A stretch of DNA of 64,000 bases from Anaerolineae bacterium (GCA_022824465.1 JAJDZV010000002.1:20192-84191), one strand, 5' to 3'. Numbered from the stretch's first letter, positions 1-64,000 are shown. Notes: generated by a model from the sequence alone, not told the origin. A program made the numbers and translations.

Positions 1-134
1 GCGTTTCGGCAGTCGAGCGCACGCATTTGAGGTCGGAGGATTGCGCTGAGGCGCTGCTGTTTATGTTGAGCAGACCGCGGCACGTGACGATTCGCGATTT
101 GGTGATCTTGCCGCAGAACCAGGTGAATATCTGA
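1..134 (+). CDS. SDR-family oxidoreductase, C-terminal fragment (gene begins upstream of window)
   Basis: Frame 3 reads ...RSEDCAEALLFMLSRPRHVTIRDLVILPQNQVNI with TGA at 132-134. This closely parallels the C-terminus of the complete SDR at 1704-2435 (SSDDVAEAAVFMLSRPWHATVRNLVMVP). Confidence 0.75.
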   Translation, partial: VSAVERTHLRSEDCAEALLFMLSRPRHVTIRDLVILPQNQVNI

Positions 135-164
135 GTGGCGAAAGGAATCGGGGAGCGATGCTCC

Positions 165-740
165 TTATGAAAGGAAGAGTTTGCCAGTAAGCGGAACGAC
201 AGCTTCAGCCAATTGAGACTGCGGAACTTTCAGTGTATTGAGCACATCGTCGTACGCTGGCGAGGAAGCGAGTATACACCCATTTACACCCACAATTTCT
301 CCGGTATCAATCTTGCGCTGCACGTTTGGCGCCTCGTTCTCACCGAGGGTTAAGAGCCAGGTTTCGGCGTTTCTATAGACTCGCCAGAGCGCCCACCCCT
401 CTAGCGCCTACTGCTTGTAACGTTCTCTCATGGACACTTTCAAGGTGAGCACGACTGGACTGCTGCGATGATACAACACCACATCAAAGTCGGCGTTGGG
501 CACGTGTTCAAAACGAGCTTGGTAGTAGAATGGCGTAATTCCTTCTCTTGCCAAAGTTTCACAGATTAGGTACTCGAAGATGCTACCGTTTGTGCTCGGC
601 GTGGTTTGACCTATGGAAAGGTACTCCAAGTATGCGGTGGAGACAAAGTTGTGCGGAGAGGTGTAACTTAGAGGGTCCAACAATTCGCGATAGATTCTCG
701 CTGACTTTCCAGAGGCGAGTACGCTAATCTCGCTTTGCAT
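165..740 (-). pseudogene. Type II restriction endonuclease-like gene (PD-(D/E)XK-like) interrupted by one in-frame TAG
   Basis: The track ORF 408-740 (110 aa; FEYL..ADFDVVLY..LTLKVSMRERYKQ) stops at TAG (complement of 408-410). The same frame continues for 80 sense codons (ALEGWALWRVYRNAETWLLTLGEN...GKLFLS) to TAA at 165-167. It lies directly downstream of, and overlaps, the methyltransferase gene. Confidence 0.6.
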
Positions 741-1558
741 TCGTCCTCGATTCGCTTAAGCGCCAAGTCGCAGTAGTGAGATTCAAGCTCAATACCCATC
801 GTCTTGCGAAAACCGTTAATTGCAGCGACAAGTGTGGTGCCGCTTCCCGCAAAAGGATCGAGTATTGTATCCCCCATAAACGAAAACAGCTTGATACAAC
901 GTTTCGGAAGTTCAATCGGAAAGGGCGCTTCATGACCGATTCGTTTGGCGCTTTCTCCGGCGAATTCCCAGTTGCCAAGTACCCACTCCATGAATTCATC
1001 ACGTCCAATGTCTGATTGTCCTTGATTCTTCCGTTTCCATGCGCCCTTGTATAGAACAATCACAACCTCGACGGGCGCTATAACATGTGGAGCGCTCGCA
1101 GACATCCAGCTACCCCATGCCGTCCTTCGGCTGATATTGCCTTCATTCCAGATTATTGTCGCATGATATTGCCAGCCTACTTCAAGCGCAAGGCGTGTAA
1201 CATCGGCTGCAATCGGACGTTTTCCATTCTTGTTCTTGTCAAGCGCCACATTCACGCAAAGACGTCCAGTGTCTCTTGTCCAATAGAGGCAGTTTGCAAG
1301 CCACGCACGAGTAAAGCGCAAATAAGCATCATAGTCTACTGAGTCGCTACTTGCATATCCGTCGTAAGCCTTGCCAATATTATATGGCGGCGATGTTACC
1401 GTGAGATCTACGGTTTCGCTTTGAAGCACGTCCCGATTGGTCGCGTCACCCTGTATGAGCCGATGCGACGGTTCAGTCTCGCCAGCCGGCATGAATAGCA
1501 TTACTCGTTGTGAATCCATTTGGATTTCTTGCCGTTGCGCTCCTTCCATTTCATTCAT
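668..1558 (-). CDS. DNA methyltransferase, beta-class N4/N6 family (SPPY motif suggests N4-cytosine)
   Basis: Motif IV TVTSPPYNIGK lies near the N-terminus and motif I ILDPFAGSGTT near the C-terminus (beta-class order). GAGGAG sits 8 nt upstream of the ATG at 1558. The track start at 1564 is a GTG too close to this SD. Confidence 0.9.
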   Translation of the reverse strand: MNEMEGAQRQEIQMDSQRVMLFMPAGETEPSHRLIQGDATNRDVLQSETVDLTVTSPPYNIGKAYDGYASSDSVDYDAYLRFTRAWLANCLYWTRDTGRLCVNVALDKNKNGKRPIAADVTRLALEVGWQYHATIIWNEGNISRRTAWGSWMSASAPHVIAPVEVVIVLYKGAWKRKNQGQSDIGRDEFMEWVLGNWEFAGESAKRIGHEAPFPIELPKRCIKLFSFMGDTILDPFAGSGTTLVAAINGFRKTMGIELESHYCDLALKRIEDECKARLAYSPLESQRESIANCWTL

Positions 1559-1703
1559 TAACACAACTCCTCTTACGTTTGTGCAGTTTGACGCACAGAT
1601 GGAGATAGTTCAGCCCAAGCAAGTGGTTGCGGATTCACCATGACTATAGTTTAATCGGATAGTGCTTGTACAACCACGTCTTGGACTAGATCGCGAAGTT
1701 AAC

Positions 1704-2435
1704 ATGACCAACTCACTCTCCGGCAAGGTGGTCGTGATCACCGGCGCCAGCTCCGGCATCGGCGCGGCGGCCGCGCGTACCTTGGCAAGGCAGGGCTCCA
1801 AGTTGACCTTGGCGGCTCGGTCGGTCGACAAGTTGCGAGCGCTCGCCGGCGAGCTGCCGACAGAATCGCTCGTTGTCCGGGCTGATATGACCGAGCCATC
1901 CGATATTGGTCGCATGGTTGAAGAGACCTTGGATCGTTTCGGGCGGCTTGATGTGATGTTCGCCAATGCAGGCGTGTTTATTCAGGGCGACTTCGCCGAT
2001 TACGACATGGTGGCCGTCGGCCGGATGCTCAAAGTCAATATAGACGGTGTGCTGCGCTGCGCTCACGCGGTCTTGCCGATTATGAAGGCGCAGGGTTCGG
2101 GCGATATTCTCGTGACGAGTTCAATCGCCGGACACGCGGAGTTGCATCGGGGACCGGCGTATGGCGCGAGCAAACACGCAATTGAGACCTTCGTCAACAC
2201 CTTGCGGCGGCAGGTGGCGGCGGACGGTATTCGCGTGATGTCGCTTGCGCCGGGCAAGGTGGCGAATGAGTTGTGGGGCTTGAGCGACGCGGCTGAGATA
2301 AAGCGGCTGTCCGCGGAAGAGGAGACGCACCTAAGTTCTGATGATGTGGCGGAGGCGGCTGTGTTTATGCTGTCGCGCCCGTGGCATGCGACGGTGCGGA
2401 ATCTGGTGATGGTTCCGCGGCATCAGGACGCGTGA
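1704..2435 (+). CDS. SDR-family oxidoreductase
   Basis: GKVVVITGASSGIGAAAA Rossmann motif 8 aa after the internal Met. YGASKHA catalytic YxxxK. The track start at 1662 (GTG) is probably too long. Confidence 0.9.
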   Translation: MTNSLSGKVVVITGASSGIGAAAARTLARQGSKLTLAARSVDKLRALAGELPTESLVVRADMTEPSDIGRMVEETLDRFGRLDVMFANAGVFIQGDFADYDMVAVGRMLKVNIDGVLRCAHAVLPIMKAQGSGDILVTSSIAGHAELHRGPAYGASKHAIETFVNTLRRQVAADGIRVMSLAPGKVANELWGLSDAAEIKRLSAEEETHLSSDDVAEAAVFMLSRPWHATVRNLVMVPRHQDA

Positions 2436-2474
2436 GCCGAAATCCGTTTTCCTGCTGTTTGGCGGAATATTCCT

Positions 2475-2900
2475 TTAGGCGATTTCGGGCGGAGGATGCA
2501 AACCAGCCCTAATCCATGCTCGCCTTGCGGTCACAATCTCCGGACGATTCATGCGTAGTCTGGAGATCGTCGCTCGCCCAACTGACTTCACACCGGTTTA
2601 CTCCAGTCGGGCCGCTACCCAGAGAAAATGGTCCGACCACCTATCTAAACGCGGATTAAACAGAGGTGACTCAAGCCATGTTTCCAAATCAAGCCCAACC
2701 CGGAAATCGGACTTGTAGCTGTTGCAGTGAAAACAAGCGAGGTACAGGTTAGCTATGTCGGTTTCACCGCCGTACGACAAGGGCTTAATGTGGTCTACCA
2801 CTAGCAGAACTCCGATAAGCTCCTGTGCTTGGCAATACTCACACTGGCCGTTTGCGCATTGGCGGGCGACTTTTCGAAATCTTAAGGGAATATATGCCAT
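2475..2900 (-). pseudogene. HNH endonuclease interrupted by one in-frame TAA
   Basis: CEYCQAQ...VDHIKPLSYGGETDIANLYLACFHCNSYK is an HNH/zinc-finger core. The ORF stops at TAA (complement of 2598-2600). The same frame then reads TGVKSVGRATISRLRMNRPEIVTARRAWIRAGLHPPPEIA to TAA at 2475-2477, which is the usual conserved tail of this HNH family. Confidence 0.65.
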
Positions 2901-3314
2901 TTATACTGCAGCGAGTTCAACGTTCAAATACTGTACTGTATCGTGAACGCGTTCCTGCAACTGAACCAGGGCGTGAGAACGTAGCACTGTTTGCCGATCG
3001 ACCAAACGGAGCAAAGACTCTAATTCAGATTCTTCAGCGTGGCTCAACGTGTCTTCGCTCCCACGCTCCATCAAGTCTCTAATGCGTCTATCTTGTGCGA
3101 CAGTCAGACGCAGATGAACCAAGTTCCACAGCTGTTCTTCAGAAAAACATACCAGCCTGTCCAAGAGCTTTTCAACGTTCGCTGATTGGCTAAACAGCAT
3201 TGCCAAGCCGTCGACAAGAACCGATTCCAAGCTGCAATTCTCTTGTTCCGAGATTCTGCGCGCCAGTTGTTCAATGTCGCTGGGAATCTTCAGTTCAACC
3301 TTAGATCGATGCAT
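2901..3314 (-). CDS. Hypothetical helical protein, translationally coupled partner of the HNH gene
   Basis: 137-aa ORF whose TAA (2901-2903) abuts the HNH ATG (2898-2900). Helical, acidic, with no catalytic motif. The C-terminal half (LSHAEESELESLLRLVDRQTVLRSHALVQLQER) resembles partners seen next to small HNH genes in cyanobacteria/Chloroflexi (from memory). Confidence 0.6.
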   Translation of the reverse strand: MHRSKVELKIPSDIEQLARRISEQENCSLESVLVDGLAMLFSQSANVEKLLDRLVCFSEEQLWNLVHLRLTVAQDRRIRDLMERGSEDTLSHAEESELESLLRLVDRQTVLRSHALVQLQERVHDTVQYLNVELAAV

Positions 3315-3396
3315 CGCTCTCTCAAAGAGACTATCCTAGCCTAGTATTGTTACCTATATCAAACCTGCAAGACACGTCCATTCATGCCACGCCGCC

Positions 3397-4236
3397 TCAG
3401 CCCAAAAGCGCGCGCGCGGCGGCGAGACTGCGGGGCACACCGATTGAAAGCGGCTCCTCTGCGCCCTCGAATTCGAGGGACAGCCAGCCAGCGTACCCGG
3501 TTTCTCGCAGCATGGTCATGAGAGCAGGCAGATCAACCAGTCCGTCGCCTATCACTGAGCCGGTCAGCAATTGCCCGGCGGGATCGAGAAAGACGTGGCT
3601 CGGCTCGTTATCGCCCGCGCGCCGAATATCTTTCAAGTGGACCAGGACGATCCACTCGGCCAGTTCGCGAGCGGCCGCTACCGGGTCCTGCCCGACCGGC
3701 AGGAAGTTCCCGGTGTCGAAGTTGACCCGTAGCGCCGGCGAACCGACCTGCTCGGTGATGTCCCGCACCTGATCGCTACGTCCGGCGAAACGCCCGTGAT
3801 TCTCCAGCGCCAGCGTTACGCCGCGGCTTTCAGCATAGGCGGCGCCAGCGGACAGCCCTTCGAGGATCCAGGCATTGCCTTGATCCTGAGTTACGCCTTC
3901 GCGCGCGTCTCCGCTGAATACGCGAAGCAAGTCCGTACCCAACTCGACGGCGAAATCGACGCCGCGTTTCAAGTCGGCCAATTCTCCCGCGCGGGCGCGC
4001 GCATCAGGCTGGACGAAGTTGTTGCTGATGGAGAAAACCGCCACTTCCAACCCGGCATCGGCGATCCGTTGTTTCACTTGCGGGATTTCGCGTTCGGCAT
4101 CCGTCCAGAAGATATCGAGCAGTTCGACGCCGGCAACTTCCTGCGCGGCCGCGTAGTCGACGAATCCCATTAGGTCAAGGCGCCCAGCCCGGACCGCGAG
4201 TACACAGCTATACATACTCAGACTCAGTTTCATCAT
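3397..4236 (-). CDS. Sugar phosphate isomerase/epimerase (xylose-isomerase-like TIM barrel)
   Basis: 279 aa with typical AP-endonuclease-2/xylose-isomerase-like barrel features (LENHG, VHLKD, LSLEFEG). ATGA overlap with the upstream oxidoreductase gene. Confidence 0.8.
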
Positions 4237-5195
4237 GTTACCCTCGCTGATTCATAAGCCGCTTCAATCACGCGCATCACCGCCAGTCCGTCTTCGCCGT
4301 CCACTAGCGGCGGCTCGCCGGTTTCGACACAGCGCAAGAATGCATGCGCCTGCGCCACAAAGCGGTCAGGCTCGTCAAAGTTTTGCTCGGTCCAGTTGGC
4401 ATCATCCGCCAGCTTGTAGCGCAAGCCAGGCGCGGCATTGTAGTCGATGATCGCCTGTCCTTCGGTCCCATAGAGGCGCACGATCGCTTCCGAGATTGGC
4501 GTCACCCAACTGCAGTTCAAAGTCCCCAATACGCCGCCGCTGCTGCGAACCAGCAGGGATGCGCTGTCTTCCACTGCGATGGGCAGCGCGGATGAGACCT
4601 GGGCTTGGGCGCTCTCAATCTCGTCGCCGGTCAAGGCGCGGAAGATATCGATGCTGTGCACCAGAGTATCGATCAGTATGCCGCCGCCGGCTGTCTCCGC
4701 ATCGGTGAACCAGGATGCGCCGGCCCGGGCGAAGCGAAAGCCAAAGCGATTCTCGATTTGGACCACATTGCCCAAGCGGCCGCTGTTGATAAGAGCCTGC
4801 GCGGCGCGCAAAGGCGGGTGGAAGCGGTGGCAGAAGGCGAATTGCAGCAGCAGCCCGCGCATCGCGGCGACGATCGCCTCGGTCTCGGCGAGGTTGCGGG
4901 CCGGCGGTTTCTCGCACAAGACGGCGATGCCGCGTTCGGCCGCCGCTTTGGCCGCCGGCAGATGAAACTTCGGCGGTGTGCAAATGGAGATGGCATCTGG
5001 CTTGACAGCATCCAGCATCATCTCGGCGTTGATGAAGGCGCGGCCGCCGAATTCCGCGACGTTGGCAACGGCCGCCGATTCGACGACATCGGCGATGCCG
5101 ACGATCTGGCAGCGGTCTGAATGGGCGGCATAGGCGCGCAGATGCGATCTACCGATTCCGCCGGCGCCGATCAGCGCGACTTTGATTTTTCCCAT
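4233..5195 (-). CDS. Gfo/Idh/MocA-family NAD(P)-dependent oxidoreductase
   Basis: N-terminal [14 protein letters not shown] Rossmann fold and EKP motif (LCEKPPA). The internal ATG at 5195 is preferred over the TTG at 5228. Confidence 0.85.
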
Positions 5196-5976
5196 TGAGC
5201 CAGCCTGTACGTTCGTCCGCGCTTGCAAATGAGTGTATCATCCGAGCAGAATGCCAGAGCCAGTGTATCCGCCAAGGCATCGATACTTGGACGTGATTAT
5301 GACCAGCGCCGCAAACTTTGTCAAAATGGCGGAGTGGCGCATCACGACGATATTATCATGCCCATTCAGGGAGTCTGATGCGGGCGTGCCAAGGCTTGCC
5401 CCTAGATCTAGCGCTTTTCTGAGACTGGATTATCGGTTGCCAGGTCCTCGATTTACGCCACTCCCCAAAATGACTCGACTCGTGTGAAAATAGGGACCGT
5501 AGCCGCGCGGTCAATTGACAGGCTCGACAAGAAGTTGAGGGGAGAAACCAGGATGACGATGCCCCAGGAATGCGCGATTCGCGACAAATTCATGAATACC
5601 ACGTTTGTGCTGCTCGGCTTTGTTATGAGGCGCTTCATCCTATATGGCGACATTCTGCCGATTTCCCAAACAGCGTCCGGCGGACAAGCGCATGCTGATT
5701 GTGGATCCCGACGGAGAATTCACGGCGTTTCAATCGCGCTATCCTCGCTCGCACGATGCCGGGGCCTGCAACGAGGAAGGTGAGGCACTGCAGGATCTCA
5801 GGCAATCGACGCCGGCTATCGAGGGCGATATCAGGCGCGCGCAAAGCCGGCTACTCGCCGCTGGAATTGGTCAGTTGCGTCCCGACGCTGATCGACAGCA
5901 TTCAGCCGCGCGCTGACCTGCGGCTGGCCAAAGCGCGGCGAAGCCTGCCGACTTAGAGCAACCACGAGGAATCAAG

Positions 5977-7134
5977 ATGACAACCATACTCGGCTTGGAT
6001 AATTTCCTGGAAGCGCATACCGATCTCATCGCAGGCAAGCGCGTTGGCTTGCTCGCCTGTCCCAGCAGCGTCGACCGGGGCTTGCGCAGCAGCATCGAAA
6101 TCTTGCAGCGCCACTCGGCTGTTAATCTGGTTGCGCTCTTTGGTCCGGAGCACGGCATCCGCGGCGATGCCCAAGCGGGGGCCAAAGTCGCCAGCGCAAT
6201 TGACCCGCTGACCAATCTGCCCGTTCACAGCCTTTACGGCAAGACACAGAAACCCGACGGCGGCATGCTACGCGATATCGACGCCATGATCATCGACTTG
6301 CAGGAAGCCGGCGTCCGCTTCTATACCTTTGTCGCCACCACGCTCTACGTCATGCGGGCAGCGGCCGAAGCCGGCATCAGCGTCATCATTTTGGATCGCC
6401 CGGCGCCGATCAACGGAAGGAATGTCGAAGGTCCCGTGCTCGACCCCGCGTACACGTCATTCGTGGGACCCGCGCCGCTGCCCATTCGCTATGGCATGAC
6501 CATCGGCGAACTTGCCAAGATGTTCAACGATGACAATCTCGGCTGCGACCTGCATGTCATCCCGCTGCGAAACTGGAAGCGCGACCAGTGGCACGACCAG
6601 ACCAACCTGCCCTTCATCCCGTCGTCACCCAACCTGCCCACGCTGGATGCCGTGACGCTCTATCCCGGCACTTGCCTCATCGAAGGCAGCAACCTCTCCG
6701 AAGGGCGCGGGACGACCCGGCCTTTTGAATACATCGGCGCGCCCTGGATCAAGGCGGAGGCGCTCTCCGAGCAACTCAATGATCTAAAGCTGGCGGGTGT
6801 GCGTTTTCGTCCGGTCTATTTCGTGCCGACCTTCAGCAAATACCAGGGTGAACTTTGCGCCGGCATCCATCTTTACGTGACGGACCGCGAGAGATTCCAG
6901 CCAATCAGCGCCATGCTGCACGTTTTGCAGACGCTCAAACGCAGTTACCCCGACGACTTTGCCTGGCGGGGAGCTTGGCTCCCGGGCCGGCGTCTTCCTA
7001 TCGATCTGCTCTGGGGCAGCGAGGGGCTGCGGCGGCATATCGACTCTGACCGCCCGGTCGAAGAACTCATTAAAAGTTGGGAGACGAGCTTGACGCGGTT
7101 TTTGGAGTTGAGAGCGCGTTACATGATATACTAG
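5977..7134 (+). CDS. namZ: DUF1343 family protein (exo-beta-N-acetylmuramidase NamZ-like)
   Basis: Family hallmarks read by eye: GKRVGLLACPSSVD, LFGPEHGIRGD, LYGK, DLQEAGVRFYTF, ILDRPAPING, SPNLP, SEGRGTTRPFE. Confidence 0.8.
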   Translation: MTTILGLDNFLEAHTDLIAGKRVGLLACPSSVDRGLRSSIEILQRHSAVNLVALFGPEHGIRGDAQAGAKVASAIDPLTNLPVHSLYGKTQKPDGGMLRDIDAMIIDLQEAGVRFYTFVATTLYVMRAAAEAGISVIILDRPAPINGRNVEGPVLDPAYTSFVGPAPLPIRYGMTIGELAKMFNDDNLGCDLHVIPLRNWKRDQWHDQTNLPFIPSSPNLPTLDAVTLYPGTCLIEGSNLSEGRGTTRPFEYIGAPWIKAEALSEQLNDLKLAGVRFRPVYFVPTFSKYQGELCAGIHLYVTDRERFQPISAMLHVLQTLKRSYPDDFAWRGAWLPGRRLPIDLLWGSEGLRRHIDSDRPVEELIKSWETSLTRFLELRARYMIY

Positions 7135-7185
7135 GCGATGATTAAGGACTTAGTTCTGTTCACGACTAAGACTTGGAGGAAGAAT

Positions 7186-8487
7186 ATGTACCCTAAACGA
7201 TTGCTTTCTTGTCTGGCATTGCTCGCCCTGTTAGTCGCGTTCAGCGCGGTCCCGCTGGCGCAAGAGACCACCTTGACCATGCTGACTCATTGGGGCACGG
7301 AAGATCAACTGGCGGCGCAGCAAGCCATCATTGATGCTTATATGGCGGAGAATCCTGATGTCGCCGTCGAGTTGGTGACGGTCGACTTCGGCGAATTGCG
7401 CACCAAGATCATCACTGGTCGCACCGCTGGCATCAGCGCCGATGTTTATCACTTCTATCACCTTTGGCTGCCGGACTTCGTCAATGCCGGCGTGCTCGCC
7501 GAGCCGACGCAAGACGCGCTTTCCTACATCGACGAGAATGTCGCGCAAGGCACGATTGATGCCGTCAGCACGTCCGATGGGCAGACATGGGGCTATCCCA
7601 CCGAGGTCAATCCCTATTTGCTGGTCTATAACAAGCGCCTGCTGGCGGAAGCGGGTTATGATGCCCCGCCGGCGAATTGGGAGGAACTCAAGGAAATCGC
7701 CGCGGCGATCACACAGGTCGATGATACCGGCGCCATCACCCAGCTTGGTTTGGGTGTCATGGCTGGCTGGGATTCGGGCATCGTGCATCCCTTCAGCGCG
7801 CTGCTATACTCCAATGGCGGCAATTACCTCAGCGCGGACCGCAGGGTCGCGGAGTTCAACAGCCCGCAGGGTATCGAAACCTTGCAGCTATATGCCGATT
7901 TGGTCGCCAATGGCGGCACCGACCCCAGCATCAGCGGCTTGGGCGATTTCCCGAGCGGCACGGTGGGCATGGTGATCATGGCGCCTTGGTGGCGGGCTAC
8001 TTTGCGCGCGGCCGAGGGCATCGACTTCGATAGCGAAGTGGGCGTCGCCGAGATTCCCGTGGGACCGAGCGGCGAGGCGCCGTCGAGCATCGCTTACACC
8101 TGGCTCTTCGCCGTCGATTCGAATTCGCCTAACAAGCCGGCCGCCTGGGATTTCATCCACTGGATGAATGCGGAACATGAAGAGGGAGCGGGCTCGGCGA
8201 TCGGCGATTTCCTGGTCAACGCCCTGGGCGCGATTCCGAGCTTCAGTCATGATCAAGCCGCTTTCGCCGACTCCATGAGCGATCACTATGTCTCGGCCTT
8301 CGTCGCCGCCTCCGCCTATGCGCGCCCGGAACAAATCGTCGCCGGCGGCCAGGAGATCAAGACTCTGTTACAAGTCGAGATCGAGGCTGTTCTGACCGGT
8401 ATGACGACGCCGGAAGACGCGCTGGCATCGGTGGAAATGCAGGCGAATGCGATTCTGGAAGAGCAGAGGATGATGGCTGAAGAATAG
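7186..8487 (+). CDS. ABC transporter substrate-binding protein (CUT1 sugar type)
   Basis: GGAGGA sits 5 nt upstream of the ATG at 7186. Signal peptide MYPKRLLSCLALLALLVAFSAVPLAQ. Followed by two MalF/MalG-type permease genes. Confidence 0.9.
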   Translation: MYPKRLLSCLALLALLVAFSAVPLAQETTLTMLTHWGTEDQLAAQQAIIDAYMAENPDVAVELVTVDFGELRTKIITGRTAGISADVYHFYHLWLPDFVNAGVLAEPTQDALSYIDENVAQGTIDAVSTSDGQTWGYPTEVNPYLLVYNKRLLAEAGYDAPPANWEELKEIAAAITQVDDTGAITQLGLGVMAGWDSGIVHPFSALLYSNGGNYLSADRRVAEFNSPQGIETLQLYADLVANGGTDPSISGLGDFPSGTVGMVIMAPWWRATLRAAEGIDFDSEVGVAEIPVGPSGEAPSSIAYTWLFAVDSNSPNKPAAWDFIHWMNAEHEEGAGSAIGDFLVNALGAIPSFSHDQAAFADSMSDHYVSAFVAASAYARPEQIVAGGQEIKTLLQVEIEAVLTGMTTPEDALASVEMQANAILEEQRMMAEE

Positions 8488-8540
8488 CTAGCTCTGCTCC
8501 CAATAGCCCTTGTCAGATACTCCAGCATGCCTGCGCCCGT

Positions 8541-8662
8541 TGGTCTACTCCGCTCAATCCCCCCATATCAATGGGGGGAAGCAGTTTCGAGCCGTGGAAA
8601 CCGCTTGAAAAGCGACTGACTCCCCTCCCTGATGATTCGGGGAGGGGCCGGGGGAGGGGTAG
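8541..8662 (+). repeat. Intergenic repeat family B copy (with G/C-rich hairpin CCCCTCCC...GGGAGGGG)
   Basis: It shares GTCTAC.CCGC.TCAATCCCCCCATATCAAT and CTCCCCTCCCTGATG blocks with the inverted copy at 23318-23440. The hairpin part (8621-8660) matches 23121-23162 in inverse orientation. Confidence 0.7.
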
Positions 8663-8710
8663 ATATTCGGCGATTCGGCGGGAGCGCGACTCCGGTAAAG
8701 GCAGGCAATC

Positions 8711-9670
8711 GTGAAGACACAATACGGCGTAATTGATGCGCCCGCTGCCAAAGCCGCGTCGTTGCTGCCCGATATGCCCAAGAGCGCGCTCATGCGGCGG
8801 CGCATGCTCTGGGCTTACGTCTTCGTGTCGGCGCCGATTATCGCGTTGCTGGTGTTCTTATTGGGTCCGATTCTGTTTTCGGGCTGGGTGAGCCTGCACC
8901 GCTGGGACATGCTCTCGCCCGTGGACGAGATGCCCTGGCGCGGCTTGAGCAATTACGTTTTCCTGCTCACGAAAGACAGGGTATTTCTTAAGTCGCTGGG
9001 CAACACATTCCTCTTCGCCATCGGCGGCGTCGGCGCCAACACGGCGCTTGGCTTGGGTTTTGCGCTGCTGCTCAACAGCCGCATCCGCGGACGGACTTTA
9101 TGGCGGGTACTGTATTTCATGCCGGTAATCACGGCGCCGCTGGCGCTGGCCGTGATGTTTTCGTTCATATTCGATCGCAATTTCGGCATCGTCAACAATG
9201 TCATCACCGCCTTTGGTCTGCCGCGTCAGCCCTTTCTCAGCGGACCGAGCCAGGCATTGATGACACTGGTCTTCATTGCCGTGTATCAATTTGTCGGGTA
9301 TTACATCGTGATTTTCCTGGCGGGATTGCAGGGCATCCCGCAAGATTATTACGACGCGGCGCAGGTCGATGGCGCTGGCAAGTTTCAGGAGTTTCGCTTT
9401 ATCACCTTGCCCTTGCTCCGCCCGGTTATGCTCTTTGTCGTCGTTACCAATACCATCGGCGCCTTGCAGGTCTTTGATCTCGTCTTTGCCACTACCGGCG
9501 GCGCGCCTGCAAACAGTTCCATGACCGTTGTCTTGCATATGTACAACACCGCTTTCAAGTTCTCGCGCATGGGACGGGCGTCGGCTATGGCTTTCATTTT
9601 GTTCGCCATCATCATGCTGATCACGCTGATACAGGTCCGCCTCTTGCAGGACCGGACTTACCAGGAGTAA
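8711..9670 (+). CDS. Sugar ABC transporter permease (MalF/UgpA-like)
   Basis: Multi-TM protein with the EAA-loop region DAAQVDGAGKFQEFRFITLPLLRP. The start is uncertain; internal Met codons at 8774 and 8792 are possible. Confidence 0.85.
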   Translation: MKTQYGVIDAPAAKAASLLPDMPKSALMRRRMLWAYVFVSAPIIALLVFLLGPILFSGWVSLHRWDMLSPVDEMPWRGLSNYVFLLTKDRVFLKSLGNTFLFAIGGVGANTALGLGFALLLNSRIRGRTLWRVLYFMPVITAPLALAVMFSFIFDRNFGIVNNVITAFGLPRQPFLSGPSQALMTLVFIAVYQFVGYYIVIFLAGLQGIPQDYYDAAQVDGAGKFQEFRFITLPLLRPVMLFVVVTNTIGALQVFDLVFATTGGAPANSSMTVVLHMYNTAFKFSRMGRASAMAFILFAIIMLITLIQVRLLQDRTYQE

Positions 9671-9681
9671 GAGCCGGCGCC

Positions 9682-10521
9682 ATGAAAGACGAACGCACAT
9701 TCCTGCAGCCGATAGGGCTTACGCTGAAATACGTCGTCTTGGCAGTGGGCGCCTTCATCATGGTTTTTCCCTTCATCTGGATGATCATCGCCTCGCTTAT
9801 GACTGCCGGCGAAATACAGCTGCGTCCGCCGGTGTGGCTGCCCGCCGAGCCGCAATTCAGCAATTACAGCGATCTGGCTGATTCCATACCGATGGGCCGA
9901 CTGTATTTCAACAGTGTTTTCACTTCCGGTCTCATCGTCTTCGGCGTCTTGCTCAGCAGCTCGCTGGCTGGTTTCGCGTTCGCCAAGTACCGCTTTCCCG
10001 GGCGCGAGTTTCTCTTTTATGTGATCCTGGCGACGATGATGATTCCCTTCTTTGTGACCTTGATCCCGGTCTTTTTCATCGTGCGGCAACTGGGCTGGAT
10101 CGATACTTATCAAGGGCTGGTCGTGCCCGGGCTGACCTCGGCTTATGGCATCTTTTTGATGCGGCAGTTTATCATCACGCTGCCTGATGAATTGATCGAC
10201 GCCGCCCGCATCGATGGCGCTTCCGAACTGCGGATCTTCTGGCGTATCGTCGTGCCGCTGGTGAAGCCGGCGCTGGCGACCCTGGGCACCTTCACTTTCA
10301 TCGGCTCCTGGAATGCCTTCTTATGGCCCCTGCTGGTCATCAACAGCCGTGAATTGATGACGCTGCCGCTGGGCATCAACTCGATGAAGAGCCTCTATGC
10401 CGACAATACCAACTTGCTGATGGCCGGCACTGCCGTCGCAGTCATTCCGATGCTAATTGTGTTCATCTTCTTGCAACGTTACTTCATTCAGGGGATCGCG
10501 CTCACAGGCTTGAAAGGATAA
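9682..10521 (+). CDS. Carbohydrate ABC transporter permease (MalG/UgpE-like)
   Basis: EAA loop DAARIDGASELRIFWRIVVPLVKP, six predicted TM helices, C-terminal GLKG. Confidence 0.9.
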   Translation: MKDERTFLQPIGLTLKYVVLAVGAFIMVFPFIWMIIASLMTAGEIQLRPPVWLPAEPQFSNYSDLADSIPMGRLYFNSVFTSGLIVFGVLLSSSLAGFAFAKYRFPGREFLFYVILATMMIPFFVTLIPVFFIVRQLGWIDTYQGLVVPGLTSAYGIFLMRQFIITLPDELIDAARIDGASELRIFWRIVVPLVKPALATLGTFTFIGSWNAFLWPLLVINSRELMTLPLGINSMKSLYADNTNLLMAGTAVAVIPMLIVFIFLQRYFIQGIALTGLKG

Positions 10522-10530
10522 TGGACGGTT

Positions 10531-11472
10531 ATGGAAATCCGAACATTTCAAGGCAAAGACGAACTTGAGCTGTTGGATGTTTGGCATCGCGCCATGTCGA
10601 GCGATCGAATCAGCGCCAGCCTCTTCCGCACGCAAGTCCTGCTGGATCCCAACTTTCACCCCGACTATGTTCCAGTAGCCGTTGAGGACGGACGCGTGGT
10701 GGGTTTCATACTCTGTCTTGCGCGTCGAGTCCCTTATTTTCTGCAGGGCATGGACCCGACCGAAGCCTGGATCAGCGCATTCGGCGTGCATCCGGATTAT
10801 CGCGGACACGGCATTGGCAGCGCTCTTTTTGAGCGCATCATGGGCAAACTGCGAGAAGAGGGACGCGAGACGGTTGATATCTCGCCTTATGTGCCGAATT
10901 ATTTTGTGCCGGGCGTGGACACGCAAGCCTACCCCGATACCATCCGATTCATGCAGGAGCGCATCGGCTTTGAGACGCTGTATCACGCGATCAGCATGGG
11001 CGCCGACTTAAGCGGATTTCAAGTCCCGGACGATATTCAGGCGCGCATCGAGCGAAGCGAAGCGGAAGAGGACCTGACAATCCGCCCGATAGAAGCGGCT
11101 GATATCCCTGACCTGATGCCCTTCTTGGTCGAGCACTTCGGTTGGGACTGGTTCCGGCACGCGCAGAGTTATCTGCTGGAATACTTCGGCGATAGTCCGC
11201 ATCGAATCTGTTTTCTGGTCGCGCGGGAGAAGGGCGACCTGGTAGGCTTCTGTCAACAGCGGAACGAACGCTTTGGGCCGTTTGGCGTCCGGCCTGATTG
11301 CCGCAACCGGGGAATCGGCAGAATGCTGCTCTTCAAATGTCTGGAACAGATGAGCGCCAAACAGGTCTACTTCGCCTATTTCCTCTGGACTGACGAGGAC
11401 GCGGCACGCTTGTATTCGCTCGCTGGTTTCGAGCGTCGGCGGGAATTCGCTGTGATGCGCAAACTTCTCTAG
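10531..11472 (+). CDS. GNAT-family N-acetyltransferase (apparently two GNAT-like halves)
   Basis: Acetyl-CoA motifs HPDYRGHGIGSALF and RPDCRNRGIGRMLL in the two halves. Confidence 0.8.
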   Translation: MEIRTFQGKDELELLDVWHRAMSSDRISASLFRTQVLLDPNFHPDYVPVAVEDGRVVGFILCLARRVPYFLQGMDPTEAWISAFGVHPDYRGHGIGSALFERIMGKLREEGRETVDISPYVPNYFVPGVDTQAYPDTIRFMQERIGFETLYHAISMGADLSGFQVPDDIQARIERSEAEEDLTIRPIEAADIPDLMPFLVEHFGWDWFRHAQSYLLEYFGDSPHRICFLVAREKGDLVGFCQQRNERFGPFGVRPDCRNRGIGRMLLFKCLEQMSAKQVYFAYFLWTDEDAARLYSLAGFERRREFAVMRKLL

Positions 11473-11496
11473 TAACGAAGCAAGGAGAGAGAAAGC

Positions 11497-12201
11497 ATGT
11501 CCGGACATTTGATGGTCGTAGGCGGCCATATATCCGACGCCGAAAACATGGCGGGCGCCGTCATGCTCAAGCACAAGCAAGCGGGCTGGGATATCACTAT
11601 CGTGCACGCGACGACGGGCGAAAAGGGCCATCCCACGCTCAGCGCCCAAGACTATCTCAAGATGCGCCTGGCGGATGCGGAAGCCTCGGCCGAGTTCATC
11701 GGCGCCAATATGGAATTGATGCCTTATGGCGATGGCGAACTGCCGGTGAATGACGAAGCGATCTGGCTGATGGCGGATCTCATCCGCAAGCACAAACCAA
11801 CGCTCATCATCACGCATTGGAAGGGCAGCTTCCATATTGACCATAACAACGCGCATGATGTGGTCATGAAAGCGCTGTTCCGCGCGGGCTTGCCGGCATT
11901 TGAGCGCGAAGAGCCGGCGCATTCTCCGCAAGCGGTCCTGTTTTCCGAAAACTGGGAAGATATGGAAGGGTATAACGCAGATATCTATCTCGATGTCAGC
12001 GAGGTGTTTGAAGATTATCTGGCGCTGTTAAAGACGCATGCGCTGATGCGCGAGAGTTATTCCAGCTTCCGTTATTGGGATTACTATAAAGCTTTGGGAG
12101 AAGCGCGCGGGGCGCTGGGCGGCTTCGACCGGGCGGTGACCTTGATGCGCCCGCGGAGTCTGTATTCGTTCGAGCGCAAAAGCGGGCTGCTGCTGGACTG
12201 A
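11497..12201 (+). CDS. PIG-L/LmbE-family deacetylase
   Basis: AAGGAGAG SD. N-terminal LMVVGGHISDAENMAGA is a variant of the HPDDE motif. TTGEKGHP and later H..DH residues are typical of LmbE-like deacetylases. Confidence 0.7.
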   Translation: MSGHLMVVGGHISDAENMAGAVMLKHKQAGWDITIVHATTGEKGHPTLSAQDYLKMRLADAEASAEFIGANMELMPYGDGELPVNDEAIWLMADLIRKHKPTLIITHWKGSFHIDHNNAHDVVMKALFRAGLPAFEREEPAHSPQAVLFSENWEDMEGYNADIYLDVSEVFEDYLALLKTHALMRESYSSFRYWDYYKALGEARGALGGFDRAVTLMRPRSLYSFERKSGLLLD

Positions 12202-12623
12202 GGGTGGCTGCGGGCGAGCCGCGGGTCGCGTAGACTCTGAGCGGTGACACTGACCGGCAGCATAGAGCATTTGGTTGTCAAGGCGCTGAGGGGACGAGCG
12301 ACAGCGCCAGTTCCTCCGTCTCCAGTACGGAGCAAATCAGCACGGGAATCTGCGCTGTTGCCGGATGAGCTTTGAAGCGCGGCTAGATCTGCCAGTCATC
12401 CGCCGCAGCAGTATCACATCCAAAAAAACGCAAAGGAGCGGCGTCCCCGCCCGCTTCACCGCGCAGGTCGTAGATGCGCCCGAGCAATCGACCAGCTACG
12501 CATCTTACGCCACCGGTTTGCATCAGCGGGCATCAGGCGCGTGAAACTGTCTTCAAGGGCGCGTTCGCATTTCTGCCAGCGCCTGTCTATCATAAGCGAA
12601 ATCACAATGGAGGAGGCTGGCTC

Positions 12624-13403
12624 ATGCTCCCGATCGCCCGGCGCGGACGGATGACCGCGGACGAACGCTTGATGTTCGAATGCTTCGGTTACATCATTAT
12701 TGAAGACGCGCTCACAGCGGCCGAAACCGAAGCCGCGCTGGCCGCGTCCAAACGGCTGCACGCGGAAACGACCGATATCTGGCGGCAGATCGGCGCTGGC
12801 TTCGAGAAAGAGCCGGCCCTTGCCGCGCTTATCGACCACCCGGCCGTCTTGCCTAAAGTCCGCGCGCTCTATGGCGATCAATTCATCCTACAATCGGCCT
12901 GGTGCACTGTGCAAGCCGCCCGCAGCGAAAGCATCGGCTGGCATCAAGATGGTTCGGGCGTCTTCGAGTTTCGCGAACTCGGTTATCCGCTGCCCCTGCT
13001 GCAGCTGCGCGCCAGCTACAGCCTCACCGATCAATCGCGCGAATTCAGCGGCAATATGATGATGATCCCCGGCAGCCATCGCAGCCCGGTCTCCTTGCCC
13101 GCGGACAAACGGGGGCAACTGATCGCTTCGCCCATCCAGCACAATATCCTCTGCGGCGCCGGGGCGGCACTGCTCTTCCACAACGGCGTCTGGCACTCGC
13201 CCATGCCCAACCGCCAGGATATAGACCGCTACAATATGCACTATATCTACAGTCCGCCCTGGCTGCGCCGCTCGGATCGCTTCGCCACCGACCCCGACTT
13301 CCTCGCCGGGACGACGCCGCTGCGCCGGGCATTGATGGGCGAATTCGAGCGACCTGACGCTCCCTTTGGCGCGGGTGTTCCGCCGCTGCCTTTCGAGGAC
13401 TGA
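12624..13403 (+). CDS. Phytanoyl-CoA dioxygenase (PhyH) family Fe(II)/2-oxoglutarate oxygenase
   Basis: GGAGGAGG sits 7 nt upstream of the ATG at 12624. HxD facial triad in GWHQDGSG with distal His in GVWHSPMPN. Confidence 0.8.
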   Translation: MLPIARRGRMTADERLMFECFGYIIIEDALTAAETEAALAASKRLHAETTDIWRQIGAGFEKEPALAALIDHPAVLPKVRALYGDQFILQSAWCTVQAARSESIGWHQDGSGVFEFRELGYPLPLLQLRASYSLTDQSREFSGNMMMIPGSHRSPVSLPADKRGQLIASPIQHNILCGAGAALLFHNGVWHSPMPNRQDIDRYNMHYIYSPPWLRRSDRFATDPDFLAGTTPLRRALMGEFERPDAPFGAGVPPLPFED

Positions 13404-13406
13404 GCG

Positions 13407-14357
13407 ATGCCACTTGACATTCTCACAATCGGCGAGGCGCTGGTCGAAGTCATGCGAACGGACATTGACCAGCCGCTGCATGCGCCCGGTCCCTTCACGG
13501 GTCCCTACCCCAGCGGGGCGCCGTTTATTTTCGCCGCGCAAGCCGCCCGCCTGGGGATGCGCTGCGGCGCGATTGGCGCGGTGGGTGCGGATGCTTTTGG
13601 CGAGTGCCTGCTGGATCAATTGCAGGCCGATGGCATAGAGACCGAGGCCGTGCGACAGCTAAGAGACCAGACGACCGGCGTGGCCTTCGTCGCCTACCAA
13701 GCGGATGGCGCGCGCGATTATGTCTTTAGCCTGGGCGCGGGCGGGCGCCTCACCTTGGATATGCTGCTGCCCGAGCTCTTTGAGGGACTGCGCTGCTTTC
13801 ATGTCATGGGCTCGACCTTGTCGATGAGCGCTGAGGCGCTGAATGTCTGCCGCGAGGCGCTGCGGATGGCTTTGGCTGCGGGCGCGTTGATCAGCTTTGA
13901 TCCCAACTTGCGGCCCGAGTTGCTGTCGGCGCAAGAGGCGCGAATCGCCTTCGCCGAATTCATGTCGGCGGCCAGGGTCGTATTGCCGACTGCAGCTGAG
14001 CTGCTGCAACTGACCGGCGCGGCAACGATTGCGCAAGGGGTTGACGCCCTGCTGGCAGAGAATCCGGACCGCTCCATCGTCGTCACGCGCGGCGCGGAAG
14101 GCTGCACCGTGTTTACAGCAAATGGCGCGGCCAGCGTGCCGGGCTACGCTGTCGACGAGATCGACCCGACCGGCGCTGGCGATTGCTTTGACGCCGGCTT
14201 CCTAAGCGAGCTGCTGGAGGGCAAGTCGCCGGTTGAAGCTGCGCGGCTGGCGAATGCGTGCGGGGCGCTGGCGGTGACGGCGAAGGGTCCAATGGCTGGC
14301 GCCAGGGCGCGCGCCGAAGTCGAGCGTTTCATGCAGCGCGCGCGGACTCGCGGCTAA
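13407..14357 (+). CDS. PfkB-family sugar kinase (KDG-kinase/ribokinase-like)
   Basis: C-terminal DPTGAGDCFDAGFL signature and the N-terminal LTIGEALVE motif. Confidence 0.85.
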   Translation: MPLDILTIGEALVEVMRTDIDQPLHAPGPFTGPYPSGAPFIFAAQAARLGMRCGAIGAVGADAFGECLLDQLQADGIETEAVRQLRDQTTGVAFVAYQADGARDYVFSLGAGGRLTLDMLLPELFEGLRCFHVMGSTLSMSAEALNVCREALRMALAAGALISFDPNLRPELLSAQEARIAFAEFMSAARVVLPTAAELLQLTGAATIAQGVDALLAENPDRSIVVTRGAEGCTVFTANGAASVPGYAVDEIDPTGAGDCFDAGFLSELLEGKSPVEAARLANACGALAVTAKGPMAGARARAEVERFMQRARTRG

Positions 14358-14526
14358 GACAGCGCGGCGGGTTCCAGTGGCTTTGATGATCCTGCCTGAT
14401 TCCCTTTGCAGTTTTGCTACAGTTCGTTGGGATGGTTGGTGTGGTCGCGGCGCAACGCAGCCAGCGCCTGCCGGCAAGTGGCGAAGCACAAAGATATGAA
14501 TGCGCCCGTACGGGGAAGCTGAGGCG

Positions 14527-14653
14527 GACGAGCCACGGCGCGCCCCGACATCTAATGGTATCCGAGACAGGAATACTGGTTGACAGGTGCTCGATTTTCA
14601 CCACTCCGCCTGCCGCGGGCGACCTGTGGCAATCCGCGATCGGGGCTATAATC
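14527..14653 (+). repeat. Repeat family C copy (~125 nt, REP-like core at 5' end, TATAAT at 3' end)
   Basis: CGAGCCACGGCGCGCCCC...AATGGTATCCGAGACAGGA...CTCGATTTTCACCAC...GGCTATAATC aligns with 32304-32430, with the same 118-119 nt spacing between core and TATAAT. Confidence 0.7.
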
Positions 14654-14684
14654 ATCGGATCAGAGCGCCAGGAGGAGACTCGAT

Positions 14685-15707
14685 ATGCCGCTATTTGATA
14701 TGCCCCTGGATCAGTTGCGCAGCTACAAGCCGCCGCGGGAAGAACAAGACGACTTCGATGCTTTCTGGGCGGCTACCTTGGCCGGCGCCCGTTCGCACAG
14801 TTTGGACGCCGAATTTGAGCCGGTGGATTGCGGGCTGGAAAGCGTGTTGGTATGCGATGTGACTTTCTCTGGATTTCAGGGCGACCGCATCAAAGCCTGG
14901 TACATTCGTCCGCGCGGGGAGGCGGGCGCTTTGCCGGGCATTGTCGAGTATATCGGATACGGCGGCGGGCGCGGTTTCCCGCATGAGTGGCTCGCCTTCC
15001 CGTCAGCCGGCTTCGCTTATATGGTCATGGATACGCGGGGGCAAGGCTCGGTCTGGCGACGCGGGGACACGCCGGATATTCCCAATGGCGCGAATCCGTC
15101 CGTGCCCGGCTTCATGACCCAGGGCATCCTCGATCCCAAGACTTACTATTATCGCCGCTTGTACACCGATGCCGTCCGCGCCGTCGAGGCTTTGCGCAGC
15201 CGACCCGAGGTTGATGCAGCGCGCATCGCCGTCACTGGCGGCAGTCAAGGTGGCGGGCTGTCGATCGCCGCGGCTGGTTTGTTGCCCGAGGTCAAAGCCT
15301 GCTTGACGGACGTGCCCTTTCTTTCGCATTTTCGGCGCGCGGTCGAGATTACGCCGAACAACCCCTACCTGGAGATCGCCCGCTATCTGCAGACGCACCG
15401 CGAAAAGGTCGACCGGGTCTTTCGCACCTTAAGCTATTTCGACGGCATGAACTTCGCTGCGCGCATGTCGGCCCGCGCGCTGTTCTCGGTCGGCATCATG
15501 GACACCACCTGCCCGCCGTCAACAGTCTTCGCCGCGTACAACCATGTGCCCGGCGAGAAGGCGATAGTGGAGTATCGGTTCAACAATCATGAAGGCGGCG
15601 GCGCGGCGCACCTGGCGGAGAAAATTCGGTATCTGCGCGCGCTTTGGAAGCCGCTCGGCGCCAGCGACAAGGGCAGCCCTAGTGTCTCGGATTCGGATCC
15701 GGGCTAG
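14685..15707 (+). CDS. Acetylxylan esterase / cephalosporin-C deacetylase (CE7, AXE1)
   Basis: AGGAGGAG SD. N-terminal MPLFDMPLDQLRSYKP is typical of CE7. Nucleophile motif GGSQGGG. Confidence 0.85.
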   Translation: MPLFDMPLDQLRSYKPPREEQDDFDAFWAATLAGARSHSLDAEFEPVDCGLESVLVCDVTFSGFQGDRIKAWYIRPRGEAGALPGIVEYIGYGGGRGFPHEWLAFPSAGFAYMVMDTRGQGSVWRRGDTPDIPNGANPSVPGFMTQGILDPKTYYYRRLYTDAVRAVEALRSRPEVDAARIAVTGGSQGGGLSIAAAGLLPEVKACLTDVPFLSHFRRAVEITPNNPYLEIARYLQTHREKVDRVFRTLSYFDGMNFAARMSARALFSVGIMDTTCPPSTVFAAYNHVPGEKAIVEYRFNNHEGGGAAHLAEKIRYLRALWKPLGASDKGSPSVSDSDPG

Positions 15708-15718
15708 TGAAGGATTCG

Positions 15719-16555
15719 ATGAGCCGGGCGCGGGTCCTCATCCTTGGCAGCGGCACGCCCAATGCGGAAGCGGGGCGCGTCAGTTCCGGCGTCGCCATCG
15801 CAGTCGATGATCAGCCTTACTTAATCGACTGCGGGCACGGCATTGTGCAGCGCGTGGTGGAGGCGCATGACGCTGGTCTCATCACATGGGACACGAAAGC
15901 GCTGACGCGCCTCTTCGTCACGCATTTGCATGCGGACCATACCGTAGGCATACCCGATCTGCTCTTTACGCCCTGGATTCACGGGCGCAAGGAGCCGGCG
16001 CAGGTCTATGGACCGGCGGGCCTGGAAGCGATGCTGCGACATATCCAACTGGCGTACGCCGAGAACATCCGCGAGCATCGCGCGGCCCATCCCAGCAGCG
16101 AGCGGGGTTATCAGGCGGAAGCGCGCGAAGTGAAAGAGGGGCTATGCTATCGGGATGAAAGGGCGTCGGTCTACGCGCTGGCGGCGGATCACGGCGGTCT
16201 GGCCGCATTGAGTTACAAGTTCGTCACGCCTGCCGGCACGGTAGTAATCTCCGGCGATACCAAGCCCGTGCCGGGTTTCGGCGATTGGGCGCGGGGCTGC
16301 GACCTGCTCATCCATGAGGTGTATTCGGCGCGGCGGTTCCTCAAGCAGAGCGCCGCGTGGCAAGCGTATCACGCCCGCGTACATACTTCGACGCGCGAGT
16401 TGGCGGCGCTGGCGAATGAGATTCGTCCCGGACGCCTGCTGCTCTATCATCAGCTATTCTGGGGGCAGACGGCGGAAGCGCTCGTCGCCGAAATCGCCAG
16501 CGATTATGCGGGCGCGATAGTAAGCGTCAATGACCTAGATGTATTCGAGCTATAG
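15719..16555 (+). CDS. MBL-fold metallo-hydrolase
   Basis: THLHADH (HxHxDH) motif. The internal ATG gives the typical N-terminus RVLILGSGTP. The track GTG at 15707 is the alternative start. Confidence 0.8.
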   Translation: MSRARVLILGSGTPNAEAGRVSSGVAIAVDDQPYLIDCGHGIVQRVVEAHDAGLITWDTKALTRLFVTHLHADHTVGIPDLLFTPWIHGRKEPAQVYGPAGLEAMLRHIQLAYAENIREHRAAHPSSERGYQAEAREVKEGLCYRDERASVYALAADHGGLAALSYKFVTPAGTVVISGDTKPVPGFGDWARGCDLLIHEVYSARRFLKQSAAWQAYHARVHTSTRELAALANEIRPGRLLLYHQLFWGQTAEALVAEIASDYAGAIVSVNDLDVFEL

Positions 16556-16579
16556 ATTGACGCGGGAGACACTCAAACG

Positions 16580-17260
16580 ATGCCGGACGAAGCACAATTT
16601 AAGGCGCTGGACTATGAACGGCTGAGCGAGAGGGAGCAATTGCGCCGTTCGGGAGAGTTCCTGCGGCGGATGCTCAAGCGGCGCAGCGTGCGCCAATTCT
16701 CCTCCGAAGCGGTTCCGGTTGAGCTGATCGAGAGGGCAATACGCGTGGCCGGCTCCGCCCCTTCCGGCGCCAACCAGCAGCCGTGGACTTTCGTCGTCGT
16801 TAGCGATGCCGAGCTTAAGCGGCGAATCCGCCAGGCGGCAGAAGCCGAGGAGAAAGAAAGCTATGAGCGGCGCATGAGCCCGGAGTGGCTGGCGGCGCTT
16901 GAACCGCTGGGCACAGACTGGCGCAAGCCGCATATCGAAGACGCGCCTTATGTGATCGTCGTCTTTCGGCAGGCTTATGGCATCGGCCGCGACGAGGATG
17001 GCAATGACAAGCGGATCATGCACTACTACAGCGAAGAATCAGTCGGCATCGCGGTCGGTTTCCTGCTGGCGGCATTGCATATCTCAGGCCTCGCTACTTT
17101 GACGCATACGCCCAGCCCGATGAAGTTTCTCACTAAGATACTCGCGCGCCCGGCCAACGAGCGGCCCTACGTGGTGATACCGGTCGGCTACCCGGCGGCG
17201 GAGGCCAGCGTGCCGGCCATAAGCAAGAAAACGCTGGATGAGATTCTGCTGCGGCGCTGA
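16580..17260 (+). CDS. Nitroreductase-superfamily flavoprotein, iodotyrosine deiodinase (IYD)-like
   Basis: Collinear with animal IYD as I remember it: RRSVRQFS, GSAPSGANQQPWTFVVVSD, EKESYERRM, WRKPHIEDAPYVIVVF, HYYSEESVGIAVGFLLAAL, PVGYPAAEASVP. Confidence 0.75.
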   Translation: MPDEAQFKALDYERLSEREQLRRSGEFLRRMLKRRSVRQFSSEAVPVELIERAIRVAGSAPSGANQQPWTFVVVSDAELKRRIRQAAEAEEKESYERRMSPEWLAALEPLGTDWRKPHIEDAPYVIVVFRQAYGIGRDEDGNDKRIMHYYSEESVGIAVGFLLAALHISGLATLTHTPSPMKFLTKILARPANERPYVVIPVGYPAAEASVPAISKKTLDEILLRR

Positions 17261-17274
17261 AGCGCGGGGCTGCC

Positions 17275-17979
17275 TTAGAATTTTGTGCCGTAGGCCGGCA
17301 GGATGGCGCCGTGGATAATCTGGCCAGCTTCCGATGCCAAGAATGCGATGACGCGGCCAAGCTGCGTCGGCGTCACGCCCGAATGCGGATCGGCGCCGTA
17401 TTGGTCGCCGGTGGCGATCGCGGAGGGCAGGACGGCGTTCACGCGAATGCCGCGGCGCTTGTATTCTTCCGACATACTCTCGGTCAAGCGCAGGACCGCC
17501 GCCTTGGACGCGGCATAGGCGGCGTCGTTGCCACTGGAGCGCAATCCGGGGCGCGCGCCGATATTGATAATGACGCCGCTGCGCTGGTCGAGCATGGTTG
17601 GTATGACTGCTCGGCTGGTCAGGAATGGGACGGTCGCATTGAGCCGGTGCATCGTCTCCCAAGTATCGAGCGTCATTTCGTGCACGGGCGCGCCCGCGTC
17701 CCAGCCGCCGACGATATTCACCAGCACATCAATCCGTCCGAAGGCGTCGCGGGTTTTTCGCGCCAGTTCGTCAGCGGCGGTCGGTGCGGACAGGTCGTGG
17801 TTTTGCAAGCAGAGGTGATAGGGATCGTCCTGCAGATCGGGAAAGCGCTGATAGAGCCGGTCGTCGCCGCAGGTCAAGGCGAGGCGTGCGCCGCCCGCGC
17901 GAAACTCAGGAATCACGCCTGAGGCCAGCAAGCCCGACGCCCCGGTGACAATCGCCACTTGTCCGCTGAATGCCGTCAT
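17275..17979 (-). CDS. SDR-family oxidoreductase
   Basis: QVAIVTGASGLLASGV glycine-rich motif and YAASKAA catalytic YxxxK. Confidence 0.85.
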   Translation of the reverse strand: MTAFSGQVAIVTGASGLLASGVIPEFRAGGARLALTCGDDRLYQRFPDLQDDPYHLCLQNHDLSAPTAADELARKTRDAFGRIDVLVNIVGGWDAGAPVHEMTLDTWETMHRLNATVPFLTSRAVIPTMLDQRSGVIINIGARPGLRSSGNDAAYAASKAAVLRLTESMSEEYKRRGIRVNAVLPSAIATGDQYGADPHSGVTPTQLGRVIAFLASEAGQIIHGAILPAYGTKF

Positions 17980-18158
17980 CAGATTCTCCTTTGCCGGATC
18001 GCTCCTGAGAAAAGCATATCACATTTCCAGGGCATCCTGGTTGAAGCGGCGGCGAGTCGATAGCGGGCGATGCTGTTTCGCCGCAGTTTCGCGCGCCCGT
18101 GCTGATGCGCTGTTATCATCCTGCTCACTTGCCATCGCTGAATCTAGGAGGAGACCAA

Positions 18159-18854
18159 ATGCGCATTCTTGTCATTGGCGGCAGCGGCGCCGTCGGAACG
18201 ATGATCACGCCCTATTTGAGGGAATCGCATTCGCTGACGATTTTCGATTTGCAGCCGCCTTCCGATGCGGCGATGCCGTTCGTTCAAGGCGATGTCACTG
18301 CCTACGATGAGCTCTTGCGCGCTATGGCGGAACAGGAGGCTTTGGTTTATATGGCGATGGGCAGCCTGGACTGGGACACAATTGATGGCATCGGCAGCGC
18401 CTACGATGTCAACGTCAAGGGCTTGCACCTGGCGTTGCGCGCGGCGCAGGAAGCCGGCATCACACAAGCGATCTATACCAGCAGCATGTCGGTGTACGCT
18501 GACTTGTCGGGGCGGAGATTCGCCGATGAAAGCGTGGCGCCGGACGCGCGTCATCTATATGGATTCACCAAGTCGCTGGGCGAGCAGGTCTGCCTCAATG
18601 CGGTCCGCAATTGGGATATGCATATCAATGTGCTGCGCCTGTGCTTCCCGACGCCGGACGAGCAAATGCAGAGGGTTGAGTCGGAAACGCGAATCCTCGC
18701 CACGGCCGCCAGCGATGTGGCCAGCGCCGTTGCGGCTGCGCTTCGCTTCCGCGGCCGCTACCAGACCTTCATGATCAGTGGAGATTTTCGGGAGACTATG
18801 TTAAACATGAGCAAGGCACAGCAACTGCTCGGCTGGGCGGCGAAACAGTTCTGA
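18159..18854 (+). CDS. NAD-dependent epimerase/dehydratase family protein
   Basis: AGGAGGAG SD before the ATG at 18159. MRILVIGGSGAVG Rossmann motif and YGFTKSL (YxxxK). Confidence 0.8.
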   Translation: MRILVIGGSGAVGTMITPYLRESHSLTIFDLQPPSDAAMPFVQGDVTAYDELLRAMAEQEALVYMAMGSLDWDTIDGIGSAYDVNVKGLHLALRAAQEAGITQAIYTSSMSVYADLSGRRFADESVAPDARHLYGFTKSLGEQVCLNAVRNWDMHINVLRLCFPTPDEQMQRVESETRILATAASDVASAVAAALRFRGRYQTFMISGDFRETMLNMSKAQQLLGWAAKQF

Positions 18855-18899
18855 TATCCGGTTGGCGGCTAGCAGCGTACGGGAGCGCAAAAGAAGATC

Positions 18900-20120
18900 A
18901 TGCCTCAATACGACCTCTTACTGAAAAATGGCCATGTCCTCGACCCGGCGAACAAGATTGACCGTGAGATGGATGTGGCGATCACAGGCGACTCAATCGC
19001 CGCTGTCGCCGAGGCTATCGCGTCCGCGGAGGCGACGCAAACGGTGGATGTCGCCGGCTGCCTGGTCACGCCGGGCCTGATCGACATGCACGTTCATGTT
19101 TATCACACGCGCGAGCCGGAGACTTTGAGCATCATCGCCGATCACCATACGTTTCGCTCGGGCGTCACGACGGTGGTTGATACCGGCACGGCCGGCGCGA
19201 AGCATTTCCTGCATTTCAAGCGCACCGTCATTGACCGCTGGAGGACGCGCATCTTCGCCTATATCAATATCGTCAAGTCGGGCATGGTTGGACCCTTCGA
19301 GCAAGATATTGATGAGATGGACGCGGCGCTGGCGGCTTCCATCGTGCTGGCTTATCCGGATGATTGCGTCGGCATCAAGACAGCGCACTACTGGGTATCC
19401 GAGCCATTTGACGAACGGCATCCGCCCTGGGCGGCGGTCGACCGGGCGCTTGAGGCATCTGACATCTGCAAGAAGCCGCTGATGGTTGATTTCTGGCATC
19501 GCGAGGGGCGCAGCTATCAGGAACTGCTGCGCAAGATGCAGCCGGGCGATATCCACACCCACGTCTACGCCCAACAGTTCCCCATCCTGGACGACGACAG
19601 AACGCCGGCCGATTTCATGTTCGCGGCGCGCGAGCGCGGCATCGTCTTCGACCTTGGGCATGGCGCCGGCAGCTTTTGGTGGCGGCTCGCGATTCCGGCA
19701 TTCCAGGGCGGCTTTGGTCCCGATTCGATCAGCACGGATCTGCACATCGGCAACGTGAACGGCGTAGTGCATGATATGCTGACCACGATGTCCAAGCTGC
19801 TGTGTATGGGCATGCCGCTCAACGAGGTCATTTACCGCTCGACCGTGACGCCGGCGCAGGAGATCGGCCACCCGGAACTGGGGACCTTGAGCGTTGGCGC
19901 GGAGGCCGATATCGCCGTGCTGCGCCAGGACCGGGGCGAGTTTGGCTATGTCGATTGCGGCGGGGCGCGCATGAATGGCGATCGCAAGCTCGGCTGCGAA
20001 ATGACCATCCGCGCTGGCGAGATTGTCTATGACCTGAACGGCCGGGCGACGCCGTTGTGGGAAGACGCGCCGGCGGCATACTGGAAAATTCGCCCGCCGA
20101 AAGGCAGCTTTGATCCATGA
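18900..20120 (+). CDS. Amidohydrolase-superfamily metallohydrolase (deacetylase/dihydroorotase-like)
   Basis: LLKNGHVLDP...TPGLIDMHVHVY metal-binding HxH motif. 4-nt overlap with the downstream PLP-enzyme gene. Confidence 0.8.
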   Translation: MPQYDLLLKNGHVLDPANKIDREMDVAITGDSIAAVAEAIASAEATQTVDVAGCLVTPGLIDMHVHVYHTREPETLSIIADHHTFRSGVTTVVDTGTAGAKHFLHFKRTVIDRWRTRIFAYINIVKSGMVGPFEQDIDEMDAALAASIVLAYPDDCVGIKTAHYWVSEPFDERHPPWAAVDRALEASDICKKPLMVDFWHREGRSYQELLRKMQPGDIHTHVYAQQFPILDDDRTPADFMFAARERGIVFDLGHGAGSFWWRLAIPAFQGGFGPDSISTDLHIGNVNGVVHDMLTTMSKLLCMGMPLNEVIYRSTVTPAQEIGHPELGTLSVGAEADIAVLRQDRGEFGYVDCGGARMNGDRKLGCEMTIRAGEIVYDLNGRATPLWEDAPAAYWKIRPPKGSFDP

Positions 20121-21214
20121 CCAGTTACAAATCGCTGGGCGTGCGCCCGCTCATCAACGCCTACGCCACAGTGACCAAATATGGCGGCTCGCTGATGCCG
20201 CCGGAAGTCGTCAGCGCTATGAGCGAGGCGGCTGGCGCATTCGTCGAGCTGGCTGCGTTGCAGCGCCGGGTGGGCGAGCGCATCGCCCGGCTGACCGGCA
20301 ACGAAGCGGCTTATGTCACATCGGGCGCGGCCGCAGGCATTCAACTCGCCGGGGCTGCCGCCGTCTTGCACAAGCAGCCGGAGGCGCTCAAGCGCTTCCC
20401 CGATATCGCCGCTTTCAAGAACGAAGCGATCATCTTCCGCGGGCAGCGCAACCCTTACGATTACAGCATAAAGGCGGTGGGCTTGAGGTACGTCGAAATC
20501 GCCGGCTCAATGGACGACTTGCGCGCCGCCTTCAGCGAGCGCAGCGCTTGCGTCTTCTGGTTTCATGGGGCGCTGGTCTCGGATGATGATCCGCCGCTCG
20601 CCGACTTGATCGCGGTTGCGGAAGGGCGCGATATTCCGGTCATCGTCGATGCCGCGGCGCAGTTGCCGCCGGTGGAGAACTTGTGGCGCTTCACCGAGAT
20701 GGGCGCGGCGCTCGCGCTTTTCAGCGGCGGCAAGGATCTGCGCGGACCGCAGTCCACCGGCTTGATGCTGGGCCGCCGCGACCTCATTGATTCGATCCGC
20801 CCGATCAGCAATCCCAATCATGGCTTGGGCCGCCCCTTTAAAGTCGGCAAAGAAGAGATGATGGGCGCTCTCGCGGCTGTGGAGCGTTACCTCAAGCTTG
20901 ACCATGGCGCGCGCGCCCAATACTGCGAAGATGTGGCGCGCATGTTTTGCGAGGCGCTGAATCCGCTGCCCGGTGTTTGCGCCGAGCGTGAATTCCCCAA
21001 CGAAGCCGGTCAGCCGCTGCCCTGGTGCCGTGTGACCGTGGACCCGGACGCGCTCGGCAAGACAGCCGACGACCTGGTGCAAGCCTTCCTGGCGCATGAG
21101 CCCGGCATCGCCGTGTCGCCGCTGAATGAGACACAGTTCCACCTCAATCCGATGACGCTGCATCCGGGCGAGGAAATCGTCGTCCGCGATGCTTGTCTGA
21201 AGCTGCTTGCCTAG
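20117..21214 (+). CDS. SelA-like PLP-dependent enzyme (DgaE-type, D-glucosaminate-6-phosphate ammonia-lyase-like)
   Basis: FSGGKDLRGPQSTGLMLG matches the SelA/DgaE PLP-lysine region (FSGxK..GPQ.G). Confidence 0.7.
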   Translation: MTSYKSLGVRPLINAYATVTKYGGSLMPPEVVSAMSEAAGAFVELAALQRRVGERIARLTGNEAAYVTSGAAAGIQLAGAAAVLHKQPEALKRFPDIAAFKNEAIIFRGQRNPYDYSIKAVGLRYVEIAGSMDDLRAAFSERSACVFWFHGALVSDDDPPLADLIAVAEGRDIPVIVDAAAQLPPVENLWRFTEMGAALALFSGGKDLRGPQSTGLMLGRRDLIDSIRPISNPNHGLGRPFKVGKEEMMGALAAVERYLKLDHGARAQYCEDVARMFCEALNPLPGVCAEREFPNEAGQPLPWCRVTVDPDALGKTADDLVQAFLAHEPGIAVSPLNETQFHLNPMTLHPGEEIVVRDACLKLLA

Positions 21215-21276
21215 CGCCCGCCATAATCCGTGTGGTAGACTTCGCCAAGATGTCGACGCCTCTTGATTATGCGCGC

Positions 21277-21367
21277 GCGGACGAGCCAATGGCTCGCCCC
21301 TACTAGGTTTCGATGATTATGGAGACTGCGAAAAGACAGCGGTCATTCTCATCAGTTCTTTGAATCT
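21277..21367 (+). repeat. Repeat family A copy (~90-100 nt, REP hairpin + conserved tail)
   Basis: CGAGCCAATGGCTCGCCCCTAC..TTCGATGATTATGGAGACTGCGAAAAGACAGCGGTCATTCTCA aligns with copies at 38247 and 62237. Confidence 0.75.
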
Positions 21368-21444
21368 GTATCCGAATCTCTTGGGTGAATTAGTTTGTCT
21401 CCAGTTCGCGGATTGTCACACATGATCAACCGTAAGCGCTTCCC

Positions 21445-21762
21445 ATGAACCGACCGTTTGAACTTTACGACCTGCGCGTCACCGTCGAACGCATCGAAGG
21501 TCGCTCCGTCTGCGGGCTGGAGGTCGGCGATTACTTCGAATTGACCGAAAGCGCCAAGCTGCGCATTCCCGCTGGCAAGCACTTCTGTATCTACGCGCTG
21601 TCGGCCGTGCTGCCCTTGCTGGCGGCGAAGCAGCGCGAGCTCAGCGAAAATGACTGGATGACGCGCGATACGGTGGCTGCCTGCCCGGATGTCGATGAGC
21701 GGCTCATCATGCGCATTGAGAGGCGCGACAAACGCAGGCTGGACAGCGACGACCTCACTTGA
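21445..21762 (+). CDS. TIGR04076-family small protein
   Basis: 105 aa. The C..H..GD.F pattern (SVCGLEVGDYFEL...GKHFCIYALSAVLPLL) is typical of this family as I recall it. Confidence 0.6.
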   Translation: MNRPFELYDLRVTVERIEGRSVCGLEVGDYFELTESAKLRIPAGKHFCIYALSAVLPLLAAKQRELSENDWMTRDTVAACPDVDERLIMRIERRDKRRLDSDDLT

Positions 21763-21835
21763 GCGTGCGCGTGTTGCGGCTGCCAGCGGCGATGAATTGG
21801 CCGGTTGCAGCAGGCGCGATAGGCAGACGCGTGTG

Positions 21836-22951
21836 CTAAATCACTTCGAGATATTCGCGATCGGGCAACGCGGGAAATGGCGCATGCGGCTCCGCCTGAT
21901 ACCAGAAAGCGGTTGAGGCGATATCGTCTTGCAGCGGCAAGTAACGAGCCTCGTCAAAGCTTTCCTTATGCAGCATGCTGGATCGCCAGCCGAGCGCCTG
22001 AATGGTCACGCGAAGGTCTTCATCAAAGCGGATCGGATCCGGTATATGCCAGCGGTACATGCCAAAGCGCTGCTGACTCTGATAGAAACCATCCGGTATG
22101 ATGACCTGGGGCAAGCCCAGATAAGGCGTTGTGAAGGGGATATAATTGCCTTCCTGATTGCCGAAGCACCAGGCGCCGCCGAAATAGTCTTCCGTACCGG
22201 TGCCGCATATCGTGGGAAAGTCGCTGTCTCCGTCCATGTAGAATTTGATCTCGCCCTCGCCCCACCAGCCGCGGTTATTGCTGCCCCATGCCATATAAGT
22301 CCCGACGTAGTGGCCCATACCTTGAATGCCGTCGACGATCGTATAGACATCCTTGTACGGCAGCGGGTTGCTGCGGCGCCATTGCGCGTGCAGATAGCCG
22401 ACATCCTCGGGCACATCGGTCAGCGTGTAGTCGAATTGGTAGAACATGGGTTGAACGGGCTTGTCAAGCAAGTTTTCTATGGTGACGCGGGCGCTCTTGC
22501 GGAAGGGCATCTCCCAATAGCTGTTGAAGGCGCTGTGGGGATTGGCGGATATGGGCATTGAATTGACATGACAGTATTCTGTCCAGCCGTTACAGAAGAA
22601 GTCGCCAAAGGGCGCCTCGATCGAGGGAGTCTCTTCATCGTCCCAATAGAAGCGCAGGATCAGCGAGCGCCAGTACTTGGAAAAGGTGGTGATCCAGATA
22701 TGTTGGATGGCGCCCGGTCCCTCAATCTCGGCTAGCGTGGTGACGCTGTTGGCGTCCAACTGGATGCATGGCGAGACTTTCCAGCCCTGCCCCAAGTCTT
22801 GCGCGGCCGATAGAGAGAAGCCCTCGGTGGCCATGCCGCCGGCTCCTTTTTCGCCGCGGAAATTCTCGGCGCTGATCGAGCGCGTCTTCGCCTTGGACAA
22901 GCGCGAGATATTACCCATGTTCAGATGCAATCCGTTGAAGTAGTTCATCAA
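21836..22951 (-). CDS. DUF2961 / glycoside hydrolase family 172 protein
   Basis: RSISAENFRGEKG, IEGPGAIQHIWIT, LRFYWDDEETPSIEAPFGDFF and NSYWEMPF match the DUF2961 pattern. Confidence 0.8.
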   Translation of the reverse strand: MMNYFNGLHLNMGNISRLSKAKTRSISAENFRGEKGAGGMATEGFSLSAAQDLGQGWKVSPCIQLDANSVTTLAEIEGPGAIQHIWITTFSKYWRSLILRFYWDDEETPSIEAPFGDFFCNGWTEYCHVNSMPISANPHSAFNSYWEMPFRKSARVTIENLLDKPVQPMFYQFDYTLTDVPEDVGYLHAQWRRSNPLPYKDVYTIVDGIQGMGHYVGTYMAWGSNNRGWWGEGEIKFYMDGDSDFPTICGTGTEDYFGGAWCFGNQEGNYIPFTTPYLGLPQVIIPDGFYQSQQRFGMYRWHIPDPIRFDEDLRVTIQALGWRSSMLHKESFDEARYLPLQDDIASTAFWYQAEPHAPFPALPDREYLEVI

Positions 22952-23120
22952 GTCACCTCATTTATGATTTGACTAGTTCCAAGTTTGTCATGCCTAAAGT
23001 GAATGGAAGTCGTTGGCGAGCGCGGGCGAGTTGGTAGCTCGTCTTTATGTTATTTACACCACCCCGGCCCCAATCCTGAGGAGCGGACGCCTTTGGGATT
23101 GGAGCGCCGCTGCGGTTTAC

Positions 23121-23162
23121 CTCATCCCCCGGTCCCCTCTCCGAGTCATCAGAGAGGGGGAG
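23121..23162 (-). repeat. Repeat family B hairpin module
   Basis: The reverse complement GCTCCCCCTCTCTGATGACTCGGAGAGGGGACCGGGGGATGAGG aligns with 8619-8660 ACTCCCCTCCCTGATGATTCGGGGAGGGGCCGGGGGAGGGGT. Confidence 0.7.
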
Positions 23163-23317
23163 CGCGCAGCACGAAGATGGAATCATGTGGGCATGTGTGC
23201 GTCCGGCAGGAGATAATGCGCCAATACTAGGTCGAGTCAGCCTTCTCTGTTGAACCGGGGGTCGGCGGAGAATTGGGTACAAGAACATGTCCGCTCCTCC
23301 GCGGCCGCACGCCGTCG

Positions 23318-23440
23318 CATCAGGGAGGGGAGCGAAACTGAGCCGACTCGGAGATTCTGCACGAGATTTCGTTGCTGGCAGCGGCTCTTGGCGAAATCTT
23401 CCTGCGATTGATATGGGGGGATTGAGGCGGGTAGACTCAA
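23318..23440 (-). repeat. Repeat family B copy (interrupted)
   Basis: The reverse complement begins GAGTCTACCCGCCTCAATCCCCCCATATCAAT and ends CTCCCCTCCCTGATG, as in 8541-8634. Confidence 0.65.
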
Positions 23441-23467
23441 GTGGGCGAATCACAGAATCGCCCCTAC
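23441..23467 (+). repeat. REP-core hairpin variant
   Basis: GTGGGCGAATCACAGAATCGCCCCTAC. Overlaps the last codons of the OppF-like gene. Confidence 0.6.
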
Positions 23468-24463
23468 CGGCTCGCTTGCGACGGGGTCGTAATCGACGGG
23501 TTTGTAGCAAAGCGCCTGCCGCTCGTCCGAGACTTGCACCATAGGCGGGGCAGTGCGCTCGCAGATCGGACGGACATATTTGCAGCGTTTGGCGAATTTG
23601 CAGGCCTGCGCCTGGTATTCCTTCAATTCGATATCGGGCAGCGTCACGTCGCGTTCCCACTTATGGTCGACAGTCGGAACGGAATCGAGCAGCAATTCGG
23701 TATAGGGATGGGCAGAATCGGTCAGGATTTGATCGGAGGGTCCGTATTCGACGACGCTGCCGCGGTACATGATGGCGATGTAATCGCTGACATAGTAGGC
23801 GGTCGAGAGATCGTGCGTGATATAGACGAAGCTGACCTTGTAGCGCTCTTTCAGTTCGAGGAACAAGTTGACGATGTTCATGCGCAGCGAGGCATCAATC
23901 ATGCTCACCGGTTCGTCGGCGACAATGAGCTTAGGGCGCGGGATAAGGCTGCGGGCGACGGAGATGCGCTGCAGCTCGCCACCTGAGAACTGATTGGCGT
24001 ATTTGCCTTCCACGCGCGACAGGTCCAGCCCCACGGACTCCAGCACCTCGGCGACGATCGCGCGCGCTTCTTTCCTGTTCGCGGCGACGCCCAGGCGAAT
24101 AGCGGCATTGAAGAGATAGCGATCGACCTTTTTCCGCGCGCTGAAAGCCTCGAAAGGATTCTGAAAGATCGGCTGTACCGCGCGATAGTAGTCGCGCCCT
24201 TTCAAGCCGTCGCCGCCCTTTGCGTATAGCGGATGACCGTCGATTAGCACATTGCCAGATGTCGGATGCTCCAGCTCGAGGATGATGCGGGCCAGCGTGG
24301 TTTTGCCGCTGCCGGATTCGCCAACTATGCTGAGTATCGAAGGCTCGGCCGCCGGCAAGCTCAGGCTGACATCGTCGACGGCCACCAGGCGCGTGCCGAG
24401 GACCAAGCCGCCGATGCGGAAGACCTTGCTGACATTGCGCAGTTCGAGCAGGTTTGCAGTCAA
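23450..24463 (-). CDS. Oligopeptide/dipeptide-type ABC transporter ATP-binding protein (OppF/DppF-like)
   Basis: Walker A GESGSGKTT, signature FSGGELQR, Walker B LIVADEP, C-terminal Opp-type Cys-rich extension. The 3' end runs into a REP hairpin. Confidence 0.9.
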   Translation of the reverse strand: MTANLLELRNVSKVFRIGGLVLGTRLVAVDDVSLSLPAAEPSILSIVGESGSGKTTLARIILELEHPTSGNVLIDGHPLYAKGGDGLKGRDYYRAVQPIFQNPFEAFSARKKVDRYLFNAAIRLGVAANRKEARAIVAEVLESVGLDLSRVEGKYANQFSGGELQRISVARSLIPRPKLIVADEPVSMIDASLRMNIVNLFLELKERYKVSFVYITHDLSTAYYVSDYIAIMYRGSVVEYGPSDQILTDSAHPYTELLLDSVPTVDHKWERDVTLPDIELKEYQAQACKFAKRCKYVRPICERTAPPMVQVSDERQALCYKPVDYDPVASEPVGAIL

Positions 24464-25437
24464 GAGGCAGCCTCTCCGTAAAGGTGACAGGACACAAAGT
24501 GCTGATCCTCGATTTGGATCATTGTGGGATCCTGATGGGCGCAGTGCTCCATGACTTTGGGGCAGCGCGCGGCAAATCGGCAGCCGGCCGGCGGGTCAAT
24601 GAGGTTCGGCGGCCGGCCGGAGATGCCCGAGCGCTGCGCGCGATCGCCGACGCGCGGCAAAGATTGAATCAACATTTGCGTGTATGGATGCAGCGGATTG
24701 CGGAAGATGGCATCGGTGGGACCATATTCCACCAGCTTGCCAGCATACATGATCGCCAGCCGGTCGCTGATTTGATAGTGCACGCCCATATCGTGCGAGA
24801 CGACGACCAGCGTGTTTTCCATCTGCTGCTGCAATTCGATCAGCATCAGCAGGATGCCTTTTTGCACGACCACATCCAACGCGGTTGTCGGTTCGTCAGC
24901 CAGGACGATCTGTGGATGCAGGAAGGTGCCGAGCGCCACCAGAACCCGCTGCTTCATGCCGCCGCTGAGTTGATGCGGGTAGGACTTCAAGACCTCGACC
25001 GGCAACTCCAGGTCTTTTAGATATGCGGCCACCCGTTCGCGTATCGCCTTTTTGCCTCTTGCCTTCAGCGCATGGCTCTTTGGCACGGCGTCAAAGAACT
25101 GGTTTTCGATGCGAATCACGGGATTGAGCACGCTCATCGAGCCTTGAGGAATATATGAGATGAAGTCCCACCAATGCTTGCGGATTTCGCCGGGTCCGAT
25201 GGTATTGATCTTACCGTTGCTGTCGGGAAAATCGGCTTCGTAGCTGCCGGAGACGATCTGCAGCGGCGGCTGAATGTAGTCGTATAGCACCTTGAGCAAG
25301 GTCGACTTGCCGCAGCCCGATTCGCCGGCGATGCCGAGCACCTCGTTGGGCTGAATTTCAAAGGAGACGCCATCGACCGCCTGCACGACGCCGCGCGGCG
25401 TAGCGTAATGGCATCTTAGATCGCGCAGCCTAAGCAT
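24460..25437 (-). CDS. Oligopeptide/dipeptide-type ABC transporter ATP-binding protein (OppD/DppD-like)
   Basis: Walker A GESGCGKST, signature LSGGMKQR, Walker B VLADEPTTALD. Confidence 0.9.
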   Translation of the reverse strand: MLRLRDLRCHYATPRGVVQAVDGVSFEIQPNEVLGIAGESGCGKSTLLKVLYDYIQPPLQIVSGSYEADFPDSNGKINTIGPGEIRKHWWDFISYIPQGSMSVLNPVIRIENQFFDAVPKSHALKARGKKAIRERVAAYLKDLELPVEVLKSYPHQLSGGMKQRVLVALGTFLHPQIVLADEPTTALDVVVQKGILLMLIELQQQMENTLVVVSHDMGVHYQISDRLAIMYAGKLVEYGPTDAIFRNPLHPYTQMLIQSLPRVGDRAQRSGISGRPPNLIDPPAGCRFAARCPKVMEHCAHQDPTMIQIEDQHFVSCHLYGEAAS

Positions 25438-26263
25438 CGCCGTGCCCCCGCCGCTCGGCGGACAAGCTGGATATGCCGGTCGAAATCAGGAACAAAGCGA
25501 TAAACAGCAGGATGATGGCGACCACGGGCGAGCCGATCCACCACCAGCGTTGGCCGAGCAGCGCCTGGTGCTGGAGCGCCCAATAGATGGTGGTGCCAAG
25601 CGTGGCTTCTTCCAGGCTCGACAATCCGATCACCGCCAAGCCCGATTCGATGGCGATGGCGACCAAGACCGTGTTGACGAAGTTGGCCATCGCCCAACTG
25701 AAAATATGGGGCACGATTTCTTCCGCCAAAATGTGAATTGTGCTTGAGCCAGAGAAGCGCGCCGTATTGACGAACTGGCGTTCACGCATGCTCAGGGCGA
25801 TCGAGCGCATTTGGCGGGCGGGCCAGGGCCAGTTGAAGAGAATCAAGATGATGCTGATCAAGAGCAGGGAGGCGCGGCCCTGCAAGAGCGACGACATCAG
25901 GATGAGAATGGGCAAAGACGGGACGACGATAAAGACATCGGCAAGCAAGGTGATGACGCGGTCGGGGATGCCGCCGAGGAAGCCGGCTGCCAGCCCGGCG
26001 AAGACGCCGATTAGCGTGGCGAAGAAGGCGACGAAGACACCGATCAAGAGCGAGTTTTGCGTCGCATAGGACATGAGCCAGAAGGTGTCCTGCCCCAGAT
26101 TGGTCGTGCCCAGCAGATGTTCGGCGCTGGGCGGCAGGTTGCGCTGATGCCGGATCCAGTCGCGCGGGTCTTCCGGCGAGAAGAAGGGCAGGATGCCGCC
26201 AAGAACAAGGAAGGCGGCAAAGATAGCGACGCCGATCGTCAGCCTGGGATTGGATCGGCGCAT
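25430..26263 (-). CDS. Opp/Dpp-type ABC transporter permease (OppC/DppC-like)
   Basis: Six-TM BPD permease in operon context, overlapping the neighbouring genes. Confidence 0.85.
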   Translation of the reverse strand: MRRSNPRLTIGVAIFAAFLVLGGILPFFSPEDPRDWIRHQRNLPPSAEHLLGTTNLGQDTFWLMSYATQNSLLIGVFVAFFATLIGVFAGLAAGFLGGIPDRVITLLADVFIVVPSLPILILMSSLLQGRASLLLISIILILFNWPWPARQMRSIALSMRERQFVNTARFSGSSTIHILAEEIVPHIFSWAMANFVNTVLVAIAIESGLAVIGLSSLEEATLGTTIYWALQHQALLGQRWWWIGSPVVAIILLFIALFLISTGISSLSAERRGHGDA

Positions 26264-26265
26264 CG

Positions 26266-27264
26266 CTACCTCTGTCTGATCCGTGGATCAAAGAAGGGGT
26301 AAAGCAGGTCGATAATCAAAGTGGACGTGGCGACAGCGATGATAGATATGGTAATCGTGCCCATGAGCAGGTTGTAGTCGGCTTGAAGCACGGCGTTGTA
26401 GGTCATGGTGCCCAAACCGGGATAACTGAAGAGGATCTCCGCGATCAGCGCGCCATTGAAGATGGCGCCCAGTTGCAGCGCCAAAACCGTCACCTGCGGC
26501 AGGATGGCGTTGCGCAGCACGTAGGCGGTCATGATGCGCCCCTCGCCGGCGCCCTTCAGCTTGGCGAAATAGACGAAGTCTTCTTCCGAGATACTTGACG
26601 CCAGCGCCTTCATGCTCAAGACCCACCAGCCAAAACCGACAATGACGATCGAGGCGGCCGGCAGAATCGAGTTGTAGATCACGCTGGAAATGAATTGCCA
26701 GGACCAGGCGTCGCCGCGGACGGAGAAGAAGAGCGGGAAGATCGGATTAATGTGGATGAACAAAATGATCAAGATGAGCGCGGTGATGTAGTAGGGGATG
26801 GGGTAGACGAAGATGGCGATGACTTCCAGCGCGCGGGAGGAGAGCCAGCGGCTTTTGTAACCGGCGAGCAGGCCGATGGCGTTGCCGACGATCCAGGCGA
26901 TGATGGTTGACGACAGCAGCAAGCCAAGCGTCCAGGGGAGGGCTTGCCCGATCAATTCGTTAACCGGGGTGGGAAACATGGAAAGCGAGGGACCGAAATC
27001 GCGCGTCAAAAAGGTGCGGTGGAAGAAGCCGAAATACTGCTCTGCCAAAGTTCCTTCCAGGCCGAATGCCTGCGTCAGCGTGGCGCGCATTGCCTGGACC
27101 TGGCTGGCTTCCATATAGGCGCCCTGGCTCATAATCCGGCCGAGCATGGACTCGACCGGGTCGGAGGGCATGAATCGCGGCACAAAGAAGACAACCGAGA
27201 TGCCGATCCAGATCACCAGAACATAGGCGATGATCCGCGTGACCACGAATTTGGCAAATTGCAT
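26266..27264 (-). CDS. Opp/Dpp-type ABC transporter permease (OppB/DppB-like)
   Basis: The N-terminus MQFAKFVVTRIIAYVLVIW is typical of OppB-like permeases. The track start at 27315 is probably too long. Confidence 0.85.
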   Translation of the reverse strand: MQFAKFVVTRIIAYVLVIWIGISVVFFVPRFMPSDPVESMLGRIMSQGAYMEASQVQAMRATLTQAFGLEGTLAEQYFGFFHRTFLTRDFGPSLSMFPTPVNELIGQALPWTLGLLLSSTIIAWIVGNAIGLLAGYKSRWLSSRALEVIAIFVYPIPYYITALILIILFIHINPIFPLFFSVRGDAWSWQFISSVIYNSILPAASIVIVGFGWWVLSMKALASSISEEDFVYFAKLKGAGEGRIMTAYVLRNAILPQVTVLALQLGAIFNGALIAEILFSYPGLGTMTYNAVLQADYNLLMGTITISIIAVATSTLIIDLLYPFFDPRIRQR

Positions 27265-27337
27265 AAGAGCGTCTCGAGCCGGGTGGATTGGGTCTGCCCG
27301 GTAGAACGGACCCAATCCACTGCGCTGTCAAATCAGC

Positions 27338-29239
27338 CTAGCCGTCTGACTTTGGCTGGATGAAGGGCATGTGATACTTGAACAGCGACCACCACCACCA
27401 GGGTCCTTCGTAGAAGTTATCGGCGGTGGGCATGCCGTCCCAGTAGGTCGTGACGACTGGCACGAATTTCGAGGTGCCGAACATCGGCAGCCAGGGCCGC
27501 TCGACGATGAACTGCTTTTCGAACTCGGTCAGCAGCGGGATGGTGTCGGGATGGTCGCTCGGCAGCGGCGCGATCTGATCAAGAATGCCACTGAGCGCAT
27601 CGCTGTCGTAGCGCATGGCGTTGCCGGGCGCCGGCTGGCCGATGGGCACGATGTGACGTTTGTGCCAGAAGGCATCCAGCAGGTCCCAGCTATCGGGCAA
27701 GGCGCCGCAGCCGGGCCAATAGGAGCCGGCATCAAAGGTGCCATTGTTGTAGTTGCTCCAGAAGGTGCCGCCGTCCATCTGCTGCACGGTGGCGTCAATG
27801 CCGAAATCGCGCCAATTGTCGGCGACAGCGAAAGCCAGCCGCTGCGATTGCACCTCGAAGTTTGAAGGCGAGTTGATAGTGATTTGCCAGGGGCTGCCGT
27901 CCGGCTTGTGCCAGGCGCCGTTTTCCAGCGTGAAGCCCTCAGCTTGCAGCATTTCGGTGGCTTTGGCCGGGTCGTGCTTCCACCAGCCGACGCCGAAGAG
28001 ATCAACCAGCGCCTCTTCACTTTCAGGCAAGCCCTCGATGCCCTGCTCCGCCAGGATCGCGGCGATGTCGACCGCGTAATTGGGGTCAAAGGGCTGGTAG
28101 CCGTCTTCGAAGGCGAACTCGGTCATCCAGTCGCGCATGGGCTTGTGAAAGGCATCATGAATGACTTGGACCGGCGGCACAGCCAGCGGCGATACGCGCA
28201 AGATGCCGGCGAATGTAGCCAGGCCGACGCTCTTGATATCGGTCGCCAGCGCCATCGCCCAGCGGACGTTCTGGTTGTCCCAGGGTTCCTGGGTGTTGGA
28301 GAAGACGATGCCCCGCTCGCAGGGATCATCGAAGTTGGCGTAGGGGAAGTTGGCATGCCAGGCGCGCGCGTTCGGGTTGCCATCGCGCAGGATGTCCCAG
28401 GCTTCCGGTGAGATATCGGTGAAGATATCCAGCTGGTTCTGGATGCCGGCGATGATGCGGCGCTCTTCGGTGCCATAGAAACGGAAAAGCACGTATTCCG
28501 GACCGGGCTCGCCATAGATCTGGCCGACATCGGTATGCTGCCAGTCTTCGCGCTTGGTATAGAGGAACCAGTTGCCATTGGGATCGACATCCGTCATCGT
28601 GTAAGGTCCGCTGCCCACCGGCGGGTAATTCTGGAAGGTGGCCGGGTCTTCATTCTCCCAAATATGCTTGGGCACCATGCGGAAGTTGTCGCCCCAGATG
28701 TGGACGCCGAGGGTGTAGGCCAGGCGCGGCTCCGAGCGTTTCAAATTGAGTATAATCGTCAAGTCGTCAACCACTTCGTAGTTGTCGATAACTTGCGACA
28801 GGAAGCCGCTGTAGGGGAACTCCGGCGTATTCAAAACCATGTCGATGTTGAAAGCCATATCAGCAGTCGTGATCGGCTCGCCATCGCTCCAGCGCAAGCC
28901 ATCGCGCAAGGTAACGCGGAAGCTGGTGTAATCGTCGTTGAGCGCCTCGGGCATCTCGGCCGCCAACGCCGGGAATTGTTCGCCAGTGGCGGTGTTGATC
29001 TCCCACAATGTCGAGTAAATCAACTGGTGCAAGCCCGCGCTCATGTGCGTGCCCGCCTGGTAGGGGTTGGTCTGGGTGGGGTTATTGATGCGACCGCCAA
29101 GCTGATCGACAATCAGCGTCGTGGCGCGCGGCGTACCGACTTCGGTCTGTTCCTGGGCCGAGACGAGCGCGGTGGAGAGGAAAACCATAGCCGCCAAGAC
29201 TAGGATTGAGAAAAAAACTGTGCGGTGTTTCTTGGACAT
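27338..29239 (-). CDS. ABC transporter substrate-binding protein, family 5 (peptide/oligosaccharide type)
   Basis: TAGGAG SD sits 7 nt before the ATG at 29239. Signal peptide MSKKHRTVFFSILVLAAMVFLSTALVSAQ. About 630 aa, typical of SBP family 5. Confidence 0.85.
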   Translation of the reverse strand: MSKKHRTVFFSILVLAAMVFLSTALVSAQEQTEVGTPRATTLIVDQLGGRINNPTQTNPYQAGTHMSAGLHQLIYSTLWEINTATGEQFPALAAEMPEALNDDYTSFRVTLRDGLRWSDGEPITTADMAFNIDMVLNTPEFPYSGFLSQVIDNYEVVDDLTIILNLKRSEPRLAYTLGVHIWGDNFRMVPKHIWENEDPATFQNYPPVGSGPYTMTDVDPNGNWFLYTKREDWQHTDVGQIYGEPGPEYVLFRFYGTEERRIIAGIQNQLDIFTDISPEAWDILRDGNPNARAWHANFPYANFDDPCERGIVFSNTQEPWDNQNVRWAMALATDIKSVGLATFAGILRVSPLAVPPVQVIHDAFHKPMRDWMTEFAFEDGYQPFDPNYAVDIAAILAEQGIEGLPESEEALVDLFGVGWWKHDPAKATEMLQAEGFTLENGAWHKPDGSPWQITINSPSNFEVQSQRLAFAVADNWRDFGIDATVQQMDGGTFWSNYNNGTFDAGSYWPGCGALPDSWDLLDAFWHKRHIVPIGQPAPGNAMRYDSDALSGILDQIAPLPSDHPDTIPLLTEFEKQFIVERPWLPMFGTSKFVPVVTTYWDGMPTADNFYEGPWWWWSLFKYHMPFIQPKSDG

Positions 29240-29354
29240 GAGAAGACTCCTAAGTCTAACTATCGAAAGGCAATCAATGAAAGAAGCCAAGCTACGATGG
29301 CGCCAGTTCATGAATCAACTATAGCTTCTTTCATAGATTCCGGCTATTATAGCA

Positions 29355-29372
29355 TGGAAAAACGTTTTCGCA
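29355..29372. promoter_or_regulatory. Candidate LacI-family operator in the divergent promoter region
   Basis: TGGAAAAACGTTTTCGCA has a perfect 10-bp palindrome AAAACGTTTT with symmetric outer TG/CA. This is the classic AAACGTTT LacI/GalR-type core. An imperfect related site, AACAACGTTTGTT, follows at 29372-29384. It lies between the SBP gene start (29239, minus strand) and the lacI-family gene start (29463). Confidence 0.55.
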
Positions 29373-29462
29373 ACAACGTTTGTTCAAGTGCGCTCTTCGG
29401 TCTGGTTGTGGTTGCGTCATCGCTTGCGAGACGCGCAGCGCCTTCGGTATAGGACAATCATC

Positions 29463-30527
29463 ATGTCTCGAAAATCGGCAGTGGGTATTCGCGACATCGC
29501 GGAAGCGGCCGGCGTGTCAATCGGCACGGTATCCAAGATTTTGAATGACAGAACAGACGGAGTACGCATCAGCGCCGAGACGCGCCGACGCGTGACGGAG
29601 ATTGCTCAGCGCTTGGGCTATCAGCCTAATCCCTTCGCCTCGGCTTTGCGCTCGAAGCGCACAGGCATCATTGGCGCGGTCAACCTTAATCCGGGCGGCT
29701 GGTTCATGGGACGGATGGGCTTGGAGGTGCAGCTTGCCGCTCAGAAACGGGGCGTCGAGCTATTTGTCGGCGCCGTCCACAGCCGAGCTGAAAGTGTTGA
29801 GGCCCAATTGAGCATCTTGCAGGGACAACTATTCGATGGTTTCCTGTTGCTCGGCGAAATGCCCAGCTACCAAGACGCGTCGCACAGATGGAAACAACTC
29901 GACAAACCATTTGTGTCGGTGGCCGCTGGCGCTAACATACAAGCGCCCATGGTCCACACCGATGAAGCGCGCGGCATGCAACTGATCCTCGATTACCTGG
30001 TCGGGTTGGGGCATCGGAAGATCGCCTTCATGGGGAGTTTGGTTTGGCCACTGGCGCCGGAAAGACTTCAACTTTTCCGGAAGTATCTGACAGAAGCAGG
30101 TCTTGCCATGCCCGACAGATTTTTGTCGGATGTGGATTGCTTCCCCTATCAACCGGAGGAATTCGCCGACTTGGAGCGTATGCATCGCGTAGCGATTCAA
30201 CATGCCAAGACCTTGCTGCAGCAGCCGAATCCACCGACAGCTATCTTTTGCGCGGGAGACGCCTTTGCCTTGGCCGCCCTCAAAGGCGTTCAACAGTTGG
30301 GATTGGCGGTCCCAAATGATGTATCTATAACGAGTTTTGACGGAACCGATGGTACATTTGCCTGCCAGCCCGAGCTGACCACCTTGCGGCGTCCCATAAA
30401 AACGGTCGCCGCCGAGGCCATCAATTTGCTGCTCGCTCTCATTGACTCGCCCGATGATCCGACGCTGCAAAAGAGCATCCTGGTTGAGCCAGAGCTTATC
30501 GTGCGCGATTCCTGCGCGCCTGTTTAG
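29463..30527 (+). CDS. LacI-family transcriptional regulator
   Basis: N-terminal HTH IRDIAEAAGVSIGTVSKILN followed by a periplasmic-binding-protein-like sugar-binding domain. Divergent from the Opp-type operon. Confidence 0.9.
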   Translation: MSRKSAVGIRDIAEAAGVSIGTVSKILNDRTDGVRISAETRRRVTEIAQRLGYQPNPFASALRSKRTGIIGAVNLNPGGWFMGRMGLEVQLAAQKRGVELFVGAVHSRAESVEAQLSILQGQLFDGFLLLGEMPSYQDASHRWKQLDKPFVSVAAGANIQAPMVHTDEARGMQLILDYLVGLGHRKIAFMGSLVWPLAPERLQLFRKYLTEAGLAMPDRFLSDVDCFPYQPEEFADLERMHRVAIQHAKTLLQQPNPPTAIFCAGDAFALAALKGVQQLGLAVPNDVSITSFDGTDGTFACQPELTTLRRPIKTVAAEAINLLLALIDSPDDPTLQKSILVEPELIVRDSCAPV

Positions 30528-30695
30528 ACAGCGCAAGCCTGGCGGATTACCGCCAGCGATTTTTCAGTGAAGCGACGGCGGGCTCAGCAGCATGTAGCGG
30601 GCCGGCGCCGTCAAAGCTATATTCTCATGACTGCTCGCTGAACGGCGCTTGGCAATCATAGCGTTAGCTTGAAGGCGCAAAAGGAGAATCTCCTG

Positions 30696-32195
30696 ATGAA
30701 GTCAATCATGTTGATGTTCGATTCGCTCAACCGGCATATGCTGCCGCCTTATGGCAATGACTGGACGCATGCGCCGAATTTTCAGCGGCTGGCTGAGCGA
30801 ACGGCGGTCTTCGATCGCTGCTATGTCGGCAGCATGCCTTGCATGCCCGCTCGCCGTGAGCTGCATACCGGGCGCTATAACTTTCTGCATCGCGGCTGGA
30901 CGCCCCTGGAACCCTTCGACGACTCGATGCCACAGATGCTCAAAGACAGCGGCGTTTACACTCGTCTGGTGACCGACCATCAGCATTATTGGGAAGACGG
31001 CGGCGCCACTTACCACAATCGCTATAGCAGCTATGAGTTCATCCGCGGGCAGGAGGGCGATTTCTGGAAGGCGCAAGTCGAGCCGGCGGTGGAGATTCCT
31101 TTCAATTCGCGCGGTTTGGACGACCCCACATTTATCGACGACAGTTGGAAGCAGGACTGGATCAACCGCAGCGCCATGCCGCGCCCCGAAGACCAGCCAC
31201 AGTCGCGAACCTTCAGCGCCGGCATGGAATTCATCCGCGACAACCATGAAGCCGACAATTGGTATTTGCAAATCGAAACATTTGATCCGCACGAGCCCTT
31301 CTTCACGCAGCAGGAGTTCAAGAACTTCTATCCCAAGATCTTTGACGAAGCGCCGCCGCGTCTGGCATTCGACTGGCCCAGCTACAAACCGGTGACCGAA
31401 GGCGCCGAATATGTCCAACACATGCGCTATCAGTACGCCGCGCTCTTGAGCATGTGCGACCGTTACCTTGGGCGGGTGCTTGACCTGCTGGATGAATTGG
31501 CGCTGTGGGACGATACCATGCTGATCGTCTGCACTGATCACGGTTTTATGCTGGGCGAACATGATTGGTGGGCGAAGAATCGGCAACCCTGGTATCAGGA
31601 ACTGGCGAATACGCCGCTGTTCATCTGGGATCCTCGCAGCGGCGTCGCCGGCGAACGGCGCGAAAGCCTGGTCCAGATGATCGACTTGCCCGCCACCCTG
31701 CTTGACTATTTCGGCGTCGCGCGGCCGCCCGATATGCAAGGCGCGCCGCTGGCGGAAACGGTCGCGAACGACCGACCCGTTCGCGAAGCGGCGCTGTTTG
31801 GCATCCACGGCGGGCATGTCAACTGCACCGACGGGCGCTACGTTTACATGCGCGCGCCGGTTAAGGCCGCCAACGAGCCGCTTTATGAATACACGCTCAT
31901 GCCCTTGCGCATCCGCTCGCCTTTCGCCATGTCTGATCTGCAGGACATTCAACTGGCTGAGCCTTTCGCTTTCACCAAGGGCGCCCGCACGATGAAGATA
32001 CCGGCGCGCGCCTGGCCCGACGCCCATTCCTTCGGCACGCTGCTTTTCGATGTTGAAGCCGATCGAAGGCAGGAGCGCCCGCTGGACGACCCGCAAGTTG
32101 AAGCCGAGATGATCAATCATATGCTGCGGCTGATGCGCGCGAATGACTGCCCGCCCGAACAGTTTGAGCGCCTTGGTTTGCAGCAGTTCCTGTAA
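30696..32195 (+). CDS. Sulfatase-family hydrolase (Cys-type)
   Basis: AAGGAGAA SD sits 7 nt before the ATG at 30696. CxPxR motif in SMPCMPARRELHTGRY. DHG motif in the middle (CTDHGFMLGEH). Confidence 0.8.
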   Translation: MKSIMLMFDSLNRHMLPPYGNDWTHAPNFQRLAERTAVFDRCYVGSMPCMPARRELHTGRYNFLHRGWTPLEPFDDSMPQMLKDSGVYTRLVTDHQHYWEDGGATYHNRYSSYEFIRGQEGDFWKAQVEPAVEIPFNSRGLDDPTFIDDSWKQDWINRSAMPRPEDQPQSRTFSAGMEFIRDNHEADNWYLQIETFDPHEPFFTQQEFKNFYPKIFDEAPPRLAFDWPSYKPVTEGAEYVQHMRYQYAALLSMCDRYLGRVLDLLDELALWDDTMLIVCTDHGFMLGEHDWWAKNRQPWYQELANTPLFIWDPRSGVAGERRESLVQMIDLPATLLDYFGVARPPDMQGAPLAETVANDRPVREAALFGIHGGHVNCTDGRYVYMRAPVKAANEPLYEYTLMPLRIRSPFAMSDLQDIQLAEPFAFTKGARTMKIPARAWPDAHSFGTLLFDVEADRRQERPLDDPQVEAEMINHMLRLMRANDCPPEQFERLGLQQFL

Positions 32196-32303
32196 ACTCA
32201 GGCGAGGCGGGAGAGCGGGGCTTGCGCGCATCTGGCTGGCAGGACAGTTGGGGAGTGGTGAATCGCGAAGGTATAATCACGCCCGTCGGGGAATCTGATG
32301 TAT

Positions 32304-32430
32304 CCGAGCCACGGCCCGCCCCTGTATCCAATGGTTTCTGAGACGGGATTCTTGCTTGAGATCACCTCGATTTTCGCCACCTCCGAATGTAGGGGAAAGT
32401 AGCGACGAACATGACAGGCTGGCTATAATC
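32304..32430 (+). repeat. Repeat family C copy
   Basis: CGAGCCACGGCCCGCCCC...AATGGTTTCTGAGACGGGA...CTCGATTTTCGCCAC...GGCTATAATC. See 14527-14653. Confidence 0.7.
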
Positions 32431-32587
32431 GGGTAGTGTGCGCCAGATGAACGAGCGGATCCGCCGGCGAAGCTCAGGCGACAGGGTCTTAGACAGATGG
32501 GAGAAAGCGAGGCGCGATATCCAAGTTGGCTGATGTGAATCGCCAGTATTTTTCGTATAGCAACTCTTAGCGATTGGGGAAAACCGA

Positions 32588-33907
32588 ATGACACGCATAT
32601 TGTTCGTGATTTTGCTTTGCGCGCTTATGGCAACGGGCGTCACCGCGCAAGACCGACCCTATGAGGGCGTCACCCTGAATTTCTTCTATTTCCCGCTCAC
32701 CTATATTGTCGGGCTGCAGCCGCTGGTGCCGGAATTCGAAGAGGCGACCGGCATGACCGTTGAATTTGAATTGCTAGAAGAGCAGGCTTCGGTTCAGAAG
32801 GCGCAGCTCGAGTTGGCCGCCGGCGCAGGCAACTTTGATGTCGTCGGCATCCAAAGCGGCAATATGCCACTCTATGCTCAGGGCGGCTGGGTGACGCCAG
32901 TGGAAGACTTCTATGACGCCGATTACGCCGATGCGGACCTGCTGGGCGTCGATGATTTCGTCGGCTCGACGATGGACGCGCTGGCCTTCGGCGGCACGCA
33001 GTATTGCCTGCCGATGTTTGCCGCGACAACCATTCTCTATTATCGGATCGACAAATTCGAGGAAGCCGGCATCGAGAGCCCGCCAGCGACCTACGATGAA
33101 CTGCTGGAGATCGCGCCCTCGCTGCACAGCGATGAAGTGCCAATGATCGCTTTGCGCGGCAATCCGCCAGCGGCGCCTGGCAACGTCTGGATCTTCAACT
33201 CCTTCTTCCATGGCGAAGGCGCAAGCTATTTCGCTGACTTCCCCGATGACTTGACGCCGACGGTCAACTCGCCGGAAGCGATCAGGGCGCTGACGAATTT
33301 CGTGACGGTCAAGAACAACTACGGACCAGAGGGCGTCGCCGCCTTTGTTTACGACGATGTCGTCACATCCATGCAGCAAGGCACCGTTGTGATGGTCATT
33401 GATGGCGCGCCACTGGCTGGCAGGATCTTGCATCCAGATCAGTCCAAGGTCGCGGGCAATCTCGGTTTCGCCGTGATGCCGGGCGGGGCTGCTGGACCCA
33501 AACCGGGGTTCGCCGCGCACGGACTTTGCGTGGTCGCCAATTCGGACAAGCAGGAAGCGGCGTATAAATTCCTCGAATGGGCTTTGAGCTTCGACACGAT
33601 GAAGCGAATCGCGCTTGATTCGCCACATGTGGCCGTGTCACGCAATTCGCTGTGGGAAGATGCGGATTTCATCGCCAAGTACGACTATGACTACGGCGGC
33701 GGTTCCTTCATCAAAGCCTATCAGGACAGCTTGAATGCCGCGCCGGCCGATCACTTCCCGCCTTTCGCCGCGTGGCCCCTGCTAAGCGAGATCATGGGGC
33801 AGGCGATACAGGAAGCCGAAATCGGCATCAAGACGCCGGAACAAGCGCTGAACGATGCCAACGATCTGATGACCCAGTATCTGGAAGATGAGGGCTATCT
33901 CCCCTAA
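32588..33907 (+). CDS. ABC transporter substrate-binding protein (CUT1 sugar type)
   Basis: Signal peptide MTRILFVILLCALMATGVTAQ, about 440 aa, followed by two sugar permease genes. Confidence 0.85.
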   Translation: MTRILFVILLCALMATGVTAQDRPYEGVTLNFFYFPLTYIVGLQPLVPEFEEATGMTVEFELLEEQASVQKAQLELAAGAGNFDVVGIQSGNMPLYAQGGWVTPVEDFYDADYADADLLGVDDFVGSTMDALAFGGTQYCLPMFAATTILYYRIDKFEEAGIESPPATYDELLEIAPSLHSDEVPMIALRGNPPAAPGNVWIFNSFFHGEGASYFADFPDDLTPTVNSPEAIRALTNFVTVKNNYGPEGVAAFVYDDVVTSMQQGTVVMVIDGAPLAGRILHPDQSKVAGNLGFAVMPGGAAGPKPGFAAHGLCVVANSDKQEAAYKFLEWALSFDTMKRIALDSPHVAVSRNSLWEDADFIAKYDYDYGGGSFIKAYQDSLNAAPADHFPPFAAWPLLSEIMGQAIQEAEIGIKTPEQALNDANDLMTQYLEDEGYLP

Positions 33908-33925
33908 GGGCTGATAGTAACGAAA

Positions 33926-33960
33926 TGACCCTCGGGTGCATCTTAACCACTCGAGGGTCA
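33926..33960 (+). terminator. Hairpin in the SBP-permease spacer
   Basis: TGACCCTCG-17 nt-CGAGGGTCA, 19 nt after the SBP stop at 33907. Confidence 0.4.
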
Positions 33961-34023
33961 CAAATTCATCTCTGACACCCGTTATCCTGCCCCGCAGTAG
34001 TGGGAACAGACTAGGATCGAATT

Positions 34024-34944
34024 GTGTCGCTTGCAGCCAGAGCACTCGGACGGGGCAAGGGTCCCGAGGATGTAGCGTCGAGCCGCGCTCATTACAAGTA
34101 CCTGGCGCCATCAATCGCGCTGTTGCTGGCGCTGACGATTCTGCCGATGCTGTTCACGCTGTATTTGAGCACATCGTCGCTGTCGTATACCAGTCCGCGG
34201 CCGCCGCGCTACATTGGCTTGCGAAACTACGAGCGCCTGCTGGATGATGCGCGCTTTTTGCAGAGCATCCCGGTCAGCCTATTGTTCATCGCCGCGCCGG
34301 TGGCCGCGCAACTGGCGCTTGGTTTCGTCGTTGCCGTCGTCATGAACGAGCGCTTGCCCTTTATGCGCTGGCTGCGCTACGTATTTGTCGCGCCGATGGT
34401 CATCCCGCCAATCGCCATGGGTTTGATGTGGCGCATACTCTATACGCCGCATCTGGGAGGGCTGAATTATTTTCTCGGTCTGGTCGGCATTGATGGACCG
34501 GGCTGGCTGACCGAACCGAACTGGGCGCTCGTCGCCATCATCATGGTCGCCGTCTGGGGCTGGACGCCCTTCGTCGGTCTTTTCTTTCTGGCGGTCATGC
34601 AGTCGATCCCCGAGGAGCTGTATGAGGCGGGCGTTATTGACGGCGCCACCTGGGTCCAATCGGTCCGCCACATCACCCTGCCCCTGCTTCGGCCGACATT
34701 CGCGTTCATCGGCATTTTCCGTGTGATCGAGTCGCTGGGCATCTTCCCGATTATCTATATCGTGACCAATGGGGGACCGGCCACGGCGACGGAAACGGTC
34801 AACTTCTATGGCTTCGTCAGCGGCTTCAATAACCTGCGGGTGGGCTATGCCTCGGCGATAATCGTCGTCTTCTTCCTCATGCTATTCGTGATCGTCGTCC
34901 CGACCATGCGCTTCTTGCTGAGAAATATCCAGGCAGGCGAATAA
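34024..34944 (+). CDS. Sugar ABC transporter permease (MalF/UgpA-like)
   Basis: EAA loop EAGVIDGATWVQSVRHITLPLLRP, six TM helices. Confidence 0.85.
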   Translation: MSLAARALGRGKGPEDVASSRAHYKYLAPSIALLLALTILPMLFTLYLSTSSLSYTSPRPPRYIGLRNYERLLDDARFLQSIPVSLLFIAAPVAAQLALGFVVAVVMNERLPFMRWLRYVFVAPMVIPPIAMGLMWRILYTPHLGGLNYFLGLVGIDGPGWLTEPNWALVAIIMVAVWGWTPFVGLFFLAVMQSIPEELYEAGVIDGATWVQSVRHITLPLLRPTFAFIGIFRVIESLGIFPIIYIVTNGGPATATETVNFYGFVSGFNNLRVGYASAIIVVFFLMLFVIVVPTMRFLLRNIQAGE

Positions 34945-34947
34945 GCC

Positions 34948-35775
34948 GTGAAGCGCCGGTCGACGGTTACAACCTTCTTTCTCTACCTGGTGGGCACGCT
35001 CTATGGGCTGGCTGTTCTTTTCCCCATCGTCTGGATGCTGATGCTGGCCTTGAAGAGCCAACTGGACGCATTCGCCAAGCCGCCGCTGCTCATCTTCCAG
35101 CCGACCCTGGAGCACTTTATCGCCATATTCCAGGACCGCGAGTTCCTCGAATCCATTGCCAACAGCGTCATCATCTCGACCGGCTCGGTGGTCTTCGCCA
35201 TGGTTTTCGCCATCCCCGCCACCTTCGCGCTGACCATCATGCAGGGGCGCGTCCGGCGCAACGCCTTGCTCACCATCCTGCTGATACGCACGGCGCCGGG
35301 CATGATCTACCTTCTGCCATATTTCGTGGTTTATTCGCGGCTGGGCATGCTTGATACCCACGCCGCGCTGATCATCATCTATCTCATATTCAACGTGCCG
35401 TTGATCATCTGGACGCTGATGCCGGTCTGGAGCGCTGTGCCGCGCGAGCTGCGGGAATCCGGCATGATTGACGGCGCTAGTTTGTGGCAGATTCTGTTCT
35501 GGATTGAGTTGCCGCTGGTGCGCGTCGGCATCATCGCCTCGGGGATCGTGGCTTTCATTTTCGCCTGGAACGAATTCCTCTTCGCGCTGGTCATCAGCGC
35601 CAACGATTCGGTCACGCTGGCTGTCGCCATCACGCGCTATATGGGTTATGAAGGCACGGAATGGGGCAAGCTGGCCGCGGCTGCCGCCGTCATGATGCTG
35701 CCGGGCATCATCTTCGGTTTCTTGATTCAGCGCTATATGGTCGCCGGGCTGACTGCTGGCGCTATCAAGGGCTAG
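34948..35775 (+). CDS. Carbohydrate ABC transporter permease (MalG/UgpE-like)
   Basis: EAA loop ESGMIDGASLWQILFWIELPLV, C-terminal AIKG. Confidence 0.85.
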   Translation: MKRRSTVTTFFLYLVGTLYGLAVLFPIVWMLMLALKSQLDAFAKPPLLIFQPTLEHFIAIFQDREFLESIANSVIISTGSVVFAMVFAIPATFALTIMQGRVRRNALLTILLIRTAPGMIYLLPYFVVYSRLGMLDTHAALIIIYLIFNVPLIIWTLMPVWSAVPRELRESGMIDGASLWQILFWIELPLVRVGIIASGIVAFIFAWNEFLFALVISANDSVTLAVAITRYMGYEGTEWGKLAAAAAVMMLPGIIFGFLIQRYMVAGLTAGAIKG

Positions 35776-35826
35776 CGGTGAGGCGTTGCCTGTGGAACGA
35801 TTTTCCCAAGCCGGAAAGCGAGAATT

Positions 35827-37233
35827 ATGAACGCGAAGCCACCCAACATACTTTGGATCTGTACCGACCAGCAGCGTTATGACACCATCGGCGGGCTGAA
35901 CAACCCGCAAGTCCAAACGCCCAACATCGACAAGCTGGCGGCGAGCGGGGTGGCATTTGAGCGCGCCTTCTGCCAAAGCCCGATCTGCACACCCAGCCGC
36001 GGCAGCTTCCTGACGGGCATGTATCCCAGCACGATCCACGGCTGCTTCAATGGCAACGACCGTTGGGATGAAGCCGCGCCGCTGGTCACGGCATTGCTGG
36101 CGGACGCGGGCTACGATTGCGCGCTTTCCGGCAAGCTGCACCTGGCGGGCACGCATGGGCGAATCGAGCCCCGTCCCAGACACGATGGCTACCGCGTCTT
36201 TCACTGGAGCCACGACCCGGAGGATCAGTGGGCGTCTGGACACGCTTATGCCGACTGGATCGCAGAACAAGGTCATGATCTGGGCGAGCTGCGCAAGCGT
36301 CCGCGCGAGATCCCGCCGGAGCTGCATCAAACCACCTGGTGCAGCGACCGCGCCATCGACTTCATCGAAGCCGATCATGGCGGCAAGCCCTGGCTGATGA
36401 GCGTCAATATATTCGACCCGCACGAGCCCTTTGACCCGCCTCAGCCCTACCTCCACCGCTTGGATGCCGCTGCGCTAACCGGTCCGCTCTTCCGCGAGAG
36501 CGACCTGGAGGCACAAGCGAAACTTAGCGCCATCGACTTCCAGACGCCGCCGCGGCGTCCCGAAGAATTCAATGCCAAGTGGATTCAAGCGGCCTATTAC
36601 GCCATGATCGAATTGATCGACGACAATGTCGGCCGCATGCTGGACGCGCTGGAGCGCACGAATCAGCGCGATAACACCCTGGTCATTTTCATGAGCGATC
36701 ATGGCGAGATGCTTGGCGATCACGGTTTGCTGCAGAAAGGCTGCCGCTTTTATGAGGGTTTGGTCCGCGTGCCGCTCATCATGTCGTTGCCTGGACGACT
36801 GCTTGAGGGCCTTCGCCGGCGCGCGCTAGTCGAACTGATGGATATCGCGCCGACCCTGCTGGAGCTGGCGGGAGAGCCGGTCCCCACTGCTATGCAAGGG
36901 CGCTCGCTGTTGCCGCTACTCGATAGCCCGCAGGCGGAAGACCAGCATCGCAATTTCGCGCGCTGCGAATACTACAACGCGATAAACGCCGAGTACAACG
37001 AGCGCTTCAGCGGCACGTACGCTACCATGCTGCGCGACGAACGCTACAAGCTGGTCGTCTATCACGGACACGGGCTGGGCGAACTGTTTGATCTGGACGG
37101 CGACCCGGGCGAATTCATCAATCTCTGGGATGACGCGGCGATGCAGGAAACAAAAATGCGCTTGATGCAGGCCAGTTTCGACGCGCTGGCTTTCGCAACC
37201 GATCTGGGAACCGAACCCGTCACGGTATTCTAA
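35827..37233 (+). CDS. Arylsulfatase-A-family sulfatase (Cys-type)
   Basis: NILWICTDQQRYD metal site, CTPSR formylglycine motif (SPICTPSRGSFLTGMYPS), SDHGEMLGDHG. Confidence 0.9.
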   Translation: MNAKPPNILWICTDQQRYDTIGGLNNPQVQTPNIDKLAASGVAFERAFCQSPICTPSRGSFLTGMYPSTIHGCFNGNDRWDEAAPLVTALLADAGYDCALSGKLHLAGTHGRIEPRPRHDGYRVFHWSHDPEDQWASGHAYADWIAEQGHDLGELRKRPREIPPELHQTTWCSDRAIDFIEADHGGKPWLMSVNIFDPHEPFDPPQPYLHRLDAAALTGPLFRESDLEAQAKLSAIDFQTPPRRPEEFNAKWIQAAYYAMIELIDDNVGRMLDALERTNQRDNTLVIFMSDHGEMLGDHGLLQKGCRFYEGLVRVPLIMSLPGRLLEGLRRRALVELMDIAPTLLELAGEPVPTAMQGRSLLPLLDSPQAEDQHRNFARCEYYNAINAEYNERFSGTYATMLRDERYKLVVYHGHGLGELFDLDGDPGEFINLWDDAAMQETKMRLMQASFDALAFATDLGTEPVTVF

Positions 37234-37361
37234 GACCGCCGACTCTCGGTCTGGTCAGCGCGGCCGACCGGGCGGAGATGAGGCAGCGAATGTCTTGGCG
37301 GGCGGCGCACCGGGTGGGGCCAGCCTTGCCTTCCGTGCAGCAGAATTAGCGTGTCCGCCGC

Positions 37362-38171
37362 CTAGCCCAGAATCGGATTCAGCGGCGAGGCGGCCAGGTC
37401 GCCCGGCTCGGCGCCCGGCAGCCAACGGTCGCGATCGCCGATGCGGTTCTTGTTATCCAGTTCGCTCACAAGCGTGCCATCGGCGTAGTAGATGACCGTC
37501 ATCGCCGGGCGCATGCGGTCGGAGAAGTTAGGCGGGGCGGAGTGAAGGGTCCAGCCGCTGTGGAAGGTGGCCGCGCCGGCGCGCATCTCGTCGGCTTGCT
37601 GCAGCGTGAAGCCCTTGCGTTCGACAAATTCGCGCAGTTGCGCCTCGGATTCGTCGGAGATGGGGATATCGCCCAGATAGCCCTCGACATGGGAGCCGGA
37701 AGCAAAGCGCAGCGTGCCCATATCGGCGCTGATATCCGCCAGCGTCATCCACATGGTGATGGTCTTGTTGGTGGCCAGGGGCCAGTAGTGCTGGTCCTGA
37801 TGCCAGGGCGTGATACCGCCGCCGGCTTCCTTAAAGAGCGCCTGATCATGATACAGGCGGACGCGCTCGACGCCCATCAGCCGGGCGGCAATGCGGGCGA
37901 AGCGCTTCGCCATCACATATTCCTTGACCGTGTCGCTGTATTCCCAGAGGTTCATCGTCTGCAGAAAAGCCATGCCGTAGGTGTCGCGGTCTTTTAGCGC
38001 GCGCGTTTCGGTATTGCGCTCGGCGACTGTCCGCACGATCGCGTCGTGGTAGGGCGGAATGTTTGAAGCGGGCAGCACGTCGTCGAGCAGGATATGACCG
38101 TCCCGTTGGTAGGCGGCGACTTGCTCGTCGCTGATCGGATACTCATTTTCCGGGATCATAGGTTCTCCCAT
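37362..38171 (-). CDS. Phytanoyl-CoA dioxygenase (PhyH) family oxygenase
   Basis: PWHQDQHYW (HxD) and WTLHSAPPN distal His. N-terminal YQRDGHILL is typical of PhyH. Confidence 0.8.
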   Translation of the reverse strand: MGEPMIPENEYPISDEQVAAYQRDGHILLDDVLPASNIPPYHDAIVRTVAERNTETRALKDRDTYGMAFLQTMNLWEYSDTVKEYVMAKRFARIAARLMGVERVRLYHDQALFKEAGGGITPWHQDQHYWPLATNKTITMWMTLADISADMGTLRFASGSHVEGYLGDIPISDESEAQLREFVERKGFTLQQADEMRAGAATFHSGWTLHSAPPNFSDRMRPAMTVIYYADGTLVSELDNKNRIGDRDRWLPGAEPGDLAASPLNPILG

Positions 38172-38246
38172 AGCCTTCGCGTTTTTGTCTGTGTCCTCAG
38201 CAGTTCCAAGGTAGTCATGCGAAAAGTGAAAGAGGTCTATCGCGAG

Positions 38247-38338
38247 CGCGGGCGAGCCGCTGACCCGCCCCTACAACGATTCGAAGGTTTTCTGGATTGC
38301 GTTGAAATGGCTGTCATTCTCATTATTCTCTTGCAATT
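38247..38338 (+). repeat. Repeat family A copy
   Basis: GGGCGAGCCGCTGACCCGCCCCTACAACGATTCGAAGGTTTTCTGGATTGCGTTGAAATGGCTGTCATTCTCA. Lies between two minus-strand PhyH genes. Confidence 0.75.
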
Positions 38339-38363
38339 GCTGGTGTGCCTCAGTGTGGAAAGT

Positions 38364-39389
38364 CTAATGATCGTGGTCGACGTCTTCATGCGGGACGAGG
38401 ACCATGAAGCCGTTATCATCGCCCATCATAGATTTCGTGCGATGGTCATCGAAGCGCTGCCCGTATAGTTCCGGCGCGTTGGCCGCGCAGAGCGTGCCGA
38501 ATTTTGGCTGGGCGTAGGGCAAGTGGGTGGCGCCGCGGGCTAGAATATGCTCCTGATTGGCCGCGCCGCCTGCCTCATCGCCGTCGTAAGGAAGGCCGTG
38601 GTTCCAAGGCACGCGCGACCGGGCGTTGCAATAGTGGCTGACGAAGGCCCGCCGCGAGCGCCCCGAGTCGTTCTGATGCGAGCGATGAAAGACGTGCCCG
38701 CCGAAGAATATGACATCGCCCGGCTCGGCTGTCACTTTGACCTCGTTGCCATATTCGAGGGCGATGCGCGCCAGGGTATTGACTTCGACATCGGGGTGGC
38801 TGGCCGCCTTGATCGACGCGATGTCGCCCAGGATGGTATCGCCCTGCTGGGTCACGCCATCGCAATCGGGATAAATCGGCTCGTGCTGGGAGCCTGGCGT
38901 CATCCAGAGGCAGCCGTTGTCTTCGTCGGCCGCGTCAATCGCCAGCCAGGCGCCGATGAGGGTATCGGGCTGGGTGGGGATGTAGTAGGAGTCTTGGTGA
39001 AAGCCTTGGCCGGCTTGCCCGGGCTGTTTGAAGAAGAGCATGGTTTGCAGGGCGAGGATGTCAGGTCCGATGAGCGCCTCCAGCACGTCGATGATGCGCG
39101 GATGCAACAGGCAGCGCTCGGCTAGCTCAAGCGAGCGGTGCGGCATGTGGATTCGCTCATAGAAGACGCGGCGCTCGGCCTCGGTCAAGTCCGCTGGCGG
39201 GGCGGGAATGCCGGGCATGCTGGTCTTGCCCGCCATCATGTCGTCGGTAAAGCGCTCGAGCTCGGCGACTTCGTCGGCGTCGACCAAACTTTTGATATGC
39301 AGGAAGCCATCGCGGCGGAAGGCTTTGTAATCTTCGACGCGCACCTGGTAGGCTTCGTGCGAACGTTGAACCGGGTCTGCCAAAATCAT
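38364..39389 (-). CDS. Phytanoyl-CoA dioxygenase (PhyH) family oxygenase
   Basis: FRRDGFLHIK, GFHQDSYYIP (HxD), HVFHRSHQN distal His. Confidence 0.8.
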   Translation of the reverse strand: MILADPVQRSHEAYQVRVEDYKAFRRDGFLHIKSLVDADEVAELERFTDDMMAGKTSMPGIPAPPADLTEAERRVFYERIHMPHRSLELAERCLLHPRIIDVLEALIGPDILALQTMLFFKQPGQAGQGFHQDSYYIPTQPDTLIGAWLAIDAADEDNGCLWMTPGSQHEPIYPDCDGVTQQGDTILGDIASIKAASHPDVEVNTLARIALEYGNEVKVTAEPGDVIFFGGHVFHRSHQNDSGRSRRAFVSHYCNARSRVPWNHGLPYDGDEAGGAANQEHILARGATHLPYAQPKFGTLCAANAPELYGQRFDDHRTKSMMGDDNGFMVLVPHEDVDHDH

Positions 39390-39875
39390 TATGCTACCCT
39401 CGATACTTCAATTTGCTCACAAGTTTATCGGATTTGCGCCAGACTTCAATCTACGCAGCGTAAAGTTCGCCATGAGACTGGCGGTCGGATGCCGGCAGAG
39501 AGCGGAGGTTGAGCCATGCGCTGTTAACAATTCCGAAGAGGTCATCACAGCCGCGCCAACTTGGGGTATCTTGCAGGTATGCCAGTATCGAGCGCGATTC
39601 TGGAATCATCAAGCATGCGGCGCATTCATCACATTTGACCGCCAGAGTTTACGAGACAGCCGATTTCAAGATTTATCTCGTTTTCCCGCGGCGCATCTGC
39701 CGCATTCACGGTACAGGGTCGAACCGGCGGAACGCGAATGGAAGGGCGCGACTCTAGCCACGTCAATCTCCGACTATCATTGCGATATATCCGCTTGATT
39801 TGTATCTGATGGGCCTACTAGAAGAGCGCTTGAGATTGCGTTGGGCGCAGTTAATTGCGGACGGCGACCTGTCAT

Positions 39876-40157
39876 CTACTCCTCGACGTATCGGCCGATG
39901 TGGCTTCGAGTGAATAGAATTCGCACGATATGAATCTGGTCATCGACGTGTCGGTAGACGATGTACTGCTGCTCTCTTCTGACCAGGAGCAGATCATCAA
40001 GGATTTCGTCATGCCGCCGACCGATTCCAGACGTAACCCGTAGAGGTTGGATGCCCTCAGCCAGCTTGCTTAGGTACGCGTCAACTTGCTTTTCGCCGAA
40101 CTTCTCGACGGTGTAGCGGCGAATATCAGCAAGGTCATTCCTGGCTTCCGGCGATAA
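39876..40157 (-). pseudogene. parE: ParE/RelE-type toxin reading frame without any start codon
   Basis: 93 sense codons: LSPEARNDLADIRRYTVEKFGEKQVDAYLSKLAEGIQPL...QYIVYRHVDDQIHIVRILFTRSHIGRYVEE, ending at TAG 39876-39878. The frame is closed by TAG (40158-40160) and TAA just upstream. There is no ATG/GTG/TTG before the conserved LSPEA..DL N-terminal motif. Confidence 0.65.
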
Positions 40158-40458
40158 CTAAACTTAGTGTATCTGCGGGCTGTTGGTCTTTGCTAATCGG
40201 AATGTTGGCTTCGTCTCGCTCTTGAGCCCAGCGCTTCGCGTCTTCGAGAAAGGTATCTGGATTGAAGGGAGTTCCATCGCCGTTTTCCAGACCTTCCAGC
40301 GAACGGTGGCAACTGGCCTGGAATTCCGCCACGGCGCGCTTGCGTTTCTCATTGTAAGTCGCTACACCGGTCAGCCATTCTCCAACCGAAACATTGGCGG
40401 CTTTTGCTCTCTGCCGAGCCAATTCCCAATCTTCCTCATACGTCACGTTCGGTTGCAT
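40135..40458 (-). CDS. parD: ParD-type (RHH) antitoxin
   Basis: GAGG SD sits 7 nt before the ATG at 40458. N-terminal RHH-like NVTYEEDWELARQRAKAANVSVGEWL. The middle LEGLENGDGTPFNPDTFLEDAKRW resembles ParD/CC2985-type antitoxins. The 3' end overlaps the parE frame. Confidence 0.65.
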   Translation of the reverse strand: MQPNVTYEEDWELARQRAKAANVSVGEWLTGVATYNEKRKRAVAEFQASCHRSLEGLENGDGTPFNPDTFLEDAKRWAQERDEANIPISKDQQPADTLSLVIAGSQE

Positions 40459-40768
40459 CTTCGAACCTCGGCTGTCATCCTTCCATGGGCGACCACCATA
40501 CTCGATGGCGGCTGCAACCAAGCAACAAATGCGACGCGCCCTTACGCACGGTATTGTAACCCAAGGTACCTTGGCGATGCTAAAGCGAGTGGATGCCTAT
40601 CCGTTAAGAGTACAAGGCGTCAGCGTTCGTCACTTTCGCGCATTGCGCGTGAAGGCCTTGAGAATCGGCGCGATCATCTCAAAGCGCCGTGAGCGTTGTT
40701 TTTGGAATTGGCGCATTGTCGCTATACTAGCGGCAGTCCGAGGGTGATCTGACGAGGAGGAACAGGAG

Positions 40769-41809
40769 ATGGAGCAGCGAACTTTCGGCAATACGGACTT
40801 GACTTGCTCGGCGATCGGCTTCGGCACATGGGAGATGGGCACAACGCAATATGGCGAGATCGATATCAACGATGCCGTGCGGGCGGTGCAAATGGCGATC
40901 GACCATGGCATCACGCTCTTCGATACGGCTGAGGTTTATGGACCCTTCACCTCTGAAGAATTGCTGGCGCGCGGTTTAGGGGAGCGGCGTCAGGAGGTCG
41001 TGGTGGTGACCAAGGTGGGCTTCCTGTTTCACGATGATCCCTCAGTCGTCGGCAATGACGCCATCGTCGGGCGCGATGCCTCGATCGCCTACATTACCGA
41101 ACGCACCGAAGGCTGCCTCAAACGGCTAAATACCGACTATATCGACCTGATGCTGATTCACTGGCCCGATCTGGTGACGCCGCACGAAGAGACCATGCGC
41201 GGACTGGAAGCGCTGAAAGACGCCGGCAAGATACGCCATTATGGCGTCTCCAACTATGATGTGCCGATGATGCAAGCATGCCAGGAACATGGCAGCCTGA
41301 CGGCCAACCAAGTCGGCTACCATTTATTCGATCGGCGGATGGAAGCGGCGGTTCTGCCATATTGCCTGGAGGCCGGCGTCGGTTTCATGGCTTACGGCAG
41401 TCTGGGATTCGGCTTGCTGACCGGCGCCTTCACGCCCGATACCACCTTCGTCGACTGGGATTGGCGCAGTGGCGGTTACGCCTTCGGCTTGCCCCTGTTT
41501 GAGCGCGAGAACTTCCTCAAGGAGCTGCGCGTCACCGAGCGGCTCAAGCAGCTGGCGGCCGGCTACGATAAGTCGGTGGCGCAGCTTGCCCTGGCCTGGC
41601 TGCTGGGCAACCCGGCGGTGACGGTCGCCCTGGTCGGCATGCGCAACGAGCGCGAATTGCGGGAGAATGTGGCCGCGGCTGATTGGCGCCTGACCAGCGC
41701 CGAGCGCGCCGAAATTGACCGTATTTTTGAGGAAGAAGGCGTGCCTACCTATATTGACGCGCCGCAGCGGACTAATGTCGAGGAACTGGGCGCCGACTTG
41801 GATGAATAA
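40769..41809 (+). CDS. Aldo/keto reductase
   Basis: GFGTWEMG, LFDTAEVYG and IDLMLIHWPD motifs. Confidence 0.9.
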   Translation: MEQRTFGNTDLTCSAIGFGTWEMGTTQYGEIDINDAVRAVQMAIDHGITLFDTAEVYGPFTSEELLARGLGERRQEVVVVTKVGFLFHDDPSVVGNDAIVGRDASIAYITERTEGCLKRLNTDYIDLMLIHWPDLVTPHEETMRGLEALKDAGKIRHYGVSNYDVPMMQACQEHGSLTANQVGYHLFDRRMEAAVLPYCLEAGVGFMAYGSLGFGLLTGAFTPDTTFVDWDWRSGGYAFGLPLFERENFLKELRVTERLKQLAAGYDKSVAQLALAWLLGNPAVTVALVGMRNERELRENVAAADWRLTSAERAEIDRIFEEEGVPTYIDAPQRTNVEELGADLDE

Positions 41810-41827
41810 GCTGTAAATGGCTGAGAG

Positions 41828-42994
41828 TCAGCCCTCTTGCAGACCCGCCGGCGCCAATTCGCCAATCGAGCGCTCCAGCTCGCTGGCCTCGCTCAAGGGC
41901 TCGTCGAGCGGCTCCGGATTCGCCGTCGGCGGCAGGGGCGTGTCGTATTCGTAATCAGGGTCGCGCTTCTGCCGGTCCCAGACCATGCGCATTTCTTTCC
42001 AGGCGCCGACCAGCGTGCGTGGCGCCGGCATGTCGTATTTGATCTCGTCGTAGAGCGTCGCCAGGTTGTAGCAGGGAACGCCGGCGTACATGTGGTGTTC
42101 GATATGCCAATTCATGCGCCAGTATAGAAACGAAAAGAGCGGGTTCAGCTTGACCGAGCGGGTATTCTTGCGGAAGTCGCGGCTGTGGTTGCGCAAGCCG
42201 CAATGCTGCGTCAAGCCGACAAAATAGGACAGCCAATTGGCGATGAAGACCGCCAGCGAAAAGATTAGGGGCAGCACCCAATAGCCGCTGAGGCTGCCGA
42301 TGATCAAGACGCCGCCATGAAAGGCGAGCAGCAGGCGCGACCACAGGATAGATTTGCGATGCTGCTCCGGTTGGTCGCGGTGCAGGGCGTTCAGCCATTC
42401 GTTGATCGGCGCGCGCTCGTCCGATGGCACTAGCCCAAATGCGCCCAAGGCGGTGATGATCACGGTGGAGATGAGTCCGCCCTTGCCGAAAGTGCGTCCG
42501 CGCTGCGTCAGCAAGTTCACGGTGAAAAGCTGCAGCATGAAGCTGGAAGCCAGCGATGGCTCGAGTGGCAGCAGATTCTCGCGATCCCCCTCCGGGTGCA
42601 GGGTGTAGCGATGGTGATAAGTGTGGCTGCTGGCGTAATCGAAGGGGTCCCACCAGCCAATCAGACTGAAGAGATAAAGAAAGAGTTTGTTGAGCCGCTT
42701 GGTCTTGAAGACGGTGCCATGACCCAGTTCATGCGGCGCTGTGCCGGTGAAGAAACTGGTTACTGTGCCATGCAGGAAGAGGGCGATCAACATTGCCAGC
42801 CACAGCTCTTCCCACCAGAAAGCGAAGACGAGCGCGCCAGTGAGGATGAAGAGCCCGAAGTGCCCGCTGGCCTGGAACCAGCCCTGGGCGTCGCTGCGGC
42901 GAGACAGCTCGCGCAGTACGCCCGGCTTCATCGGGCAGCGATACCAGTCGACGCGGAGGGACTTGCGGACTTCGGACAGTTCTTGGTATGCCAT
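41828..42994 (-). CDS. Membrane fatty-acid-desaturase-superfamily protein (paralogue 1)
   Basis: His boxes HELGH, HTYHH and HIEHHMY. Starts with MAYQELSEVRKSLRVDWYRC, parallel to paralogue 2. The track start at 43108 is probably too long. Confidence 0.85.
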   Translation of the reverse strand: MAYQELSEVRKSLRVDWYRCPMKPGVLRELSRRSDAQGWFQASGHFGLFILTGALVFAFWWEELWLAMLIALFLHGTVTSFFTGTAPHELGHGTVFKTKRLNKLFLYLFSLIGWWDPFDYASSHTYHHRYTLHPEGDRENLLPLEPSLASSFMLQLFTVNLLTQRGRTFGKGGLISTVIITALGAFGLVPSDERAPINEWLNALHRDQPEQHRKSILWSRLLLAFHGGVLIIGSLSGYWVLPLIFSLAVFIANWLSYFVGLTQHCGLRNHSRDFRKNTRSVKLNPLFSFLYWRMNWHIEHHMYAGVPCYNLATLYDEIKYDMPAPRTLVGAWKEMRMVWDRQKRDPDYEYDTPLPPTANPEPLDEPLSEASELERSIGELAPAGLQEG

Positions 42995-43120
42995 ATCATG
43001 CCACCTCTTGCTCGCTGATACGAAAGACGGCGCTTTGCTTACATAGTGCGGGACCGATTGATTGCGCGCCCGCCTGCAAAGGGAAGATGGCTTGTCGCCG
43101 CTCAGCACCCGCGGCAGGAG

Positions 43121-44266
43121 CTACGCGCGCTCTTGCAGCCCCGCCGGCGCCAACTCGCCGATAGAGCCCTCCAGCGCCGAATCTACCCGGTCTTCGCGCG
43201 CGTGCATAGCCGTTGCAGGCAGGGGCGTATCGAATTGATACTCGGGGTCGATCTTCTGTCGGCGCCAGGTTTCGCGCATTTCTTTCCAGGCGCCGATTAG
43301 CGTGCGTGGCTCCGGCATATCCTGGGCGACTTCCTTATGCAGCTTTCCCAAGTTGTAGCAGGGCACGCCGGCGAACATATGGTGCTCAATATGCCAGCCC
43401 ATCCGCCAATACAGAAAGTCGAAGAGCGGGTTGAGCTTCATCGAGCGCGTATTTTTGCGAAAGTCGGAGGTGTGATCACGCAAGCCGCAGTGTTGTGGCA
43501 AGCCGACGAAGTAACCAAGCCAATTGCCAATGAAGACCGAGGCCGAGAGTATCAAAGGCAGGACCCAAACGCCTGTGATAATGGCGATAAGCAGGACCGA
43601 GCCATGGAAAAGCAGCAGGATACGCGACCACAAGATTGAGTTATGATGCTCCTCTGGTTGGTCAAGATGCAGCGCCCGCAGCCACTCCTTGTCGGGCGGC
43701 AGGCGGCCGACCGCGCCAAGTGCCGTCATTATCACGGTGGAGATCAATCCGCCGCGATGGATGCTGCGGCCGGGCGGGGTCAACAGATTGATCGTGAACA
43801 TCTGCAGCATGAATGTTGATGCCAGCGAAGGCTCAATCGGCAGCAGCACCTCGCGGTCTCCCTCCGGATGCAAGGTGTAGCGATGATGGTAGGTGTGGCT
43901 GCTGGCGTAGTCAAAGTGGTCCCACCAGCCGATTAAGCTGAACAGATACATGAAAAACTTGTTGAGCCATTTCGTCTTGAAGACCGTGCCATGCCCTAAT
44001 TCATGAGGCGCGACGCCGCGGAAGAACGAAGTCACTGTGCCGTGACAAAACAGCGCGAGTAGCATGGCCAGCCAAAGCCCATGCGACCAAAAGTAGAAGA
44101 CCAGCGCGCCAGTGAGGATGAAGAGCGCGAGGTGCCCGCCAGCCTGGAACCAAGCTTGGGCATCGCTGCGCCGAGACAGCTCGCGCAGCAAACCAGGGCG
44201 CGTCTTGCAGCGATACCAATCAACGCGGAGGGTCTTGCGGACTTCGGAAAGCTCTTGGTAAGTCAT
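43121..44266 (-). CDS. Membrane fatty-acid-desaturase-superfamily protein (paralogue 2)
   Basis: His boxes HELGH, HTYHH and HIEHHMF. Collinear with, and roughly three-quarters identical by eye to, the downstream paralogue. Confidence 0.85.
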   Translation of the reverse strand: MTYQELSEVRKTLRVDWYRCKTRPGLLRELSRRSDAQAWFQAGGHLALFILTGALVFYFWSHGLWLAMLLALFCHGTVTSFFRGVAPHELGHGTVFKTKWLNKFFMYLFSLIGWWDHFDYASSHTYHHRYTLHPEGDREVLLPIEPSLASTFMLQMFTINLLTPPGRSIHRGGLISTVIMTALGAVGRLPPDKEWLRALHLDQPEEHHNSILWSRILLLFHGSVLLIAIITGVWVLPLILSASVFIGNWLGYFVGLPQHCGLRDHTSDFRKNTRSMKLNPLFDFLYWRMGWHIEHHMFAGVPCYNLGKLHKEVAQDMPEPRTLIGAWKEMRETWRRQKIDPEYQFDTPLPATAMHAREDRVDSALEGSIGELAPAGLQERA

Positions 44267-44335
44267 GGCATGGGCTCACGGTTTTCTTTAGAAGCAAGCG
44301 GTTTATGTATATCCTGCAAATCGTGCCGACTGTTG

Positions 44336-44355
44336 GGGCGAACCGCGGTTCGCCC
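44336..44355. repeat. Perfect 20-nt palindrome, REP-core variant
   Basis: GGGCGAACCGCGGTTCGCCC, located between the PhyH stop (44427) and the desaturase start (44266). Confidence 0.7.
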
Positions 44356-44426
44356 AATTGCCCTGGATTTCGAAGACGGGCGAGCCAAGGCACGTCCCTA
44401 CGTCAGCGCTGCAGTTTGCGGCCTGG

Positions 44427-45473
44427 CTACTCGAGGGGGACGCCCAACTCATTCAAGACTGCAAGCGCCTCGTCCAGGTTGACGCGGTCGCGGGCATTCT
44501 TGATCGAGCGTTGCAGCATGAAGATCGCGTCTTTGTCGCCCGCGCGCGCCAAATCAATCGCCTCGGCGAAACCCTTGTCGCTATAGCTCATGTCGCGCTC
44601 AACGACCCGGTTGTCGAATTTCCTCCAATAGAATTTGAGGTCTTCATGCCGCCAATGCAGGTAGATGTCATCCCAACTGAGCTGGCTGGGTCCATGCGGC
44701 TCAAGCATGTGCTCGGCGATATTGTCGCCGACCAGCATATAGCGATTGTCCAGCGAGAGACGCAGCTTGTCATCCGTATAGTTTGGCAGCGCCCGGTGTA
44801 TGGTCAAAGCCGGGAAGAAGAGGGCGTCGCCCGCTTCGTAATCGGCGGTATGCCAAACCGGGTCGATCTCGTCATGCGCGGTCTCGTCGACGATCAAGCC
44901 GCCGGCGCCCAGGGAGAAGTGATGATCGAGCACGCGGTTGACCTTATGCGAACGTGGGATGACCGCCAAGCCGCCCAGCTCGATCGGGCAGTCGCCGATG
45001 GGCGCCCAGCAGGTGATATTGTCGTAACTGCCTTGAAAGTGCACGAAGTCTTGATGCGTAGGCGTGGTGTGCTCGGTGTATTTAGGGAACCAGATGCGGG
45101 CAACCTTTTGGGGATGGGGCATGACGGGCGCGCCAGTCATCTTTTCCACGATGTCAAGATACTCTGGCCAGTGGGCAGAGCGGTGGAAGTTTTCGATCTT
45201 GTAAACCTCGGCATAACCGGCGCTGTATTCGTTATCGCCTTCGGTGTAGCGCATGTTGATATCGGCGATGCCATCCATCGGGTCGGTGTCGGCGACCAGC
45301 CAGCCGACTTGCTGGATTACGCTCATCATTTCGCGGCGGAGTTCCCAGAGTTTGTCTGGGCTCACCAGTCGCTTGAAAAAGAGATAGCCGTCGTCGGCGA
45401 TGCGCCGCTGTAATTCGGCCGCGTCGTCCACGGCATCGTTGGACACGCGCAGGTATTTTAGCTCATTGGACAT
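44427..45473 (-). CDS. Phytanoyl-CoA dioxygenase (PhyH) family oxygenase with C-terminal extension
   Basis: DDGYLFFKRL, PTHQDFVHF (HxD), LTIHRALPN. The opposite-strand ORF 44358-45413 is an Arg/Ala/Val-rich shadow. Confidence 0.75.
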   Translation of the reverse strand: MSNELKYLRVSNDAVDDAAELQRRIADDGYLFFKRLVSPDKLWELRREMMSVIQQVGWLVADTDPMDGIADINMRYTEGDNEYSAGYAEVYKIENFHRSAHWPEYLDIVEKMTGAPVMPHPQKVARIWFPKYTEHTTPTHQDFVHFQGSYDNITCWAPIGDCPIELGGLAVIPRSHKVNRVLDHHFSLGAGGLIVDETAHDEIDPVWHTADYEAGDALFFPALTIHRALPNYTDDKLRLSLDNRYMLVGDNIAEHMLEPHGPSQLSWDDIYLHWRHEDLKFYWRKFDNRVVERDMSYSDKGFAEAIDLARAGDKDAIFMLQRSIKNARDRVNLDEALAVLNELGVPLE

Positions 45474-45638
45474 AGGAATTGTCGCCCCTCATACTCGAGC
45501 TGCTACTACACGTATTGTATCCATTTACAGCCCTTATATCAGCCTTAACAAGCGCTTATTGCAAATGTTGTGAGAATCGCGCAAAGTTCGTTATAATTGA
45601 ATGGTCAGAGTTTCTTGTAACAGAAAGAGAGGGTAGAG

Positions 45639-46982
45639 ATGTTCCGTAGATATATTTTTGCATTTGTCTTGCTGCTGCTTTTGAGTTCGTTTGCCGGCAT
45701 GGCAATGGCTCAAGACGCGGTCAGCATCACCATTCGTTGTATCGCGAGCCCGCCGGAAGAAGACTGGCGCTGCAACAATTTCGCTACAGTCGAAGAGCAG
45801 GTCGAAGCCGAGTTGGGCATCGAAATTGAGTTGAATCTGATTCAAGACAATGCCAGTTGGGGCGATTACAAGAATGAATTCGTCCTGGCGTCGGAAGCCG
45901 GCGAAGCGCCGGATATCGTCTTGTCCGGTCACGAGGATATTGGCGCCTGGGCGCCGGCCGGATTTATCATCCCGCTGGATGATATGATTCCCATGCACAG
46001 CGAGTTTGAAGATATCGTGCCCTCGCTTTGGGATTCGCATGGTTACGCGGGTCAGATTTGGGGCATCCCGCAAGATGCCGAAGCGCGTCCGATCTTCTAC
46101 AGCAAGCTGCTGCTGCGCGACCTGGGCTGGAGCGAAGAAGAGATCGAGTCTCTACCCGAGCGCGTCGCCGCTGGCGAGTGGACCTTCGCCGATATGATGG
46201 CTACGGCTGAAGCAGCGATTGACGAGGGCATCGTCGACAGCGGCAACGGCTGGTGGCACCGCCCGAGCAATGGTCCGGACTTCCTGTACTACTACTATGG
46301 GCATGGCGGCGAAGTCCTCGATATGGATGGCAACCTGGTTGTCGATCGTGACGCTCTGGTCGCGACCTACGAGCTCTTGGGCGGCGCTGTCGCCTCCGGC
46401 GTGCTGCGCTCAGATGTCATTGGGCTCGACTGGAACGAGGTCTGGCATCCGACGGTGGCGCAAGCTGATACGGTGCTCTTCGCCGCTGGCGGCACCTGGA
46501 ATTGGCCAAACTGGGCGATCAACTATGTCGCCGACAAGGGTGGCGATGAGTTTCTCTTCGAGAACATCGGTTTGACGCTGATTCCAGCGATGGCGACCGG
46601 CAACGCCATCACGCTGACGCACCCGCTGACCTACATGATCAGCAGCGGCAGCGAGCATCCTGATGTGGCGCTGGAGTTGATCGCGGCGATCACCACGCCC
46701 GAGCATAACAACAAGCACGCCATTGACAGCTTCCATCTGGGAATTCTCAACGCGCAATTGGAGTCCGAGGCGTATGCCAACAACCGTTTGCTGAGCAGCG
46801 CGCACTATATGCTGGATCACACGACGGCATTGCCCAACCATCCTGGTTGGAACGCCTGGTCGGGTGCCTACTTCCTGGGCATCCAGGCCGTAGAAACGGG
46901 CGATGCGGATGCGGCCGGCGCGGCTGATATCGCAATCGCGCAGATGCAGAATGAATTGGGAGACGGCATCATCGTCCGCTAA
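45639..46982 (+). CDS. ABC transporter substrate-binding protein (CUT1/UgpB-like)
   Basis: Signal peptide MFRRYIFAFVLLLLLSSFAGMAMAQ. First gene of an SBP-permease-permease-ATPase-GDPD operon. Confidence 0.85.
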   Translation: MFRRYIFAFVLLLLLSSFAGMAMAQDAVSITIRCIASPPEEDWRCNNFATVEEQVEAELGIEIELNLIQDNASWGDYKNEFVLASEAGEAPDIVLSGHEDIGAWAPAGFIIPLDDMIPMHSEFEDIVPSLWDSHGYAGQIWGIPQDAEARPIFYSKLLLRDLGWSEEEIESLPERVAAGEWTFADMMATAEAAIDEGIVDSGNGWWHRPSNGPDFLYYYYGHGGEVLDMDGNLVVDRDALVATYELLGGAVASGVLRSDVIGLDWNEVWHPTVAQADTVLFAAGGTWNWPNWAINYVADKGGDEFLFENIGLTLIPAMATGNAITLTHPLTYMISSGSEHPDVALELIAAITTPEHNNKHAIDSFHLGILNAQLESEAYANNRLLSSAHYMLDHTTALPNHPGWNAWSGAYFLGIQAVETGDADAAGAADIAIAQMQNELGDGIIVR

Positions 46983-46985
46983 TGG

Positions 46986-47010
46986 GCGAAATGCCGCCAT
47001 TTCGCTTTTC
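46986..47010 (+). terminator. Hairpin + T-tract directly after the SBP gene (intra-operon attenuator/terminator)
   Basis: GCGAAATG-CCGC-CATTTCGC followed by TTTTC, 4 nt after the stop at 46982. Confidence 0.6.
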
Positions 47011-47028
47011 AGCAAAAGCGAAAACCCG

Positions 47029-47054
47029 GCAGGGGAGCGGATATGCTCCCCTGC
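47029..47054 (+). terminator. Second perfect 10-bp hairpin in the SBP-permease spacer
   Basis: GCAGGGGAGC-GGATAT-GCTCCCCTGC. No strong T-tract, so possibly an mRNA-stabilising hairpin rather than a terminator. Confidence 0.45.
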
Positions 47055-47121
47055 TTCCGCAACCGACCGCCGTTCGCCAGCGTTGAAGCAATCCCGTTCT
47101 TAGGTTGTACCAGCGGATGCA

Positions 47122-48099
47122 GTGACTATGTCAATCCTCAAGCCCAAAGGCGGTCAAAGCCAGAGCAGCCGCAATGCCCTGCGATCTTATCTGGGCGCTT
47201 ACGGCTTTATGGCGCCGGCTGGCGTCCTCGTCATCGTATTCTTTTTGATCCCGGTGGCCATCGTTCTCTACTTGAGCGTCACTAACCTGGCCAGCTCAAA
47301 CTTCACGTCAGACCTCGCCAAGATGGAGTTCGTTGGATTAAGGAATTACGAAACGCTTCTCAACGATCAATTCGCGCGGAAGATATTCTTCAATACGATA
47401 TTTTATGTTTTGTTCACGCTTTCCATCTTCAATGTCTCGGCGGCGCTGATTGTATCGTTGCTGACGACCCATATTGATCGCAATGCCGGTTTCCTCTTCC
47501 GCGCATTGTGGATCCTGCCCCGCATCACTTCGCCGGTAGTCTACATTCTGATTTGGAAGCGGATGATGGCGGAGGCGCCCTTCGGCATCATCAATCAATT
47601 TAACGAATTCTTGGGGCAGCCCACCTACAATTACGTCGCCACCAATCCCTGGGTATTCGTGATTGTTGTGAACGGATTCATCGGAATCTCCTTTGGCATG
47701 ATCATCTTTACCTCCGCGATTGAATCCATCCCCAAGGATTTGCTTAACGCATCGCTGGTCGACGGTTCGTCAAAGCTGCAGCGCATCCGCTATGTCATTC
47801 TGCCCTTGATCCGCTGGCCCCTGCTTTTTGTCGTCACCTATCAGACCTTGTCCCTGCTGACCTCGTTTGTTGAGATTCAATTGCTGACCGATGGCGGACC
47901 TGGTTTGTATCGCACCGAGGTCTGGTCCTTAACGGCATTTCATCGCGCCCTGTCCAATTATTTCGGCAATGCCCAATGGGGGTACGGCTCGGCCTTTGCC
48001 GTTCTCCTGGTTTTGATTGGCGTTGTGCTCGCGGTGGTATACATGCGAGTTTTTCGCTTTGACGAGTTGATTGCGGAACCTCGCGTGGAGGTACTGTAA
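47122..48099 (+). CDS. Sugar ABC transporter permease (MalF/UgpA-like)
   Basis: EAA loop NASLVDGSSKLQRIRYVILPLIRWP, six TM helices. Confidence 0.85.
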   Translation: MTMSILKPKGGQSQSSRNALRSYLGAYGFMAPAGVLVIVFFLIPVAIVLYLSVTNLASSNFTSDLAKMEFVGLRNYETLLNDQFARKIFFNTIFYVLFTLSIFNVSAALIVSLLTTHIDRNAGFLFRALWILPRITSPVVYILIWKRMMAEAPFGIINQFNEFLGQPTYNYVATNPWVFVIVVNGFIGISFGMIIFTSAIESIPKDLLNASLVDGSSKLQRIRYVILPLIRWPLLFVVTYQTLSLLTSFVEIQLLTDGGPGLYRTEVWSLTAFHRALSNYFGNAQWGYGSAFAVLLVLIGVVLAVVYMRVFRFDELIAEPRVEVL

Positions 48100-49673
48100 T
48101 GGCGGGCGCTGGTTCTATCGAGATGGGCAAGATCAAAGAGGCCCCGGTTGCGCCCCCGATTCGGCGCGACTTGCTAGAGGCGCTGCAGACCGGCGCGATC
48201 AGCATGGCGGTCATGCTCATTGCCGCCATTTTCTTCAGCCGCATCATCGGTCCACTTTTCACGCTGGGCAATGTCGAAGAGACCGTTACCGACGTATTGT
48301 CTCGCCTTCTGCTATTGGTGATGCCGTATGTCGCCTATATTGCCGCCGCCAGCGTCGCCCGCCGCTATACATATATCGACACGGCGCGGGCGCTTGGTTT
48401 GGCTTTCACTACAACCTTGGCGCTTTTCAGCGTTGTATCGGCTGGACATTATGTTTCCGATACGGGAGTTTTCGCGCCTCGGCCCGCGTTGCAGATGACG
48501 TTGGTCCAGTCCGATGCCGGCATTCGCGTTGAGTCCGTAGTCGCTGGCGGCGCGGCCGACCTGGCCGGCATCCAGGCCGGCGATGTCATCACGGCGATAC
48601 GGCGAGACCCGGTCGATCTGCAAGCCTTTAACCGACGCGTGAGCCAGTCTTTGGAAGGCGATCCCTTGCGCCTGCGCTTTATCCGGGGCGACGAAGAATT
48701 GCAGGAGACGGTTCGGATCGTGCTGTTATCGGGCAAGCATTTCAACGCGCTCTTGCCCGGCTTGGCATTCGCGCTGGCATTCACCGCCATCATCGTTTTC
48801 CTGCCGGGTCAGTGGGCGCCCTATATCGCGCTTGTCGGCTTGTTGTCGCCCCTGCTGATAGGCTATTTCTGGGTCATCGTCGCCACGTTCTCCTTCCGCA
48901 CCGAAGGCTTGGTTCCGCTGGACGGAAATGACAACTTTGGCGGTTTGACCTTGAAGAACTGGGAGTCGATCTTCGTCGGCAATATTGCGGGCTTGGAATT
49001 CAATATCGTTCCTATCTTCATGACGTCCCTGGCGATCGCCGTCGTGATGACCTTCATTGTGTTGCTGGTATCATCCATGGCGGGTTATGCCTTGTCGCGC
49101 ATGAATTTTCCCGGCCGGCGTTTCTTCTTGTCTTTCACGCTGATTCTGCATGGCTTCCCGGCAATCACCTTGCTGATCCCGATCTTCTTTGTCCTCCTGC
49201 GGCTAGGGGATATCCCCTTCATCGGCGAGCTTATCGGCTTCAATACCATCGGCGGCATTGCTCTGGTCATGGTCGCGTTTCAGCTTCCGCTCGGCGTCTG
49301 GTTGATGAAGGGGTTTTTCGACAATATCCCTTGGGACATGGAGCGTTCCGCCTTGATCGATGGCGCTTCCCGCTGGCGCACGTATTGGGAGATCCTCCTT
49401 CCTCAAATCCGCCCGGGCTTGCTGGCTTTGGGAATCTTCGCATTCATCGGCGGCTGGAACGCCTACATCATTCCAGCGACGTATTCGATAGGTTCCGGCG
49501 TGAGCAACCTGCCAGTTTTCCTGGAAGAGCTGATTGACGCGACAGCGCCGGTGGACTGGAATCAAGTGGCGGCGGTCGGTCTGTTTCAGTTGATTCCCAT
49601 CTTCATCTTTTTCATCTTCGCCCAGGAGTATCTGCTGAATATCTATGCCGGCGGTGCCAAAGGGACTTCGTAG
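48099..49673 (+). CDS. MalG/UgpE-type ABC permease with an N-terminal 4-TM + PDZ extension
   Basis: The C-terminal ~290 aa form a normal CUT1 permease (EAA loop RSALIDGASRWRTYWEILLPQIRP). The N-terminal ~230 aa add TM helices and a PDZ-like segment (GIRVESVVAGGAADLAGIQAGDVITAIRRDPV...LRLRFIRGDEELQETVRIV). TAATG overlap with the upstream permease gene. Confidence 0.8.
   Translation: MAGAGSIEMGKIKEAPVAPPIRRDLLEALQTGAISMAVMLIAAIFFSRIIGPLFTLGNVEETVTDVLSRLLLLVMPYVAYIAAASVARRYTYIDTARALGLAFTTTLALFSVVSAGHYVSDTGVFAPRPALQMTLVQSDAGIRVESVVAGGAADLAGIQAGDVITAIRRDPVDLQAFNRRVSQSLEGDPLRLRFIRGDEELQETVRIVLLSGKHFNALLPGLAFALAFTAIIVFLPGQWAPYIALVGLLSPLLIGYFWVIVATFSFRTEGLVPLDGNDNFGGLTLKNWESIFVGNIAGLEFNIVPIFMTSLAIAVVMTFIVLLVSSMAGYALSRMNFPGRRFFLSFTLILHGFPAITLLIPIFFVLLRLGDIPFIGELIGFNTIGGIALVMVAFQLPLGVWLMKGFFDNIPWDMERSALIDGASRWRTYWEILLPQIRPGLLALGIFAFIGGWNAYIIPATYSIGSGVSNLPVFLEELIDATAPVDWNQVAAVGLFQLIPIFIFFIFAQEYLLNIYAGGAKGTS
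48489..48725 (+). other. PDZ-domain-encoding segment inside the permease gene
   Basis: aa ~131-209 of the 524-aa ORF. The pattern G.rV..V..GG.A..AGIq.GDvI..i....v......f...v......l.l...R....... matches bacterial PDZ domains (DegS/RseP-like) by eye. Confidence 0.65.
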
Positions 49674-49701
49674 TCGTGCCAGGCAAGTAATGTGATGGTT
49701 T

Positions 49702-49745
49702 GCCACAGAGTACACCGATTAAGAAAAGAGGCCACAAAGTAAAGC
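49702..49745 (+). repeat. Left arm of an inverted repeat flanking the ATPase and GDPD genes
   Basis: GCCACAGAGTACAC...GAAAAGAGG...AGTAAAGC. The 14-nt core is the exact reverse complement of 52511-52524, and the second block (GTAAAGC) lies at matching spacing (23 vs 22 nt). Confidence 0.45.
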
Positions 49746-49790
49746 CGATTATTGATTCTGGAGTTTCTACTAGCGCGGAAGGCGCGGCGC

Positions 49791-50873
49791 ATGAGAATTA
49801 CGATTGACAATCTCACAAAGAAGTTCGGCGATGTGGTTGGGGTGGAAGACCTGACGCTGCATATTGATGATGGCGAATTTGTGGCTTTCCTCGGTCCCTC
49901 CGGCTGTGGCAAGACGACTACGCTGCTGACCCTGGCCGGCATATACAAACCGACCGAGGGCCAGATCAGGTTCGGCGAGCGGGTCGTCAACCAGGTGCAG
50001 CCGAAAGATCGCAATATCGGCATGGTCTTTCAAAGTTATGCGCTTTACCCGCACATGACTGTCTTCCAAAACATCGCCTATCCGCTAAAGCTGAAGAAGG
50101 TCGCCAAGAATATCCAGCGCGAGCGCGTACAGCAAGTGGCTAATGTGATGGGCATCGGCAACCTGCTGGATCGCCGGCCCGGACAGCTTTCCGGCGGGCA
50201 GCAGCAGCGGGTGGCTTTAGGGCGCGCGCTGGTGAAAGAGCCGGATGTTCTGCTCTTTGACGAGCCGCTTTCCAATCTGGACGCGCGGCTGCGTTTGACC
50301 ATGCGCGGCGAAATCAAGCACTTGCAGAAGGACCTGGGCATCACATCCATTTATGTCACCCACGATCAAGTGGAAGCGATGACCATGGCTGACCGCATCG
50401 CAGTGATGAACGGCGGTCACTTGCAGGCTTTTGACGCGCCCGATGAGTTGTACAGCCGCCCCAAAACGCAGTTTGTCGCCGGCTTCGTCGGCAACCCGCC
50501 GATGAACTTCGTGTCGGTTGAAGTATCGCGCTCAAATGGGCGCTTCATCGCCGAGACCGATCGATTGCGTCTTGAAGTCGGTGGGGATCGCGGCGGTGCA
50601 GCGGCTGGCTTCGCTGGCGCAGTCGTCATGGGCATCCGTCCGGAAGATATTCAAATCAGCGGCGATGGCGATATCGCTGGCGAGATATACGTCGTGGAGC
50701 CGCTCGGACGTGAAGACCTGATCGATGTGCGCGTGGGACCACATAGCTTCCTTTTGCTGGCGGGCGCGGAAACGCAGTATCGAGCGGGGGAAGAGGTCAA
50801 ACTCGCGTTTGACATGGATAAGGTTCAGTTCTTTGATCCGCAGACCGAGAAATCTATCCTCTGGCAGCAATAG
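49791..50873 (+). CDS. Sugar/glycerol-3-phosphate-type ABC transporter ATP-binding protein (MalK/UgpC/MsiK-like)
   Basis: GGAAGG SD sits 8 nt before the ATG at 49791. Walker A GPSGCGKTT, signature LSGGQQQRVALGRAL, Walker B LLFDEPLSNLD, C-terminal TOBE-like regulatory domain. Confidence 0.9.
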   Translation: MRITIDNLTKKFGDVVGVEDLTLHIDDGEFVAFLGPSGCGKTTTLLTLAGIYKPTEGQIRFGERVVNQVQPKDRNIGMVFQSYALYPHMTVFQNIAYPLKLKKVAKNIQRERVQQVANVMGIGNLLDRRPGQLSGGQQQRVALGRALVKEPDVLLFDEPLSNLDARLRLTMRGEIKHLQKDLGITSIYVTHDQVEAMTMADRIAVMNGGHLQAFDAPDELYSRPKTQFVAGFVGNPPMNFVSVEVSRSNGRFIAETDRLRLEVGGDRGGAAAGFAGAVVMGIRPEDIQISGDGDIAGEIYVVEPLGREDLIDVRVGPHSFLLLAGAETQYRAGEEVKLAFDMDKVQFFDPQTEKSILWQQ

Positions 50874-50892
50874 ATTGACCGAGCGCAGGCTG

Positions 50893-52482
50893 ATGCTCGA
50901 CGGCGCGCTGGAAGGGCTGAATCGCCGCATCGAATCCCGAAGCGATCATGCGCTGGCCTTGCGCCACGCCCCAATCATCAATTTTGACGCGAGAGAACCC
51001 TTCTTTCCCTCCGTCGCTGGCTACACCGTCTTCCGCAGGTCGGCGCGATCGCCTTCTTTCCCGCGCGATATCCAACTGGGCGACGGCGCCGCATTCGCCA
51101 TCGAATATGCCATCTGGTGGGACTGGGATATACAGCATCTCTATGAACTGGAACATGCCTGGGTCTATATCGATGACCGGGGCGAGGTTTTGGATGTCGA
51201 AGCGAGCTGGCATGGCATATACAACCGAATGCTCGACGGCGCGGGGCAACTTCGCCTGCATGGCGGTCGTCCGCTTCTCTATTCCGAGCCCGGCAAACAT
51301 GCTTTCGCGCCATCGCCTGATTGGCTGCTGCGGCGCAGAATGAGGACCGACGTCAGTTGCGGCCGCCGCGCCGGCTTGATGGGGGTGCATGTCACGCCGC
51401 TCTTCGCCGGCATCATCAGCCAGCGCAAGCCGCTAGAGAACCGCCTCGTCCATACCTGGCTTGAACGCCGGCAGTTCGAGCCCAGCTACGATTTTTCAAA
51501 CACCTTTGACCTGCGCGACGCCATATTTGTCCCCTGGCCGCATCTCGTCAACTGGATACCGGCGCGCGTAGCCTGGTGGACGGGGAGGCTGCGCGCGACC
51601 ATCCCGCCGCATGAGAGGCGCGTCCTGCGCATCGCTCATCGGGGCGCATCGGCATACGCCAGGGAAAACTCGCCGGAATCGCTGCGTGCTGCGGCCGAGC
51701 TGGGCGCCGATATGGTTGAGATCGATATCCATACCTCCGCCGATGACATCCCGATCGTCACCCACGACAGCAGCTTGAAGCGCCTCTACGGCATCGACGG
51801 CAATATCTCGGATTATGACTGGGAGAGCCTTCGCGCTTTGACCGCGGCAAAAGGCAGCATCATGGACTTCGATGAGGCGCTCGCGCTCTGCAAGGCGCTG
51901 GGTTTGGGCTTGTATCTTGACATCAAGCGGCTCAGCAGTCAGGCGGCGCAATCCATATTCGCCTCGGTCGATGCGCGGCACTATGGCAAGCAAGTGATCT
52001 TCGGCTCGTTCAGACCGGATTACCTGGCGGATATCAAAGCCGCTCGGCCAGAGGCTGAGACATCGATATTGTTCAACGCGCTTGACATTGACCCGGTGAA
52101 GCTGGCAGGGGCGGTTCGGGCGGATTATGTGCATCCCTGCTGGGAATGGCGCGCGGAGCAGCCGCATCGTTTGCTCACGCCGGAGTGGATCGCTGCGTTG
52201 CGACAAGCCGATGTGGGCATCGTCTGCTGGCATGAAGAGCGCCCGTCTGAAATCGCGGCTTTGAAAGCATTGGGCGTCGACGCCATCTGCTCGGATAAAC
52301 CAGAATTGCTGAACGAGGTCGCTGCCGTTCTGCCCCACCCCCCGGCCCCATCGCGCCATCTGGCCACGCAGGACACAACGGGAGTTAGAGGGCGCCGAGG
52401 CTCATATTATGATTCGACACGCCTCCAATGTAATTCGCTGTCTTTCTTACGGAATGGTATATGCCCGAGTATTAAAGTATAG
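50893..52482 (+). CDS. Two-domain protein: unknown N-terminal domain + glycerophosphodiester phosphodiesterase (GDPD) domain
   Basis: The C-terminal half has IAHRGASAYARENSPESLRAAAELGADMVEIDIHTSADDIPIVTHD (GDPD HR..E.D motifs). The N-terminal ~280 aa carry no motif I recognise. The start was moved to the ATG at 50893, because the track start at 50725 overlaps the ATPase gene. Confidence 0.75.
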   Translation: MLDGALEGLNRRIESRSDHALALRHAPIINFDAREPFFPSVAGYTVFRRSARSPSFPRDIQLGDGAAFAIEYAIWWDWDIQHLYELEHAWVYIDDRGEVLDVEASWHGIYNRMLDGAGQLRLHGGRPLLYSEPGKHAFAPSPDWLLRRRMRTDVSCGRRAGLMGVHVTPLFAGIISQRKPLENRLVHTWLERRQFEPSYDFSNTFDLRDAIFVPWPHLVNWIPARVAWWTGRLRATIPPHERRVLRIAHRGASAYARENSPESLRAAAELGADMVEIDIHTSADDIPIVTHDSSLKRLYGIDGNISDYDWESLRALTAAKGSIMDFDEALALCKALGLGLYLDIKRLSSQAAQSIFASVDARHYGKQVIFGSFRPDYLADIKAARPEAETSILFNALDIDPVKLAGAVRADYVHPCWEWRAEQPHRLLTPEWIAALRQADVGIVCWHEERPSEIAALKALGVDAICSDKPELLNEVAAVLPHPPAPSRHLATQDTTGVRGRRGSYYDSTRLQCNSLSFLRNGICPSIKV

Positions 52483-52524
52483 CTTTACTCGGAGTCCTCT
52501 GTTTTCCTCTGTGTACTCTGTGGC
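52482..52524 (-). repeat. Right arm of the inverted repeat flanking the ATPase and GDPD genes
   Basis: GCTTTACTCGGAGTCCTCTGTTTTCCTCTGTGTACTCTGTGGC. Begins at the GDPD stop codon. Confidence 0.45.
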
Positions 52525-52622
52525 TTGTTTTGGCGCGGCTTACCTGGACCAACTTCGATGGCGAGCATCCGACGAATCCGATAGGAGGGCGCTATAGGCG
52601 AGATAATCTTGTGAAAGCGGAT

Positions 52623-53735
52623 ATGCTATTCCCAACCAGCGTTATCGGCAGCCTGCCCCGCCCCAAGTGGGTCATTGACCTGCTGCTGCGGCATCAGAGC
52701 GGCGCGCTCAGCGATGGGGCGCTTGACGCGGCTATGGACAAGGCGATCGCTTTCGCCATCGGCATGCAGGAAGCGGCCGGCATCGACATCATCTCGGATG
52801 GCGAGTGGCGCCGGATCGGCTATTTTGAAGTCTTCGCCCAGAAGGTGGATGGCATTCGACAAGCGGAATATCAGACGCAAGCGCTCGCGCCCGAGGTCAC
52901 GCCCGATAGCCGCTTGTCAGCGCCGCAGCAATGGACGCTGAAAGAATTCCGGCAAGCGCTAGTTGTGGCGCCTATCAGCCATTCGCGCGCCATCGCGGCT
53001 GAAGGCGGCGCATTTCTTCGTCGTCATACGCAGAAGCGGACCAAAGTCGCTTTGCCATCGCCGCACATGGTCGGCGGGCGGTTGTGGCATCCGGATTATT
53101 CGGGCGAGGCTTACCCCACGCGGCGCGACTTTATTGAAGCGGTGATCCCGGTGCTGCGCGCGGAAGCGCTGGCTTTGCGCGATGCCGGCGTCGATGTCGT
53201 TCAGTTTGATGATCCCTGGCTCTGTTTCTTTGTTGATCCCGAACACCGCGCGCGATTCGCTGACCCCGATGCCGAGATGGCGCGAGCGATTGATGATCTC
53301 AATCGGGTCGTCGCGGGCGTAGACGGCATCAAGACCGCGCTGCATGTATGCCGCGGCAATCGCGCCCGAACCGTCTACGCCAATGGCGATTACGAGCCGA
53401 TTATGCCCCACCTGCTCCAGGCGGAGGTTGACCAACTGGCGATGGAGTTCGCCGTGTCCGAAGCCGGTGATGTGGCAATCTTCAATGCCTTCCCGACCGA
53501 CAAAGAGATCGGTCTGGGTGTGGTCGATGTGCGCGGCGAAATGGTGGATACCCCGGCAATCATCGTGGAACGGGTGGAAAAGGCGCTGAAGTTTCTGGCG
53601 CCGGAGCAGATCACGCTCAACCCGGATTGCGGCTTCGCGCCGACGAGCACCAATCCCATCTCGTTGGAAGAAGCCTATCAGAAACTGCGCGCGATGACGG
53701 AGGCGGCGGAGATCCTGCGCGGTCGCCACGCTTGA
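52623..53735 (+). CDS. Cobalamin-independent methionine synthase (MetE C-terminal domain)-like protein
   Basis: The N-terminal LFPTSVIGSLPRPKW and C-terminal LNPDCGFAP zinc-ligand region are typical of COG0620 proteins. Confidence 0.8.
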   Translation: MLFPTSVIGSLPRPKWVIDLLLRHQSGALSDGALDAAMDKAIAFAIGMQEAAGIDIISDGEWRRIGYFEVFAQKVDGIRQAEYQTQALAPEVTPDSRLSAPQQWTLKEFRQALVVAPISHSRAIAAEGGAFLRRHTQKRTKVALPSPHMVGGRLWHPDYSGEAYPTRRDFIEAVIPVLRAEALALRDAGVDVVQFDDPWLCFFVDPEHRARFADPDAEMARAIDDLNRVVAGVDGIKTALHVCRGNRARTVYANGDYEPIMPHLLQAEVDQLAMEFAVSEAGDVAIFNAFPTDKEIGLGVVDVRGEMVDTPAIIVERVEKALKFLAPEQITLNPDCGFAPTSTNPISLEEAYQKLRAMTEAAEILRGRHA

Positions 53736-53749
53736 GCCAGCGGCGCCGT

Positions 53750-54772
53750 CTAGGTCGCTGTCAACTTGGTTAAGTCGACCGCCATCGCTTCCGCTTGCAA
53801 GGCGAGCTCCGACGCCAGGAAGCAACGCGCCTGTGGAATCGCGGTATCGCTGCGGTTCAGGATGTCGGCGATCAACTGCGCCCCGTAAGTGATCTCGGTG
53901 TCGCGGCAATCGACATAACGCGTCTCAGCGCCATTGGCCATGAAGAGGTGGCTCTCGCCTTCGCGGCCCGCCACATCGATATTCTTGCGCAGCTCAATGT
54001 AGCCTTCGGTGCCGACGAGAAAGAGGCGCACATCGCCCCAAACAGGCAAGCCAGCCGGCGTCAGCCAGTCGACGCGAATATGCCCGACAGCCTGCGGACT
54101 GCGCAGGGTCAAGTCGCCCATATCGTGCATCCTGGGATAATCACGAAATTTGAAATTCCCCACCGTCGCCGCGACAACTTCGGCGCTGTCGCTGTTCGTG
54201 AAGAAGAGGAACTGCTCGATTTGGTGGCTGGCCAGGTCATTGACGATGCCGCCGAAATAGCGCCGGTCGAAGGTCCAGGCCGGACGTTGATAGAAACCGA
54301 AGAGCCGATGGGGACCGAAACCGCTGGTCTGCACGACTTGGCCGATGGCGCCGGCCGCCACCAACTCGCCGGCCTTGACCGTGGACTTCTGCGTGACGTG
54401 CTCGCTGAAGCAGATGGAATAGATGCGGCCCGTTTCGGCTTGCACCCGCCGCGCTTCCGCCAATTGAGCGAAGTCGGTGAACGCTGGCTTGTCGGACATA
54501 TAGTCTTTGCCGTGTCGCATGACGCGGATGCCGAGCGGCGCCCGCTGATTCGGCAGAGCGGCGCTGACGATCAGCTGAATGCTCTCGTCTTCGAGGATTT
54601 GCTCAATGCTCTCCGCTTGGGCAGCGCCGGGAAAGGTCGACTGAAATCGGGCGACGCGCGCGGGATCGACGTCGTGGAACGAGACCAATTCCGCGCCGGC
54701 CTCCAGCATGACCTGGACCTGTCCGTAAATGTGTCCGTGTTCAAAGCCGATGGCGGCGAAGCGTATGCTCAT
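53750..54772 (-). CDS. Gfo/Idh/MocA-family oxidoreductase
   Basis: IRFAAIGFEHGHIYGQ N-terminus, SDKP motif (YMSDKPAF). Convergent with the MetE-like gene. Confidence 0.8.
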   Translation of the reverse strand: MSIRFAAIGFEHGHIYGQVQVMLEAGAELVSFHDVDPARVARFQSTFPGAAQAESIEQILEDESIQLIVSAALPNQRAPLGIRVMRHGKDYMSDKPAFTDFAQLAEARRVQAETGRIYSICFSEHVTQKSTVKAGELVAAGAIGQVVQTSGFGPHRLFGFYQRPAWTFDRRYFGGIVNDLASHQIEQFLFFTNSDSAEVVAATVGNFKFRDYPRMHDMGDLTLRSPQAVGHIRVDWLTPAGLPVWGDVRLFLVGTEGYIELRKNIDVAGREGESHLFMANGAETRYVDCRDTEITYGAQLIADILNRSDTAIPQARCFLASELALQAEAMAVDLTKLTAT

Positions 54773-54961
54773 GTCGTTCTGCTCCTTTGCGCTATAGATG
54801 TAAGAATTTAATTGTGTTTACAAAGGCCGGCATGTCGTTATAATAGTGCGGCGCTGCGAACAGCAAAAAGGAAAGTGTAGTCGCCAGTAGAGGCCGCTGC
54901 AAGCGCCTTGGCGGAAACGCGCGCAAAATCTCGTTAAGCTGAACTCTTGGGAGAATCAACC

Positions 54962-56251
54962 ATGAAACGAAGTAAAGTTTTGCTCATACTTTTGTCCATT
55001 GCCGTCCTGGTGTTGCCGACGCTCGCCGTGGCCGCGCAGGATCAGACCGAGGTTCGCATTTCCTGGTGGGGCTCGCAGAACCGTCACGACCGCACCATCG
55101 CGGCGATTGAACTCTACGAAGAACTCAACCCCGATATCGACATCGTCTACGAATTCCAGGGTTGGGGCGATCATTGGACCAAGCTGTCGACGCAGGCGGC
55201 CGGCGGCGAACTGCCGGACATCATGCAGCACGATTACGCCCGCATTGAAGAGTGGGTGGCCAATGGCTTGTTGCTGCCGCTCGATGGCTATATCGAAAGC
55301 GGCGCCATCGACGCCATGAGTATCGCCGATGCTTCCTTGGCGGGTGGCATGGTGGACGGGCAGCTCTACGGCATCAACCTGGGCAACAACTCCGAGGTGT
55401 TCACCCTGGATACCGATGCCTTTGCCGCCGCTGGACTTGAACTGCCGCCGCTGGACTGGACCTGGACGCAATTCGAAGACATCGCAACCCAGATTCAAGA
55501 ATCGCTGGGCATTCACGGCATCGGCGTTCTGACCAGCGATCAGCTTTGGAAATCCCAGTATATGGGCTGCTGCGACCAATGGGCTTACGCCGCCGATGGC
55601 ATGTCCCTCGGCTACGAAGACGATCAGCCGCTGATCGACTATTACAATATGCTGCTGCGTCTGCAAGATAATGGCGGCATGCAGAGCTACGAAGATTCGG
55701 TCGCGCGCGGCGATCAAGGCGTGGAAGCGCAACTGATCGTCAGCCAGGAAGCGGCGATGGCTTATCACTGGAGCAACCAGATCGTGGCGGTCTGGAACGC
55801 GGCCGGCGCCGAGCGCAACTTCGTGATGTATCCGGTCCCGCGGCCCGAAGGCGGTCAATCGCAGAATTATATCAAGCCGTCGATGTTCTTCTCGGTCACT
55901 TCCCAAGCGGACCAGCCGGACGAGGCGGCAGCTTTCATCAACTGGTTCGTCAATTCCGTCGAAGCCAACGAAATCCTGGAAGCCGAGCGCGGCGTGCCGA
56001 TTTCCTCGGTCGTGCGCGATGCCTTGCTGCCCAATCTCGGCGCGGCGCAAGCTGAGATGTTCAACTATCTTGGCATCATCGAGATGGACAACAGCCCAAT
56101 CCGCCCGGCTGACCCGGCGGCGCACTCGGATGTGATCAGCAATGTCTTTGGACCAGAGTTCGTTGAGCCGGTCATGTATGGCATGATCAGCCCGGAAGAC
56201 GCGGCGCCCTTCCTGCGCGAAGAAGCCAACCGCATTCTGGGAGCGCAGTAG
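54962..56251 (+). CDS. ABC transporter substrate-binding protein (CUT1 sugar type)
   Basis: GGGAGAA SD sits 6 nt before the ATG at 54962. Signal peptide MKRSKVLLILLSIAVLVLPTLAVAAQ. Confidence 0.85.
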   Translation: MKRSKVLLILLSIAVLVLPTLAVAAQDQTEVRISWWGSQNRHDRTIAAIELYEELNPDIDIVYEFQGWGDHWTKLSTQAAGGELPDIMQHDYARIEEWVANGLLLPLDGYIESGAIDAMSIADASLAGGMVDGQLYGINLGNNSEVFTLDTDAFAAAGLELPPLDWTWTQFEDIATQIQESLGIHGIGVLTSDQLWKSQYMGCCDQWAYAADGMSLGYEDDQPLIDYYNMLLRLQDNGGMQSYEDSVARGDQGVEAQLIVSQEAAMAYHWSNQIVAVWNAAGAERNFVMYPVPRPEGGQSQNYIKPSMFFSVTSQADQPDEAAAFINWFVNSVEANEILEAERGVPISSVVRDALLPNLGAAQAEMFNYLGIIEMDNSPIRPADPAAHSDVISNVFGPEFVEPVMYGMISPEDAAPFLREEANRILGAQ

Positions 56252-56276
56252 GCAAGCAACAACTGACTGTGACAGG

Positions 56277-56305
56277 TGGGCGGGCCATGGCTCGCCCCCA
56301 ACAGA
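56277..56305 (+). repeat. REP-core hairpin
   Basis: GTGGGCGGGCCATGGCTCGCCCCCAACAG, 26 nt after the SBP stop codon and before the permease genes. Confidence 0.7.
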
Positions 56306-56383
56306 ATACTGATTTGTGGGCGAGCAGGGCCGCGTCCAAGGGTATCCGTTGCGATAGAGCCAAACGAGTGAAGCGAAAAGCGG

Positions 56384-57316
56384 ATGGCAGCCGCCACGCT
56401 AAGTAAAGCCAAGCGCCGCAAGCAATCCAACTTCGGACAGGACAACCTCGTCGGCTACCTATTCATCGGTCCCTGGCTGGCGGCCTTCCTGCTTTTCACC
56501 TTTATACCGATCAGCGTCTCTCTGCTGCTGTCCTTCACCGATTACAACGTGCTGGCGAACGCCGGCGAGTTCATCGGCTTGGACAACTTCCAGCGCATGT
56601 TCTTTGAGGACCGGCGATATTGGCGCTCGGTCAACGCCACGCTGAAATACGTCGTGTTTTCCGTGCCGCTGCGGCTGCTCTTCGCCCTGGCGGTCGCCAT
56701 GCTGCTGAACACCTATCGCCGCGGCGTTGGCGTCTATCGCGCGGCTTTCTACGCGCCTTCGATCATCGGCGGCAGCATCGCGGTGGCGGTCATGTGGCGC
56801 GAGATTTTCGGCAACGACGGCTTGGTCAATTTCACGCTGAATGTTCTTGGCATCCAGGGTCCCAACTGGCTGGGCAGACCGGAAACCGCCATCTGGACGC
56901 TGATCATCCTGGCTGCCTGGCAATTCGGCTCGCCGATGCTGATCTTCCTGGCGGGATTAAAGAATATTCCAAAACATCTGTATGAATCGGCGGAGATCGA
57001 TGGCGCCAACGCCTGGCAGCGATTCCTGCGCATCACCTTGCCTATGCTGACGCCGATCATCTTCTTCAATCTCATCATGCAGCTCATATCCGGCTTCATG
57101 GTCTTCACCCAGGCTTTCATCGTTACCCAGGGCCGGCCCCTGGATACCACGCTATTCTATGCGCTGTATGTCTATCGCCGCGCCTTCGAGCAGAACGAGA
57201 TGGGATACGCCTCGGCTATGGCTTGGGTCATGCTCATGGTCATCGCCCTTTTGACGGCGCTGGTCTTTCGCTCGTCAAGCTACTGGGTGCATTACGAAGC
57301 GGGCGAGGGGGCTTAG
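56384..57316 (+). CDS. Sugar ABC transporter permease (MalF/UgpA-like)
   Basis: EAA loop ESAEIDGANAWQRFLRITLPMLTP. Confidence 0.85.
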   Translation: MAAATLSKAKRRKQSNFGQDNLVGYLFIGPWLAAFLLFTFIPISVSLLLSFTDYNVLANAGEFIGLDNFQRMFFEDRRYWRSVNATLKYVVFSVPLRLLFALAVAMLLNTYRRGVGVYRAAFYAPSIIGGSIAVAVMWREIFGNDGLVNFTLNVLGIQGPNWLGRPETAIWTLIILAAWQFGSPMLIFLAGLKNIPKHLYESAEIDGANAWQRFLRITLPMLTPIIFFNLIMQLISGFMVFTQAFIVTQGRPLDTTLFYALYVYRRAFEQNEMGYASAMAWVMLMVIALLTALVFRSSSYWVHYEAGEGA

Positions 57317-57319
57317 TCG

Positions 57320-58231
57320 ATGGCTCGCATTGAAGCCAAAGCGCCAGCCGGGCTCAGCGCGCCGCGGGTTATCCGCCCGGCTGTGCCTTGGTATCAGCAT
57401 CAGCTGGCGCGCTCGGTATTCTATCACGCGGTGGTGGGCGTGACTTGTTTCTTCATGCTCTATCCGATTCTGTGGCTGGTCGGCAGTTCCTTCAAGCCGC
57501 CCGACGAAATCTGGACCAATCAGACCGCGATCATCCCGAAGGACTTTTATCCGCAGAATTATCCCAATGGCTGGGCTGGTTTCGGCGGCATTAGCTTCGC
57601 GACCTTCTATCGCAATTCGCTTTTCTACGCCACCTTCGGCACCATCCTCAGCGTCAGCGCTTCGGCTGTGGTGGCTTACGGTTTCGCCCGCCTGCGCTTC
57701 CGGGGCCGGCGGATCTGGTTCGCTATCATGCTGGTTACGCTCATGCTGCCCACGCAAGTGCAGATCATCCCACAGTATATCGTCTTCAAGCAGTTGGGCT
57801 GGCTGAATACCTTTTATCCGCTGCTTCTGCCGCGGATAGGCGGCTCGGCATTTTTCATCTTCATGATCATCCAATTCATCCGCAGCATCCCGGTCGATCT
57901 GGACGAAGCCGCCATGATCGATGGCGCTAACAAATTTGGCATCTTCCTGCGCGTCATCCTGCCCCAGCTCACCCCGGCTATCATCACGGCCGCCATCTTT
58001 TCCTTCTACTGGACCTGGGATGAATTTCTGGTCCCGCTGATTTATCTGAACAGCCCGGAACTCTATCTGGTCTCGCTGGCGCTGCGCACTTTTTCCGATC
58101 CCTCGGGCCAGACCGATTGGGGCGCTATCTTCGCCATGTCGGCTTTATCCCTGTTGCCGGTCTTTGTCATCTTCATTTCCTTCCAACGCTACCTGGTCGA
58201 AGGCATCTCCACGACTGGTTTGAAGGGCTGA
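57320..58231 (+). CDS. Carbohydrate ABC transporter permease (MalG/UgpE-like)
   Basis: EAA loop EAAMIDGANKFGIFLRVILPQLTP, C-terminal GLKG. Confidence 0.85.
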   Translation: MARIEAKAPAGLSAPRVIRPAVPWYQHQLARSVFYHAVVGVTCFFMLYPILWLVGSSFKPPDEIWTNQTAIIPKDFYPQNYPNGWAGFGGISFATFYRNSLFYATFGTILSVSASAVVAYGFARLRFRGRRIWFAIMLVTLMLPTQVQIIPQYIVFKQLGWLNTFYPLLLPRIGGSAFFIFMIIQFIRSIPVDLDEAAMIDGANKFGIFLRVILPQLTPAIITAAIFSFYWTWDEFLVPLIYLNSPELYLVSLALRTFSDPSGQTDWGAIFAMSALSLLPVFVIFISFQRYLVEGISTTGLKG

Positions 58232-58285
58232 CGCGGCGGCGGAGCCAGGTCGTCGCGGTTGCGACAGCTTGCAAACCACGATTCG

Positions 58286-58314
58286 GCGGGCGAGCCAGTG
58301 GCTCGCCCCTACAA
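58286..58314 (+). repeat. REP-core hairpin (perfect 9-bp stem)
   Basis: GCGGGCGAGCCAGTGGCTCGCCCCTACAA. Confidence 0.75.
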
Positions 58315-58782
58315 GGCTTGTCCGGTACGGGGTGCTGGATGCGCTTTTTTCTACCCCATCGCCCGGCCGCGTCTCTGTGACATCCTGAGGACCGGACGGG
58401 TATGTCCGACAGTCATTGTAGGCGGCAGCAATGGCAGTTTGCGGACGATTCCCAGTTTCGCCCCTACAGAATCCGACAGATTTTGGCGTACGAAGATTGG
58501 CGAGTTGTGTCAGATTACGGCGGCATGATTTCGCCGCGGCATCCATAGTCGCAAGGCCTCATGTCCTGTGCCGAAACATCGGAGAATGGGAGCTACGTTT
58601 GGCGGATTCCGAAATACTTTGTTGACACTCATAAAGATCGTCGCCGATTAGTGTGTCGTTTCGCTACTGTGCCAATTATCTTTGCGTTTGACTTGCAGTA
58701 GCGACAAGCCCTGGATTTTCCTTAATGCTGCGGCTTTCGGATACAATGCATTGACTATTGCGCGGATGAAGCAGGGGTGGCA

Positions 58783-59427
58783 ATGGGCAATTGGCAGGAG
58801 AGCGGATTCTATGCCGGAGCCGAGCGCATTGGCGCCTTCCTCAGCGCCAACTTGGTTACAGTTTTTCTGTTCATGACCGTCATCGGCGCGCCATTTGGAT
58901 TGCTGGGTCTTTTCGCCGTGATGAACCAATGGGCGCAGGGGCGGCAGCCGGAATTCTTCCGCGTCTACTTCGGCGCTATCCGGCGGCATTGGCGCTCGGC
59001 GCTGGCACTGGGCTTGATAAACCTGGCCGGCATCGGGCTTATTCTCTTAAACCTCAGCATCTTCCCGATTATGCAGTTGCGGAGCCTGGCGACGATCCTG
59101 TCGCTGACGCTGACGCTCTGCCTGGGGGCGGTCTTCCTGATGGCGAATTTCTATGCCTGGTCAATCCTATCGCTGCTGGATTTGCCTCTGCGCGGCACGA
59201 TCAAGCTCAGCTTGCTGCTCACACTCAGCCATCCGCTGCGCAGCCTGTTCATCACCGTGGCGGCGCTTCTGCCGCTGCTGGCGAGCCTGGCGCTGCCTGT
59301 CGCCTTCCTGCTTCTCGTGTCGCTTTCGGTCTCCGCCTATATCGGGGCGCGCGGTGTTTGCGGGGCGCTGCGCGTCCATTCCTCGCGCGAGGAGTTGGAC
59401 GAATTATTGGCGGATCCGCTTGATTGA
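58783..59427 (+). CDS. DUF624 (YesL-like) integral membrane protein
   Basis: The N-terminus (F.A.ERIGAFLSANLVTVFLF..VIGAPFGLLGLFAVM..W) followed by several TM helices fits the YesL/DUF624 pattern. An AGGGG SD precedes the ATG at 58783. Confidence 0.65.
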   Translation: MGNWQESGFYAGAERIGAFLSANLVTVFLFMTVIGAPFGLLGLFAVMNQWAQGRQPEFFRVYFGAIRRHWRSALALGLINLAGIGLILLNLSIFPIMQLRSLATILSLTLTLCLGAVFLMANFYAWSILSLLDLPLRGTIKLSLLLTLSHPLRSLFITVAALLPLLASLALPVAFLLLVSLSVSAYIGARGVCGALRVHSSREELDELLADPLD

Positions 59428-59479
59428 TACAATGCTGAAGCCTGTCGACAGCCGCGGCTGCTTGTGTTAGATTTGCCGC

Positions 59480-61726
59480 ATGACACAAACGCAGCGTTCC
59501 AAACGCTTTGAGTTGCTCGCCAAGCGCGACATCAACAAAGAGACTTATGTCGAGCCTTGGCCCGAAGCCGGCTTGATCGTCGCCGACAGCCCTTACGATC
59601 CGCAGCCGAGCCTCAGCATCACTGCGGGGACGGTCGTCGAAATGGATGGCGTCGCCCAGGCGGACTTTGACGCCCTCGACCGTTTCATCGTCTCTCACGC
59701 GCTTGATCTCGCCGTCGCCGACGAGGCAATGGCAATTCCATCACAAGAATACGCGCGCATGTTGGCCGACATCAATGTGCCGCGAGAAGCTATCGCCCGC
59801 CTGATCGCCGGCTGCACGCCAGCCAAACTGACCGACATCATGCGGCATCTCAATGTGCTGGAAATGATGATGGGCTTGACGAAGATGCGCATTCGCCGTC
59901 AGCCAGCCAATCAAGCGCATGTGACCAACTGGCGCGAGCATCCAGCCCTGCTGGCGGCTGACGCGGCTGAGGCGGCATTGCGCGGTTTCGCCGAGGTCGA
60001 GACGACCGTGCGAGTGGCGCGATTCGCCCCCTTGAATGCGCTAGCCATCCTGGTTGGCGCGCAGACGGGAAGAGGCGGCGTACTGACGCAGTGCTCGGTC
60101 GAAGAGGCGCTGGGCTTGCGCCTGGCGATGAAAGGACTGACGAGCTACGCCGAGACACTCTCGGTTTACGGCACGGAGAGAACTTTTGTCGATGGCGATG
60201 ATACGCCCTGGTCAAAGGCTTTTCTGGCTTCAGCCTACGCCTCGCGCGGCGTGAAAATCCGCTTCACCTCCGGCACAGGCTCGGAAGCGCTTATGGGACG
60301 CGCTGAGAAGAAATCGATGCTCTATCTGGAAGCGCGCTGCCTGCTGGTGGTCAAAGGCGCGGGCAGCCAAGGCGTGCAGAATGGCTCGATTTCTTGCATC
60401 GCTCTGCCGGAAGCCTTGCCCGGCGGCGTGCGGGCCGTGCTGGCGGAGAACTTGCTGGCGGCGATGCTCGGCTTGGAAGTGGCGGCCGGCAACGATGCGC
60501 TTGCTTCGCATTCGAGCATCCGCAAGACAGCGAAGCTCATGCTGCAATTCATCCCCGGCGCCGACTTCATCTTCAGCGGCTACAGCGCCATACCCAAGCG
60601 CGACAACCTCTTCGGCGGCGGCAACTTCGATGCCGAAGACTTTGACGATTACAACACCTTGCAGCGCGATATGCAGATTGACGGCGGCGTGCAGCCCATC
60701 AGCGAGGACGAGGCGCTGAACATCCGCCAAATGGCTGCGCGCGCCATTCAAGCGGTCTATCGCGAACTGGACCTGCCGCCGATCACGGACGAGGAGGTGG
60801 AGGCGGCGACGGTCGCCCATAGCAGCGACGATATGCCGGAGCGGGATATCGTGCCCGATCTGGAAGCGGCTGACGCCTTTATGGCGAGCGACCGGGACTT
60901 CGTCGCCGTGATTCAAGCCTTGCAAGTTAGCGGTTTCGCCGATGTCGCCGATAATATCCTCGAGATGGGTCGGCAGCGCATCGCCGCGGATTATTTGCAG
61001 CCCTCGGCGATATTCGATGCCGACTTCAAAGTGCGGAGCGCCATCAACGACGCGAACGATTATACTGGACCCGGCAGTGGGTACCGCCCGGCCGGGCAGC
61101 GCTGGGCGGCCATGCAAGGCATCCCGCAAGCCAAGTCGCCGGAAGGCTTCGTCCAGCCACATAGCGGCGCGCCGCTTTCGCGCTTGGTCGAGATTGGTCC
61201 CGCGAGCAAAGGCCTTCAGAAGGAGGTCCTGCTCGCCGTCGGTCCAGCCTTTGGGCGCGGGCTGACGACGACTATCGGCGGCTTGGCGCATGAAGACGTG
61301 TTAAAAGCTATTCTGTCCGGCATCGCAGGCGAGGGCATGATCGCGCGGATCCTGCGTGTCTATCATTCTTCCGATTGCGCCGCTATCGGCTACGTCGGCG
61401 CGCGCTTGAGCGGCAGCGGCATCGGCATCGGCTTGCAATCGCGGGGCACCGCCGTCATCCATCAGAAAGACCTGGCGCCGCTGAATAATCTCGAACTCTT
61501 TCCCCAATCGCCCAGCCTGACGCTTGCGACCTACGAAGCCATCGGCCGCAACGCCGCTCGTTATGCGCTTGGCTTGGCGACTGTGCCGGTGGCGGTCAAG
61601 ATCGACAATGGCGCGCGCCTGCGCTTGATCGTCAAGACAGCGCTGCTGCACCGCCGCGAGACCGACGAAGTCGATCCTGACAAGCGGCCGCAAGCATTGC
61701 GCTTCGATTGGGAGCCGGATCTATGA
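59480..61726 (+). CDS. pduCD: Adenosylcobalamin-dependent diol/glycerol dehydratase, large (alpha) and medium (beta) subunits fused
   Basis: aa 1-~555 are collinear with PduC/PddA/DhaB1 (RSKRFELLAKR, NQAHVTN, ETTVRVARFAPLNA, TQCSVEEA, YAETLSVYGTE, DDTPWSKAFLASAYASRG, GVQNGSISC, AGND, FSGYSAIPKRDNLFGG, EDFDDYN, PPITDEEVEAAT). aa ~581-748 are collinear with the PduD/PddB core (AVGPAFG, LSGSGIGIGLQSRGTAVIHQKDLAPLNNLELFPQSP, TYEAIGRNAARYA). Confidence 0.9.
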   Translation: MTQTQRSKRFELLAKRDINKETYVEPWPEAGLIVADSPYDPQPSLSITAGTVVEMDGVAQADFDALDRFIVSHALDLAVADEAMAIPSQEYARMLADINVPREAIARLIAGCTPAKLTDIMRHLNVLEMMMGLTKMRIRRQPANQAHVTNWREHPALLAADAAEAALRGFAEVETTVRVARFAPLNALAILVGAQTGRGGVLTQCSVEEALGLRLAMKGLTSYAETLSVYGTERTFVDGDDTPWSKAFLASAYASRGVKIRFTSGTGSEALMGRAEKKSMLYLEARCLLVVKGAGSQGVQNGSISCIALPEALPGGVRAVLAENLLAAMLGLEVAAGNDALASHSSIRKTAKLMLQFIPGADFIFSGYSAIPKRDNLFGGGNFDAEDFDDYNTLQRDMQIDGGVQPISEDEALNIRQMAARAIQAVYRELDLPPITDEEVEAATVAHSSDDMPERDIVPDLEAADAFMASDRDFVAVIQALQVSGFADVADNILEMGRQRIAADYLQPSAIFDADFKVRSAINDANDYTGPGSGYRPAGQRWAAMQGIPQAKSPEGFVQPHSGAPLSRLVEIGPASKGLQKEVLLAVGPAFGRGLTTTIGGLAHEDVLKAILSGIAGEGMIARILRVYHSSDCAAIGYVGARLSGSGIGIGLQSRGTAVIHQKDLAPLNNLELFPQSPSLTLATYEAIGRNAARYALGLATVPVAVKIDNGARLRLIVKTALLHRRETDEVDPDKRPQALRFDWEPDL

Positions 61727-62121
61727 GCGACTACCCACTGCGGGAAAAGGCGGCCGATGCCTTGCTGACGCACAGTGGACGGCCGCTCTGCGAAGTCAGC
61801 GGAGAAGCGTTGGCGGCCGGCAAGTTGCGCGGCGCTGACCTGCGCGTCCACGCCGATACCCTGCGGCAACAGGCTGGCATCGCGAGCGATGGAGGCTACC
61901 CACAGTTGGCGGCCAATCTGCTGCGCGCGGCGGAACTGACCAATGTGCCCAACGAAGAGATGCTCAAGATCTACGAGTCGCTGCGGCCCGAGCGCGCCTC
62001 GTACGACGAATTGCAGCGCCTGGCGGATTATCTCGAGCGGAACTATAGCGCAAAAGAGAACGCCGCTTTCATCCGCGAAGCCGCCGCCGTCTACCGCGAG
62101 CGCAATCTCTTGCGGCGATGA
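61723..62121 (+). CDS. pduE: Diol/glycerol dehydratase small (gamma) subunit
   Basis: MSDYPL...GADLRVHADTLRQQAGIA...QLAANLLRAAELTNVPNEEMLKIYESLRPERASYDEL..LADYLE..Y.A...AAFIREAAAVY is collinear with PduE/PddC. ATGA overlap with the fused gene. Confidence 0.85.
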   Translation: MSDYPLREKAADALLTHSGRPLCEVSGEALAAGKLRGADLRVHADTLRQQAGIASDGGYPQLAANLLRAAELTNVPNEEMLKIYESLRPERASYDELQRLADYLERNYSAKENAAFIREAAAVYRERNLLRR

Positions 62122-62236
62122 AAAGCGTCCAAGCGTTGAGCACACTGAGTGAAACGAGAAATGACACAATTGGTCTCTGCGCGCTCTGTAGTTCCAAGCA
62201 AGACATGCGAAACTTGATTGGAAGTCTCTCGCGATG

Positions 62237-62337
62237 GCGGTCGAGCCAATGGCTCGCCCCTACAACGCTTCGATGATTCTGGACATTGCGAAAGAACGGC
62301 AGTTTTCCTCAATAGTCACTTGGAATTACTCTTGTGT
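62237..62337 (+). repeat. Repeat family A copy
   Basis: GTCGAGCCAATGGCTCGCCCCTACAACGCTTCGATGATTCTGGACATTGCGAAAGAACGGCAGTTTTCCTCA. Lies between pduE and the enolase-superfamily gene. Confidence 0.75.
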
Positions 62338-62361
62338 CACGGTGGTGAAAAACGTAAATCA

Positions 62362-63660
62362 ATGACACGGAAAGCAATGATGACCGACACGAGCCTGGAA
62401 TCCAACATCAACACGCGATCCCGCCCGACCGATCTGCGCATCACCGACTTGCGCGTCGTCAATCTTGAGGCGCTGCCTTATGATGTCAGCCTTTTGCGCA
62501 TCGACACAAATCAGGGCATCAGCGGCTACGGCGAGGTGCGCGATGGCGCCAGCCCGACCTACGCCCTCCTGCTGAAATCCCGCCTGCTGGGCGAGAACCC
62601 CTGCAACATCGACAAAATCTTCCGGCTGATCAAGCAATTTGGCTTCCACGGGCGGCAGGGCGGCGGCGTCTGCGGGATCGAGATGGCGCTATTCGATCTT
62701 GCTGGCAAGGCTTACGGCGTGCCGGCTTATCAACTCGCCGGCGGCAAATTCCGCGATAAAGCGCTGATCTATTGCGATACTGAATCCGTTCCCGACGGCG
62801 CTGACATGGGGCGGCGCTTGAAGGCGCGCATGGACGCCGGCTTCAGATTCCTCAAGATGGATATCGGCATCGGCTTGCTCGATGGCATCAAGGGCGCCGT
62901 GTCCGCGCCGCCGCAAGAGAATGTCGCGCGGCATATCATGCACCCCCTGCGCGGCATCCAACTCACCGATATCGGCATCGACTACTTGGTCGAATACCTG
63001 CGCCAGGTCCGCGACATCATCGGCTACGAGATCCCGCTGGCGGCCGATCACTTCGGCTACATCAACGTCGAATCATGCATCCGCCTGGGGCAAGCGCTGG
63101 ATCAATTCTCCCTGGCTTGGTACGAGGATATGATTCCCTGGCAGCTCACGGAGCAATGGCGGCAATTGAAACAATCGGTGCTTACGCCAGTTTGCACCGG
63201 CGAAGACATCTACCTCAAAGAGGGCTTCATGCCCCTGCTCGCGGCGCAGGCGGTCTCGGTGATTCATCCCGATCTCGCCACCTCCGGCGGCATCATGGAG
63301 ACGAAGAAGATCGGCGATATGGCGCAGGAATATGGCATCCCGATGGCGATGCACATGGCGGGATCGCCCGTGTCTTTTCTGGCGAATATCCACTGCGCCG
63401 CCGCCACCGAGAATTTCTATGTGCTGGAGAATCACTCGGTCGATCTGCCTTGGTGGGAGGATCTCATCGATGGCATCGACAAGCCGCTGGTCATAGATGG
63501 CTACGCGCGCGTGCCGGAAGCGCCCGGTCTGGGCTTCGGCGAGTTGAATGAAGAAGCCATCCGCGAGCGCATGGATATGAGAAACGGGCGGAATACCGGC
63601 TACTTTGAGCCAACGGAGGCGTGGGATGGCGAGTGGTCGCGGGATCACTTGTGGAGTTAG
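62362..63660 (+). CDS. Enolase-superfamily enzyme (mandelate racemase/muconate lactonizing family; acid-sugar dehydratase-like)
   Basis: N-terminal capping domain ITDLRVV...IDTNQGISGYGEV. Metal-ligand contexts AADHFG, WYEDM, TGEDI. The start was moved to the ATG at 62362 because the track N-terminal extension runs through a REP element. Confidence 0.8.
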   Translation: MTRKAMMTDTSLESNINTRSRPTDLRITDLRVVNLEALPYDVSLLRIDTNQGISGYGEVRDGASPTYALLLKSRLLGENPCNIDKIFRLIKQFGFHGRQGGGVCGIEMALFDLAGKAYGVPAYQLAGGKFRDKALIYCDTESVPDGADMGRRLKARMDAGFRFLKMDIGIGLLDGIKGAVSAPPQENVARHIMHPLRGIQLTDIGIDYLVEYLRQVRDIIGYEIPLAADHFGYINVESCIRLGQALDQFSLAWYEDMIPWQLTEQWRQLKQSVLTPVCTGEDIYLKEGFMPLLAAQAVSVIHPDLATSGGIMETKKIGDMAQEYGIPMAMHMAGSPVSFLANIHCAAATENFYVLENHSVDLPWWEDLIDGIDKPLVIDGYARVPEAPGLGFGELNEEAIRERMDMRNGRNTGYFEPTEAWDGEWSRDHLWS

Positions 63661-63788
63661 CGCTCTCATCAACGCTATGGTCTAATCACCGAGTGTGCCG
63701 AGTGACAGATCCTCTCTCGATCAAGGTCTCAGCGCCTCAGTGTCTCAGTCGCAAGCGTCCGCTGTTGCGGAGCGCGGGAAATCAAGAT

Positions 63789-64000
63789 ATGCGCATAACT
63801 GACATCCACATAACGCCAGTCGCTGTGCCCGATCCGCCCCTGCTCAACGCCGCCGGCTTGCACGCGCCTTACGCTCTGCGCCTCATCATCGAAATCGTAA
63901 GCGCCGACGGCATCTCCGGCTGGGGCGAGATCCCTGGGGGCGAATCGACCCGGGCCGCGCTGGGGACCGCCGCCGAGCGTCTCATCGGCATGGATCCCTG
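63789..64000 (+). CDS. Enolase-superfamily enzyme, glucarate-dehydratase-like, N-terminal fragment (continues beyond window)
   Basis: MRITDIHITPVAVPDPPLLNAAGLHAPYALRLIIEIVSADGISGWGEIPGGESTRAAL resembles the GudD N-terminus (..SG.HAP...R......D..G..G.GEIPGGE.IR). Confidence 0.7.
   Translation, partial: MRITDIHITPVAVPDPPLLNAAGLHAPYALRLIIEIVSADGISGWGEIPGGESTRAALGTAAERLIGMDP

Follow-up and report, generated by a model that had tools for sequence, protein, structure and literature searches.

An ugp-like operon and its neighbors

The window analyzed here is a 64,000 bp stretch of DNA from an Anaerolineae bacterium (GCA_022824465.1 JAJDZV010000002.1:20192-84191); positions are counted from its first base, and all of the features discussed lie on its + strand. 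It contains the genes of a binding-protein-dependent ABC importer in the order substrate-binding protein (SBP), partner permease, PDZ-bearing permease and ATPase, which in this transporter family are usually followed by a gene for a glycerophosphodiester phosphodiesterase (GDPD), as in ugpBAECQ. Over 73 loci the SBP gene is present in 70, the partner permease in 72, the PDZ permease in 72 and the ATPase in 71, with no conflicting arrangement, and the GDPD gene lies downstream in 55. Apart from the four transporter genes and GDPD, ORF clustering over the same loci found no broadly conserved neighbor, and the SBP is thus the sole conserved extracytoplasmic candidate for a partner of the PDZ domain. 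Distant loci have variable neighbors, among them GntR/UTRA or LacI regulators, a xylose-isomerase-like TIM barrel and an MFS transporter.

The SBP gene (45639-46982) encodes a 447 aa protein that is CUT1/MalE-like by Pfam (SBP_bac_1 and SBP_bac_8), AlphaFold and Foldseek. It has a type I signal peptide (...AMA↓QD) and lacks a lipobox; a pair of Cys residues is conserved, as is the C-terminus, NELGDGIIVR, whose IIV forms a strand in the AlphaFold model (pLDDT 94). Sequence and fold searches with this protein return only generic CUT1 oligosaccharide-type relatives that are 16-20% identical; its Foldseek matches are T. maritima MalE1-3, GacH and the SQ-glycerol SBP, and NCBIfam gives it no UgpB match. 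The partner permease (47122-48099) is a MalF/UgpA-type protein of ordinary size (325 aa) by Pfam (BPD_transp_1) and NCBIfam, where its best model is UgpA (77.7 bits against a cut-off of 335). The ATPase (49752-50873; 373 aa) is of the UgpC/MalK type, with an OB/TOBE regulatory domain (Pfam ABC_tran, OB_MalK and TOBE_2), and its NCBIfam UgpC score of 413 bits falls just under the cut-off of 432. Downstream lies the gene for a probable cytoplasmic GDPD (50893-52482, from an inferred start; the mechanical ORF begins at 50725, within the ATPase gene), which has a C-terminal Pfam GDPD domain (E = 5e-30) and scores 80 bits against a cut-off of 264 with the NCBIfam glycerophosphodiester phosphodiesterase model; its N-terminal region of ~245 aa matches no family.

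The operon therefore shares the order of ugpBAECQ, including the downstream GDPD gene, but its SBP is not UgpB-like, and at the equivalog level it is not an Ugp system: UgpA, UgpE, UgpC and GDPD scores are below their cut-offs and UgpB has no match. The ugpBAECQ-like gene order with its GDPD gene makes a glycerophosphodiester, or a related sugar/polyol phosphate, the probable substrate.

A MalG/UgpE-type permease with an N-terminal module

The second permease gene (48099-49673) is translated without interruption into 524 aa. A Shine-Dalgarno-like GGAGG (48087-48091), read directly in the sequence, lies 7 nt 5′ of its ATG at 48099, and this ATG shares one base with the TAA stop codon of the upstream permease gene (gtaATGg), an overlap which suggests that the two are translationally coupled. 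The best 120 homologs are all colinear with it (516-527 aa, 59-84% identical), which together with the coupled start rules out a mis-fusion or frameshift. It is a real gene, and the mis-fusion with an upstream ORF against which the original prediction had warned did not occur. Translation, Pfam, NCBIfam, hydropathy, AlphaFold and Foldseek together describe a PDZ-bearing MalG/UgpE-type permease with ten TM helices, a total on which hydropathy and AlphaFold concur.

The C-terminal part (aa 240-524, 48816-49670) is a six-helix MalG-type core by SugB and MalG alignments, NCBIfam MalG and Foldseek, in which the core of the model matches MalG and SugB. The alignments extend over aa 248-522 with SugB and over aa 260-522 with MalG, the first core helix (aa 240-264) aligns with TM1 of both, and the C-terminal tail, AGGAKGTS, is MalG-like. 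Pfam BPD_transp_1 matches aa 325-511 with 55.6 bits (cut-off 26.4). The EAA loop (aa 415-435, 49341-49403), read directly as ERSALIDGASRWRTYWEILLP, is normal and lies between core TM4 and TM5; its motif (EAA-x3-G-x9-I-x-LP) is invariant in the PDZ-permease family. The NCBIfam MalG match covers aa 266-522 with 98 bits against a cut-off of 261, and UgpE gives 54.8 bits against 297; since these equivalog scores lie under their cut-offs, the protein is, by sequence criteria, a member of the MalG/UgpE superfamily and the ortholog of neither. AlphaFold confidence is low in the core (pLDDT 40-60), and the confident part of the model is the N-terminal module.

The same six-helix core and EAA loop are found in MalG, SugB and UgpE (of E. 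coli MalFGK2, mycobacterial LpqY-SugABC and E. coli UgpBAEC-UgpQ), whose operons likewise combine an SBP, two permeases and a MalK/UgpC-type ATPase; the window permease differs from them in its ~240 extra N-terminal residues, which comprise four TM helices and the PDZ domain. Helices a, b and c (aa 34-56, 68-88 and 99-120; 48198-48458) are indicated by hydropathy, AlphaFold, loop charges and conservation, and AlphaFold places them at aa 21-55, 63-90 and 95-120 with pLDDT ~90. Helix d (aa 216-236, 48744-48806) is indicated by hydropathy, alignment and AlphaFold, and the tight cytoplasmic turn that follows it is conserved (P236-G237, P241-Y242). The linkers are very short, so that the PDZ domain lies ~5-8 residues from the bilayer at each end, and AlphaFold predicts the whole module with high confidence (pLDDT ~90) as one rigid unit.

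The a-b loop, on the outside, is acidic with a conserved VEETVT at aa 59-64, and the b-c loop, on the inside, is basic; over 81 sequences they contain on average 0.06 and 2.1 Lys plus Arg residues, respectively. From these loop charges, the N-in topology of the MalG/SugB-like core and the secreted relatives of the PDZ domain we strongly infer that the latter is extracytoplasmic. The original prediction had divided the protein into an N-terminal addition and a MalG/UgpE-type core with a normal EAA loop, and had placed a PDZ domain (nt 48489-48725) outside the membrane among four extra helices; Pfam, NCBIfam and the alignments agree with the division, the direct reading with the loop, hydropathy and AlphaFold with the helix count, and the coordinates of helices and PDZ prove right to within a few residues.

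The module is present in at least 73 species-representative Chloroflexota MAGs, and none of the 73 loci comes from another phylum. When 1.84 billion representatives were searched exhaustively by HMMER with aa 1-240, no more than ~20 clusters covered the TM part of the module; among the best 150 matches, only members of the family have a permease core as well. Candidate stand-alone module genes were rejected, the short ones read being contig-end fragments or frameshifted calls. The added region is under purifying selection; approximate dN/dS is 0.20-0.25 for it and 0.045 for the core, values that are rough because dS is near saturation.

The PDZ domain and its relatives

The domain held between helices c and d is an HtrA-type (circularly permuted) PDZ (aa ~128-210, 48480-48728). 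Pfam PDZ_2 matches aa 133-205 with 32.5-37.2 bits against a cut-off of 27, and the PDZ_6 and PDZ models likewise score above theirs. A family profile finds DegQ PDZ1/PDZ2 in the PDB at E = 5e-18. AlphaFold models aa 121-215 at pLDDT 85-92, and Foldseek matches the domain to DegQ (3stj, rmsd 1.5 Å) and HhoA (5t69, rmsd 1.2 Å), and to DegS as well, so profile and structure searches both return the fold that the original prediction had assigned. The same permuted fold lies outside the cell in DegS, DegP/DegQ PDZ1, HhoA and RseP. The PDZ domains of RseP are also situated between TM helices, and the PDZ tandem of aq_1964, an RseP homolog, is another match of the family profile and itself lies between TM helices. 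Unlike RseP, the window protein has no protease domain: the 524 aa contain no HExxH motif and have no Pfam Peptidase_M50 match.

Two positions set this domain apart from the HtrA and RseP PDZs. The carboxylate-binding loop is a degenerate A-L-Q-M (aa 129-132, 48483-48494) whose consensus in the family is [SAT]L[QE][MF]; opposite it, in an ungapped alignment, secreted multi-PDZ proteins have Y-L-G-V, and the glycine of the x-Phi-G-Phi motif is found in none of the 74 aligned sequences, which have Q, E, A or N instead. Ahead of helix alpha-B, Arg168-Arg169 (48600-48605) stand in place of the usual 'nG' turn and are invariant in the family alignments and in the 74 locus sequences. The helix that lines the classical groove, alpha-B, varies across the 74-sequence alignment. 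In a divergent 14-sequence alignment R191, R196, E199, E200 and Q202 are also invariant and R193 is nearly so, and the domain is otherwise acidic around this Arg/Glu/Gln patch. Because family-specific invariant residues lie on it, the PDZ domain is, on the evidence of these alignments, specialized rather than decaying.

Its closest sequence relatives (32-41% identical) are secreted multi-PDZ proteins with 3-10 PDZ_2 repeats, a signal peptide ending in AAQ[DE] and a canonical [FY]LG[VI] loop. These are soluble or anchored repeats with no transporter part, they share their style of signal peptide with the window SBPs, and judging by that shared signal-peptide motif alone they apparently come from Chloroflexota. 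The PDZ of the permease is likely to have evolved from such proteins.

Possible roles of the module

The explanation that fits best, favored here tentatively and at somewhat below even chances, is that the external PDZ module of this ugp-like importer is a non-canonical domain for docking or positioning the SBP. In one Chloroflexota lineage the MalG/UgpE-type subunit of a type I importer gained the N-terminal module, whose four TM helices hold the HtrA-type PDZ on the outer face of the membrane, and the PDZ would offer the cognate SBP an accessory docking or positioning surface. Contact would be made through R168/R169, R191, E199/E200/Q202 and the nearly invariant R193 and not by classical capture of a free C-terminus. 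The near-universal presence of the SBP gene beside the PDZ permease (70 of 73 loci) speaks for such docking. Against it count the variable alpha-B helix and the loop without glycine, as well as the SBP systems in the window that do without a PDZ, since their permeases indicate that a docking aid is not generally needed in this host. Equally well, the conserved basic patch may serve as a contact within the protein itself, facing the acidic VEETVT loop, and the high pLDDT across the entire module fits that. A bolder reading, rather less likely than not, is that the module recruits, selects or holds the soluble SBP in a way so far unrecognized for type I importers, or else senses an anionic ligand or head group at the membrane surface, in either case through a re-tooled RR/R-x-R surface and not the classical C-terminus groove; it would then be a PDZ-based functional counterpart of MalF P2, evolved in Chloroflexota from the secreted multi-PDZ proteins of the phylum.

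The proposed docking role may be likened to those of the MalF P2 loop and the TAXI-TRAP "claw". The isolated P2 loop binds MalE with a Kd of 7-22 µM, and P2 binds its SBP all through the transport cycle (PMC6906923). MalF P2 and the window PDZ are both external globular domains between permease TM helices, and both subunits have extra N-terminal helices. P2, however, is Ig-like and belongs to a MalF-type subunit, whereas the PDZ belongs to a MalG-type one; P2 lies between core helices (MalF TM3/TM4) and the PDZ between extension helices c and d; and SBP binding by P2 is measured, whereas docking by the PDZ is putative. The claw (DUF3394, as in V. cholerae VcGluQM) is likewise a β-rich periplasmic domain between added terminal TM helices; it lies within a 3-TM extension and has a ColabFold-predicted contact with the SBP (PMC11574862). 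There the transporter is a secondary one and the extension C-terminal, whereas the window system is an ABC importer with an N-terminal extension that has no DUF3394 match even at E ≤ 10. Weak partial DUF3394 matches occur in unrelated multi-PDZ proteins only.

It is unlikely that the PDZ acts instead as a gate, filter or sensor, sterically controlling the SBP-docking surface or the translocation pathway, or binding a small anionic ligand or lipid head group through its Arg cluster and thereby regulating transport. The PDZ tandem of RseP is a size filter, and the match of the family profile to the tandem of aq_1964 between TM helices is in line with such a function. So are the very short linkers that keep the domain at the membrane surface, the invariant residues (R168/R169, R191, R196, E199/E200 and Q202, with R193 nearly so) on an otherwise acidic domain, and the tie of the operon to phosphodiester metabolism through its GDPD gene. 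These points are all circumstantial, however, and the normal site of regulation in type I importers is the ATPase, which here keeps its OB/TOBE domain.

Quite unlikely is a purely structural function, in which the four TM helices and PDZ would stabilize the heterodimer, drive oligomerization or clustering, or anchor the transporter to an envelope protein, with no direct part in the transport cycle. The added region evolves ~5 times faster than the core (dN/dS ~0.2 versus 0.045, rough values), the module is predicted as a single rigid unit (pLDDT ~90) and the PDZ is most closely related to secreted multi-PDZ proteins of a scaffolding type, all of which would suit a structural part. Yet no extra partner gene is conserved near the operon in the 73 loci, and the strict 1:1 tie to one transporter family together with the invariant surface residues argues for a transporter-specific role.

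The original prediction had suggested docking of the SBP C-terminus; in its classical form the groove would capture the free C-terminus (...GDG-I-x-V-R) and so tether a soluble, non-lipidated SBP to the transporter. HtrA-type PDZs do bind C-termini in DegS and DegP, and the SBP tail, which does not vary in length and has the conserved sequence NE[LMV]GDx[IV]x[VIY][RKQ], is the only conserved extracytoplasmic C-terminus of the operon. Its terminal residue is R, K or Q, however, and hence non-hydrophobic, the carboxylate-loop glycine is replaced in 74 of 74 aligned sequences, and AlphaFold predicts SBP residues 444-446 as a β strand that is packed on the SBP body rather than free (pLDDT ~95). 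The loop residue does not covary with the SBP terminal residue (an underpowered test), and to judge from the permuted PDZ topology the carboxylate site adjoins both membrane linkers and is sterically restricted. Every locus with a readable SBP N-terminus has a type I signal peptide and no lipobox, as a tether would suit, but four other SBPs in the window carry the same AxA↓Q[DE] signal without a lipobox, and no PDZ is present in the three of their MalG-type permeases that were scanned (of ordinary size, 275-303 aa). These PDZ-less systems weaken the idea that the module tethers an unanchored SBP in a monoderm, and capture of the C-terminus now looks improbable.

There is virtually no chance that the module is an artefact, be it a mis-fused upstream ORF or a chance PDZ match: nothing was found in favor of this, the frame is unbroken behind its own Shine-Dalgarno sequence and coupled start, colinear homologs come from 73 species, the short "stand-alone" matches are contig-end fragments or frameshifted calls, and three Pfam PDZ models above cut-off, a profile E of 5e-18 and fold rmsds of 1.2-1.5 Å identify the domain.

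It is rare for an ABC importer permease to have an accessory extracytoplasmic domain, and such cases are informative; MalF P2 shaped the present model of a binding protein that stays engaged with its transporter. If SBP docking by the PDZ module is correct, it would be a second, unrelated fold with a P2-like job, on the other permease subunit; modules for SBP recruitment would have arisen more than once; and one PDZ on short linkers would offer a compact, genetically separable system for relating docking affinity to transport. If the domain is merely structural, it would be a taxonomically narrow curiosity. The protein adds a non-protease setting to those in which bacterial PDZ domains are known and provides an example of a PDZ with a rebuilt carboxylate-binding loop, a conserved and so far unannotated feature of at least 73 Chloroflexota species-level MAGs. 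In the literature searched, no account of a PDZ within a binding-protein-dependent importer subunit was found, and to that extent the novelty claimed in the original prediction stands; the proteins themselves, however, are already in public databases. Hundreds of them have precomputed PDZ_2 and BPD_transp_1 matches and carry no other name than "ABC transporter permease subunit", and the domain combination is recurrent across those MAGs. The names of several isolates that carry the transporter family suggest marine or sponge sources.

Architecture and topology of the PDZ permease

The PDZ permease gene (48099-49673, + strand) is an unbroken 524-aa reading frame whose ATG overlaps the TAA of the upstream permease gene by one base (…gtaATGg…) and is preceded, 7 nt on its 5' side, by GGAGG; this arrangement indicates a translationally coupled start and not a read-through artefact. 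The Pfam domain BPD_transp_1 covers aa 325-511 (55.6 bits), and in NCBIfam and PDB sequence searches SugB and MalG align, from their own first transmembrane (TM) helix on, to aa ~248-522, so ~240 residues are extra. This core has an ordinary EAA loop (aa 415-435) and an ordinary MalG-like C-terminal tail (AGGAKGTS), in line with the original reading of it as a MalG/UgpE-type permease. At aa 133-205 the Pfam models PDZ_2 (32.5 bits), PDZ_6 (28.0) and PDZ (25.9) all exceed their own gathering scores, and an N-terminal profile drawn from 14 family members, run against the PDB, matches DegQ in each of its two PDZ domains (E = 5e-18), as well as DegP, DegS, HhoA and the tandem PDZ domains of aq_1964, an RseP homologue. 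Given the coupled start and the colinearity of its best 120 relatives (59-84% identity, 516-527 aa except for three shorter entries), the gene is not mis-fused, and there is next to no chance that the extension or its PDZ domain is an artefact.

Hydropathy places helices of the extension at aa 34-56, 68-88 and 99-120 (a to c), ahead of the PDZ domain, and at aa 216-236 (d), between it and core TM1 (aa 240-264), which is followed by five more; the total is ten, and the four extra helices of the original prediction are all present. AlphaFold2, given an 81-sequence alignment, models the N-terminal module (aa 21-250) at pLDDT ~85-95 with four helices and the strand and helix order of a PDZ domain; the permease core is modelled poorly (pLDDT 40-60), probably because the alignment is almost invariant there. 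Foldseek searches of the PDB matched the core to MalG and SugB, and the PDZ insert to DegQ (3stj, rmsd 1.5 Å), HhoA (5t69, 1.2 Å) and DegS with bound peptides, so that profiles, predicted fold and HtrA-type structural neighbors bear out the PDZ assignment.

Three independent lines strongly suggest that the PDZ domain lies outside the cell, as had been proposed. The core is homologous to the N-in MalG and SugB, and helix d and core TM1, an even number joined by a conserved P-G…P-Y turn, stand between the PDZ domain and the core's first periplasmic loop. The loop charges obey the positive-inside rule (0.06 K+R and 2.4 D+E in the short a-b loop, 2.1 K+R in the b-c loop; n = 81 sequences), and the nearest PDZ relatives anywhere are repeats in signal-peptide-bearing multi-PDZ proteins. 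HtrA-type PDZ domains are circularly permuted; by established PDZ topology, both termini of the domain in the PDZ permease, and with them its carboxylate-binding loop, should therefore sit close to the two short linkers to the membrane.

Distribution and operon context

More than 1,200 relatives came up in a word-indexed search; their database names go no further than "ABC transporter permease subunit" or (JGI) "inositol-phosphate transport system permease". In an exhaustive HMMER search of 1.84 billion representatives with aa 1-240, only ~20 clusters cover the TM part and the remaining matches are to the PDZ domain alone; the short matches inspected as candidate stand-alone N-module genes were fragments or frameshifted calls. 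Among 185,579 species-representative genomes scanned, the family motif GD[VLI]I[TI][AG][IV]RR[DA] occurs at 73 loci, every one of them in a MAG of the Chloroflexota that bears the label Anaerolineae, Aggregatilineales, Phototrophicaceae, Anaerolineaceae or Thermoflexus. The PDZ permease thus adds an accessory outside domain to a type I importer permease, and its taxonomic spread is narrow. The original remark that no PDZ domain was known to have been described in such an importer subunit agrees with our full-text literature search, which found none; public databases already contain many of these proteins, complete with precomputed hits for both Pfam domains, so this is an overlooked architecture in sequences already seen.

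The genes for the substrate-binding protein (SBP, 45639-46982), the first permease (47122-48099), the PDZ permease and the ATPase (49752-50873) are present in 70, 72, 72 and 71 of the 73 loci, respectively, in constant order wherever present. A glycerophosphodiester phosphodiesterase (GDPD) gene (50893-52482 here) lies downstream in 55, three of them on the opposite strand, and the 73 loci share no further broadly conserved neighbor. The gene order is that of E. coli ugpBAECQ, and the ATPase and first permease are nearest UgpC (413 bits, cut-off 432) and UgpA, respectively, but every component falls short of its equivalog cut-off and the SBP looks like a generic MalE-type binder of oligosaccharides; substrate assignment is thus loose, with a glycerophosphodiester or related sugar/polyol phosphate as the candidate. 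The GDPD protein (mechanical ORF from 50725) has no signal peptide, and its N-terminal region of ~245 aa is matched by neither Pfam nor NCBIfam. The operon is immediately preceded by two tandem paralogous fatty-acid desaturase genes (41828-43108 and 43121-44266, both -) and a PhyH-family dioxygenase gene (44427-45473, -), which are conserved there in the closest clade only.

The SBP, permease and PDZ permease genes also occur on a 5.3-kb contig binned as Spirillospora (Actinomycetota; locus L074, DATGNY010000468.1), where the SBP is 72% identical to that of the window; the contig most likely belongs to the Chloroflexota and was misbinned. Upstream of these genes is a GntR/UTRA regulator, and likewise at loci L046 and L067. 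One Aggregatilineales MAG (JBBSNT01; loci L062 and L063) has two paralogous SBP-permease-PDZ permease-ATPase-GDPD operons, whose SBP C-termini are identical (NELGDQVVIK) and whose PDZ sequences differ.

Conserved surface and possible roles of the PDZ domain

The domain retains the standard fold residues (G141, G151, G161-D162, I164 and the R196-x-G-E hairpin), and two changes are, judging from the alignment, family-specific. The carboxylate-binding loop, x-Phi-G-Phi in PDZ domains generally and [FY]-L-G-[VI] in the related secreted ones, is [SAT]-L-[QE]-[MF] in the PDZ permeases (glycine kept in 0 of 74 aligned sequences), and the "nG" turn ahead of helix alpha-B is replaced by an invariant Arg-Arg (168/169). 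On the last two strands, even the most divergent alignment shows no change at R191, E199, E200 and Q202 and almost none at R193. Helix alpha-B, part of the lining of the classical peptide groove, is variable, so the conserved surface is not that groove. Approximate dN/dS values against the window (0.20-0.25 for the add-on, 0.045 for the core; rough figures, as dS ≈ 1.0-1.5) indicate that the N-terminal module is kept by selection, yet is freer than the core to vary.

We tentatively favor an accessory role in which the PDZ domain would be a non-canonical docking or positioning site for the SBP, by analogy with two other systems. Isolated MalF P2 binds MalE with a Kd of 7-22 µM and stays bound throughout the cycle (PMC6906923), and the periplasmic "claw" of the TAXI-TRAP transporter VcGluQM lies within a three-extra-TM-helix extension and is predicted to contact its own SBP (PMC11574862). 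The main importance of the PDZ domain would come if it turned out to solve SBP recruitment a second time and independently. The conserved surface may face the SBP, the extension's conserved acidic loop (VEETVT), or a ligand; a role as a steric gate or filter, or as a sensor of an anionic ligand or head group, is rather unlikely, and a structural or organizational role for the module a little more so.

At every locus with a readable SBP N-terminus, the SBP carries a signal peptide of type I (AxA|Q[DE]) and lacks a lipobox, its conserved tail is fixed in length (NE[LMV]GDx[IV]x[VIY][RKQ]), and no other conserved extracytoplasmic protein is encoded nearby, all of which would suit the originally proposed capture of its C-terminus in the PDZ groove. 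Such classical binding is nonetheless improbable: the carboxylate-binding loop is degenerate, the terminal SBP residue is basic or polar, an (underpowered) comparison of the PDZ loop residue with the SBP terminus saw no covariation, and in the AlphaFold model of the SBP (pLDDT 94) the C-terminal residues 444-446 make up a beta strand (~95) that packs against the body of the protein, and this alone accounts for the conservation of the tail. Moreover, the signal type recurs in four further SBPs of the window, and of the MalG-type permeases that go with them the three scanned are ordinary proteins of 275-303 aa, so tethering of a free SBP is no general need in this organism.

Secretion signals and other genes of the window

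Signal peptides of the five window SBPs (7138-8487, 27338-29311 (-), 32588-33907, 45639-46982 and 54947-56251) end in A/x-A-Q-[DE] (…PLAQE, VTAQD, VAAQD, VSAQE, AMAQD) with no lipobox cysteine, and make one ask what retains soluble SBPs in these Chloroflexota. Both traits, the A-Q-[DE] ending and the missing lipobox cysteine, recur in many secreted multi-PDZ proteins that are unrelated (P0133, P0139, P0144 and others); the ending looks like a lineage-typical cleavage or sorting motif. The SBP family of the 45639-46982 gene has an invariant Cys pair (R-C-x8-W-R-C, aa 33-45) in the first loop after strand 1, suggesting a disulfide, consistent with an extracytoplasmic, oxidizing location.

The PDZ repeats of the secreted multi-PDZ proteins P0133, P0135 and P0137 partly match positions ~105-149 of Pfam DUF3394, the periplasmic claw domain of TAXI-TRAP permeases (PMC11574862); whole-protein scores reach 27-38 bits (cut-off 28.2), with no single stretch passing. 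By these partial matches the claw may contain a PDZ-like element, which the claw paper does not mention (PMC11574862).

At least five SBP-dependent ABC importer operons lie in the window (including 5977-10521, 23450-29311 (-), 32588-37233 and 54947-58231), and their density, with a sulfatase gene (35827-37233), fits a heterotroph that specializes in the scavenging of organic compounds. The large and medium subunits of diol/glycerol dehydratase, normally separate polypeptides, are fused in a 748-aa ORF at 59480-61726 (+; Dehydratase_LU, 878 bits, and Dehydratase_MU).
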